IMG/VR virus record: IMGVR_UViG_3300045988_020090
Location: 1 to 17,947 of that record
From: a virus
Strand: one strand, 5' to 3'
Length of the DNA stretch: 17,947 nucleotides
Positions 1-17,947 of this stretch are shown here, piece after piece. The notes under the pieces are model-generated. The model was given only the letters and a program-made list of their open reading frames with translations. It was not told the DNA's origin and ran no database searches. Each line of letters opens with the position of its first letter. Position 1 is the first letter of the stretch. The position numbers and the translations under genes were made by a program.

Positions 1-26
1 TTCCCTACACGACGCTCTTCCGATCT
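1..26. other. Sequencing-adapter remnant (Illumina TruSeq universal/Read-1 adapter tail); not phage DNA
   Basis: Bases 1-26 read TTCCCTACACGACGCTCTTCCGATCT, which I recognise as the 3' part of the Illumina universal adapter. The exact reverse complement closes the window. Confidence 0.95.
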
Positions 27-60
27 GGGCCCCCAGCAGCTATCCTTTTTCCACAACTGT

Positions 61-266
61 TCTGTTGTGTGTTTTGCTATTGCTCTCTGTTCTGTGTTTT
101 TTGTTGTCGTTCTTGTTGTGCTTTTTTTGTCCCGTCTCTGGTGCTTCTTGTGTTTGCTGGCTTTTTTTCGTTGTCGTTTCTGCTTGTTGTTTTGTCTGCG
201 TTTTTTATCTCGTTGTTTTTTTATCGTTTTTTGTGTTGTTGGGTGTGTTGTGTTTTGTGGTGGTGT
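61..266 (+). other. A-depleted T/G-rich tract inside the left ITR (mirror, T-depleted on the + strand, at 17682-17887)
   Basis: My hand count finds 3 A in 206 nt (positions 79, 207, 223) and none at all in 80-206. T runs of 6-7 nt start at 97, 122, 162, 201, 216 and 227. Confidence 0.9.
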
Positions 267-300
267 ATTATGTAATTGTCAGCCAAGGAGTACGGAAAGG

Positions 301-528
301 ATGGTAGTTGAGATGACTGGTATTTCTGTTCGTTTTGAGACTGGTGAGCTGGGCGGAAAGGAGGTTCTTATCTTGCGCTATCGTCTAAGGGGGTTTGTGA
401 TTGTAAAATTCTTCACTGAAACGTATGATTCTTGTTCTGGTGAGGTTTGTTCGGCTATGGATAATATGGTGGGCTTTGTTTATCGCTTGATGGGGTTTGT
501 TTCTGAGCGTCCTGAGTACTCCTATTGA
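301..528 (+). CDS. Hypothetical ITR-encoded protein, 75 aa (left copy)
   Basis: An ATG at 301 is preceded by AAGGAG (285-290) and GGAAAGG (294-300). From MVVEMTGISVRFETGELGGKEV onward the sequence has normal protein-like composition. This contrasts with the C/F/L/V-only upstream part of ORF 67-528, which is a no-stop artefact of the A-free tract. Confidence 0.5.
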   Translation: MVVEMTGISVRFETGELGGKEVLILRYRLRGFVIVKFFTETYDSCSGEVCSAMDNMVGFVYRLMGFVSERPEYSY

Positions 529-550
529 AAAAGAGTGAAGGTGATAGATA

Positions 551-811
551 ATGTGGTGTTTTACTGTTACGCCTGATGATTTTACGGTGTTCGAGTTCAC
601 GTCTGAGTATGTGGGGTCGTATGGGCCATATCCGGCGGATACGTTTAAGAAGGCGCTGGATGGCGTGCTTGACGTTGTTCGCCATGCGTTTGACGGGTTT
701 GATGTGTATGCTGGTTTTGCTTATTCCTCGTTTGACACAAAAACGGGGTTTTTGAATGGTGTTGTTGAAGTGCGTTTGTCGTTTGAAGGGGGATTTGATG
801 ATGGCAAATGA
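551..811 (+). CDS. Hypothetical early protein, 86 aa
   Basis: First ORF after the ITR boundary. A GAAGGTGA Shine-Dalgarno at 537-544 lies 6 nt before the ATG at 551. It is co-directional and tightly packed with its neighbours. I recognise no family. Confidence 0.55.
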   Translation: MWCFTVTPDDFTVFEFTSEYVGSYGPYPADTFKKALDGVLDVVRHAFDGFDVYAGFAYSSFDTKTGFLNGVVEVRLSFEGGFDDGK

Positions 812-1043
812 TGAAGTTGTGGCTGTGGTTCCATCCAAGTTTGAGTCTGGTGATGTGTGTCTGGTGTATTGCCCTTATAATCGGACGTATGAACTGCGGT
901 ATGCGGTGCGGTCTCAGGATGGCGGCGGGCGTCGTTTGGTTTGGTCGGCTGTGACGTTTGATGCGTGTGATTATGCGCAGGTGGCTCATATGTTGGTTGA
1001 TGCGAGGGCGTTGGCTGATACGTCGTTGATTGAGAGGTGTTGA
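798..1043 (+). CDS. Hypothetical early protein, about 81 aa
   Basis: ORF 756-1043. The in-frame ATG pair at 798/801 follows GAAGGGGG (785-792) and overlaps the stop of the upstream gene (809-811), which suggests translational coupling. The start choice is uncertain. Confidence 0.5.
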   Translation: MMANDEVVAVVPSKFESGDVCLVYCPYNRTYELRYAVRSQDGGGRRLVWSAVTFDACDYAQVAHMLVDARALADTSLIERC

Positions 1044-1045
1044 TT

Positions 1046-1555
1046 ATGAAGAGCATTGATGACCGCACAAATTGGTTTGATGATGGTGTTCTGGATGATG
1101 ACCGTGTGCGCCGTGTCGTTCGTGGTCGCCGACGTAATCTGCATTTGCGTGAGTACAATAAAGGTGAGGGTGATTGGGAGACGTTTTGCCGTACTATAGT
1201 ACTGCTCAAGGACTTTTACAAGCCCCAAGGTGGTCAGGTGGCGTTTGCTGACAGTATCGAACATGCGGCGAACATTTGTCTAAGCATCTCGCCAAGTTCG
1301 TCAATGTACGCCGCATTGTCTCGAACTCAGGACATTGAAATGTTGTCCGGGCTTATTTATTGTCCGGCGATGGTGGCGTGGTGCGCGGTCTGTCATGTCA
1401 AGGGCGCGTCGTGCTATGAGATGTGCCGGACGTGGGAGGGTGATGAGTTCGCTCAGACTGTCATCAAAATTGCGTGTCTCCGTTTTGACAATCTGTCCGG
1501 CGTGCAGTATACTGATGGAGACATTACGAGAATGGCACGACAACAGCAATATTAA
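1046..1555 (+). CDS. Hypothetical early protein, 169 aa, with a Cys cluster
   Basis: ORF 1037-1555. The ATG at 1046 follows GAGAGG (1032-1037) and comes just after the upstream stop (1041-1043). It contains CPAMVAWCAVCHVKGASCYEMC, a possible metal-binding cluster. I recognise no family. Confidence 0.6.
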   Translation: MKSIDDRTNWFDDGVLDDDRVRRVVRGRRRNLHLREYNKGEGDWETFCRTIVLLKDFYKPQGGQVAFADSIEHAANICLSISPSSSMYAALSRTQDIEMLSGLIYCPAMVAWCAVCHVKGASCYEMCRTWEGDEFAQTVIKIACLRFDNLSGVQYTDGDITRMARQQQY

Positions 1556-1566
1556 GATAAGGTGGT

Positions 1567-1884
1567 ATGATTATGGCATATATTAAGCGAGCCAAGCACT
1601 ATAGCATTGTGCGCGGCGTTACGCGCAGTGAAAACGGCGAACTCGTGGACACCGAAGTAGTCGTGGATGGCGCGTGCCGCACGCCTGACATGGCTATGAA
1701 AAAAGCCCGTAAGATTAACAGGGACATGCTACCCATGTCCGCCGAGTATCATGCTCAAGCAACGCGCATGGATGAGGCAATCTATTGGGCTAATTGCGAA
1801 TTTGGGGACGATACCATCATCGACTATCCGGGGTCGGTTAACGGCAACGTGGTTGAAGATGATATCATCTCCGAGGAAAAATAA
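1567..1884 (+). CDS. Hypothetical early protein, 105 aa, acidic C-terminus (p6-like only by position and size)
   Basis: AAGGTGG (1559-1565) precedes the ATG at 1567. The C-terminus is VVEDDIISEEK. It sits directly upstream of the SSB candidate, as phi29 gene 6 precedes gene 5 in the direction of transcription. I detect no sequence similarity. Confidence 0.55.
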   Translation: MIMAYIKRAKHYSIVRGVTRSENGELVDTEVVVDGACRTPDMAMKKARKINRDMLPMSAEYHAQATRMDEAIYWANCEFGDDTIIDYPGSVNGNVVEDDIISEEK

Positions 1885-1914
1885 TTACTAACCCTATAAG
1901 GAAAGGCAACACAA

Positions 1915-2352
1915 ATGGCTGACAACGAACTGACCGTAATGAACGGCAACAATTTTGCGGCTAACGGCGCTAACGCCGTATCCCATTTCTTTAACACTGA
2001 CACTATGGATGGCAAAATGGCGCTCTATAACGCCATGCAGACCGCCGACAAGGTAGACGAACATCTTAATGAGCCATTGCATGTGACCAACGTGCTTGCG
2101 CAGGCCATCGAGGTTGCCAACCAAGAGACCGGTGAAATCAACTCATCTACCCGTGTCGTTATCCACGCGGAAGAGGGCGATTTCGCCGCCGCCTCCCCCA
2201 CGCTGGCACACGCTTTCGGTAATCTGTTCGCGATTTTCGGCACGCCGGACACGTGGGACCATCCGCTTGTCCTCAAGGTGGTGGAAAAGAAGAGCCGCCG
2301 TGGATTCAAGTTCTTCGACCTTGAACTAGTGTCGGAAAAAGACCGTGGATAG
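1915..2352 (+). CDS. Candidate single-stranded DNA-binding protein (phage ORF34/Phage_SSB-like), 145 aa
   Basis: AAGGAAAGG lies upstream of the ATG at 1915. The layout resembles phage SSBs of the lactococcal ORF34 type as I remember them: N-terminal NELT..NG, a central V.V....E.....GE core, and a C-terminal FGTPDTWDHPL..V....SRRGFKFFDLELV. Its position matches phi29 gene 5. This is unverified recollection. Confidence 0.4.
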   Translation: MADNELTVMNGNNFAANGANAVSHFFNTDTMDGKMALYNAMQTADKVDEHLNEPLHVTNVLAQAIEVANQETGEINSSTRVVIHAEEGDFAAASPTLAHAFGNLFAIFGTPDTWDHPLVLKVVEKKSRRGFKFFDLELVSEKDRG

Positions 2353-2416
2353 AATATTTGTCTATACCATATGATAGCATGGCAATGTCCCTATAGGGAT
2401 GTTGCCGCCAAACTCA

Positions 2417-2457
2417 CCCCTCGCCGTTTTTTCATCCTTGCGGCGAGGGGTGTTTTA
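2417..2457 (+). terminator. Hairpin with a short T run after the SSB candidate (preceded by a second imperfect hairpin at 2381-2406)
   Basis: CCCCTCGCCG (2417-2426) pairs with CGGCGAGGGG (2441-2450) across a 14-nt loop and is followed by TGTTTTA. GGCAATGTCCCTA/TAGGGATGTTGCC (2381-2406) pairs with two G-U wobbles. Confidence 0.5.
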
Positions 2458-2476
2458 CACTCATAAGGGGGAGGCA

Positions 2477-3421
2477 GTGGCAAAACGTAAAACCAACCGA
2501 CGCGCCAACAATCTGAAACGCAACGCCGCAATCAGGTCGGCACAGGTACGCCGAGAGCAAGCGGTCAGGGATTACAGTACCGGACATCTCCCCAAGCAAA
2601 TCACCGAAACGTTTCTCGGAAAACTCAGCGCCCAACAGCTCGAACAGGTTGCCCGCCGCGTCGGACAGGAATTCGGGGAACAACAGCAAGCCTTGAAGGC
2701 CAGAGATAACGAGCCGTATCAGGTTGTCCCAGATGTGCATATTACGAAACTCGATAGGGAGTTAGCGGCGCGCCCGTTGATTACCGACGCGGAAATCGCC
2801 GCCGCCCCGTCGAAACGTCGGAAGACGTTACGACAGCAACAGCGCCGCCGCATCGAGGTGCGGCAGAAAATCAAACGCGCCCAACAATTCGACGCATTGA
2901 GCATGGCCTGCTACACGGTGGGCGAAATACGTGAAATGGAACGCGCGGGAGAATCCCCGTTTGACGTGTTGGGTACTCATACGGTTGGCGGTTCGGCGCG
3001 CGACGAACTCACACGCAACCGTGCGAACGTGTTCGGCTCGGAGCGCGGCATAAGCCACGCGCGTATGATGATACGAGAGGGAGGCAGGAGGGGACTTGAA
3101 CGTGAGATACTCGAATACGCCGGGCTTATAGGCCGAGCGCCATTACAGGCAGGAGCTAGGCAAATCTCGGGAAGTGAGGGGGTTTCGGATTTTGATAGGG
3201 TCTCGCAACAGCTTGAAGCGTTCGACTCCAACATCGCCCAGAAATTCGCGTCTTTGTCGAACCGTCAAAAACGATGGCTGATAAACAACACGAACTTCAG
3301 CACCGTTGTGCGGGAAGCCTCATGGTATAATGATAAAACACATAAATGGGAGACAAAAGCGGATGCAGGCGATGTAGAGACACGACTTGACGAATGGATG
3401 ACCAGCGCGGCACGACACTAA
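2477..3421 (+). CDS. Candidate terminal (priming) protein, 314 aa
   Basis: ORF 2399-3421. I prefer the GTG at 2477, which follows AAGGGGGAGG (2466-2474), because the longer version would read through the 2417-2450 hairpin. The N-terminus is strongly basic (AKRKTNRRANNLKRNAAIRSAQVRRE) and there is a second basic patch (SKRRKTLRQQQRRRIEVRQKIKR). It lies immediately upstream of the protein-primed polymerase, as phi29 gene 3 does. I see no sequence similarity to phi29 TP. Confidence 0.45.
   Translation: MAKRKTNRRANNLKRNAAIRSAQVRREQAVRDYSTGHLPKQITETFLGKLSAQQLEQVARRVGQEFGEQQQALKARDNEPYQVVPDVHITKLDRELAARPLITDAEIAAAPSKRRKTLRQQQRRRIEVRQKIKRAQQFDALSMACYTVGEIREMERAGESPFDVLGTHTVGGSARDELTRNRANVFGSERGISHARMMIREGGRRGLEREILEYAGLIGRAPLQAGARQISGSEGVSDFDRVSQQLEAFDSNIAQKFASLSNRQKRWLINNTNFSTVVREASWYNDKTHKWETKADAGDVETRLDEWMTSAARH
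3323..3331 (+). promoter_or_regulatory. Perfect extended -10 box TGgTATAAT, about 105 nt upstream of the polymerase start
   Basis: It reads TGGTATAAT at 3323-3331. There is no good -35 (TTGTGC at 3306-3311 is too close). It is one of only two TGnTATAAT matches I found on the + strand, and both precede gene starts. Confidence 0.3.
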
Positions 3422-3436
3422 AAAAAGGATGGAATT

Positions 3437-4897
3437 ATGCGAGAGCGTCGAGCGGCGGCAACAGACGGCGCAACACTCTTGACGGATGACGGCATGGAAC
3501 CATTGACGGCGAACGCCGTCATCCGGCTTACCATGTTCGACTATCATACGCGCGTATGGTGTGCCCATGGGTGGCAGGATATTAAGCCCATAGCCGCCGA
3601 ACTGTTGAAACGACTCCCCTTGCAATCGAATCCAGCCAAGGATGGTGTGTGGGGCACATTTAATATTCGCGGCCACTTCTATAGTTTCCGTGTACGCATG
3701 GGCGGTATCGCCGTGGATTTTGTGGATGTGCGTAATGTCACGCGTGATGATGGCTTGAATGTTTCACGTGAAACATTTGGAGGAACCACCGACTTGGAAA
3801 CCACGTGGAATATCGCGCAGGAATGCGCCGCGCTGAAACTCAGGGGCACGACCATAGCATCAATGGCAATGACCGACTATATCGATGGGGATTACGCCGG
3901 ATTCAAACGTCATTTTCCACCATTGGATAAAGAGGTTTATCATCGGATGCGCCCCGCCTACTATGGGGCGATAGTGTCCAGCAAGCCGGGCGAGTACCGG
4001 GATTGCCGAAGCTGGGATGTAAACAGTCTCTACCCGAGTATCATGCGCGACGCCCCCATGCCGGTAGGCTCGCCAATATGGTACGGCGGGGAATATCAAT
4101 ATGACCCTGATTATCCGCTCCATATCGATGTCATTGCATTTGATGCAAGGTTGAAAACGGGGAAAACGGCGACGCTCACCAATATTCTGCCCGTATGGGG
4201 GTATGAGGGCGAACGTTTGGATAGTACGCTGGGCGTCGTTACCATGCCCGTCACGGATGTGGATTGGGAAACGCTGACCGAAAACTACGATATTCACGTG
4301 TGGGAGCATGTCGGCGGCTGGAAGTTCCGTAAATCGCATGGACTTTATTACACCTACGTTGATAAATGGTTTCACGTGAAACAAACCGCAACCGGAGAGC
4401 GCAGGCAGATGGCGAAACTGTTATTAAACTCACTGGTAGGGAAATTCGGGGCCTCGCTCTACCGGCCCATGTTGCATCCAAAACCGTCTGCGGATGGTGG
4501 CGTGGATTTTACCGTGGACAAACCCGAGTCGGCTAACAGTCTGGCATGGTTGCCGACCGCCGCATATGTCAACGCCTACGGGCGACGAATATTGTCCCGG
4601 GCGATGAACGCGAACGCCGACCGCGTACTCTACGCCGATACCGATGGCATGATATTGGAAGGGTTGGCCGCGCCCTCAGGTATCGAAACGGATGACCGGA
4701 AACTAGGGGCGTGGAAAAACGACCATACCTACGAGAAGCTCCGTATCCTCGGCAATCGCAAATACTGCGGCGTGGAAACAGACGGCGACACCGTCATGCG
4801 TCTGAGCGGCGTGCACCGTGCCGCCCCCATCCCCTATGATGAGTTTCTTCCGGGGGCGCGTCATCTCAATGATGATGGCCACACTTTTATGCTATAA
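3437..4897 (+). CDS. Protein-primed family-B DNA polymerase (phi29 gp2-like), 486 aa
   Basis: - Motif A is WDVNSLYPSIM (D194 at nt 4016).
- Motif B is KLLLNSLVGKFG (K327).
- Motif C is LYADTDGMIL (nt 4631 onward).
- A KxY-like motif is GNRKYCG.
- Long colinear matches to remembered phi29 sequence include FPPLDKEV.. against FPTLSLGLDKEV.., PVGSPIWYGGEYQYDPDYPLHI against PYGEPIVFEGKYVWDEDYPLHI, and KLGAWKNDHTYEKL against KLGYWAHESTFKRA. Confidence 0.93.
   Translation: MRERRAAATDGATLLTDDGMEPLTANAVIRLTMFDYHTRVWCAHGWQDIKPIAAELLKRLPLQSNPAKDGVWGTFNIRGHFYSFRVRMGGIAVDFVDVRNVTRDDGLNVSRETFGGTTDLETTWNIAQECAALKLRGTTIASMAMTDYIDGDYAGFKRHFPPLDKEVYHRMRPAYYGAIVSSKPGEYRDCRSWDVNSLYPSIMRDAPMPVGSPIWYGGEYQYDPDYPLHIDVIAFDARLKTGKTATLTNILPVWGYEGERLDSTLGVVTMPVTDVDWETLTENYDIHVWEHVGGWKFRKSHGLYYTYVDKWFHVKQTATGERRQMAKLLLNSLVGKFGASLYRPMLHPKPSADGGVDFTVDKPESANSLAWLPTAAYVNAYGRRILSRAMNANADRVLYADTDGMILEGLAAPSGIETDDRKLGAWKNDHTYEKLRILGNRKYCGVETDGDTVMRLSGVHRAAPIPYDEFLPGARHLNDDGHTFML
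3758..3777. repeat. 20-bp perfect palindrome AATGTTTCACGTGAAACATT (copy 1 of the GTTTCACGTGAAAC motif)
   Basis: Read directly and self-complementary over all 20 nt. It lies inside the polymerase gene and encodes NVSRETF. Confidence 0.9.
4369..4382. repeat. 14-bp perfect palindrome GTTTCACGTGAAAC (copy 2)
   Basis: Read directly. It lies inside the polymerase gene but in a different codon phase from copy 1 (tgg ttt cac gtg aaa caa = WFHVKQ). Confidence 0.9.
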
Positions 4898-4898
4898 T
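4890..4898 (+). promoter_or_regulatory. Perfect extended -10 box TGcTATAAT overlapping the polymerase stop codon
   Basis: It reads TGCTATAAT at 4890-4898, and the polymerase TAA is at 4895-4897. The -35 is weak. The predicted start near 4905 would transcribe the structured spacer and possibly the late genes. Confidence 0.4.
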
Positions 4899-4904
4899 AT
4901 CCGG

Positions 4905-5064
4905 TAGCGGGGTGTGCGTCCCAAGTCGATTCGATGGCCCGACCGTAAGGCAAGTCGGTAAGGCGATTCGGTCGGATGTAGACGTGCGTAGCCAGCGCCC
5001 AGCGACGGCAAGGGAACCCGCACAGCCTAGCAAACCGGCATGACGGCGTGATTGCCGTCATGCC
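4905..5064 (+). ncRNA. Candidate structured RNA (packaging pRNA analogue, or the 5' leader of the late operon)
   Basis: - This is a 187-nt gap with no ORF.
- An 11-bp perfect stem joins GGCATGACGGC (5037-5047) to GCCGTCATGCC (5054-5064) with loop GTGATT.
- A 7-bp stem joins CCGACCG (4939-4945) to CGGTCGG (4969-4975).
- Tandem 13-mers are TAAGGCAAGTCGG and TAAGGCGATTCGG (4946-4971).
- A tandem pair is CCAGCGC/CCAGCGA (4992-5005).
- GACGGC occurs twice (5004, 5042), and both copies are complementary to GCCGTC (5054). Confidence 0.3.
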
Positions 5065-5084
5065 ACTGACTTTAAGAGGTGATT

Positions 5085-5423
5085 ATGGACGATACCGAGG
5101 ACACCGAGCCGGACACCACGCCAGACGCCGAGCCGGACACGACCGCCGACGACAATACGCCGAACCCGGAGCTTGAAACGCAGGACAATGGCGAACCGGA
5201 GGATGCGGGCGACGACAAGGACGCCGACATGGCCAACCGTCTCAGCGCTTTGGAAGCGACCGTAGCGGAACTCTCCAAAACCATTGAGGCGATGCGCGAC
5301 GCCGCAGCCGACCACGTGCTGAACGATGGCCCGGACGGCGACACGACGCCGGAATCGGCTGAAATGACAGACGATGACTACAACGGCACTTACAGTACGT
5401 TCGATGATTTGTTTGAAGACTAA
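5085..5423 (+). CDS. Putative scaffolding protein (phi29 gp7-like by position), 112 aa
   Basis: AAGAGG (5074-5079) lies 5 nt before the ATG at 5085. The protein is very acidic (DDTEDTEPDTTPDAEPDTTADD...), with a central helical-looking segment (ANRLSALEATVAELSKTIEAMRDAAA). It is small and directly upstream of the capsid gene. Confidence 0.5.
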   Translation: MDDTEDTEPDTTPDAEPDTTADDNTPNPELETQDNGEPEDAGDDKDADMANRLSALEATVAELSKTIEAMRDAAADHVLNDGPDGDTTPESAEMTDDDYNGTYSTFDDLFED

Positions 5424-5445
5424 TGATTAGGAAGGATTGATTATC

Positions 5446-7182
5446 ATGTCAACTACTCCAGTGGTGACGCCGAAACAGCAGTTGCGACCGCTCACTGAAT
5501 TCAACAACGCGCAGATTCTCAATATGATTCGCAACGAGGCGTCGCCCGAATATCAGCGACGTATGCCCTCGGCCACCCAGATGAACATGGATAGGCAGAT
5601 GGCCACCCTCATGTCATCTACTCAGCTCAAGAACGAGTTTTATGCAGCGCTGGTGAACCGCATTGGCGGCACCTATGTGAACACATGGCGCTGGAACAAT
5701 CCGTTGAGTGTTTTCCAGCGTGCATCTCAGATGTATGGCGACACGTGGCAGGAAATCGCCGTAGGTATGCCGCTCGCACAGGTGTACGACCCGGACGCGG
5801 AATACTTGGGCGCGGATAATTTCCGTAAGTGGAAAATCGACGTAGACTCGCTGTATCATCGTCTGGATTTCGCCCACTTCTATCCGGCGACCACGGATGA
5901 CAAGACGCTCCAGCGCGCGTTCACCTCCGAAACCGGTCTGGCTTCGCTCACCTCGCAGATTCTCACCTCCTGTTACAATGCCGCCGAGGTTGACTTGTTT
6001 GAGGCCATGTGCCACCAGTTCGTTGAGTATGCGAAACTCGGCGGATACTGGCGCGTGCACATGAACAATGATTTGAACAACATGGGCAGTTCGGAAACCG
6101 ACGCGCGCGACATGTTGCGCCAGATTCGCGCATGGGCCGACACGCTGAAATTTGTATCCACTCGGTATAATGCGCGGCACATGCCGACATTTGCCCGCCC
6201 GGATGAGCTTGTGTTGTTCTGCTCCCCTGAAGTCAAGTCTGCGCTTGACGTGCAGGGTCTCGCCACGGTGTTCCAGCGTACGGATGCGGAGCCGACCATC
6301 GACCGGATTATCGTCATCCCGCAGGACAGGTTTGGCATGGACGGCGTGCAAGCCATCCTCACTACGGACAAGTTCCTGATTGACATTCCCGTTATCAACG
6401 AGATGACCCAGCAGACGAACCCGGTTAACATCAATTCGGTCAACCATTATCTACACGTCCAGCACATTATCAGCGTGTCCGGATTTGCCCCCGCCGTCAT
6501 GTTCTGGACGGGCGCGGGTTCCACCGCAAGCGTAGTGACGCCTACCGGTACGACGGCCAAGACGCCGACCTTCCAACTCAAGCTTGCCATGTACGGCGGT
6601 GGCGCGACTACGCCGGAGAATGTGGTGCGTGGCGGCGCTGTGCAGGTCACCGCCGATACGACCATCTCCAACGATGGTAAGGCCACGTTCCGCTCGGATG
6701 CTGTCGAGTACGCCATCGGTGATACCGCCAAGCCGAAGAGCGATTACACATACATTTCGCCCACCGGCGTGCTGGTGGTCGGCCTTGATGAGCCGAACAC
6801 CATTATTCCGATTACGGCCACGGCCCTGTATACAAATCCGGCGACACCTGAGGTGCCGGGCACCGTGTCCGCCGCCTTGGACGTGCCGGTGGTTGGCGAG
6901 GGTGTCATCGGATTCAATCCGTCGATTATCGCATCCATTGCCGTGACCGTCCCGGCAGTGACCGTGAATCATACGGCACAGGCGACCGCTACGGCGACCA
7001 TGATTGACGGCCGGACCGCCGACGTGACCGCGCAGGCCGCGTGGACGTCCGACACCCCAGTCAACGCCACGGTGTCCGAGTCGGGTGTCGTTGCGGGCGT
7101 CAGGGCGGGCTCGTCCAATATCACCGCAACCCTGTTCGGCGTGTCCGATAAGAAGAGCGTGACCGTGACGGCGGCCTCGTGA
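5446..7182 (+). CDS. Major capsid protein (phi29 gp8-like) with a C-terminal Big_2 Ig-like domain, 578 aa
   Basis: AGGAAGGA (5429-5436) precedes the ATG at 5446. Matches to remembered phi29 gp8 include FYAALVNRIG...NNPLSVF against FITSLVDRIG...NNPLKKF. Another is DDKTLQRAFTSE...ILTSCYNAAEVDLFE against DDSLKTAFVSW...IINAIYNSAEVDEYE. The C-terminal segment ...AAWTSDTPVNATVSESGVVAGVRAGSSNITATLFGVSDKKSVTV (about 6928-7179) is a typical Big_2 pattern. Confidence 0.9.
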   Translation: MSTTPVVTPKQQLRPLTEFNNAQILNMIRNEASPEYQRRMPSATQMNMDRQMATLMSSTQLKNEFYAALVNRIGGTYVNTWRWNNPLSVFQRASQMYGDTWQEIAVGMPLAQVYDPDAEYLGADNFRKWKIDVDSLYHRLDFAHFYPATTDDKTLQRAFTSETGLASLTSQILTSCYNAAEVDLFEAMCHQFVEYAKLGGYWRVHMNNDLNNMGSSETDARDMLRQIRAWADTLKFVSTRYNARHMPTFARPDELVLFCSPEVKSALDVQGLATVFQRTDAEPTIDRIIVIPQDRFGMDGVQAILTTDKFLIDIPVINEMTQQTNPVNINSVNHYLHVQHIISVSGFAPAVMFWTGAGSTASVVTPTGTTAKTPTFQLKLAMYGGGATTPENVVRGGAVQVTADTTISNDGKATFRSDAVEYAIGDTAKPKSDYTYISPTGVLVVGLDEPNTIIPITATALYTNPATPEVPGTVSAALDVPVVGEGVIGFNPSIIASIAVTVPAVTVNHTAQATATATMIDGRTADVTAQAAWTSDTPVNATVSESGVVAGVRAGSSNITATLFGVSDKKSVTVTAAS

Positions 7183-7188
7183 TATGAT

Positions 7189-7216
7189 GAGAGGGTGGCC
7201 GGTTGGCTACCCTCTC
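7189..7216 (+). other. Hairpin 1 of the post-capsid spacer
   Basis: GAGAGGGTGGCC (7189-7200) pairs with GGCTACCCTCTC (7205-7216). The stem is 12 bp with one G-U and the loop is GGTT. No T run follows. Confidence 0.7.
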
Positions 7217-7238
7217 TCACGGTGTGATGCGATACAAG

Positions 7239-7271
7239 GCCCGGAGCGCAAGCCACGTGAGCGCTCCGGGC
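7239..7271 (+). other. Hairpin 2 of the post-capsid spacer (loop contains CACGTG)
   Basis: GCCCGGAGCGC (7239-7249) pairs with GCGCTCCGGGC (7261-7271). The stem is 11 bp and the loop is AAGCCACGTGA. Confidence 0.7.
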
Positions 7272-7304
7272 ACTGTGACAGTCGCCTAATCTGCGATATA
7301 ATAA

Positions 7305-7340
7305 AAGGGAGTGTTTCACGTGAAACACTCCCTTCTTTAT
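7305..7340 (+). terminator. 30-bp perfect palindrome with a T-rich tail; terminator and/or operator (copy 3 of the GTTTCACGTGAAAC motif)
   Basis: AAGGGAGTGTTTCAC/GTGAAACACTCCCTT (7305-7334) is perfectly self-complementary and is followed by CTTTAT. The core GTTTCACGTGAAAC is at 7313-7326. A TATAAT hexamer sits at 7287-7292, just upstream. Confidence 0.65.
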
Positions 7341-7353
7341 GAAAAGGGATAGT

Positions 7354-9603
7354 ATGCTGAGAGATATCAACCCTAACGTTGAGGCGACGTTTAACTGGGC
7401 TCAATGGACGCCCAACACGTCGCTGAAACTCTGTAACGTGCCGTGGGACAGTAGTTACCGTGACCTGGCCCGGTTCGAATCACCGCAGAAACAACAGGAA
7501 TGGTTTGACCGAAGGCCCGGCATTGACAGGGTGCATGGAGTCATGCACATGTTCGGCCAACCCGTGCGCGTCGAACTGCCATTTAACGAGGCGTCCAACT
7601 ACAACTATGTCGTGGTGTATAACGATTACCCTGACTTGGAGTCGCCACGGTATTGGTATTATTTCATCAACCACGTGGATTACATCAATGCGTACACTAC
7701 TCAGCTCACTGTACAGTTGGACGTTTGGCAGTCGTTCCAGCATGTACTTAGGTTTGGTTCATGCTATGTGGTGCGAGGCCATATCGGCATTGCCAACGAA
7801 AACCAGATGACCGATTATGGTCGCAGTTATCTCGCACTACCCGAAGGGCTGGACACCGGTAGCGAAATGGTAACGGTGAACCAACAGTACAAGTCTCTTA
7901 TCGGCATGGACGGGAAAAATCTGAATTACGGCGTAATAGTCGTGAGCACGGTAGATTTGTCAGCGAACGCGGGCAGTCAGGAAAAACCGTCTCTCACTAC
8001 TGCGGGCGGCTCTCTGTTTGAGAACATGGCTAACGGTGCTGAAATACTGTACTTTAAGGACATCCAGTCCGTCCAAGTGTTTATGGGGGTGGGCTCTACT
8101 TTTTCATGGATAACACAGGGTATTGTAAACATGTACATGATACCCTCTTTGGATGATGACTTTCTTAAGCAATCCGGCTATGTCGTAGATAAGCTGTTTG
8201 GGAGAACACTCCCTTCGGAATTAAATAATCGTATCTACCGTTTCCCCCAGTCGGCCACAAATGCGCCCAGCAGATATGAAGACATTATTACCATTAATGA
8301 TTTTCGTGATAATTTTAATATCCCCAAACGTTATAAAAACCTTAAAAAACTCAAATGCTACCCCTATTCCACTGTTGAATGCACTTGCTTGAATGGCACT
8401 AATATCACCTATAAGCCCGAAAATATCCAAAGTGATAATCTGGTTATCAGAGAGGTGCATAATTACGCGCCCAATGGCGCGCGCTTGAACTTTTACCCGG
8501 TTGGGTACAATAAGGCGGGTGCAAGCGAGATCGCTCCTCTTGATGAAAACAATGGGTTGCCCATTGATAGCGGGGAAATGTTGGACGCCGCGTTTGGCAT
8601 CAGCAATTTCCCTCAATTTGTGATAGTCAACAATGGCGCACAGTTGGCAATGGCAAACAGTGCCTACACTCGTTCCTACAGTCAACAGTCCGCTGACTGG
8701 GCGTACCAAAAAGCGCAGATGGGCATCAGCCAGTCTCTTGCGGCCACGGCCATGCAAAACCAGTACAACACCCAAGCCAACAAACTCGCTATCGGCAACC
8801 GCAACGCCAATAACGCGATACAAGCGACCTCGCTTAACACCAGTCTGGACAGCACGACGTATATCAACAATCAGCGGGCTGACCTCGCACAGCTGAATAA
8901 CGTGTTTAACGGCGTGGTCGGGGTGGCGGGTAACGCCGCTTCGGGCAATGTCGGGGGCGCGGTATCGGCATTGGGCGGTGCGGTCATGAATGGTGTCAAC
9001 ACTGAAGCAAACCGCAGTATCAACAATACCGCCGCCCAACTTTCCACGGCGAACTCGCTGAGTACCAACGCGGCCACAACAAGTCAGGCCAACACATACG
9101 GCTCTCAGACTACAGCGCTTTCAAACCAGTTGGCCCAGAACATGGCGGATATGAACGCGGATTACGCGCAACGTTCCGCGTTCGGAGACTATCAAAACAC
9201 CATTGCGGGTATCAATGCACAGGTACAGCAGATGCAATTAACACCCCCGACCACATCTGGAGCCATCGGCGGAGACGGTTTTAACCTCGCGAACGGTATT
9301 GTCGGGGTGTTGGTTCGATTCAAGACGTGCGCACCCTCAGCTCTGCGGAGCGTCGGAGAGTACATGTTGCGTTACGGGTATTTTATCCAACGTTTCATCA
9401 CGCCGCCGCAATCGCTGGAATGTATGACAAAATTCACCTACTGGCAGATGCAAGAGTGTTACGTGCGAGGTGATTTGCCCGAGCAGTATCGGCAGACCAT
9501 TAAAGGCGTGTTCGAGTCTGGGGTTACTGTATGGACTAACCCGGATGATATCGGCGTGACCGATTGGGCGGATAACGACCCATTGCCGGGCATCTCGTTC
9601 TAG
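7354..9603 (+). CDS. Tail knob / distal tube protein (phi29 gp9-like), 749 aa
   Basis: I prefer the ATG at 7354 (AAAGGGA at 7343-7349) over 7339, which abuts the hairpin. Matches to remembered phi29 gp9:
- CNVPWDSSYRD...WF against ADVPFSNDYKN...WF.
- RYWYYFINHVDY...QLDVWQSF against KWFYAFVTELEF...EIDVLQTW.
- KCYPYSTVE against MMYPYCVTE.
- The C-terminal LRYGYFIQR....GDLPEQYRQTIKGVFESGVTVWTNPDDIG against HKYGYKINR....[28 protein letters not shown]. Confidence 0.88.
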   Translation: MLRDINPNVEATFNWAQWTPNTSLKLCNVPWDSSYRDLARFESPQKQQEWFDRRPGIDRVHGVMHMFGQPVRVELPFNEASNYNYVVVYNDYPDLESPRYWYYFINHVDYINAYTTQLTVQLDVWQSFQHVLRFGSCYVVRGHIGIANENQMTDYGRSYLALPEGLDTGSEMVTVNQQYKSLIGMDGKNLNYGVIVVSTVDLSANAGSQEKPSLTTAGGSLFENMANGAEILYFKDIQSVQVFMGVGSTFSWITQGIVNMYMIPSLDDDFLKQSGYVVDKLFGRTLPSELNNRIYRFPQSATNAPSRYEDIITINDFRDNFNIPKRYKNLKKLKCYPYSTVECTCLNGTNITYKPENIQSDNLVIREVHNYAPNGARLNFYPVGYNKAGASEIAPLDENNGLPIDSGEMLDAAFGISNFPQFVIVNNGAQLAMANSAYTRSYSQQSADWAYQKAQMGISQSLAATAMQNQYNTQANKLAIGNRNANNAIQATSLNTSLDSTTYINNQRADLAQLNNVFNGVVGVAGNAASGNVGGAVSALGGAVMNGVNTEANRSINNTAAQLSTANSLSTNAATTSQANTYGSQTTALSNQLAQNMADMNADYAQRSAFGDYQNTIAGINAQVQQMQLTPPTTSGAIGGDGFNLANGIVGVLVRFKTCAPSALRSVGEYMLRYGYFIQRFITPPQSLECMTKFTYWQMQECYVRGDLPEQYRQTIKGVFESGVTVWTNPDDIGVTDWADNDPLPGISF

Positions 9604-9618
9604 TGCTATACTGGAGGC

Positions 9619-10575
9619 ATGTCTAGGTCGAGGAAAAATCAGAATCGTAGGGGCGGCGCGTTGCACCCGCGTGGCAATTACGCCAAGGCACGCGCCGCCG
9701 ACCTTGACGCAATGTATTATCACCTGCTGACCGAACTGGCACTGAACCGGTTCAGTTGGCGGGGGCTACCGCCTACAGTGGATGAACGATGGTTGGAAAT
9801 GTGTCTGTGTGAATACGGGTGCGCGTTGTTTTTCGAGGACAAACGTATGGGCCGGTTCCTCGCTACGCAAGCTGGCTATCAAGGCCGATTGAACGTGTAT
9901 GATAATCCAACGTGCTTTGAGCCGGTGGGCGTCAACTATCATTACAGGCAACTCAAGGCGGGCCGTGAATGCATTCCGATTTGGGATAACCGGATGCGCA
10001 TGGGTTTCAAGGATATCTTATGGCAGTACGCGAGACGCCTTGCCGACATTGACAAGGCATATGACGTGAACTTGGAGAGCCTGAAACTGCCGACCATCAT
10101 CACCGCCGACCCGCGCACCAAGCTCACCGTGCAGAACATGTTGCAACAGCGGCAGGACGGGCAGGATTATATCATCGGCTATGATTCACTCGACCCCGGT
10201 AGCATGTTCCAACCGTGGCCGAACACGACACCTTACCTGTTGGATAAGTTCGTCCAGCAAAAAACGCAAGTGACTAATGAGGTACTGGGATATTTGGGCA
10301 TCCAATCCAGCGGCACCGAGAAAAAAGAGCGGCTCATTTCCGATGAGGTGGCGCAGTCCAACGAGAAAACGGACGTGTTCCGCCTGAGTTTTCTCAAGGC
10401 CCGGCAGGCGGCGGCGACGGAAATTAACCGGTTGTGGCCGCAACTTAACATCTGGGTGGAGTATGCGGACGCGCAAAGCTCCGGCGTGCCCAACGCGCTG
10501 GATTCCAGCGCGACCGGTACGACGGATATTGACATGCCCGCCTCGTATGATGCGGGTATTGGAGGTGTGTTGTAA
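9619..10575 (+). CDS. Head-tail connector / portal (phi29 gp10-like upper collar), 318 aa
   Basis: The basic N-terminus SRSRKNQNRR resembles phi29 ARKRSNTYRS. FSWRGLPPTVDERWLE matches FEWENLPPTINPSFLE, and GTEKKERLISDEVAQSNEKTD matches [21 protein letters not shown]. GGAGG (9613-9617) lies only 1 nt before the ATG, which is unusual spacing. Confidence 0.92.
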   Translation: MSRSRKNQNRRGGALHPRGNYAKARAADLDAMYYHLLTELALNRFSWRGLPPTVDERWLEMCLCEYGCALFFEDKRMGRFLATQAGYQGRLNVYDNPTCFEPVGVNYHYRQLKAGRECIPIWDNRMRMGFKDILWQYARRLADIDKAYDVNLESLKLPTIITADPRTKLTVQNMLQQRQDGQDYIIGYDSLDPGSMFQPWPNTTPYLLDKFVQQKTQVTNEVLGYLGIQSSGTEKKERLISDEVAQSNEKTDVFRLSFLKARQAAATEINRLWPQLNIWVEYADAQSSGVPNALDSSATGTTDIDMPASYDAGIGGVL

Positions 10576-10808
10576 TGATGACCTGTGACGCCATGGTAAG
10601 GCTTGTACGTGAAATGTATGAAGTCGCCGATAAAATCAGTAAGGCGGAAGAAGCTCTGGACAGCTATGAAAACGGGGGCTTGTCCATGTCCGGCCAAGCC
10701 GCTGGTCTACTGGAAAAACAAGTTGTCGCAATGAAAACATACTATGATATCGTCGCCGCACGTATTGGCCACCAAACGAGGGAGGCCACATATGGCACAG
10801 AGTTTTAG
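10575..10808 (+). CDS. Hypothetical small protein, 77 aa, between connector and lower collar
   Basis: The ATG overlaps the connector stop (TAATG at 10573-10577) and the 3' end overlaps the next gene by 17 nt. The composition is helical and charged. I recognise no family. Confidence 0.5.
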   Translation: MMTCDAMVRLVREMYEVADKISKAEEALDSYENGGLSMSGQAAGLLEKQVVAMKTYYDIVAARIGHQTREATYGTEF

Positions 10809-11586
10809 CGCTTACGCGATGACAACGCCCGGCGAGTACACGGAAACCCTCGGCAATCTCATTGCATTCGGATACGACACGGACGCCAGACTGCATCTCA
10901 GCGACGACTACTACCCGATTTACCGAGAAGACCATCGCGCCGAATTGAATGAAAAGATCGTCCGCCATTACGCGCTTAGGGAGATTGGTCAGGAAACCGC
11001 CCAACAGTTCATTTTTTACTTGGGGATGACGATGGCGGAAATCATGCCATATTTTAATGAGCGCTACAGGACGCTAGCGTTGAAATATGACCCATTGAAC
11101 ACTATGGAAATAGTCAGTGAAAGCCTGTCCAATACCGTAGCCCAGTCCAGCGGCAAAACCAGCGCCTCTCAGGATAGTGCGACCCGAAGCTCCTCGGACG
11201 GCACCAGCTCAAGTAGCACCAAGTCCCAGTCTTACGACTCGGAAGTGCCCGCAACCGGCGTGCAAGGTGATTTTGCCCGATACGCGACTCATGCCAATCA
11301 GGCGCAAGCAGATACGGACGGCAGTAGCCATAGCACGCAAGACACCTCCTCTCAGTCCCATAGTACATCCAGCACGGAATGGCAACACGACGCTACGGAT
11401 GGGAGCACCAAATCCCACACGTCGGGCCGCTCCCAGTCCGCCATGAGCCTGATACAGGAGTACCGACAGGCGATTATCAATGTGGACATGGAAATTGTGC
11501 GGAGCCTCGAACCGTGTTTCATGCAAATATGGGGCTCGTATGATACTATTTTCAGTAACTGCCATAACTATGGAGAATGGGAGTAA
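10792..11586 (+). CDS. Lower collar protein (phi29 gp11-like), 264 aa
   Basis: ORF 10744-11586. The ATG at 10792 follows GAGGGAGG (10778-10785). The segment REIGQETAQQFIFYLGMTMAEIMPYFNERY fits the lower-collar signature I remember (REIG.ET...F......M.EIMPYYN.LY). Its position after the connector agrees. There is a central S/T/Q/D-rich low-complexity stretch. Confidence 0.72.
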   Translation: MAQSFSAYAMTTPGEYTETLGNLIAFGYDTDARLHLSDDYYPIYREDHRAELNEKIVRHYALREIGQETAQQFIFYLGMTMAEIMPYFNERYRTLALKYDPLNTMEIVSESLSNTVAQSSGKTSASQDSATRSSSDGTSSSSTKSQSYDSEVPATGVQGDFARYATHANQAQADTDGSSHSTQDTSSQSHSTSSTEWQHDATDGSTKSHTSGRSQSAMSLIQEYRQAIINVDMEIVRSLEPCFMQIWGSYDTIFSNCHNYGEWE

Positions 11587-11588
11587 TC

Positions 11589-12224
11589 ATGGCTGCCATT
11601 AATGCGCTGATTCCACGGCAACGCCTGTCTGACGGGGTACCCACGTCCGTACCGTTCACGTATCGGGACGGATTGACCACGTTGCAATTGATTGAATGCC
11701 TACGCCACAATCTCGACACCCTCCAATGCGATTTGAGCAGGCTGGAGAAGGCCACGTCCGACCTCGCGGCATCTGTGGACAAGACTCTTGCGGATACCGC
11801 AACCCAGCTCAACAAGAATATGGCCGCGTTGCGCGCGGAACTGCTGGCCCTGATACACGAAATGGAGCAACAGGGCGTGGCAACCTCCCCCGTGTACGGC
11901 ACCACGCAACCGCTCGGGGACGTGCTTGGCGGCATATACGACAATGCGCGCAATCATGGACTGTTCTGGGGTGATTACGATAACATGCAGTTGACCGCTC
12001 AGGAATACGATGGGCTTACGCTTGGTGCCCGCGAATACGATTTACGCGCCACCGCCGTGGATAATTGCGTGCCCGGTGATTTTCCGGGCCGCCCCCAATT
12101 CCCGTATGGAAAATCCATGCCCGAAAACCCGCCCGCTGACATGGCGTATATCACGCAATCCGAAGCGGATGCACGCTATATCGAACGCAACCCGACCGCA
12201 GACAATTTCGATAAGAAAGGATAA
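11589..12224 (+). CDS. Hypothetical structural protein with a coiled-coil segment (tail appendage module), 211 aa
   Basis: ORF 11577-12224. The ATG at 11589 follows GGGAG (11579-11583). A heptad-like segment reads LDTLQCDLSRLEKATSDLAASVDKTLADTATQLNKNMAALRAELLALIHEME. The structural role is inferred only from its location between the lower collar and the fibre. Confidence 0.45.
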   Translation: MAAINALIPRQRLSDGVPTSVPFTYRDGLTTLQLIECLRHNLDTLQCDLSRLEKATSDLAASVDKTLADTATQLNKNMAALRAELLALIHEMEQQGVATSPVYGTTQPLGDVLGGIYDNARNHGLFWGDYDNMQLTAQEYDGLTLGAREYDLRATAVDNCVPGDFPGRPQFPYGKSMPENPPADMAYITQSEADARYIERNPTADNFDKKG

Positions 12225-12230
12225 TCACCC

Positions 12231-13706
12231 ATGTCCACAACACAGCACACCGGACACTACAATCTGCCGACGTTTGGAGATAATCCGAACGACCGTCCGT
12301 CATGGCGTGGCGATTTCACCGACGCAATGACGAAAATCGATAATCAGATGTACGCCAACGCGACCAACATCACCACGGCGACGGCGGCGGCGAACAACGC
12401 GACCACGGCGGCGAGCAAGGCAGCCGAGACGGCGGGCGGCGCACAGTCCACAGCCGATGACGCCGTGGCCCGATTGGACGCGCTCGGCGCAACCGGCAAT
12501 ACGGCGGCAGGTCAGCTTAAAACCAAGATCGACACCACGTCCACCGGGCTGAATGCGGTGAAATCCGACCTCAGCGTCTTCAAGACCTCCACCAATGGGA
12601 ATATTGCCTCATTGCAGAGCAAGAATACGGAAATCGAGAATAATTTAACCAGTATCACTTCATCGGTTCACGCCAACACAACCGGCATAACGGGCATTGA
12701 AGCGAATTTGAACGCGCTTCACGCCGATTCCACCACTAACGCGGCAACGCTATATAACACCATTCAGAACAGTTCTCGTGTTCTTGGCGTTAATCAGCCG
12801 TTCGTGTCTCGCGGCTCAAATATCATCGTGACTTTTGGTGATTCCTACGCCGACACCACGAACACTAGAAGCTGGGCATACATGCTCGCTCAAAAGCTGG
12901 GGTGGACGTTGCATAATTACGCAAAAAGCGGTGCCGGATACATCAGTCCGAACACCACTTACATGAGCGAGTTCAGCACAGCCAAGGCGGATACGTCCTA
13001 TGATCATGATGATGTATCGTTGGTGGTCATTGGAGGCTCTCGTAACGGCAACGACGGGTATTCGGGGACAGTCAAAACAGCCGCGCTGGAACTGTTTCAA
13101 GGAGTAAGCGGTGAATATCCCAATGCGCGAATCATCGCGGTACCGTTGCTATGGGATAAAACCCCGGTGTCAGGGTATTGGCGTTATAACGCCGCAAGCA
13201 TTGACGAGGCGGCGATACTGGCCGGAGTGGAATCCATACCGTGGGCATGGACGTGGAATCTTGGACGCGAAAACGCATTCGATAGTGAGAATATCCACCC
13301 CAACGAGCTGGGTACCAACGTCATCGTAAACTATATCATGCGATACATGCTCGGCGCGTACAATGGCCGACATGAGGTGTTCGTGTGGCGACCCGAGTCA
13401 AACCCTGCGGAATTTGTTCTTACCGTGGACGCAAGCGCGGGAACTATCTCATATGGTCTGTCGGTGGCGGGAGACGTCACGCCAGCGAAGTACACGGACG
13501 TGAGCGGACTGCCAATGTGGGCGTGGAACGCGTCGGATGAGACAAATCAGGGGCGGGCGTGGGTGGCGTCCATCACCAACGGCGCTACAAACACAACACT
13601 GTTCAAAATTGGCACTGACGGCCATTTTGGATGGCAGGGTTACACGACCAACCCCACGGCAACCCCTAACGGATTGGCTGGAGCGCAATTTACCAGAGCG
13701 TGGTAA
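12231..13706 (+). CDS. Tail fibre / appendage protein with an SGNH (GDSL) hydrolase domain, 491 aa
   Basis: - The N-terminal fibre-anchor-like motif is HYNLPTFGDNPNDRPSWRGDFTDAMTKID.
- A long A/T/N-rich coiled region follows.
- SGNH block I is IIVTFGDSYAD (Ser codon at 12843).
- Block III is VVIGGSRNGND.
- Block V is DSENIHPNELG (His codon at 13296). Confidence 0.75.
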   Translation: MSTTQHTGHYNLPTFGDNPNDRPSWRGDFTDAMTKIDNQMYANATNITTATAAANNATTAASKAAETAGGAQSTADDAVARLDALGATGNTAAGQLKTKIDTTSTGLNAVKSDLSVFKTSTNGNIASLQSKNTEIENNLTSITSSVHANTTGITGIEANLNALHADSTTNAATLYNTIQNSSRVLGVNQPFVSRGSNIIVTFGDSYADTTNTRSWAYMLAQKLGWTLHNYAKSGAGYISPNTTYMSEFSTAKADTSYDHDDVSLVVIGGSRNGNDGYSGTVKTAALELFQGVSGEYPNARIIAVPLLWDKTPVSGYWRYNAASIDEAAILAGVESIPWAWTWNLGRENAFDSENIHPNELGTNVIVNYIMRYMLGAYNGRHEVFVWRPESNPAEFVLTVDASAGTISYGLSVAGDVTPAKYTDVSGLPMWAWNASDETNQGRAWVASITNGATNTTLFKIGTDGHFGWQGYTTNPTATPNGLAGAQFTRAW

Positions 13707-13723
13707 CACGATTGGTGTTAACG

Positions 13724-13751
13724 ATACCCCACGGCCATTGCCGTGGGGTAT
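13724..13751 (+). terminator. Hairpin after the fibre gene
   Basis: ATACCCCACGG (13724-13734) pairs with CCGTGGGGTAT (13741-13751). The stem is 11 bp, the loop is 6 nt, and ACTGTTATTAT follows. Confidence 0.5.
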
Positions 13752-13760
13752 ACTGTTATT

Positions 13761-14975
13761 ATGGTAGACATACAAGCATGGTTGGAACGTACCCAAAACC
13801 AATACTGGGATATGGACGGTAGCTATGGCGCACAGTGCTGGGACTTATGGGCGAAATACTGTATGGATAATTACAATCTGTCGTTAGGTGATTGCATCAC
13901 GCCGACAGGTTACGCGGAGGGTAATTATACCATGTTCCCCACCACGTCCGCCGTGGGTCGTGTTTTTGAGAAAAAAGACGCAAACTATACGCCCGGCATG
14001 GGGGATGTCGTGTTTTGGAGGTTCGGCAGTCAAAACTACCCCGGCAGTCACGTAGCCATCGTATGGGGTGGCATTCAAGGCGACAGCATCGACGTGTTGA
14101 CGCAAAATCCAACGCCCGCCGTACATCAAACCCTACCGCTCGCGAAGGGGTCACAGCTTCTCGGTTATCTGCATCCCACGGCATTGCCGGAGCCGCCGGA
14201 ATCCGGCGATAACCCGACGGGCGGTGATAATCCGGGCGTGAAGGTGGACGGCGACATCTCCGCATGGATACAACTACAGGGTGATGATCTCGTATATCAC
14301 AGTGGCTCGGGCACGACATCATCGCAAGCCATTTTTTATAAGGCAACCGCCCAGACGTGGGTATATCGCGGCGGCACAGGTCAGCCAGACGCCGACCAAG
14401 GGCAGGGCACGCCAAGCGTAGGCGACGGGAAAAGCTCATACGCGCTCTATGTGATCGGTACCGTTGAATCATCATTGCGCTGGGATGCTGTTGAATCAAA
14501 CAATCAGGGTATCGGCATCGCACAATGGAGTTTTGGACGACGTTTGCAGGTCTTGAATGCGATGAGGGCGGTGGATGCTGTAGGGTATGAGGCGTTTGCC
14601 GCTGCCGCGCCGGGTATCGCCGCGCTCATGGAATCAGGCGGCACGTTCGATAGGGCGATGACCGGTGGCGAGGTTGCGGCGTTCCAGACGTGGGCGCGGC
14701 GTACGGAATCACGGCAGGGCCAGCGTAATCAGTTCGCAAAGGATTACGAGGGCTATCCGCTGATGTATGATGATGTGAAAATGCAGATACTGTGGGTGAG
14801 CGCTTATCATCAAAGCCCGGCGGGCGCGTTGAATGTGCCGCACTCCTCATCGCTTACGCAATTGTATAATAATATCCTTAATACGCCTCCGTTCGGGCCA
14901 TATGGGACACGCTATAATGCCGTCTATTCGCTGTTGAATGTGTGGGACGGCGCTAGTGCGCCGCCGAACTTTTAA
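13761..14975 (+). CDS. Tail-associated peptidoglycan hydrolase with an N-terminal CHAP domain and a C-terminal lysozyme/transglycosylase-like domain (functional analogue of phi29 gp13), 404 aa
   Basis: I prefer the ATG at 13761, because the GTG at 13743 lies inside the hairpin. CHAP is indicated by YGAQCWDL (Cys codon at 13836) and GSHVAIV (His codon at 14049). A Pro/Gly linker (PEPPESGDNPTGGDNPG) follows. Next, VESSLRWDAVESNNQGIGIAQWS (Glu codon at 14466) resembles the ES...A.S..GA.G..Q signature of SLT/GH23-type enzymes. Confidence 0.78.
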   Translation: MVDIQAWLERTQNQYWDMDGSYGAQCWDLWAKYCMDNYNLSLGDCITPTGYAEGNYTMFPTTSAVGRVFEKKDANYTPGMGDVVFWRFGSQNYPGSHVAIVWGGIQGDSIDVLTQNPTPAVHQTLPLAKGSQLLGYLHPTALPEPPESGDNPTGGDNPGVKVDGDISAWIQLQGDDLVYHSGSGTTSSQAIFYKATAQTWVYRGGTGQPDADQGQGTPSVGDGKSSYALYVIGTVESSLRWDAVESNNQGIGIAQWSFGRRLQVLNAMRAVDAVGYEAFAAAAPGIAALMESGGTFDRAMTGGEVAAFQTWARRTESRQGQRNQFAKDYEGYPLMYDDVKMQILWVSAYHQSPAGALNVPHSSSLTQLYNNILNTPPFGPYGTRYNAVYSLLNVWDGASAPPNF

Positions 14976-14977
14976 CA

Positions 14978-15015
14978 CAGTGACAAACCGGTAGATATAT
15001 ACCGGTTTGTCACTG
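14978..15015 (+). terminator. 16-bp perfect hairpin between the tail lysin and the ATPase gene
   Basis: CAGTGACAAACCGGTA (14978-14993) pairs with TACCGGTTTGTCACTG (15000-15015). The loop is GATATA and TTGTAT follows. Confidence 0.6.
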
Positions 15016-15027
15016 TTGTATGGTAGT

Positions 15028-16134
15028 ATGGATACTATGGAGAAACTGTTAGCCGAGGGCGATTATTACGACTACGGGCGTATATTATCCTATCACGCGC
15101 CTTGGATGTTCGTCATCGGCGCACGCGGCCTCGGCAAAACCTACGGTGCCAAAAAACTGGTCATAGGCGACTGGATTAAAAAACGATGGCAATTCATCTA
15201 TCTGCGCAGGACGGCGGAAGAACAAAAAAACAAGGGGACATGGTTCGCGGACATCGCGGAACAATACCCGGAGTTGGAATTTCGCGTGTCCGGCAATCAG
15301 GCAGAGTGTCACTGGCTGGATGACAGGGACGCCACCGTAGACAAGCATAATAAGAAGCGCCCAACATGGCATATCATGGGGTACTTCATTGCCCTCAGTC
15401 AGGCAGGACAAGTGAAATCGGTGGCCTACCCCAAGGTGCGGACGATAATCTTTGACGAGATTTTCCCCGATAACATGAGGTATTTGGGCGGTGAGGTAAC
15501 CGCACTTGAGGAATTTTACAATACGGTTGACCGTTGGAATGATAGAGTGCGAGTCATCATGTGCAGTAACGCGGTAACGTTGGCCAACCCGTATTTTTCG
15601 GCATTCAACATCAACCTGAAACCACAGTTTGACAATCACATGCAATACCAACGCTATTGCAACGGATTCATCATGGTAGAATTAGCCGACTACGGCGGAT
15701 TCAGCGCCAAGGTAGCCACATCGAAATTCGGACAGTTTTTACGCGAATATGATGAAAATTATGCGAATTATGCAATCAACAATGATTTCAGGGATAACGC
15801 CAATACCCTCATCAGTGACTTCAACAACGCCGGTTACGCGTTCACGCTAAGAACCACTGAATACGGTATTTTTAACATATACCAACAATTAAGCGATACC
15901 GACGAAGTACTATATATAATCACCAAAAAACAGCCTAAAATCACTAGGGACTTTACGTTTGATTACCGACTGGTCGACAATGATTGCATCATGCTCAAAC
16001 GCTCCGACGATATGACGCAGAAAATATTAAACGCCTATCGCGTCGGGCGGCTACGGTTTGAAACCCCGCAAATCAAAGCAGAGTTCAGTATGATACTTGG
16101 CGGCTTATTGCAACAATCAGGCATAAGAAAGTGA
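15028..16134 (+). CDS. DNA encapsidation ATPase (phi29 gp16-like), about 368 aa
   Basis: - Walker A is FVIGARGLGKTYG, against phi29 FVIGARGIGKSYA.
- QFIYLRR matches QFIYVRR.
- Walker B is AYPKVRTIIFDEIF, against AYPNVSTIVFDEF.
- RVRVIMCSNAVTLANPYFSAFNI matches RVRCICLSNAVSVVNPYFLFFNL.
- The start is uncertain: the TTG at 15007 lies inside the hairpin, so ATG 15028 or 15037 is more likely. Confidence 0.93.
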   Translation: MDTMEKLLAEGDYYDYGRILSYHAPWMFVIGARGLGKTYGAKKLVIGDWIKKRWQFIYLRRTAEEQKNKGTWFADIAEQYPELEFRVSGNQAECHWLDDRDATVDKHNKKRPTWHIMGYFIALSQAGQVKSVAYPKVRTIIFDEIFPDNMRYLGGEVTALEEFYNTVDRWNDRVRVIMCSNAVTLANPYFSAFNINLKPQFDNHMQYQRYCNGFIMVELADYGGFSAKVATSKFGQFLREYDENYANYAINNDFRDNANTLISDFNNAGYAFTLRTTEYGIFNIYQQLSDTDEVLYIITKKQPKITRDFTFDYRLVDNDCIMLKRSDDMTQKILNAYRVGRLRFETPQIKAEFSMILGGLLQQSGIRK

Positions 16135-16143
16135 GGAATATAT

Positions 16144-16509
16144 ATGCCCAATCATGAATTAATCGTTATCAGCATTGTGTTTCTGCTAGCGCTCATTGAC
16201 TACGTAACAGGCGTGGTCAACGCGGTTATGCACGGCGAATTGTCCAGTGAAAAAATGCGGAAGGGACTCGGGTACAAGTTCGCGTACTTGGCGATTATTT
16301 GCGTGGCGTTAATCGTTGAATACGGTTCGGATTACATTAACCTAGGAATCAAACTACCGTTATTCATGCCGGCGTGTGCAGGTATTTGTCTGATTGAAAT
16401 CACATCAATCATGGAAAACTGTGTGAAAATTAACCCCGAACTATCCAAATCAAATATTCTCAATATTTTCAAAGTCGATAAAAAGGAAAGCGACAGCAAA
16501 GAAGACTAG
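16144..16509 (+). CDS. Holin (Phage_holin_4_1-like), 121 aa
   Basis: GAGGAA precedes the ATG. There are three hydrophobic segments: LIVISIVFLLALIDYVTGVV, FAYLAIICVALIV and LPLFMPACAGICLIEITSIM. The E..SI.EN signature (IEITSIMEN) is present, the C-terminal tail is charged (KKESDSKED), and the gene is immediately upstream of the endolysin. Confidence 0.85.
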   Translation: MPNHELIVISIVFLLALIDYVTGVVNAVMHGELSSEKMRKGLGYKFAYLAIICVALIVEYGSDYINLGIKLPLFMPACAGICLIEITSIMENCVKINPELSKSNILNIFKVDKKESDSKED

Positions 16510-16518
16510 GAAGTAATC

Positions 16519-17328
16519 ATGGATGATATCACATGGGTAGGGTCCCCCAACCACTACAACGGGCGCAACGGCCACACCATAAGCCACATCACACTACATA
16601 TCATGGTCGGCACCCTAGCTGGCACCGACAGCGTTTTTCAACGCACCGGATACGCTTCGGCCCACTATGGCATCGGAGGCAACGGCGAGATACACCAGTA
16701 TGTGAGCGAGAGTGACGGCAGTTGGAGCGACGCGAACTATGCGAGCAACAACAGCACCGTAAGTATCGAGCACGAAGGCGGCATGACCGGAGTGCCTTGC
16801 ACACGCGCATGTATGGACGCTTCGGCCCGCCTGTGCGCCGATATCGCACGCCGTCAAAACTGGGACCACCTGTGGTACGACGGACTCAACGGTAACATCT
16901 GGCTACACCGCGAAATACCCGGAACCGACCACGCCGGATGTCCCGACCTCGCACCCAACGGACTTGACGTAAACTACGTCATCAACAAAGCAAACCAACT
17001 ACTCACACAAGGAGCAGATATGCCAGTCAAAACAGACCCCATCAACTGGTACGGACAAAACGTCACCGTCGAATACGCATTACAAGACCTGACTCACCGA
17101 ATTGACGCACTCGCCGCCCGACTCGGCCCCATCTCGGAAAAATACCCGTTCGACTACCTGCCCGCCATTCTGAACAACATCGAAAGCACCTATCTCGCTG
17201 TCAACGGTCTCAAACCCGACAACGGGAAAGAACTAACCAACGAACAGGTGGGCAAGCTAGCCGACAGCCTCAAAACCAGCCTCGGCCAGCAAGTGGCCGC
17301 AGAGCTCGCCAAACGACTCAACAACTAA
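16519..17328 (+). CDS. Endolysin, N-acetylmuramoyl-L-alanine amidase (Amidase_2/PGRP type) with an uncharacterised C-terminal region of about 100 aa, 269 aa
   Basis: AGGAAG precedes the ATG. The pattern is typical of Amidase_2: NHYNGRNGHTISHITLHIMVG, SAHYGIGGNGEIHQYVSESDGSWSDANYASNNSTVSIEHEG and HREIPGTDHAGCPD (His/His/Cys zinc ligands). I see no recognisable wall-binding repeat in the C-terminal third. Confidence 0.87.
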   Translation: MDDITWVGSPNHYNGRNGHTISHITLHIMVGTLAGTDSVFQRTGYASAHYGIGGNGEIHQYVSESDGSWSDANYASNNSTVSIEHEGGMTGVPCTRACMDASARLCADIARRQNWDHLWYDGLNGNIWLHREIPGTDHAGCPDLAPNGLDVNYVINKANQLLTQGADMPVKTDPINWYGQNVTVEYALQDLTHRIDALAARLGPISEKYPFDYLPAILNNIESTYLAVNGLKPDNGKELTNEQVGKLADSLKTSLGQQVAAELAKRLNN

Positions 17329-17335
17329 CACACAC

Positions 17336-17371
17336 AAAAAGCCTCTAGGCATATAGCCTAGGGGCTTTTTT
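17336..17371. terminator. Rho-independent terminator, potentially bidirectional
   Basis: AAAAA is followed by GCCTCTAGGC (17341-17350), which pairs with GCCTAGGGGC (17356-17365) with one G-U, and then by TTTTTT (17366-17371). The A tract on one side and T tract on the other let it serve both strands. Confidence 0.8.
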
Positions 17372-17401
17372 CTATATCTTAGCTCAAAACTCCTGCTCAG
17401 A

Positions 17402-17921
17402 TATCACCTTCACTCTTTTTCAATAGGAGTACTCAGGACGCTCAGAAACAAACCCCATCAAGCGATAAACAAAGCCCACCATATTATCCATAGCCGAACA
17501 AACCTCACCAGAACAAGAATCATACGTTTCAGTGAAGAATTTTACAATCACAAACCCCCTTAGACGATAGCGCAAGATAAGAACCTCCTTTCCGCCCAGC
17601 TCACCAGTCTCAAAACGAACAGAAATACCAGTCATCTCAACTACCATCCTTTCCGTACTCCTTGGCTGACAATTACATAATACACCACCACAAAACACAA
17701 CACACCCAACAACACAAAAAACGATAAAAAAACAACGAGATAAAAAACGCAGACAAAACAACAAGCAGAAACGACAACGAAAAAAAGCCAGCAAACACAA
17801 GAAGCACCAGAGACGGGACAAAAAAAGCACAACAAGAACGACAACAAAAAACACAGAACAGAGAGCAATAGCAAAACACACAACAGAACAGTTGTGGAAA
17901 AAGGATAGCTGCTGGGGGCCC
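17402..17921. repeat. Right inverted terminal repeat (ITR), 520 bp
   Basis: Exact reverse complement of 27-546 (position p pairs with 17948-p). Confidence 0.92.
17420..17647 (-). CDS. Hypothetical ITR-encoded protein, 75 aa (right copy, identical to 301-528)
   Basis: This is the mirror image of 301-528 within the right ITR. It is the only plausible minus-strand gene in the window and it reads inward toward the 17336-17371 terminator. Confidence 0.5.
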   Translation of the reverse strand: MVVEMTGISVRFETGELGGKEVLILRYRLRGFVIVKFFTETYDSCSGEVCSAMDNMVGFVYRLMGFVSERPEYSY

Positions 17922-17947
17922 AGATCGGAAGAGCGTCGTGTAGGGAA
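17922..17947. other. Sequencing-adapter remnant (reverse complement of the same adapter)
   Basis: Bases 17922-17947 read AGATCGGAAGAGCGTCGTGTAGGGAA, the reverse complement of 1-26. Confidence 0.95.

What the first reader, a model, noticed from the sequence alone, without database searches (positions are those of the whole stretch)
61..266. Nearly adenine-free 206-nt tract on the 5'-ending strand of each terminus
- Positions 61-266 contain 3 A (79, 207, 223), and 80-206 contain none in 127 nt. The tract is mostly T with G and C, and it carries six T6-T7 runs.
- By ITR symmetry, the strand whose 5' end carries the terminal protein is A-free at both genome ends, and the 3' template strand is T-free.
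- One consequence can be read directly. No stop codon is possible on either strand, which explains the stack of fake ORFs in the track.
- A second consequence is that no palindromic site containing A/T can exist there.
- Possible meanings: an unstructured displaced strand for SSB loading; an array for a p6-like end-binding protein; an extreme product of deamination bias on the strand that stays single-stranded longest; or a U-rich 5' leader for the ITR gene.
- I know of no description of such a tract in phi29-like phages.
Basis: seen in the sequence. Interest (0 to 1): 0.65.

Follow-up and report, generated by a model that had tools for sequence, protein, structure and literature searches.

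The report
Adenine-free phased T-run array at phage ends
The almost adenine-free stretch at both ends of this small Bifidobacterium phage is real: it is a regularly spaced array of T-runs next to the replication origin, and its composition fits a mutation pressure (A to G, C to T) on the DNA strand expected to be peeled off as a single strand during replication.

Summary
Positions 61-266 hold T123 G53 C27 A3, and 80-206 is A-free; both are mirrored in an exact ITR.

The window is a complete phi29-like, protein-primed phage genome from the gut Bifidobacterium group. It carries 26 nt of Illumina adapter at each end and lacks the true terminal ~12 nt.

The tract lies between the conserved terminus and a conserved -10 element, so it is not a leader. 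Two layers explain it.

1. **Composition.** Fourfold-degenerate sites within ~1.2 kb of both ends are G+T-rich on the 5'-ending strand whatever the gene orientation.
   - Polarised substitutions in 36 related ends show A>G and C>T running 4-5 times their complements in the tract, decaying to parity by ~1-1.5 kb.
   - Seven related lineages are hypermutated genome-wide with the same polarity, switching strand ~4 kb from the right end.
   - Four other actinobacterial phi29-like phages show the same terminal skew; Streptococcus phage Cp-1 does not.

2. **Architecture.** T-runs sit on a 13.0-bp lattice, the strongest periodicity in the genome. Relatives differ in length by ~24.5-nt quanta. ORF 1567-1884 has a weakly supported phi29 p6-like fold and occupies the p6 position.

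I infer a p6-type nucleoprotein platform whose A·T tracts survive only with T on the exposed strand.

The parts
1..26 (.). Illumina TruSeq adapter remnant, not phage DNA. The mirror copy is at 17922-17947.
   Evidence: Sequence read. In relatives the genome begins AAAAGGAGGGGAGGG..., and in L010 an adapter abuts AAAAGG directly. The window lacks those ~12 nt.
27..115 (+). Conserved terminal block, the presumed replication-origin region. It contains the first lattice T-run (46-50) and overlaps the outer part of the tract.
   Evidence: Multiple alignment of 25 distinct ends: dense conservation over about the first 100 nt, and variable with indels further in.
61..266 (+). The reported tract: T 60%, G 26%, C 13%, A 1.5%. 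It is non-coding and lies upstream of the first promoter.
   Evidence: Pooled over 23 related ends the equivalent tract is A 5%, C 14%, G 24%, T 57%.
46..256 (.). Phased T-run (A·T-tract) lattice with a period of 13.0 bp (26-27 bp double unit). Run centres lie at 48, 73.5, 99.5, 125, 165, 191.5, 203.5, 219, 229.5 and 254.5.
   Evidence: For the window tract z = 12.7, and 0 of 100 dinucleotide shuffles reach its peak power. The six strongest TT/AA periodicity windows in the whole genome are all in the ITR tract at period 13.00. TRF reports periods of 27, 26, 14 and 12.
224..275 (+). Conserved promoter block, with a -10-like TATTAT at 266-271. It is shared even with BD811P2 and BP1, whose DNA polymerase is only ~36% identical.
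301..528 (+). First early gene (75 aa), inside the ITR. Its Shine-Dalgarno sequence AAGGAG is at 285-290. The mirror copy is at 17420-17647 on the minus strand.
   Evidence: No family hit.
301..1555 (+). Left-end coding zone that shares the skew. Fourfold sites are G+T-rich, fading by ~1.5 kb.
   Evidence: Genes 301-1043 have A 2-4 and C 3-5 against G 7-23 and T 14-22 at fourfold sites.
1567..1884 (+). Candidate p6-like double-stranded-DNA-binding protein (105 aa, acidic tail), immediately upstream of the SSB, terminal-protein and polymerase genes.
   Evidence: The AF2 model has pLDDT 75. Foldseek finds named p6 and dsDNA-binding proteins of phi29-like phages with TM 0.5-0.58, and phi29 p6 entry 8pw4 as the only meaningful PDB hit. 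There is no detectable sequence similarity.
1915..2352 (+). phi29-type single-stranded-DNA-binding protein.
   Evidence: PF17427 at 1.5e-14 and phrog_6243.
2399..3421 (+). Presumed terminal protein, assigned by position and size only.
   Evidence: It sits directly upstream of the polymerase gene, as in phi29, Av-1 and Cp-1. No family hit.
3437..4897 (+). Protein-primed family B DNA polymerase.
   Evidence: PF03175 at 1.8e-33 and phrog_1907 at 3e-55.
16519..17328 (+). Amidase (endolysin) gene. Its fourfold sites show the mirror skew (A 35, C 65, G 18, T 11) although it is coded on the + strand.
17682..17887 (-). Mirror copy of the tract in the right ITR. It is A-free on the minus strand, which is the 5'-ending strand at that end.

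Best explanation
The tract is the non-coding spacer of the inverted terminal repeat. It lies between the terminal replication origin and the first early promoter of a phi29-like, protein-primed Bifidobacterium phage. It has two superimposed properties.

1. **Architecture (anatomy shown, function inferred).** It is a degenerate tandem array in which T4-T7 runs, which are A·T tracts in the duplex, recur on a 13-bp lattice (26 bp double unit) for ~210 bp. I infer that this is the nucleation and wrapping platform for the phage's p6-like protein (ORF 1567-1884). In phi29, p6 binds one monomer per 12 bp in A/T minor grooves near the ends, opens the terminus for TP-polymerase initiation and controls the end-proximal early promoter.

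2. **Composition (pattern shown, chemistry inferred).** In protein-primed strand-displacement replication, as established for phi29, the 5'-ending strand at each end is displaced first and copied last. That strand accumulates A>G and C>T changes, as deamination of adenine to hypoxanthine and cytosine to uracil would produce, plus purine>T transversions. The bias peaks in the non-coding tract next to the terminus and decays over ~1-1.5 kb. In unconstrained DNA this drives A to ~1-6% and lowers C. The C's that remain sit at preferred phases of the 13-nt unit.

Thymine carries no amino group. Orienting every A·T pair with T on the exposed strand is therefore the only arrangement of A·T tracts that this pressure cannot erode. 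That would explain why the array is T-runs only and adenine-free.
For: **Genome type.**
- PolB PF03175 and phi29-type SSB PF17427.
- Exact ITR.
- The terminus AAAAGG... directly abuts sequencing adapters in relatives.

**Position of the tract.** It lies upstream of a -10 block that is conserved across 25 ends and in BD811P2 and BP1.

**Mutational layer.**
- Fourfold sites are G+T-rich on the + strand at the left end and A+C-rich at the right end, although both sets of genes are on the + strand.
- The same polarity appears in BD811P2, BadAztec1, Av-1 and Voltaire, including in genes of opposite orientation.
- Lineage-specific changes in 36 ends, per site on the 5'-ending strand:

| Distance from terminal motif | A>G vs T>C | C>T vs G>A |
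|---|---|---|
| 60-250 nt | .179 vs .033 | .198 vs .047 |
| 1000-1500 nt | .043 vs .044 | .064 vs .031 |
| 1500-2500 nt | .044 vs .043 | .058 vs .041 |

- In the tract, G>T is .053 against C>A .009, and A>T is .041 against T>A .004.
- In the window's own lineage, all 5 changes in the tract are toward G or T.
- Windows of 150 nt with A+C at or below 12% occur only within ~400 nt of ends, and always on the 5'-ending strand.
- Seven hypermutated lineages show the same polarity genome-wide, with a strand switch at ~13-14 kb.
- In L046 a right-end gene has been converted base by base to G and T only.
- The phi29 literature already notes long single-stranded intermediates, cytosine deamination in them, and a phage UDG inhibitor (PMC4974454).

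**Architectural layer.**
- The 13.0-nt periodicity is the strongest in the genome and appears in 20 of 24 related tracts.
- TRF reports periods of 26-27, 14 and 12.
- The terminus-to-promoter distance falls into classes of 182-185, 231-235, 256-259 and 280 nt.
- ORF 1567-1884 has a p6-like fold, size, acidic tail and gene position.
- p6 properties come from PMC4974454 and PMC10899789.
Against: **Against the mutational layer.**
- Excluding the most hypermutated ends (L046R and both L039 ends), counts of A>G against G>A (25 vs 37) and C>T against T>C (51 vs 60) in the tract are balanced. The composition is therefore stationary, and stationarity alone cannot separate mutation bias from selection on composition.
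- The majority-rule pileup for the right end (16519-17400) did not show the asymmetry, at low coverage.
- The skew is concentrated in the terminal ~1-1.5 kb rather than falling linearly to mid-genome. In hyper lineages the strand switch lies at ~75% of the genome, not 50%. The simple two-origin model does not predict either.
- Transitions cannot explain why the tract is 73% pyrimidine.
- Per-site A>G equals C>T (5.6% vs 6.0%). From my own knowledge, spontaneous adenine deamination is far slower than cytosine deamination, so the chemistry is not settled.
- Cp-1 shows no such skew, so the effect is not a general result of protein-primed replication.

**Against the p6 layer.**
- There is no sequence similarity to p6 (hhalign probability 0.5%).
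- Foldseek E-values are weak (5e-3 to 0.26) and the model is of moderate confidence.
- The periodicity is 13 bp, against 12 bp in phi29 and 11 bp in GA-1.
- Related tracts are homologous, so their shared periodicity is not independent evidence.
- Periodicity and unit-sized indels also arise from plain repeat slippage.
- No binding data exist.
Confidence: 0.6

Rival explanations
1. Pure mutational by-product. The tract is an unconstrained minisatellite-like spacer. Strand-specific A>G and C>T pressure sets its composition, and replication slippage of a ~25-nt unit sets its periodicity and length classes. It has no role beyond spacing the origin from the promoter.
For: - The tract has the highest per-site substitution rates of all bins.
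- It carries frequent indels and length classes, including a tandem duplication of 25 nt in L026.
- None of the window's three A's is conserved even among its closest relatives.
- The folding energy equals that of shuffles.
- Fourfold sites nearby show the same A and C depletion.
Against: - The 13-bp phase coherence is maintained over ~210 bp, from the conserved terminus to the promoter, despite rapid substitution.
- The lattice starts inside the conserved terminal block, at 46-50.
- The remaining C's are concentrated at two phases of the unit.
- The phage encodes a p6-like protein, whose known relatives need such periodic A/T signals near the ends.
Confidence: 0.25
2. Selected composition of the displaced strand. 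The tract is kept free of A and poor in C for one or both of two reasons:
- so that the strand that stays single-stranded longest has no secondary structure and loads SSB cooperatively;
- so that it offers few deaminable bases and therefore few targets for host base-excision enzymes, which would break the single strand and lose the terminus.
For: - Both strands of the tract are essentially structure-free as single strands, at -1.2 and -1.6 kcal/mol for 206 nt.
- A phi29-type SSB is encoded.
- The phi29 literature states that excision of uracil from single-stranded intermediates would cause loss of terminal regions, and that phi29 carries a UDG inhibitor for this reason (PMC4974454).
- No A/T palindromes or GC palindromes occur in the A-free run.
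Against: - The lack of structure is no greater than the composition alone gives (z = 0.02 and -0.30).
- The same skew reaches fourfold sites of genes 1 kb inside the genome, and spreads through whole genomes in hypermutated lineages. Selection on terminal strand structure cannot act there.
- Relatives tolerate 10-21 A's in the tract.
- This reading does not explain the 13-bp lattice.
Confidence: 0.1
3. U-rich 5' leader or small RNA. The tract is transcribed as an untranslated leader of the ITR gene, or as a packaging RNA.
For: A gene with a Shine-Dalgarno sequence follows at 285-301. phi29-like phages need a pRNA, and none was located in this genome.
Against: - The conserved -10-like element lies at 266-271, at the inner edge of the tract.
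- No sigma-70-like promoter match lies upstream of the tract.
- No Rfam family matches there.
- The strand has almost no folding potential, which does not fit a pRNA.
Confidence: 0.03
4. Assembly or library artefact. The low-complexity T/G sequence was attached to contig ends by the assembler or by the library chemistry.
For: Adapter sequence is present at both ends of the window and in several relatives. Several public records of relatives are truncated or mis-joined at the ends.
Against: - Homologous tracts occur in the same place in at least 25 distinct ends from several metagenome datasets (one search lists seven or more dataset accessions among the contig names).
- They lie between a conserved terminus and a conserved promoter, with ordinary point differences among them.
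- The tract lies inside the contig, flanked on the outer side by ~35 nt of ordinary conserved terminal sequence.
Confidence: 0.02

Closest known systems
phi29 protein p6 nucleoprotein complex at the genome ends (PMC4974454; PMC10899789)
   Same: - A small early protein (~104 aa, acidic tail) is encoded next to the SSB, TP and polymerase genes.
- It binds periodically, one monomer per 12 bp and one dimer per 24 bp (11 bp in GA-1), in A/T minor grooves.
- It nucleates 46-125 bp from the ends, opens the terminus and represses an end-proximal early promoter.
- Here there is a 13/26-bp A·T-tract lattice starting 46 nt into the window and running to the ITR promoter, together with a protein of p6-like fold in the same gene position.
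   Different: - The period is 13 bp, not 11-12 bp.
- The signal here is an overt array of T6-T7 runs, whereas phi29 is described as having a subtle bendability pattern.
- The array lies inside a ~520-bp ITR, whereas the phi29 ITR is 6 bp.
- There is no sequence similarity to p6 and no binding data.
Strand compositional asymmetry of animal mitochondrial DNA under strand-displacement replication. The G+T-rich heavy strand and the gradients of A>G and C>T with time spent single-stranded are from my own knowledge. Reviews PMC3269012 and PMC3269014 were seen as abstracts only.
   Same: - The strand exposed as a single strand becomes G+T-rich through A>G and C>T changes.
- The effect is visible at fourfold sites.
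- It grades with position along the genome.
- It is independent of transcription direction.
   Different: - Here the genome is linear and (by analogy with phi29) has two origins, so the polarity flips between the ends.
- The gradient is much steeper, acting over ~1-1.5 kb.
- In the non-coding tract A is the most depleted base, whereas in mitochondria C is.
- Some lineages show episodic genome-wide hypermutation.
Uracil in phi29 single-stranded replicative intermediates and the UDG inhibitor p56 (PMC4974454)
   Same: Both involve a protein-primed, strand-displacement mode of replication, which is documented for phi29 and inferred here. Cytosine deamination in the displaced strand is recognised as a hazard, especially for terminal regions.
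   Different: The phi29 work concerns lesion tolerance. To my knowledge it does not report an evolutionary compositional footprint. No p56 homologue was looked for here.
APOBEC3B editing of adenovirus during strand-displacement replication (PMC9934312)
   Same: A protein-primed linear dsDNA virus whose displaced strand is proposed as a substrate for deamination.
   Different: That case involves an enzyme, affects C>T only and shows a TC context preference. Here A>G and C>T are equally frequent and there is no TC preference. No deaminase has been identified.

Membership tests
phi29-like protein-primed replication module | Family B DNA polymerase of the protein-primed type | tested here: met
   PF03175 at 1.8e-33 and phrog_1907 at 3.2e-55 for 3437-4897.
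phi29-like protein-primed replication module | phi29-type SSB | tested here: met
   PF17427 at 1.5e-14 for 1915-2352.
phi29-like protein-primed replication module | Terminal protein gene adjacent to the polymerase gene | tested here: inconclusive
   A 340-aa ORF at 2399-3421 occupies the right position but has no Pfam or PHROG hit.
phi29-like protein-primed replication module | Linear genome with inverted terminal repeats and a reiterated terminal base that allows sliding-back | tested here: met
   Exact ITR. Relatives start with 5'-AAAA directly abutting adapters. The window itself lacks these bases.
phi29-like protein-primed replication module | Protein covalently bound to the 5' ends | not testable with these tools
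   This needs biochemistry on virion DNA.
p6-type origin nucleoprotein platform | A phage protein with the p6 fold | tested here: inconclusive
   - The AF2 model has pLDDT 75 and a topology like p6 (PMC10899789).
- Foldseek probabilities are 0.93-1.0 and TM scores 0.5-0.58 to named p6 and dsDNA-binding proteins and to PDB entry 8pw4, but E-values are only 5e-3 to 0.26.
- hhalign finds no sequence similarity.
p6-type origin nucleoprotein platform | Periodic A/T (bendability) signal of about one monomer spacing, starting within ~50-130 bp of the ends | tested here: met
   The 13.0-bp T-run lattice runs from 46 to 256. The known spacings are 12 bp in phi29 and 11 bp in GA-1.
p6-type origin nucleoprotein platform | Demonstrated periodic binding and stimulation of initiation | not testable with these tools
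   This needs footprinting and in vitro replication.
Replication-associated strand asymmetry (single-strand exposure type) | G+T excess on the strand expected to be exposed, seen at fourfold-degenerate sites | tested here: met
   for the window. for BD811P2, BadAztec1, Av-1 and Voltaire.
Replication-associated strand asymmetry (single-strand exposure type) | Polarity follows the replication geometry, not the transcription direction | tested here: met
   - Left-end genes and the right-end amidase are both on the + strand but show opposite skew.
- Minus-strand genes in BD811P2, BadAztec1 and Voltaire follow the end, not the gene.
- In hyper lineages the strand switch lies inside a block of + strand genes.
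Replication-associated strand asymmetry (single-strand exposure type) | Excess of A>G and C>T over their complements in polarised substitutions | tested here: met
   The cruder majority-rule pileup of the right end was not consistent with this.
Replication-associated strand asymmetry (single-strand exposure type) | Gradient proportional to the time spent single-stranded | tested here: inconclusive
   The skew decays monotonically from the ends. However, it is steeper than linear, and the switch point lies at ~75% of the genome. Exposure times were not measured.
5' untranslated leader | Lies downstream of the promoter of the gene it precedes | tested here: not met
   The conserved -10-like element is at 266-271, at the inner edge of the tract. 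No promoter match lies upstream.
Tandem repeat (minisatellite) | Head-to-tail copies recognisable by sequence | tested here: met
   TRF finds 66-130 with period 27 (2.4 copies, 76% matches) and 183-241 with period 26 (2.3 copies, 75% matches). The copies are degenerate.

The most novel reading that the evidence does not exclude
Gut Bifidobacterium phi29-like phages undergo episodic, strand-specific hypermutation of the displaced strand, with A>G and C>T equally frequent. About 9% of sampled lineages are affected (7 of 78). In the extreme case a terminal gene has been rewritten to G and T only. This would be a natural bacterial-virus counterpart of the editing hypermutation seen in animal viruses. 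The cause would be a host single-strand DNA deaminating activity, a repair deficiency, or loss of a phage protective function. The adenine-free, T-run-only origin array would then be the evolved form of a p6 platform that deamination cannot erode. The position of the strand switch (~13-14 kb of 17.9 kb) would be a direct readout of where the two replication forks meet in vivo.
Probability: 0.3. Interest if true: 0.85.

Novelty: new variant of a known kind. Interest (0 to 1): 0.66.

Why it matters
If this reading is right, sequence data alone would yield three things:

- **A replication footprint.** The data give an evolutionary record consistent with strand-displacement replication in a tailed phage: which strand is exposed, how far in from each end the effect reaches, and where the polarity flips. 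For this kind of question, phi29 biology has relied on in vitro work and electron microscopy.
- **A constraint on origin design.** A mutation pressure strong enough to erase one base from ~200 nt limits how replication origins and promoters can be built there. That would explain why the A·T tracts are all oriented the same way.
- **A testable protein-DNA pair.** ORF 1567-1884 and a 13-bp T-run lattice can be used to extend the p6 nucleoprotein model outside Bacillus phages.

There are practical consequences too:

- The ends of these abundant gut phages are routinely truncated or mis-joined in public records.
- The tract creates stacks of false ORFs.
- Hypermutated lineages can mislead phylogeny and species clustering.

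Tried and rejected
- **Nucleotide search in isolated phages.** Megablast of the whole window found only a 490-bp match, at 81% identity, to BD811P2. A sensitive blastn search with the ITR found nothing. The tract has no close counterpart among isolates.
- **Rfam on the whole window.** Nothing matched in the ITR and no pRNA was found.
- **Promoter scan.** No sigma-70-type match lies in or upstream of the tract. The promoter was inferred from conservation instead.
- **Folding.** The tract has no structure on either strand and does not differ from shuffles. There is therefore no evidence for selected structure, or for selected absence of structure.
- **First two regular expressions for the terminal motif.** They were too strict and found only 9 ends. 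This was corrected, which found 36.
- **Majority-rule pileup polarisation.** It saturated in coding DNA and gave the opposite trend at the poorly covered right end. It was replaced by triplet polarisation.
- **Helical-repeat phasing and a strict 24-bp period.** Neither 10.5 bp nor 24 bp is present (z = -2.9 and -1.8). The period is 13 bp.
- **PZA as a Bacillus comparison.** The RefSeq record appears to have the early region in a non-natural orientation (judged from my own knowledge of the phi29 gene map). It was not used.
- **Cp-1.** No terminal skew; its ITR is A-rich.
- **Sequence-profile comparison of ORF 1567-1884 with PZA p6.** No similarity was found.
- **Sequence context of hypermutation.** No APOBEC-like or other strong motif appeared.
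- **Transcription-associated mutation as the cause.** Rejected, because the polarity flips within co-oriented genes.
- **A nucleotide-pool or polymerase-fidelity gradient as the cause.** I considered this, but it would need fidelity to change over kilobases. It was not tested.
Full report
**1. The observation**

The counts are exact. Positions 61-266 hold T 123, G 53, C 27 and A 3, with the A's at 79, 207 and 223. Positions 80-206 are A-free for 127 nt, and 224-266 for another 43 nt. The next-longest A-free run outside the repeats is 34 nt. With 25.7% A in the genome, chance is excluded: about 4e-17 for any given 127-nt stretch (my arithmetic from the counts).

The two ends are exact reverse complements for 546 nt. 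The strand that ends 5' at either terminus therefore carries the A-free tract.

Positions 1-26 and 17922-17947 are Illumina TruSeq adapter. In 36 related ends the genome begins 5'-AAAAGGAGGGGAGGG(G/C)CCCCAGCAGCT..., and in L010 an adapter abuts AAAAGG directly. The window is thus a complete genome minus ~12 terminal nt at each end.

Not even a GC-only 4-mer palindrome occurs in 80-206.

**2. What the genome is**

All genes lie on the + strand except the right-hand copy of the ITR gene. The replication genes are:

| Coordinates | Product | Evidence |
|---|---|---|
| 3437-4897 | Protein-primed family B polymerase | PF03175, |
| 1915-2352 | phi29-type SSB | PF17427, |
| 16519-17328 | Amidase | |

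The nearest isolates are Bifidobacterium phages BD811P1, BD811P2, BD811P3 and BP1. They share only ~36% polymerase identity with the window. More than 130 close relatives exist in IMG/VR, with 92-98% portal identity among the 80 retrieved.

**3. Where the tract sits**

An alignment of 25 distinct ends shows three zones:
- a conserved terminal ~100 nt;
- a variable spacer with indels;
- a strongly conserved block, TTTTTTGTGTTGT.GGGYGTGTTGTG..TTTTGTGGTGTGGTATTATGTAA.

The last block is window 224-275, with a -10-like TATTAT at 266-271. A Shine-Dalgarno sequence and the first gene (301-528) follow it. The block is recognisable even in BD811P2 and BP1.

The tract is therefore origin-proximal spacer plus promoter-upstream DNA. 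It is not a transcribed leader.

**4. The composition is a family trait**

Pooled over 23 ends the tract is A 5%, C 14%, G 24% and T 57%. A-free runs reach 151 nt in L039, 137 nt in L065 and 134 nt in L011.

The window's clade is at the extreme, with 2-5 A's; other clades carry 10-21. None of the window's three A's is conserved among its nearest relatives.

Across all related loci, 150-nt windows with A+C at or below 12% occur only within ~400 nt of an end. They are always on the 5'-ending strand.

**5. The skew is mutational and follows the ends, not transcription**

*Fourfold-degenerate sites in the window.* Genes 301-1043 have A 2-4 and C 3-5 against G 7-23 and T 14-22. The effect fades by ~1.5 kb. 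The right-end amidase is also coded on the + strand, yet shows the mirror image: A 35, C 65, G 18, T 11.

*Fourfold-degenerate sites in other phages.* Four other actinobacterial phi29-like phages behave the same way, including for genes of the opposite orientation. The figures are the G+T fraction on the + strand.

| Phage | Left end | Right end |
|---|---|---|
| BD811P2 | .88-.64 | .23-.13 |
| BadAztec1 | .70 | .24 |
| Av-1 | .84 | .21 |
| Voltaire | .78 | .16 |

Streptococcus phage Cp-1 shows nothing of the kind, and its ITR is A-rich.

*Polarised substitutions.* I counted lineage-specific changes in 36 ends, taking a change as derived when the two nearest relatives agree against the focal sequence. 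Rates are per site on the 5'-ending strand.

| Distance from terminal motif | A>G | T>C | C>T | G>A |
|---|---|---|---|---|
| 60-250 nt | .179 | .033 | .198 | .047 |
| 250-600 nt | .076 | .023 | .125 | .038 |
| 600-1000 nt | .069 | .034 | .085 | .032 |
| 1000-1500 nt | .043 | .044 | .064 | .031 |
| 1500-2500 nt | .044 | .043 | .058 | .041 |

Purine>T transversions are also asymmetric in the tract: G>T .053 against C>A .009, and A>T .041 against T>A .004. This helps explain the pyrimidine excess, which transitions cannot create.

*Caveat.* Excluding the most hypermutated ends (L046R and both L039 ends), the raw counts of opposite changes in the tract are balanced. The composition is therefore stationary, and that balance alone does not prove mutation over selection.

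**6. Hypermutated sister lineages show the process directly**

Seven of 78 loci (L076, L046, L029, L079, L039, L043, L015) carry a large excess of A>G and C>T on the + strand over the left ~75% of the genome. In the right ~3-4 kb the excess lies on the minus strand.

Pooled ratios along the genome:

| Position | A>G / T>C | C>T / G>A |
|---|---|---|
| Left end | 8 | 27 |
| ~13-14 kb | ~1 | ~1 |
| 16-17 kb | 0.23 | 0.11 |

The switch lies inside a run of co-oriented genes, which rules out transcription as the cause.

In L046 the ~200 nt next to the right-end tract contain no A and one C. In a purine/pyrimidine alphabet this stretch aligns to a normal gene of L024, so that ATGAAAAATGATAATGGCGTGGTCACG has become GTGTGGGGTGGTGGTGGTGTGGTTGTG. 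The alignment scores 83 against a null maximum of 50. The conversion stops at the terminator hairpin.

Most ORFs of these lineages remain open. The changes show no strong sequence context, and A>G (5.6% of sites) is as frequent as C>T (6.0%).

The phi29 literature describes long single-stranded replicative intermediates, cytosine deamination in them, the danger this poses to terminal regions, and a phage UDG inhibitor (PMC4974454).

The inference is that the 5'-ending strand, displaced first and copied last, is the target. Deamination as the chemistry is plausible but not shown.

Two features remain unexplained by the simple model:
- The asymmetric switch point. It might reflect co-directional versus head-on encounters with transcription; that is my speculation.
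- The steepness of the terminal gradient.

**7. The tract is also a phased array**

TT dinucleotides and T-runs recur every 13.0 nt.
- The window tract has z = 12.7, and 0 of 100 dinucleotide shuffles reach its peak power.
- In 20 of 24 related tracts the best period is 12.75-13.25.
- In a scan of the whole genome, the six strongest TT/AA periodicity windows all lie in the ITR tract at period 13.00. Their power is 12-19, against a genome median of 5.1.
- T-run centres at 48, 73.5, 99.5, 125, 165, 191.5, 203.5, 229.5 and 254.5 all fall at 7.5-9.5 modulo 13. One further run, centred at 219, falls at 11.
- TRF reports periods of 27, 26, 14 and 12.
- The remaining C's concentrate at two phases of the unit.
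- Among relatives, the distance from the terminal motif to the -10 falls into classes of 182-185, 231-235, 256-259 and 280 nt. These are quanta of ~24.5 nt.

Mutation bias alone cannot create such a lattice.

**8. A candidate partner protein**

ORF 1567-1884 (105 aa, acidic C-terminal tail) sits directly upstream of the SSB, putative TP and polymerase genes. phi29 gene 6 occupies that position relative to its own SSB, TP and polymerase genes (my knowledge of the phi29 gene map). The ORF has no Pfam or PHROG hit, and all its homologues are within this phage group.

- An AF2 model (pLDDT 75) has the strand-hairpin-strand-helix-strand-short helix-tail order described for phi29 p6 (PMC10899789).
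- Foldseek against viral models returns proteins annotated as p6, histone-like or double-strand-binding proteins of phi29-like phages. Probability is 1.0, TM 0.5-0.58 and E 5e-3 to 3e-2.
- Against the PDB, the only meaningful hit is phi29 p6, entry 8pw4 (probability .93, TM .54, E .26).
- Profile comparison finds no sequence similarity.

The assignment is therefore suggestive, not established.

Published properties of p6:
- One monomer binds per 12 bp, or 11 bp in GA-1.
- It contacts A/T minor grooves.
- It nucleates 46-125 bp from the ends.
- It unwinds the terminus.
- It represses an end-proximal early promoter.

The array here matches that description in position and kind, with a 13-bp spacing.

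**9. Synthesis**

The best reading combines both layers. A p6-type platform needs periodic A·T tracts beside the origin. The local mutation pressure removes A and C from the exposed strand. An A·T tract with T on that strand is the only orientation the pressure cannot erode. The result is an adenine-free array of T-runs.

My confidence:
- ~0.8 that the A and C depletion is driven by strand-specific mutation;
- ~0.45-0.5 that the array is a p6-like binding platform;
- ~0.6 for the combined statement, which is a looser, overall rating.

The main rival is that the array is a functionless slippage-prone spacer. Selection for a structure-free or lesion-proof displaced strand cannot be excluded, but it explains neither the lattice nor the skew inside genes.

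**10. Novelty**

Replication-linked strand asymmetry and p6 origin complexes are both known kinds. I found no description of a terminal skew this extreme, of hypermutated phage lineages with a strand switch, or of an overt T-run lattice at a protein-primed origin. I classify the finding as a new variant of known kinds, with a more novel reading (episodic displaced-strand hypermutation) left open.

Noticed in passing
window 1-26 and 17922-17947: Both contig ends are Illumina TruSeq adapter. The true terminal ~12 nt (AAAAGGAGGGGA in relatives) are missing, so the genuine ITR is 27-546 plus those bases.
   Followed up: yes
L046 (rc of right end, nt ~100-425 from the end); also L076, L039, L079, L029, L043, L015 genome-wide: Seven related lineages are strand-specifically hypermutated (A>G and C>T), with a polarity switch at ~13-14 kb in window coordinates. 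In L046 a terminal gene has been converted to G and T only, up to the terminator hairpin.
   Followed up: partly
L082 (BP1, PQ571273) 1-291 and its right end: The GenBank record of Bifidobacterium phage BP1 carries a full-length TruSeq adapter at ~220-291, preceded by a duplicated internal segment. The true left terminus starts at 292, and the right end appears truncated by ~90 nt.
   Followed up: partly
L001 (BD811P2, NC_073478) 1-55 and 17773-17827: The RefSeq record starts inside the conserved promoter block (TTTTTTGTGTGGTATGATG). By homology with the window family and BP1 it probably lacks the terminus and a T-rich tract. Its annotated ITR is only 55 nt.
   Followed up: partly
relatives' tracts, e.g. 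L009, L014, L026, L042 (~150-210 nt from the terminal motif): A motif (T)AATTTAAGCGCGTAG occurs twice, ~25 nt apart, in one tract type. It is absent from the window's type. It may be a binding site or a unit variant of the array.
   Followed up: no
window 52-69: A small hairpin-capable inverted repeat, CACAAC-TGTTCT-GTTGTG, lies in the conserved terminal block. It is partly conserved in relatives.
   Followed up: no
window 5094-5155 and 12371-12446: The longest T-free runs in the interior (62 and 76 nt) are low-complexity coding segments rich in Asp, Thr, Glu and Pro, or in Ala, Thr and Asn. They are ordinary and unrelated to the terminal tract.
   Followed up: yes
window 4898-5078, 7183-7338, 17329-17419: No packaging RNA was detected by Rfam anywhere in the genome. 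These three are the only non-coding gaps longer than 60 nt between the listed genes. The first two are candidate sites for a divergent pRNA, and the third holds the bidirectional terminator.
   Followed up: no
window 551-811 and 798-1043; left 1.5 kb in general: The small early genes overlap. They are G+T-skewed even at first and second codon positions, and they are mosaic among relatives.
   Followed up: no
L086 (PZA, NC_001423) 1-~5000: The RefSeq record lists the early genes 6 to 1 on the same strand as the late genes. From my knowledge of the phi29 map, the left early segment appears inverted relative to the natural genome. The record is unsuitable for strand-asymmetry analysis.
   Followed up: no
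L087 (Cp-1) 1-236 and the whole genome: Streptococcus phage Cp-1 has an A-rich, G-poor ITR (A 100, T 73, C 48, G 15) and no terminal skew at fourfold sites. The terminal G+T skew was seen in all the actinobacterial phi29-like phages examined, but not in this one.
   Followed up: partly
L026 left end, ~48-72 nt from the terminal motif: A 25-nt tandem duplication of an array unit lies within the otherwise conserved terminal region. It shows that the array changes by whole units.
   Followed up: partly

Follow-up and report, generated by a model that had tools for sequence, protein, structure and literature searches.

A degenerate, shrunken exonuclease-like domain in the protein-primed DNA polymerase of a gut Bifidobacterium phage

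The phi29-type DNA polymerase is the textbook single-subunit replicase, combining protein priming, processivity, strand displacement and proofreading. The window analyzed here, a 17,947-nucleotide stretch of viral DNA, encodes a short polymerase of this type, and a preliminary description, based on an alignment made by eye, proposed that its N-terminal part lacks recognizable Exo I, II and III residues, leaving a protein-primed replicase without proofreading or with altered metal ligands. This raises the question of whether the shortened N-terminal domain is still derived from a proofreading exonuclease, which catalytic positions it retains and, if it no longer proofreads, why it has been kept.

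A complete phage genome and an intact polymerase half

The source of the window is a complete 18-kb genome of a tailed, phi29-like, protein-primed Bifidobacterium phage from the gut. Inverted-repeat comparison identified a 562-nt inverted terminal repeat (1..562 and 17386..17947) that is 99% complementary between the genome ends. The first 26 nt of the left copy are sequencing adapter, and these adapter-capped ends indicate that the linear termini are genuine. A 340-aa ORF (2399..3421; this and all coding features below are on the + strand) lies directly 5' of the polymerase gene in the order SSB, ORF, polymerase, the slot in which Curie, Voltaire, Prophecy and phi29 have their annotated terminal proteins, and is 31% identical to gp7 of BD811P2. 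It had no Pfam or PHROG match, no BLASTP match to the Voltaire terminal protein and no similarity to exonuclease domains; it is a terminal-protein candidate by position only. Of the features of a linear protein-primed genome, the repeats are present, and the candidate terminal protein is recognized by its place in the gene order, without detectable homology. Searches of the window with PHROGs and Pfam revealed no helicase gene.

The ORF at 3437..4897 encodes 486 aa, as described previously, and is a genuine family B polymerase and the replicase of the phage, with protein priming itself predicted from sequence. It matched Pfam DNA_pol_B_2 with 116.6 bits (cut-off, 25.8), although this match covers residues 137-341 only, as well as PHROG 1907 (E 3e-55) and, by phmmer, phi29 DNAP (1xhx; E 6e-44), where the PDB alignment is restricted to residues 155-444. 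Comparison of a short-family profile with a canonical profile by hhalign extended the similarity to residues 25-475 (probability 100%, E 1e-74), and an AF2 model of the whole protein (pLDDT 90.5) matched phi29 DNAP chain 2pyj_B in Foldseek with an E value of 9e-40 and a TMq of 0.85.

The hallmarks of the polymerase half are present. Motif A, DVNSLYP (4016..4036), is invariant, and its D194 and Y199 correspond to phi29 D249 and Y254, which bears out the earlier placement of the motif A Asp; motif C is YADTDG (D401 and D403; 4631..4648), and the KxY motif occurs as RKY. A continuous alignment to phi29 residues 206-501 spans both TPR1 and TPR2, and the AF2 model has a beta-hairpin (345-361) at the TPR2 position. 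Motif B (KLLLNSLVGK, 4415..4444) carries Val334 in place of the conserved Tyr (phi29 Y390); this position holds V, I, T, A or S in 28 of the 29 members with a degenerate exonuclease domain, and all 11 canonical sequences have Y. In addition, MAFFT alignment indicated that the protein is shorter than phi29 polymerase at the thumb tip and in the segment that follows KxY.

A short N-terminus could in principle reflect an error of assembly or annotation, such as a frameshift, a misplaced start codon or an overlooked upstream exon; only the unusual length speaks for this. This explanation is vanishingly improbable and is effectively refuted by the sequence around the start codon, the uniform length and the N-terminal conservation. 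There is no room for additional coding sequence upstream, given an in-frame TAA (3419-3421) 15 nt 5' of the ORF and an AGGA ribosome-binding site 7 nt before the ATG; the same 486-aa length recurs in more than 80 protein clusters from independent samples; residues 1-24 are conserved, under purifying selection and modeled as beta1-beta3 in confident AF2 models; and cultured phage genomes have the same architecture.

Homology and catalytic positions of the N-terminal domain

Profile alignment, structural modeling and dN/dS together support a degenerate, shrunken exonuclease-like domain at residues 1-154 (3437..3898). Its homology is visible only with family profiles and not in single-sequence searches: a Pfam search of residues 1-165 gave no match and single-sequence hhalign a probability of only 14%, whereas hhalign of the N-domain family profile alone against canonical pPolB exonuclease domains gave a probability of 98% (E 4e-13). 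An N-domain model built from a short-family-only alignment (pLDDT 87.2) found phi29 DNAP chains as its only significant PDB matches in Foldseek (TMq 0.62-0.68), and its BFVD matches were pPolBs. The N-domain is a descendant of a DEDDy (DnaQ-like) proofreading exonuclease domain. The previously noted shortening is borne out, since phi29 has about 55 more residues in this part of the protein; the loss lies in the beta2-beta3 hairpin, which is shorter here, and in a deletion of 27 residues ahead of the Exo III helix.

Residue register was taken from MAFFT (including L-INS-i) and hhalign alignments to phi29 and canonical profiles, and catalytic positions were tabulated for 40 sequences (11 canonical and 29 short or intermediate). 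The full set, D12, E14, N62, D66, K143, Y165 and D169 in phi29 numbering, was present in 11 of 11 canonical sequences and in 0 of 29 short or intermediate members. Consistent with this, a string search of the exonuclease-equivalent region of the window's polymerase (residues 1-139) found no DxE, Nx2-3[FY]D or Kx2hxA.

At Exo I, no DxE (phi29 D12 and E14) occurs in residues 1-118. The sole candidate carboxylate is D10 (3464..3466), at the end of strand beta1, which is followed by G11 and, at the position expected for the Glu, A12. Residues 1-24 align to the Exo I strand with low confidence, and D10 is accordingly paired with D12 in the global hhalign alignment at low confidence and with E14 in L-INS-i; D10 is probably the equivalent of D12. 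Across the family D10-G11 hardly varies, and in the model it lies in the beta1-beta2 turn. The preliminary description had instead read the string F34-D35-Y36-H37-T38 followed by RVWCAHGW (nt 3536-3574) as Exo I, with the Glu replaced by His at H37. The string and its coordinates are correct, but TRVWCAHGWQD (T38-D48; 3548..3580) aligns in both MAFFT and hhalign with the phi29 Exo II strand ADLYFHNLKFD rather than with RVWAYGY, so that D35 and H37 are not Exo I positions.

This segment is therefore the remnant of the Exo II strand and the start of the following helix. D48 aligns with phi29 D66, with the L-INS-i register shifted by one residue, and the N62 position is occupied by G45 or H44; the sequence HGWQD has neither the Asn nor the aromatic residue of Nx2-3(F/Y)D. 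The string previously proposed as Exo II with Asp replaced by His, F75-N76-I-R-G-H80 (nt 3659-3676), exists as reported, but FNIRGH aligns with phi29 IISRMGQ (about residues 93-99) and this assignment falls.

The Exo III remnant lies in T117-T123 (3785..3805); in hhalign and MAFFT, T117 and T118 flank the 27-residue deletion. This deletion takes out the K143-Y165 region, and neither Yx3D nor Kx2hxA is found. What is left is TDLETT, in which D119 is in register with phi29 D169 (phi29 NDIQII); its DLETT (residues 119-123) is, as reported, the only DxETT string in the protein. The earlier statement that this segment has neither a Tyr nor an Asp in register thus holds for the Tyr and not for the Asp.

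Taken together, the alignments provide no equivalent of E14, N62, K143 or Y165, nor of the ssDNA ligands T15, F65 and S122. The roles of the phi29 exonuclease catalytic residues have been described, with Y165 and K143 implicated in positioning of the nucleophile and stabilization of D169 (PMC4974454). Because Asp is kept at the positions aligned to D66, D169 and probably D12, the polymerase is, judging by residue register, less completely stripped than was first thought, and the side chains of D10, D48 and D119 may cluster. The hedged conclusion of the preliminary description, loss of proofreading or altered ligands, withstands three checks that could have refuted it (profile and structural alignment, the sequence upstream of the ORF, and the state of the relatives), even though the by-eye alignment behind it does not hold.

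Selection on the retained domain and its probable role

The N-domain is under strong purifying selection and is not decaying. Its dN/dS was 0.085, compared with 0.082 for the polymerase half, and mean pairwise identity among 84 relatives was 89.1% for the N-domain and 87.4% for the polymerase domain. Two residues associated with the template in phi29 are also retained. Y82 (3680..3682), equivalent to phi29 Y101, is invariant in the short and canonical sequences of alignments A1 and A4 and is I or F in six wider relatives, and T139 (3851..3853), equivalent to T189 in the exonuclease-polymerase linker loop, is invariant in 40 of 40 sequences. In phi29, Y101 stacks on the downstream template, T189 contacts the template, and the exonuclease domain shares in the template tunnel and in strand displacement (PMC6351526).

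The combination found here, a retained fold, an incomplete catalytic set and purifying selection, is that of polymerases with an inactivated exonuclease fold. Our preferred reading, to which we assign a probability of roughly 70%, is that the exonuclease domain is proofreading-dead and has been kept as a scaffold for strand displacement; most likely the N-domain persists because of a structural role in the enzyme. Under this reading, the intact polymerase half (motifs A and C, KxY, TPR1 and TPR2) is joined to a domain whose active site would no longer be competent, as it lacks the Glu of Exo I, the Asn of Exo II, the Tyr of Exo III and the auxiliary Lys. The N-domain would still form one wall of the downstream-template tunnel, together with TPR2, the palm and the fingers, and it is this tunnel that gives phi29-type enzymes strand displacement without a helicase, as well as processivity. 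Strong purifying selection on the domain would then be explained by its remaining role as a tunnel wall, and the 17.9-kb genome would be copied without intrinsic 3'-5' proofreading, with fidelity arising from nucleotide selection alone.

The three carboxylates aligned to D12, D66 and D169 in the phage's own subclade argue against a dead site. They would instead fit a variant active site, built from D10, D48, D119 or E121 and perhaps H44 as general base, that confers residual 3'-5' exonuclease activity or serves as a repurposed pocket, binding for instance a metal, the terminal protein or the 3' end. D10, H44, D48 and D119 are invariant in 84 of 84 close relatives, and, in a subclade whose identity falls to 46%, the N-domain has no invariant patch larger than C-x-HGW-x-D (C42, H44, G45, W46 and D48). 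Moreover, only four acidic N-domain residues are invariant in the subclade (D10, D48, D97 and D152), and three of these map to phi29 exonuclease-site positions (D12, D66 and D121) against a background of 20% invariant N-domain positions, a hint that part of the exonuclease pocket may still be constrained. Nevertheless, such a site would have to work without E14, Y165 and K143 and without the ssDNA ligands T15, N62, F65 and S122. C-x-HGW-x-D is invariant only in the window phage's subclade, and D48 and D119 are absent both from relatives P0095-99 and from the cultured, viable phages BD811P2, BP1 and BadAztec1, this motif likewise being lost in P0095-99 and the cultured phages, implying that the two residues are dispensable. 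Relative P0093 retains the motif yet clusters in a neighbor-joining tree with P0095-97, from which D48 and D119 are missing; the cultured phage polymerases fall on the same side as the window's polymerase of a 97.5%-supported split in the neighbor-joining tree of the polymerase domain. P0094 has Pro at position 119, and D10-G11, which sits in a tight beta-turn, persists even in sequences without the other Asp residues, pointing to a structural role. Degeneration is thus common to the relatives or further advanced in them, and we consider a variant site unlikely, at well under half the probability of a dead one. A narrower form is slightly less probable again: that the remnant pocket (D10, H44, D48, D97 and D119/E121) has been re-engineered, for instance as a minimal His-assisted nuclease, or else as a site for the 3' end, metal or terminal protein through which a miniaturized protein-primed replicase adjusts initiation or strand displacement.

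Proofreading could also be supplied in trans, by a host exonuclease (e.g., DnaQ-like) or a small unannotated phage protein, in which case overall fidelity would not be reduced. Trans-acting proofreading subunits exist in cellular replicases, and no function could be assigned to the ORFs at 67-528, 1037-1555, 1567-1884, 5079-5423 and 11577-12224. However, none of the other ORFs in the window was similar to exonuclease families in Pfam (E up to 1), PHROGs or hhalign to the pPolB exonuclease profile, and a phi29-type polymerase surrounds its primer terminus and needs no accessory factors (PMC6351526). The shortened thumb tip also counts against this explanation, which we regard as improbable; in phi29, the thumb tip coordinates switching between polymerase and exonuclease (PMC1475753).

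If the exonuclease domain is indeed a proofreading-dead scaffold, a viable lineage that lacks the catalytic set and conserves a smaller domain would indicate that an 18-kb protein-primed genome can do without proofreading and would show the minimal scaffold required of an exonuclease domain. The changes correlated with this state (Val for the motif B Tyr, and a shortened thumb tip) may reveal how the enzyme compensates. The polymerase is also a candidate natural, compact, exonuclease-minus strand-displacing enzyme, and a raised mutation rate is predicted in phages of an important infant-gut commensal. Such phages appear to be abundant; several of the protein clusters each comprise hundreds to thousands of sequences.

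Comparison with known polymerases

Phi29 DNA polymerase (gp2; PDB 1XHX and 2PYJ) is likewise a protein-primed family B enzyme with the same fold, motifs A and C, KxY, TPR1 and TPR2, and in both phages the polymerase gene accompanies an SSB gene and an ORF in the terminal-protein position on a linear, roughly 18-kb genome that carries terminal repeats. The enzyme described here differs in being 89 residues shorter, in the 27-residue deletion and the missing catalytic residues and ssDNA ligands, in the Val at the motif B Y390 position and in its shortened thumb tip and post-KxY segment. The genomes differ in that the inverted repeats are 536-562 bp here and 6 bp in phi29.

The cultured counterparts are the Bifidobacterium phages BD811P1-3, BP1, BadAztec1/2/4 and BadAargau2, whose polymerases belong to the same short family (445-471 aa, 33-37% identity), stand in the same gene order and have exonuclease motifs that are equally or more degenerate, but lack the equivalents of D48 and D119 kept in the window's subclade. 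These proteins are annotated merely as "DNA polymerase" or "hypothetical protein." We found no paper in the open-access literature that comments on their exonuclease domains or that describes phi29-like phages with a lost exonuclease. The polymerases of Clostridium phages CI55P1 and CI461P1 were considered as possible further degenerate cases; that of CI55P1 is canonical (DFETT, HNLKFD and YQHAD). Two hits from the exhaustive search (P0139 and P0144) were repeat-protein false positives.

Natural loss of proofreading among protein-primed PolBs is known from Mavirus and polinton-like viruses, whose enzymes have a lost or remnant exonuclease domain (PMC11161782). Those are eukaryotic varidnaviruses in which the domain is mostly deleted and a helicase has been gained, whereas the domain here is a folded, selected remnant in a tailed phage. 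An exonuclease fold that is structural, with its catalytic carboxylates replaced, is found in eukaryotic Pol alpha and Pol zeta (PMC7544198) and in phage divPolA1 (PMC11348598), but these are RNA/DNA-primed PolB or family A lineages and not protein-primed, strand-displacing enzymes. Finally, engineered exo-minus mutants of phi29 (D12A/D66A and N62D) polymerize without proofreading (PMC6351526), as proposed here, but keep a full-size domain and are impaired in strand displacement; in phi29, mutations of the exonuclease metal ligands also harm strand displacement. Since phages carrying the short enzyme are viable, the natural enzyme must have adapted relative to these mutants.

The phage genome and the start of its polymerase gene

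The window, 17,947 bases long, holds the entire linear genome of a phi29-like podophage, with inverted terminal repeats of 562 nt. Its gene order begins with the SSB gene (1915-2352), followed by a 340-aa ORF in the terminal-protein position (2399-3421), the polymerase gene (3437-4897) and the major capsid protein gene (5437-7182); genes for the tail, connector, packaging ATPase and lysis come after these. Both contig ends (1-26 and 17922-17947) carry TTCCCTACACGACGCTCTTCCGATCT, the 3' portion of Illumina's TruSeq universal adapter, so that the phage genome proper spans 27-17921 with a true terminal repeat of ~536 bp beginning GGGCCCCC. Direct joining of the adapter to both ends strongly suggests that a linear genome physically terminates there. 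Each repeat contains a 153-aa ORF (67-528, plus strand; 17420-17881, minus strand) with no match in Pfam or PHROG; if this ORF is real, the genome has two copies of the gene. In the tail region, a 491-aa ORF (12231-13706) weakly resembles GDSL lipases/acylhydrolases (Pfam PF13472, E 1.4e-6; 29.4 bits, under the cut-off of 32.9) and may encode a tail-associated esterase.

The polymerase shares 93% identity with a protein listed at NCBI as 'MAG: DNA polymerase [Bifidobacterium breve]' (P0003), and the nearest cultured relatives are the Bifidobacterium phages BD811P1-3, BP1 and the BadAztec/BadAargau group (33-37% polymerase identity). All strings quoted in the preliminary description, as well as the 486-aa ORF and its motif A (D194), were located at the positions given there. 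The start codon is not in doubt: the ATG is preceded by an in-frame TAA at a distance of 15 nt and by AGGA at 7 nt, and the 486-aa length is common to >80 protein clusters from independent samples, which together rule out an upstream exon or frameshift that restores a canonical N-terminus. An artefactually short N-terminus is effectively excluded. The 340-aa ORF and the polymerase ORF share a reading frame, separated by TAA plus five codons (3419-3439), an arrangement also found in the close relative that encodes P0003 (L010) and absent in BD811P2, BP1 and BadAztec1. Because these three are out of frame, the shared frame is probably fortuitous and not a sign of fusion by read-through. The BD811P2 polymerase (L001 3387-4724; annotated as 445 aa) lacks the first three beta-strands seen in BP1 (471 aa) and in the relative P0140, either because it is naturally truncated still further or because its start was mis-annotated.

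Fold of the N-terminal domain and its register against phi29

Sequence-only methods detected the polymerase half alone (Pfam DNA_pol_B_2, residues 137-341; phmmer, residues 155-444 with phi29 206-501, E 6e-44), and it was family profiles that brought in the N-terminal domain. By descent and in fold, the N-terminus remains an exonuclease domain. Comparison by hhalign of profiles built from 19 short-family polymerases (exonuclease-degenerate, a family including the window protein and those of the cultured Bifidobacterium phages) and from 20 canonical protein-primed polymerases gave an alignment over residues 25-475 (probability 100%, E 1e-74), and the N-domain alone gave a probability of 98% (24 short-family versus 11 canonical sequences, E 4e-13). 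The AlphaFold2 model (pLDDT 90.5, pTM 0.87) has the N-domain topology beta1 4-9, beta2 13-16, beta3 19-22, helix 25-31, beta4 37-42, helix 46-59 and onward, and its top full-chain Foldseek match was phi29 DNAP (E 9e-40, TMq 0.85). A second model, of residues 1-165 with the alignment restricted to short-family sequences, had the same secondary structure (pLDDT 87.2); its significant PDB matches were phi29 DNAP chains only (E ~1e-4, TMq 0.62-0.68), and its BFVD matches at E ≤ 0.01 were DNA polymerases throughout, the majority from phi29-like viruses or others that use protein priming (including BadAztec1, GA-1, Mycoplasma P1 and a tectivirus).

Neither the hhalign profile alignment nor the match to the phi29 structure placed the full canonical Exo set. 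The register differs from that of the preliminary description. The RVWCAHGW stretch, formerly placed just after an Exo I motif at D35/H37, belongs to the Exo II strand: MAFFT and hhalign set TRVWCAHGWQD (38-48), comprising this strand and the helix start, opposite phi29 ADLYFHNLKFD, with G45 or H44 at the N62 position. D48 falls opposite D66 in all but one of the four alignments, the exception being shifted by a single residue. FNIRGH, formerly read as Exo II, falls opposite phi29 residues ~93-99. Between T117 and T118, a gap of 27 residues takes out the K143-to-Y165 region, and TDLETT lies opposite NDIQII, so that D119 pairs with D169 where no Asp had been thought to be in register at Exo III. 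Residues 1-24 align weakly; global hhalign sets D10 opposite D12, with E14 and the long beta2-beta3 hairpin in a 14-residue gap, and L-INS-i sets D10 opposite E14, so the Exo I region holds one carboxylate, not two, under either alignment. A Yx3D string, YIDGD (Y148-D152, window 3878-3892), is nearly invariant across the short family 29 residues past D119, but is not an Exo III motif since it lies opposite phi29 ~F198-T203, outside the exonuclease core.

Loss of catalytic residues and retention of the domain

In phi29, a pair of metals is bound by D12, E14, D66 and D169; the attacking water is oriented by Y165, and K143 has a stabilising effect on D169 (PMC4974454). Our comparison covered 40 sequences, 11 canonical (including phi29 and the actinophages Curie, Voltaire and Prophecy) and 29 short or intermediate. 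D12, E14, T15, N62, F65, D66, K143, Y165 and D169 occur in all 11 canonical members (Tyr at F65 in one, P0102), and the full set in none of the 29. The proposed absence of canonical Exo motifs was thus borne out: the window protein keeps D10, D48 and D119 and has no equivalents of E14, T15, N62, F65, S122, K143 and Y165, and in its relatives P0095-99, as in the cultured Bifidobacterium phages, D48 and D119 are gone too.

The domain itself is retained. Mean pairwise identity among 84 close relatives is 89.1% for residues 1-154 and 87.4% for residues 155-486, and dN/dS against the P0003 gene is 0.085 and 0.082, respectively; this parity indicates that the N-domain is functional rather than decaying. 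T139 (phi29 T189) is invariant (40/40) and Y82 (phi29 Y101) nearly so. The phi29 counterparts are exonuclease-domain residues that touch the downstream template, and the exonuclease domain forms the strand-separating tunnel with TPR2, palm and fingers (PMC6351526). We favor, with a probability of roughly 0.7, a catalytically dead scaffold.

The main rival, that the residues retained in the window's subclade still act in a residual or repurposed function, appears unlikely. Seven subclade representatives, with identities as low as 46%, have just 20% of their N-domain positions in common throughout. C-x-HGW-x-D is nevertheless among the invariant positions, and of four acidic residues that never vary, three (D10, D48, D97) map to phi29 D12, D66 and D121. 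However, P0093 has the motif and groups with P0095-97, which lost it, P0094 carries Pro at position 119, and the D10-G11 pair lies in a beta-turn and persists in members that have lost the other Asp residues. Proofreading supplied in trans is a distinctly improbable alternative to the scaffold; a host factor might provide it, but for a phage protein it is unsupported because no other ORF in the window resembles an exonuclease by Pfam, PHROGs or hhalign. With the nucleotide discrimination of phi29 (1e4-1e6; PMC6351526), a 17.9-kb genome copied without proofreading would gain ~0.02-2 errors per copy, which could be tolerable for so small a genome.

Changes elsewhere in the polymerase accompany the degenerate domain. 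The motif B Tyr (phi29 Y390, NSLYGKF), which with Y254 helps form the nascent base-pair pocket (PMC4974454), is V334 in the window protein (4436-4438); it is Tyr in 11/11 canonical members and V/I/T/A/S in 28/29 exonuclease-degenerate ones, and so, as judged from the alignment, co-varies with loss of the Exo motifs. The C-terminus is reduced relative to phi29 (residues 444-486, window 4766-4894): ~14 residues are missing from the thumb tip, where phi29 has K555, K557 and Q560, and ~17 from the stretch that follows KxY. The phi29 thumb contributes to the coordination of synthesis with degradation (PMC1475753). Separately, Asn replaces the leading Asp of motif C (YxDTDS, phi29 D456), giving Y-x-NTDG, in the relatives P0094, P0099, P0125-127, P0131 and P0140 and in BD811P2 and BP1, carriers that include cultured, viable phages; P0145 has His at this position.

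Distribution and comparison with known systems

Searched against 1.84 billion representative proteins, the N-domain profile gave only 30 matches at E ≤ 0.001, with full-length members of 454-496 aa. Four longer protein-primed polymerases (P0141, P0142, P0145 and P0146; 511-629 aa) also match and have degenerate Exo motifs too; in P0142 the Exo III region is undeleted, with Glu at the D169 position and no Tyr. A neighbour-joining tree of the polymerase domain separates these four plus the canonical members from the short family (97.5% bootstrap), consistent with progressive degeneration along one lineage, and because the four branch between the two families they may be intermediates. Within the group to which the window belongs, several clusters have member sequences numbering in the hundreds to thousands, indicating that these phages are common in public data.

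An inactivated exonuclease fold is also found in Pol alpha. The same holds for Pol zeta (PMC7544198) and a phage PolA variant (PMC11348598). In the open-access literature we found no description of a degenerate exonuclease domain in phi29-like tailed phages, and a 2024 review of these phages names Bifidobacterium phages without mention of exonuclease degeneration. The window protein is a tailed-phage protein-primed family B polymerase whose exonuclease domain, miniaturised and non-canonical, has been kept under selection.

Follow-up and report, generated by a model that had tools for sequence, protein, structure and literature searches.

Repeated palindromes in a phi29-like gut phage match the chromosomal parS site and are predicted to bind host ParB

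Introduction

When one palindrome recurs three times in a small viral genome, twice inside the DNA polymerase gene and once between the capsid and tail genes, the question arises of what reads it and what the virus gains by keeping it. The sequence analysed here (hereafter the window) is the whole 17,947-nt stretch of IMG/VR virus record IMGVR_UViG_3300045988_020090, and it represents the complete 18-kb genome of a phi29-like podophage whose terminal inverted repeats are 562 nt long and whose Pfam hallmarks are Phi29_MCP, the connector GP10, the gp16 ATPase, Phi29 SSB and PolB. Every one of the cultured relatives giving the best matches infects Bifidobacterium, and the host is thus probably a member of this non-sporulating genus. 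Lysin homologues, sought for host assignment in 185,579 species genomes, were not found there, and a polymerase alignment against genome assemblies did not retrieve the phage itself as a possible carrier state in isolates. An Rfam search of the whole window returned no known RNA family.

Three copies of one palindrome

The 14-mer GTTTCACGTGAAAC occurs exactly three times in the window (at 3761, 4369 and 7313), and a search allowing up to two mismatches returns the same three matches only, against 0.09 ± 0.28 in dinucleotide-preserving shuffles searched at the same tolerance, of which 0 of 200 held three or more. A first-pass annotation, made from the letters of the window, had held the repetition to be beyond chance, and this stands; the three positions and palindrome lengths that it gave were exact (Table 1). 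It had also read the two polymerase copies as encoding different peptides in different codon phases, and the codons agree, AAT GTT TCA CGT GAA ACA TTT giving NVSRETF at the first copy and TGG TTT CAC GTG AAA CAA giving WFHVKQ at the second. Similarity among the three flanking regions ends at the edge of the palindrome. The weaker relatives listed in the same annotation do exist (CCACGTGG at 3801 and 7671, ATTCACGTG at 4292 and the loop at 7254), but CACGTG stands at chance level, with 10 copies vs 8.0 ± 2.9 expected and at least 10 in 59 of 200 shuffles; because this core is not enriched, they are chance occurrences and should be dropped.

Table 1. Positions of the palindrome copies, parS sites and neighbouring features in the window
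Feature	Position	Strand	Sequence	Description
DNA polymerase, family B	3437-4897			Pfam DNA_pol_B_2; contains both intragenic parS copies
Copy 1	3758-3777		AATGTTTCACGTGAAACATT	Perfect 20-bp palindrome, in polymerase gene
parS-1	3760-3775	.	TGTTTCACGTGAAACA	16/16 to chromosomal parS consensus; read as (N)VSRET
parS-2	4368-4383	.	GGTTTCACGTGAAACA	15/16; read as W-F-H-V-K-Q
Copy 2	4369-4382		GTTTCACGTGAAAC	In polymerase gene
Capsid gene	5437-7182			
Promoter-like site, sigma-70 type	7275-7302	+	GTGACA-16-TATAAT	11/12 consensus positions
Copy 3	7305-7334		AAGGGAGTGTTTCACGTGAAACACTCCCTT	Perfect 30-bp palindrome, capsid/tail spacer
parS-3 hairpin (RNA fold)	7305-7343	+	CUUCUUUAU (U-rich tail)	13-bp stem, ACGU loop, U-rich tail
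parS-3	7312-7327	.	TGTTTCACGTGAAACA	16/16; intergenic, centre of 30-bp palindrome
Tail gene	ATG at 7354			

Identity with chromosomal parS

Of the listed papers in which the 16-mer TGTTTCACGTGAAACA appears, nearly all are concerned with ParB and parS. In a review table, TGTTNCACGTGAAACA stands for B. subtilis and Corynebacterium glutamicum, with GTTTCACGTGAAAC for Mycobacterium smegmatis; the same parS sequence serves on actinobacterial chromosomes. A gut Hi-C study working with the same exact 16-mer found ParABS together with 1-10 parS in 12 of 12 genomes, including that of a Bifidobacterium. ParABS is described as present in all Actinobacteria, and host chromosomes carry only about 1-20 parS sites. 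Judged by this match, the palindrome found in three copies is canonical parS TGTTNCACGTGAAACA, the nearly universal centromere site of bacterial chromosomes that ParB recognises, and is predicted to be bound by ParB. The copies lie on a complete phage genome and not near a chromosomal origin, and hence are not chromosomal centromeres. At position 1 parS-2 has G because the Trp codon TGG, invariant in all aligned polymerases, supplies it, and this copy falls just upstream of the polymerase KxxxNSxxG motif.

The first-pass annotation had suggested an operator for a dimeric regulator of phage or host; a dimeric reader, possibly from the host, is indeed likely, but the site is canonical parS and not an unknown operator. 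Operators of the CcpA cre, Cra/FruR, Rex, CRP/GlxR, LexA Cheo box, PadR and GntR types were set aside by inspection, their half-site order or spacing being opposite. The three sites are best described as predicted binding sites of host ParB, and as a further case of the known phi29-type parS.

Conservation and turnover among relatives

The family set comprised 79 genomes whose polymerase is 81-96% identical in nucleotide sequence. Across this set the sites persist at homologous positions. At least three sites within one mismatch are present in 54 of the 79, and fewer than three canonical sites in 25, with all canonical sites lost in L055, L063 and L075. Allowing up to one mismatch, parS-1 is retained in 67 of the 79 genomes and parS-2 in 62; the intergenic parS-3 is found in 37, and another 32 have no parS-3 insert and carry a parS some 150 bp further on, within the tail gene. 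An extra parS follows the GDSL-domain gene in 15 family genomes. Sites thus turn over in the family with their number maintained, a genome having either the intergenic (37) or the tail-gene (32) parS.

The seven synonymous core sites of the two polymerase copies show 0.37 of the gene-average diversity (permutation p = 0.002), with four sites in parS-1 at 0.28-0.48 of the expected diversity and three in parS-2 at 0.29-0.53 times the average. The synonymous site of parS-2 that falls on the consensus N (position 5; 4372, T/C = 59/19) is free, at 1.37 times the average diversity, and the outermost base of parS (16) stands at 1.26 times the synonymous average. Tolerated variation follows the specificity of ParB, position 5 and the outer bases being free and the core fixed, and the commonest family variant, GTTCCACGTGAAAC, is the B. 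subtilis form. Ranked by synonymous diversity, one polymerase block comes 15th of 455 scan windows and the other 27th of 456, a constraint that is significant, not extreme.

Neither VSRET nor F-H-V is conserved in the polymerases of phi29 and of the parS-less relatives. Since the synonymous sites are constrained and the encoded residues unconserved in distant polymerases, conservation acts on the DNA and not on the protein, as the first-pass annotation had claimed before synonymous sites in relatives were compared. At both copies the polymerase protein yields to the parS DNA, and the parS copies are kept by selection in the family.

The intergenic copy

By its predicted fold, the parS-3 hairpin could be taken for an intrinsic terminator or for a 5′ stem-loop. 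Only this intergenic copy takes the terminator-like form of a hairpin with a U tract, which the intragenic copies do not, and it is not among the matches listed by an intrinsic-terminator scan. The same hairpin followed by a U6-8 tract is found in 8 relatives; changes in one outer arm are partly matched in the other (AAAGGAG/CTCCTTT, GGGGAG/CTCCCC), the parS core staying invariant while the arms change, and in L003 the element is absent as a single 33-nt unit. From the promoter-like site just upstream, transcription would be expected to start at about 7309-7310, within the left-hand arm of this hairpin. L011 and L023 retain the TATAAT box despite differing upstream sequence, and so does the hairpin-less L003. 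An RNA hairpin as the role shared by all copies, which the first-pass annotation had entertained, is not supported, as the polymerase copies and the tail-gene copies of relatives have arms of 5-8 bp and lie in coding sequence.

Parallels in other phages and replicons

The closest precedent is phi29, for which "five parS sites" and a Spo0J-dependent spore entrapment have been described (Meijer et al., 2005, as relayed in PMC2731898), and our control scan of phi29 recovered four perfect TGTTTCACGTGGAACA together with weaker copies. Like phi29 and Nf, the present phage is a protein-primed podophage of about 18-19 kb with dispersed host-type parS and without phage ParA/ParB. Unlike them, it probably has a spore-less Bifidobacterium as host, and Spo0A boxes are not enriched (TGTCGAA, one copy vs 2.75 expected); all its genes are on one strand, with parS in the polymerase and at the capsid/tail junction, whereas the phi29 sites lie in the right half; and its intergenic site is combined with a promoter-like element and a terminator-like hairpin. 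Among 120 perfect-parS IMG/VR loci sampled, 27 (~22%) are phi29-like phages of other lineages, and many such phages carry 2-6 sites. A literature search on host ParB and lytic phages beyond phi29 and Nf gave nothing relevant.

The chromosomal systems of C. glutamicum, M. smegmatis and S. coelicolor have the identical TGTTNCACGTGAAACA or GTTTCACGTGAAAC in multiple clustered copies and the same freedom to vary at N and in the outer bases, but here the sites are on a virus, not beside oriC, and the cognate ParB would be encoded on another replicon. With the plasmid-prophages N15 and P1 and with extrachromosomal mycobacteriophages, the likeness lies in scattered centromere palindromes (N15 sopAB, IR1-4) and in phage DNA kept as an extrachromosomal unit; those phages, however, are temperate and have their own ParA and ParB with private centromeres, whereas the present phage uses the host sequence. 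A plasmid- or prophage-type parABS cassette was rejected, ParA/CbiA and ParBc domains being absent from the 20 main ORFs scanned against Pfam and PHROGs. Another parallel is the co-option of host-regulator sites, such as the Spo0A boxes of phi29 and the CtrA boxes of Alphaproteobacteria phages (PMC9437464), through which sites for a host protein couple a lytic phage to the state of the cell; ParB, by contrast, is a segregation clamp and not a transcription factor, and any regulatory effect here would be secondary and putative.

A proposed role and its alternatives

We consider it likely that the host-type parS allows the phage to borrow the chromosome-partition machinery of its host, as phi29 does in Bacillus. 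Biochemical work on ParB has established that a Spo0J-family dimer nucleates on the 16-bp palindrome through its helix-turn-helix domain, and that on binding CTP the clamp closes and slides onto neighbouring DNA; accumulation of clamps requires blocked DNA ends, and protein caps restore it. By the same route a host ParB dimer would nucleate on each phage parS, the ends of the 18-kb linear genome being probably capped by covalently bound terminal protein, and ParB could therefore coat much of the genome from three sites that lie within 3.6 kb on linear, probably capped DNA. The coated DNA would then be treated by host ParA/ParB, and possibly SMC, like a chromosome origin, that is, positioned and shared between daughters. 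Such a benefit would apply when lytic development is delayed: phi29 uses the same trick, with Spo0J, to bring its genome into Bacillus spores, and in a spore-less host, probably Bifidobacterium, it may serve a carrier or lytic-deferment state, for spore entrapment cannot be the purpose where the host is probably non-sporulating. ParB on parS-3, at the promoter-like start of the tail operon, may also damp late transcription. We infer ParB binding, host genus and biological benefit alike, and the benefit is conjecture, since it is not obvious what a strictly lytic phage would need partition for in a host that does not sporulate. Within the phage group parS is dispensable, as the cultured Bifidobacterium podophages BD811P2, BD811P3, BP1, BadAztec1 and BadAargau2 have zero sites.

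That the sites are genuine ParB sites serving to titrate host ParB, as a sink or timer, and not to segregate the phage, strikes us as unlikely. Hundreds of genome copies with 3-4 sites each would drain ParB from the host origin, disturbing chromosome segregation, SMC loading or division, and would drain it as well from the tail-operon promoter of the phage, producing a copy-number-dependent late switch. Chromosomal sites, at about 1-20, would indeed be outnumbered by replicating phage, parS-3 overlaps the predicted start of a near-consensus promoter, and in other phi29-like phages most parS are intergenic and directly upstream of ribosome-binding sites. Against this, in 32 family genomes no site is associated with the promoter, parS lying in the tail gene instead, the L003 promoter persists without the parS hairpin, and two of the three sites lie deep within the polymerase gene; moreover, in the phi29 work as relayed in PMC2731898 the demonstrated role is genome segregation, and titration has no experimental precedent there.

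Much less probable is an operator of a phage-encoded dimeric regulator, its likeness to parS a coincidence, which would serve as a roadblock within the polymerase gene and for repression at the promoter of the tail operon; an operator was the main idea of the first-pass annotation. All copies are perfect dyads, one of them overlapping the promoter-like site, and several small early ORFs are without known function; the first-pass annotation, seeing no obvious regulator gene, had offered a small early protein as the binder. However, homologues of most phage genes, the majority of the small early ORFs among them, are present in the parS-less Bifidobacterium podophages. The ORFs without a detectable homologue in those cultured relatives number just three, all small or doubtful (67-528, 5079-5423 and 10575-10808), and none of the three matches a DNA-binding domain. 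No gene co-occurring with parS was found in the phage, and the 20 main ORFs gave no Pfam match to HTH/DNA-binding, methylase or nuclease domains and none to ParB. A 16/16 coincidence with a ParB sequence shared across phyla is very unlikely, the variable position is the N of the ParB consensus, and the identical 16-mer recurs in phi29-like phages that are unrelated and differ greatly in early genes and G+C.

Equally improbable are purely structural hairpins (terminator, RNA processing or stability, DNA cruciform) that no sequence-reading protein recognises. The 13-bp stem and U-rich tail at parS-3, the U6-8 tract in relatives with some compensatory change in the outer arms, and the A and T runs that often flank parS in low-G+C relatives would suit such a role; but a hairpin needs complementarity only, yet the same 14-16 nt stand at five positions, in two frames and in unrelated phages, stems formed by the intragenic copies would be just 5-8 bp, A/U-rich and placed in essential coding regions, and it is the core that is fixed and the outer arms that vary. 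Lastly, an absence of function, be it chance, a recent internal duplication or a restriction or methylation target (CACGTG is a type II restriction site, and the first-pass annotation had thought of a nuclease or methylase system), is already effectively refuted by the shuffles, the dissimilar flanks, the chance frequency of CACGTG, the lack of a matching methylase or nuclease domain in the 20 main ORFs scanned, the conservation of the sites and their re-creation at new positions across the family, and the synonymous constraint on the core.

Implications

The parS of phi29 has been interpreted as belonging to a strategy of spore entrapment. The new finding is a perfect parS under purifying selection in a large phage family of the human gut, the nearest relatives of which in culture grow on non-sporulating Bifidobacterium, together with its presence in many other gut phi29-like phages. 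An anonymous palindrome thereby becomes a specific and testable interface between virus and host, with ParB of the host on the DNA of the phage. Further candidates may be found by a simple sequence marker, the presence of two or more canonical parS in a phage genome that is small and linear, and caution is advised for annotation pipelines that take parS as a sign of a plasmid or temperate phage.

Going further, host-type parS might be a general device of virulent phi29-like phages and not one specific to Bacillus sporulation, a reading that we put forward tentatively and hold to be possible more than probable. The capped linear genome would load host ParB clamps and ride ParABS/SMC in spore-less gut bacteria such as Bifidobacterium, which would amount to a heritable carrier (lytic-deferment) state with neither integrase nor phage par genes, and a late switch sensitive to copy number could arise from ParB at the promoter of the tail operon. 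The finding bears on how virulent phages coexist stably with their gut hosts, and it suggests that hijacking of the partition system is a broader route of persistence for integrase-less phages in dividing or non-growing hosts.

Identification of the palindrome as parS

The 14-bp palindrome GTTTCACGTGAAAC, reported in three copies by the first-pass annotation, occurs exactly at 3761, 4369 and 7313, and no additional copy was found in the window at up to two mismatches. Its recurrence holds against shuffled controls: the expectation is 0.09 matches, and three were reached in none of 200 dinucleotide-preserving shuffles. The extended palindromes of 20 bp (3758-3777) and 30 bp (7305-7334) are as originally described, and so are the two copies in the DNA polymerase gene, which lie in different codon phases and encode NVSRETF and WFHVKQ. 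The "weaker relatives" said to share the CACGTG core are attributable to chance, because this hexamer by itself is not enriched (10 copies vs. 8.0 expected).

Judged by its sequence, the motif is the canonical chromosomal parS, at which the partition protein ParB/Spo0J nucleates, and hence not a new type of element. In a full-text search the 16-mer was met, among the matches listed, almost always in ParB/parS papers. A review table gives TGTTNCACGTGAAACA as the parS of Bacillus subtilis and of the actinobacterium Corynebacterium glutamicum, and that of Mycobacterium smegmatis as GTTTCACGTGAAAC, identical to the 14-mer first noticed here. A Hi-C study of gut bacteria that used the same 16-mer as query found ParABS homologues and 1-10 parS in 12 of 12 genomes, Bifidobacterium being one of them, and ParABS is stated to be universal in a survey of 100 actinobacterial genomes. 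The sites are real, non-random, conserved and now identified, and it is probable that the copies are ParB-binding parS sites kept by selection (see table).

No ParA/ParB domain was detected among the 20 window ORFs scanned. The cultured Bifidobacterium podophages BD811P2, BD811P3 and BP1 and the BadAztec phages share homologues of most window genes, the majority of the small early ones among them, and are free of parS-like sites at up to three mismatches. Together these observations make the host ParB the simplest candidate for the protein that reads the sites.

parS sites and recognisable genes of the phage; family counts refer to 79 genomes (the window and 78 relatives)
Feature	Coordinates	Strand	Family genomes with site	Remark
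parS, polymerase site 1	3760-3775		67/79	TGTTTCACGTGAAACA
parS, polymerase site 2	4368-4383		62/79	GGTTTCACGTGAAACA
parS, intergenic site, as in window	7312-7327		37/79	TGTTTCACGTGAAACA
parS, tail-gene site			32/79	inside gene, about codons 43-47
parS, post-GDSL site			15/79	directly past stop codon of GDSL-domain gene
phi29-type SSB	1915-2352	+
340-aa protein	2399-3421	+		terminal-protein position, from gene order only
protein-primed family-B polymerase	3437-4897	+
phi29-type major capsid protein	5437-7182	+
tail knob	7354-9603	+
connector	9619-10575	+
lower collar	10744-11586	+
GDSL-domain protein	12231-13706	+
CHAP-domain protein	13743-14975	+
gp16 packaging ATPase	15007-16134	+
holin	16144-16509	+
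amidase	16519-17328	+

Conservation across the family

A search of IMG/VR with the polymerase gave 80 same-family loci among 114 confirmed relatives, with 88-97% amino-acid and 81-96% nucleotide identity. At least three parS sites (up to one mismatch from consensus) are present in 54 of the 79 family genomes. The tail-gene site is found in genomes without the intergenic insert, and the post-GDSL site, absent from the window, adjoins a terminator-like hairpin. That a parS near the start of the tail gene is supplied in two ways, and that sites appear at new places, argues for selection on several copies as against the inheritance of one accidental sequence. The trait has decayed in some members: three relatives (L055, L063 and L075) have lost canonical parS, and their site 1 reads GTCTCACGTGAGAC, with two symmetric synonymous changes that preserve the palindrome, which could reflect decay or the tracking of an altered ParB specificity.

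In the window, the GDSL/CHAP intergenic region itself holds a terminator-like hairpin (13724-13751, ATACCCCACGGCCATTGCCGTGGGGTAT), whose stem is kept in relatives with differing loop and stem sequences; in 15 relatives parS lies directly upstream of it.

The conservation of the intragenic copies at synonymous sites, on which the earlier functional reading depended, was borne out in 78 distinct polymerase sequences by random-site permutation: diversity at the seven synonymous positions in the 14-bp core averages 0.37 of the expectation for their degeneracy class (p = 0.002, phylogeny-blind). In rank of diversity, the site 1 block is 15th of 455 and the site 2 block 27th of 456. Position 4372, synonymous and equivalent to the consensus N, is free to vary (T/C 59:19, 1.37x average), the commonest variant GTTCCACGTGAAAC being the B. 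subtilis form of parS, and the outermost base of site 1 is likewise free (1.26x average). With the core constrained and the N position free, the pattern, as read from these alignments, follows the information content published for parS. Such a pattern is not expected of an arbitrary operator or hairpin.

The palindrome leaves two of three reading frames open, the third being closed by TGA, and can encode only x-V-S-R-E-T-x or x-F-H-V-K-x, both of which are in use. Because only these two encodings are possible, VSRET occurs both in the polymerase and in the relatives' tail protein with no homology between them. Site 2 is barred from a 16/16 match, since its first base comes from an invariant Trp codon, TGG. 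In alignment, the VSRET and F-H-V residues are not conserved in the polymerases of phi29 and of the parS-less Bifidobacterium phages; the polymerase has made room for the DNA motif at tolerant positions.

The phage genome and its probable host

As a linear phage genome the window is complete, and every recognisable gene is on the + strand. Its terminal inverted repeats (1-562 and 17386-17947) measure 562 nt, far more than the 6 nt of phi29, and are 99% complementary; rich in G and T, they hold short direct repeats internally and mirrored ORFs that are doubtfully real. The nearest cultured relatives are without exception Bifidobacterium podophages (amino-acid identity 33-37% for polymerase, 37-42% for capsid and 70-80% for the amidase domain, the latter with 81% nucleotide identity to B. 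dentium phage BD811P2), which makes Bifidobacterium the probable host. Human gut metagenome contigs carry the identical polymerase protein; species-representative genomes scanned with the lysin and then with the polymerase alignment gave no match either way.

Between connector and collar, the ORF at 10575-10808 (77 aa) matches Pfam PF21825, labelled variously crAss001_48-related and "Sequestin"; no homologue of this ORF was detected in the cultured Bifidobacterium podophages. The polymerase N-terminal domain (3437-3840) is about 90 residues shorter than in phi29, and most of the phi29 exonuclease-motif residues E14, D66 and Y165/D169 are unmatched by acidic or aromatic residues in alignment. 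This mismatch, in three motifs, is common to the window phage and the Bifidobacterium podophages, and may mean a loss of proofreading or just a poor alignment of the domain.

parS in other phi29-like phages

Host parS on phi29-like phages is of a known kind. In phi29, "five parS sites" have been described, and Spo0J takes part in trapping the genome in the spore (Meijer et al., 2005, as described in PMC2731898); as a positive control, our scan of phi29 recovered four perfect TGTTTCACGTGGAACA and weaker matches. Whereas parS serves spore entrapment there, no Spo0A boxes were found in the window, and its host is probably non-sporulating.

Scanning IMG/VR for the perfect 16-mer gave at least 120 loci, of which, by profile searches and among the matches listed, 27 (22%) are phi29-like podophages, a share that we tentatively read as enrichment. 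Only one of the 27 belongs to the window's family. Across these phages, G+C ranges over 0.32-0.48 and protein identity to the window over 21-42%; several hold 2-6 sites, most of them between genes and beside ribosome-binding sites or T runs, and some have tandem pairs at 24-34 bp spacing. Given one perfect 16-mer, the chance of a second within 15 kb is ~3.5e-6, and multiple sites are therefore not accidents. From these scans, carriage of host parS seems to recur among phi29-like phages. What is new is the setting, a large human-gut family whose host is probably a non-sporulating actinobacterium, and the recurrence of parS in many other gut phi29-like phages.

Low-G+C phi29-like gut phages with 2-6 canonical parS include the IMG/VR loci L094, L087, L101, L187, L128, L146, L175 and L181, the last with one parS per terminal repeat (at 132 and 11579). 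Two viral contigs that are not phi29-like each hold five perfect parS within ~0.8-0.9 kb: L142 (array at 10535-11462), which also has an SU10-type portal and a terminase, and L102 (array at 2657-3444). Such dense arrays resemble the centromere of a plasmid, here on a different kind of phage.

The intergenic parS element

In RNA folding, the spacer between capsid and tail genes forms three strong hairpins (z = -8.4). The third is made by the 30-bp palindrome, centred on parS, and has a U-rich tail (a U6-8 tract in eight relatives). Directly upstream lies a near-consensus promoter-like site, GTGACA-16-TATAAT (7275-7302), whose -10 box is retained in relatives despite differing upstream sequence and from which transcription would be expected to begin within the parS hairpin's left arm. 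The hairpin (7303-7335) behaves like an insertion/deletion unit of 33 nt: one relative (L003) has the promoter-like site and lacks exactly this element, and two others (L013 and L019) lack both. It is speculation that ParB bound here might also affect tail-operon transcription; this is ruled out as a general role of parS, because 32 genomes lack such an arrangement.

The capsid gene is directly followed (7184-7272) by two strong hairpins, 7188-7215 and 7240-7272, the second with CACGTG in its loop, and both are kept in the two spacer types of the family. Between the CHAP and packaging ATPase genes, a 40-bp near-perfect palindrome (14977-15016, ACAGTGACAAACCGGTAGAT/ATATACCGGTTTGTCACTGT) overlaps the TTG start of the ATPase ORF and is kept, with compensatory changes, in 11 of 11 relatives whose loci reach there; this palindrome possibly acts as a terminator or as a regulatory hairpin.

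Possible role of parS in the phage

ParB nucleates at parS as a dimer, which binds CTP, shuts like a clamp and then slides along the adjoining DNA; clamps accumulate only where DNA ends are blocked, for which a bound protein can serve as cap. In a protein-primed genome, covalent terminal protein at both ends would retain such clamps, and three to four parS sites would spread ParB across much of the 18-kb molecule. Loaded in this way, the phage DNA would be open to positioning and segregation driven by ParA, and perhaps also to SMC loading or polar anchoring. Given that Spo0A boxes are lacking and the host is probably non-sporulating, we propose a carrier state, in which the benefit would be inheritance or positioning while lytic development is delayed. 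That the phage gains by hitch-hiking on partition is put forward tentatively, as a reading with somewhat less than an even chance; the main alternative, that parS titrates ParB or acts as a late-gene timer, seems unlikely. The identification of parS makes the hypothesis of persistence in "virulent" gut phages directly testable.

Follow-up and report, generated by a model that had tools for sequence, protein, structure and literature searches.

Whether the many other phi29-like phages with a gp16 ATPase and a connector need an RNA is the question raised by the locus described here. A 2024 review describes the packaging RNA (pRNA) as a unique feature of phi29 and related Bacillus phages (PMC11476376), and covariance-model searches have so far recovered pRNAs only from phi29's Bacillus group; one has been predicted for Streptococcus phage Cp-1, where covariance models could not reliably find it (PMC12670572, PMC6266182). 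The sequence considered, referred to below as the window, is the whole of positions 1–17,947 of IMGVR_UViG_3300045988_020090 (17,947 nt). On the analysis below, its region 4890–5084 is probably the gene for a divergent prohead or packaging RNA.

The window is bordered by 562-bp terminal inverted repeats and has Pfam matches to Phi29_MCP, tail knob, connector, gp16 ATPase, and polymerase PF03175 (DNA_pol_B_2). By its sequence it is a phi29-like genome whose DNA polymerase is type B, from the organellar/viral family (PF03175), and the host, judged by the nearest isolates, is presumably Bifidobacterium (Actinobacteria). Both phi29-type motor proteins noted in an earlier sequence-only reading of this DNA are encoded, on the plus strand: the connector (portal) at 9619–10575 (Phage_connector, E = 1.4e-42) and the gp16-type packaging ATPase at 15007–16134 (Podovirus_Gp16, E = 3e-42, model positions 6–319 of 331). 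The connector is the presumed docking partner of the candidate RNA; its N-terminus is basic (MSRSRKNQNRRGG in translation), a tail that we take to be similar to the RKR-bearing tail of phi29 gp10. The ATPase is the presumed partner of the long closing helix (helix A) described below. Upstream of the candidate the order is single-stranded DNA-binding protein (SSB), terminal-protein-position gene, polymerase, promoter, RNA.

Promoter, conservation, and coding potential

The region begins with the extended −10 promoter predicted by the sequence-only reading (TGCTATAAT, 4890–4898, plus strand), which overlaps the TAA stop codon of the polymerase gene at 4895–4897; transcription is expected to start near 4905–4907. 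The element is enriched in the genome, with four occurrences of TGNTATAAT in the window vs. 0.51 expected. It is kept in functional form in all 78 related IMG/VR genomes of the comparison set (TGnTATAAT in 75, TGCTATGAT in three). The seven nucleotides that follow it (4899–4905) vary more than anything else in the region. In the BD811P2/BP1 and BadAztec lineages, whose polymerases are only ~33–37% identical, the same motif again lies over the stop codon of the polymerase gene.

Between promoter and 3′ hairpin lie 125 nt that are more highly conserved than any other part of the surrounding 1.3 kb. Nucleotide diversity is ~0.05 at 4910–5030, vs. 0.28–0.33 at third codon positions in the genes on either side. 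The fold of 4898–5084 has a free energy of −80.5 kcal/mol (z = −3.6), and the candidate RNA has a G+C content of 64%. The thermodynamic z-score of the core alone is modest (−2.0), so conservation rather than stability is the main argument for a functional RNA.

The earlier description of the region as ORF-free is not literally correct, since mechanical ORFs of 43–66 aa overlap it, but it holds in the sense that none is conserved. A search of both strands for a conserved ORF found none: there is no codon-position signature, 1-nt indels break the frame, and the start ATG of the minus-strand ORF is retained in just 38 of 77 sequences. Coding potential was rejected for either strand on these grounds.

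Fold of the core and the 3′ hairpin

The RNAalifold consensus for the window's clade places a structured core of 125 nt at 4907–5031. Across the 77 sequences from which pairs were counted, 99.2% of cells in the consensus structure pair, vs. 29–44% when the partners are slid, and eight pairs show double changes. The G–U pairs establish that the plus strand is the one that folds, and all positions below refer to it. The core is closed by helix A, an interrupted helix of ~25 bp between 4907–4937 and 4999–5031, the 3′ strand carrying a 3-nt ACC bulge; both RNAalifold and the pair counts support it, and its changes are compatible or compensatory (pair 28/114, UG48/CG29; pair 35/109, GC53/AU12). Helices 1 and 2 are 99–100% paired in the 77 sequences. 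An outermost CCGG/CCGG pairing of 4901–4904 with 5034–5037, seen in the single-sequence fold, was rejected because its 5′ side is variable and probably not transcribed.

Helix A closes a three-way junction in the consensus fold. The first arm (4939–4975), equivalent to the C/E arm of pRNA, starts with the 7-bp C helix noted earlier from the sequence (4939–4945 with 4969–4975; 99.6% of cells paired, with only G–U-compatible changes), followed by a 5′ bulge, UAAGGCAAG, at 4946–4954 and the E hairpin at 4955–4966, with loop GUAAGG. A linker between the arms (AUGUAGACGU, 4976–4985) is single-stranded in the consensus and almost invariant. The second arm (4986–4998, GCGU-AGCCA-GCGC, with the loop at 4990–4994) is the equivalent of the D hairpin; its closing pair covaries (UA48, CG15, UG14), and pair 91/102 shows one double change. 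The two sets of short repeats reported previously are also present within the core, the tandem 13-mers TAAGGC-N4-CGG at 4946–4971 and the tandem CCAGCG(C/A) pair at 4992–5005.

The bulge of the first arm contains GGC (4949–4951), invariant with one exception among 77, and the loop of the second contains GCC (4991–4993), invariant in 77 of 77; at both sites the adjacent positions vary. The two are complementary over 3 bp, and since both are invariant in the window's clade their pairing shows no covariation there. It is not unusual for two such loops to share 3 complementary nucleotides by chance. The three-way junction and two complementary loops proposed as a check of the sequence-only reading were found, though with a complementarity of 3 nt rather than 4. 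A layout test was defined that asked for a single closed domain, 15 bp or more in helix A, a three-way junction, an arm 1 bulged on its 5′ side, and, in arm 2, a loop able to pair with that bulge. This layout is found in the window core, in BD811P2, and in phi29 pRNA, with helix A at 25, 26, and 24 bp, respectively. When the window core was dinucleotide-shuffled 3000 times, only one shuffle reproduced it, a frequency that applies to criteria set after the structures had been seen.

An unpaired linker, AAACC (5032–5036), variable in length and sequence among relatives, separates the core from the 3′ hairpin at 5037–5064, a helix of 12 bp in the consensus fold with a UGAU loop. The perfect 11-bp stem of the sequence-only reading is confirmed as its 11 Watson-Crick pairs, to which one G–U pair is added. 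Five of the 12 pairs covary (for example UA38/CG38, GC44/AU25, and GC38/AU31), and the apex, GCGUGAUUGC, is common to the BD811P2/BP1 lineage, where the stems differ. The terminator scan gave no intrinsic terminator at 5037–5064; the next sequence is ACUGACUUUAAGAGG, without a U-run, and no clade relative has a T-run after the hairpin. As noted previously, the Shine-Dalgarno sequence of the small scaffold-position gene lies 10 nt past the hairpin (AAGAGG, 5074–5079; with the ATG at 5085, a start region of 5074–5087), and there is no promoter in between. That gene (5085–5423) opens the late (head) genes. With neither a U-tract terminator nor a later promoter, the RNA would also serve as 5′ leader to the late operon in the window's clade. 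A discrete small RNA is not assured, since the hairpin has no U-tract and the late-gene Shine-Dalgarno follows directly; fused to the front of the operon, the RNA would have to be either released from the late mRNA or active within it.

The sequence-only reading had also pointed to two copies of GACGGC (5004 and 5042) that could compete for one GCCGTC (5054). All three are present, but the proposed competition does not hold up among the relatives. The copy at 5004 is invariant while the hairpin arms shift jointly to GGCAGC/GCTGCC, spoiling the alternative pairing. An attenuator-like fold of 5004 with 5054 was therefore rejected.

RNAs at the same position in other lineages

RNAs of the same layout occupy the same genomic position in two further lineages of actinobacterial phages, the BD811P2/BP1 group and Curtobacterium phages. 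For BD811P2/BP1 (74 sequences), 94.3% of cells are paired and 30 of 52 pairs show double changes; pairing in the helix between bulge and loop stands at 98.1%, one position being GC59/GU8/AU7. A first promoter is found in 73 of the 74 (TGCTATAAT in 61, TGCTATGAT in six, TGTTATAAT in six), a T-run terminator also in 73, and a second extended −10 in 70. This succession of promoter, RNA, terminator, and second promoter makes the RNA an independent unit in that lineage. The six Curtobacterium sequences are 92.5% paired, with double changes in nine of 32 pairs; the core of their loop-loop complementarity is invariant, and one flanking pair varies (UA3/CG2). The BadAztec group, with only two distinct sequences, supports the promoter, helix A, and the 3′ hairpin, the inner junction lying outside the supported part. 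In this group, as in the window's clade, the element lies within the late-operon transcript with no separate promoter for the late genes, which is not the case in BD811P2/BP1. Similarly placed non-coding gaps were seen in Microbacterium, Glutamicibacter, and Actinomyces phages. For Evcara, Voltaire, and Av-1 the folds are of single sequences only, and the gap in Av-1 looks too short after its annotated promoter.

Sequence searches are in keeping with the earlier remark that no pRNA is recognisable at this level. Rfam RF00044 had no match at E values up to 10, either in the whole window or in 4895–5075 alone (181 nt), and the Rfam pRNA model had none in BD811P2 4720–4905. Rfam scans of the window and the region returned no family, only chance microRNA and terminator-like matches, and BLAST of the region against GenBank phages likewise gave chance matches only. 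A covariance model of the BD811P2-group RNA (R1) misses the window core and finds just the hairpin apex (E = 0.82), so homology between the lineages is argued from position and layout rather than from sequence; the same model places the BadAargau2 locus at the expected position, but only at E = 3.8. An IMG/VR pattern scan (TGCTATAAT, gap, CGTGATTG) yielded no intermediates between the two Bifidobacterium clades among the matches listed, all of which were members of one or the other clade or chance matches. Within the window, the only other gap longer than 100 nt, at 7183–7338, was considered as a rival pRNA site and rejected: what lies there is a promoter-like site and three perfect hairpins separate from one another, without a closed three-way junction.

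Proposed role, alternatives, and known systems

The pRNA reading draws on the motor proteins, the genomic position, the three-way junction with its complementary loops, the covarying sister RNAs, and the independent BD811P2/BP1 unit. In the mechanism suggested here, the extended −10 at 4890–4898 would start an RNA near 4905–4907, of which 4907–5031 would fold like pRNA domain I, the 25-bp helix A closing a three-way junction with one arm bearing the GGC bulge and the other the GCC loop; after the 5-nt linker, the 12-bp hairpin at 5037–5064 would take the position of domain II. If it behaves as phi29 pRNA does, neighbouring molecules would pair bulge to hairpin loop, so that a ring forms on the connector of an empty prohead, with helix A pointing away from it as the docking site of the gp16 ATPase during DNA packaging. 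For the window's clade, the RNA would have to come either from termination that is only partial or from transcripts processed at the hairpin.

One alternative is a cis-acting 5′ leader of the late operon with no motor role, working on transcription elongation by attenuation or by put-like antitermination, or else on the translation or stability of the head-gene mRNA, possibly through a bound phage protein. In the window's clade no promoter-like element other than 4890–4898 precedes the scaffold-position and capsid genes, the RNA stops 10 nt short of a Shine-Dalgarno sequence in a hairpin with no U-tract, and the late operon has strong internal hairpins (such as 7185–7219, just past the capsid gene) that a modified polymerase would have to read through; high sequence conservation would be expected of an RNA bound by a protein or by polymerase. 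Against this, the BD811P2/BP1 equivalent has a canonical terminator at its end, there being also a separate extended −10 for the late genes, and the only alternative pairing proposed is lost as the hairpin arms change. Nor would a leader be expected to have a closed helix A, a three-way junction, or bulge-loop complementarity that covaries, all of which follow from a pRNA role. Of the leader or attenuator that the sequence-only reading had offered as its alternative, the attenuator-like fold is not supported, and in this clade the RNA would also be a late-operon leader. A leader without a motor role is considered unlikely, and the leader and pRNA roles are not mutually exclusive.

The conserved promoter, the strong conservation, the lack of coding potential, and the failure to match any known RNA family are also compatible with some other trans-acting phage small RNA, for example one that regulates host or phage mRNAs or serves in anti-defence, whose pRNA shape would be a coincidence. 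Such an RNA would not explain why several lineages with otherwise unalignable sequences keep it at a fixed position beside the head genes, or why its layout agrees with phi29 pRNA in detail; moreover, the loop-loop complementarity covaries in the BD811P2/BP1 and Curtobacterium lineages, which argues for self-interaction rather than target pairing. This explanation appears improbable, and less probable again, indeed very improbable, is an ordinary intergenic control region that works at the DNA level or through simple signals (early-operon end, late promoter, hairpin), where the RNA would have no functional fold. The promoter motif and the strong hairpin are indeed there, but conservation within the surrounding 1.3 kb peaks in the 125 nt between them, and pairing is kept by G–U-compatible and compensatory changes on one strand only.

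The odds are slightly in favour of the same-layout RNAs of Bifidobacterium and Curtobacterium phages being the first pRNA class beyond the Firmicute phi29-like phages; on that reading the RNA component would be ancestral to gp16-type packaging motors rather than a peculiarity of Bacillus phages. Confirmation of a pRNA at this locus would bear on the question of RNA as an ancient part of the motor. The locus is a concrete pRNA candidate in gut Bifidobacterium phages with defined nucleotides (GGC 4949–4951 and GCC 4991–4993), and a non-coding gap between the polymerase and the scaffold or capsid genes provides a search rule for more. A pRNA role, if confirmed, would also enlarge the range of natural sequences known for the pRNA three-way junctions that RNA nanotechnology uses.

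Among phage RNAs that act in cis, the put RNA of HK022 is a leader that brings about processive antitermination. Like put and the classical attenuators, the window RNA is a structured RNA just after a promoter, heading a long operon with internal hairpins. It differs from them in having no conserved alternative pairing, and in that the sister lineage BD811P2/BP1 splits the RNA from the operon by a terminator and second promoter; put itself consists of two independent stem-loops, where the window has a closed three-way junction with self-complementary loops.

Like phi29 pRNA, the window RNA is encoded by a phi29-like phage with a connector and a gp16 ATPase, and in both genomes the RNA stands behind its own promoter after SSB, terminal protein (TP), and polymerase; the phi29 order is SSB, p4, TP, polymerase, small ORFs, A1 promoter, pRNA, which the window matches. 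The placement differs, however, in that the phi29 pRNA gene is at the left genome end on the opposite strand, whereas the window RNA reads in the same direction as the late genes and sits directly ahead of them. The hosts also differ (Bacillus for phi29, presumably Bifidobacterium here). Past a single-stranded linker 3′ of domain I, the window has a hairpin where phi29 has domain II and its terminator (nt 131–174), though a shorter, simple one of 12 bp behind a linker of 5 nt rather than 13; the window's clade has no terminator U-tract, while the BD811P2/BP1 clade does. Domain II is reported to be conserved among phi29 relatives (PMC5066667), as the apex sequence is between the two Bifidobacterium lineages.

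The core agrees in layout with domain I; the window RNA has no detectable sequence or covariance-model similarity to phi29 pRNA. Both domains are ~120 nt, with an interrupted closing helix (24 bp in phi29, 25 bp in the window) and a three-way junction, one arm of which has a 5′ bulge and an apical hairpin with a 6-nt loop, and the other a hairpin whose 5-nt loop is complementary to the bulge through a G/C core. The junction linker is 10 nt in the window vs. UUU in phi29, and the loop complementarity is 3 bp (GGC/GCC) vs. 4 bp (AACC/GGUU). The two loops of known pRNAs pair through 3–4 nt with a GG/CC core (PMC12670572), and NMR shows two intermolecular G–C pairs (PMC5066667); as far as sequence can indicate, the GGC/GCC of the window fits this pattern.

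The region after the polymerase gene

At 17,947 bp, the window comprises the full genome of a phi29-like phage, with all major genes on the + strand. By Pfam these include a DNA polymerase (3437–4897) of PF03175, the organellar/viral type-B family to which protein-primed polymerases belong, the phi29-type major capsid protein (5437–7182), tail knob (7339–9603), phi29 connector (9619–10575) and gp16 packaging ATPase (15007–16134). The capsid protein has a C-terminal Ig-like (Big_2) domain (residues 500–577, Pfam), as does that of phi29. At 562 bp, compared with 6 bp in phi29, the inverted terminal repeats (1–562 and 17386–17947, 99% identity) are of unusual length for such a phage, and each contains a 153-aa ORF (67–528 and 17420–17881), so this gene would occur twice. 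The closest GenBank phages are the Bifidobacterium podophages BD811P1-3, BP1, BadAztec and BadAargau, with polymerase identities of only about 33–37%; at least 80 close relatives (capsid protein identity 91–96%) are present in IMG/VR.

All features named in the sequence-only reading of 4890–5084, as a packaging RNA (pRNA) candidate or late-operon leader, were found at their given positions on re-reading the sequence. The whole region folds with significant stability (z = -3.6), its core alone (4907–5031) with modest stability (z = -2.0). The strong signal is evolutionary: diversity is about 0.05 across 4910–5030, whereas the polymerase, scaffold-position and capsid genes show 0.28–0.33 at their third codon positions. 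The region had been called ORF-free, which does not hold literally, as mechanical ORFs overlap it, but none of them is conserved. The minus-strand ATG of one is kept in only 38 of 77 sequences, frames are shifted by 1-nt indels among relatives, and no codon position is enriched in diversity across the overlapping ORFs, so the region is non-coding.

The extended -10 motif TGNTATAAT is enriched in the window (four copies, 0.51 expected). The copy at 4890–4898 overlaps the polymerase stop codon and is retained in functional form in 78/78 sequences of the window's clade. In the BD811P2/BP1 and BadAztec lineages the same extended -10 likewise overlaps the polymerase stop, with a rare Leu codon CTA and then TAA or TAG retained despite divergence of the polymerase protein, a pattern indicative of selection at the DNA level. 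Within the region, variability peaks in the 7 nt that separate the -10 from the first paired base, as expected of an untranscribed spacer. Three more perfect copies of TGNTATAAT are present: one (3323–3331, +) within the gene preceding the polymerase, about 105 nt upstream of its start, and two within late genes on the minus strand (10166–10174 and 13924–13932), which could be antisense promoters.

Other structured sites were also noted. The only other long non-coding gap, 7183–7338, is very strongly structured (z = -7.8), with three separate perfect hairpins (7185–7219, directly after the capsid stop; 7239–7271; 7305–7334) and a promoter-like GTGACA-16-TATAAT (7275–7302). AAGGGAG (about 7305–7311), the sole Shine-Dalgarno-like sequence of the tail-knob gene, is part of the 5' arm of the third hairpin and some 28 nt away from the start codon (ATG at 7339); the hairpin could join a split ribosome-binding site. 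A 77-nt imperfect palindrome at the 3' end of the connector gene (10465–10541) gives chance microRNA-precursor matches in Rfam on both strands, a 12-bp hairpin (13724–13751) separates the 12231–13706 gene from the CHAP-domain gene, and a 15-bp bidirectional terminator-like hairpin (17336–17370) is found just before the right terminal repeat.

Consensus fold in the window's clade

The 77 distinct region sequences of the clade (alignment A1) were folded with RNAalifold, and pairs were then counted on an explicit structure. On the + strand, an interrupted 25-bp helix A (4907–4937 with 4999–5031) encloses a 7-bp C helix (4939–4945 with 4969–4975), a 5' bulge UAAGGCAAG (4946–4954), an apical hairpin with a 6-nt loop (4955–4966), a 10-nt junction linker (4976–4985) and a second hairpin, GCGU-AGCCA-GCGC (4986–4998). 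A 5-nt linker (5032–5036) and a 12-bp 3' hairpin (5037–5064) follow. Standard pairs account for 99.2% of cells, versus 29–44% with partners slid, and the frequent G-U pairs indicate that the + strand is the one folded. Double changes occur at eight pairs, five of them in the 3' hairpin; those in the core include 35/109 (GC53/AU12) and 95/101 (UA48/CG15/UG14). Most core pairs are uninformative because the core is nearly invariant, and within this clade alone the structure is best described as supported rather than proven. An attenuator-like pairing of GACGGC at 5004 with GCCGTC at 5054 had also been proposed. It is not maintained: the 5004 copy never changes while the hairpin arms change together, away from it, and the alternative fold is therefore not supported.

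Corresponding gaps in other lineages

Alignment A2 covers 74 distinct sequences of the BD811P2/BP1 group. Behind the polymerase gene, the gap in these phages has an extended -10 in 73/74 (TGCTATAAT in 61, TGCTATGAT in 6, TGTTATAAT in 6) and a hairpin with a T-run in 73/74, with an RNA of about 140 nt between promoter and terminator; a second extended -10 precedes the late genes in 70/74. By these signals, the RNA forms an independent transcription unit. It folds in the window's layout, with strong support from the alignment: pairs are found in 94.3% of cells (36–46% in slid controls), with double changes in 30 of 52. The bulge (GCCAC/ACCAC) pairs with the second-hairpin loop (GUGGC/GUGGU) in 98.1% of cells, one position being GC in 59 sequences, GU in 8 and AU in 7. 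A model of this group did not find the core when searched against the window; what the lineages share is position, promoter, layout and two short motifs, UCGAUU..CGA in helix A and GCGUGAUUGC at the hairpin apex, and their sequences are not alignable. The apex (window 5046–5055; A2 columns 167–176, in L001 and other loci of the group) is identical in both Bifidobacterium phage lineages while the stems differ and covary, which suggests a sequence-specific role beyond termination, e.g., as a binding or processing site.

Unannotated gaps of 140–195 nt, each with a strong terminator at its end, also precede the scaffold and capsid genes in other actinobacterial phi29-like phages. Those of Curtobacterium phages (L293, 3009–3202, and L300–L304; six distinct sequences, alignment A3) fold in a pRNA-like manner, with 92.5% of cells paired, double changes in 9 of 32 pairs, a closing helix that covaries and a C/E-like arm whose bulge is AUUGCA; the pairing of this bulge with the second-hairpin loop has an invariant G-C/C-G core and a flanking pair that switches from U-A to C-G. 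In Microbacterium phage Evcara (L292, 3340–3513), Glutamicibacter phage Voltaire (L291, 3142–3303) and Actinomyces phage Av-1 (L290, 2799–2939) the gaps, of 140–175 nt, are directly upstream of scaffold and capsid genes. No such gap is present in Eggerthella phage LE1-1.

Leader or packaging RNA

The main rival to a pRNA is a purely cis-regulatory role. The 3' hairpin of the window's clade lacks a U-tract, and the late genes start 20 nt on with no promoter between, so a transcript from the promoter at 4890–4898 that is neither stopped nor cut at the hairpin would be late mRNA with this RNA as its leader; the two roles could also coexist. The conserved, promoter-equipped, non-coding structured RNA is nevertheless best explained as a pRNA, given a fold and genomic position that copy those of the phi29 pRNA and sister lineages that share both, with covariation extending to the interlocking loops. 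We consider it probable that the region encodes a divergent pRNA, whose transcript ends, ring formation, prohead binding and packaging role we infer.

The phi29 genome was retrieved and its annotated pRNA folded at minimum energy. Its helix A is 24 bp long and is followed by the C helix, a 9-nt 5' bulge that includes AACC, and the E hairpin, whose loop has 6 nt; a UUU linker leads to the D hairpin, whose loop carries GGUU, and then come 13 nt of linker and the domain II hairpin with a U-run. The window RNA has these same elements, in identical order and of similar sizes. It counts against a pRNA that the Rfam pRNA model gave no match in the window, in the region alone or at the BD811P2 locus, and that the BD811P2-group model misses the window's core. 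To pass a layout test, an RNA had to form one closed domain whose helix A has at least 15 bp, with exactly two branches: the first bearing a 5' bulge, the second a simple hairpin whose loop matches the bulge by three or more complementary nt, two or more of them G/C. The window core passes, as do BD811P2 and phi29. Of 3000 dinucleotide-preserving shuffles of the core only one does, a figure that gauges how unusual the layout is and is not a formal P-value, the criteria having been set after the folds were seen. Gene order also matches: SSB, p4, TP, pol, small ORFs, A1 promoter and pRNA on the phi29 minus strand, and SSB-position gene, TP-position gene, pol, promoter and RNA in the window.

Two complementary loops in a pRNA-like layout were anticipated and found, but the complement in the window's clade, GGC/GCC, is 3 nt rather than the expected 4. 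Its invariance within otherwise variable loops is suggestive of loop–loop pairing, though it offers no covariation test. Loops of known pRNAs pair via 3–4 nt around a GG/CC core (PMC12670572), with two intermolecular G-C pairs seen by NMR (PMC5066667); GGC/GCC and the CC/GG core of the BD811P2 group both fit this. Reports of pRNA are confined to Bacillus phages, with one predicted for Streptococcus phage Cp-1 (PMC11476376, PMC6266182), so the Bifidobacterium phage candidate would be a new and divergent one, and opens the question of pRNA beyond Bacillus phages to direct experiment.
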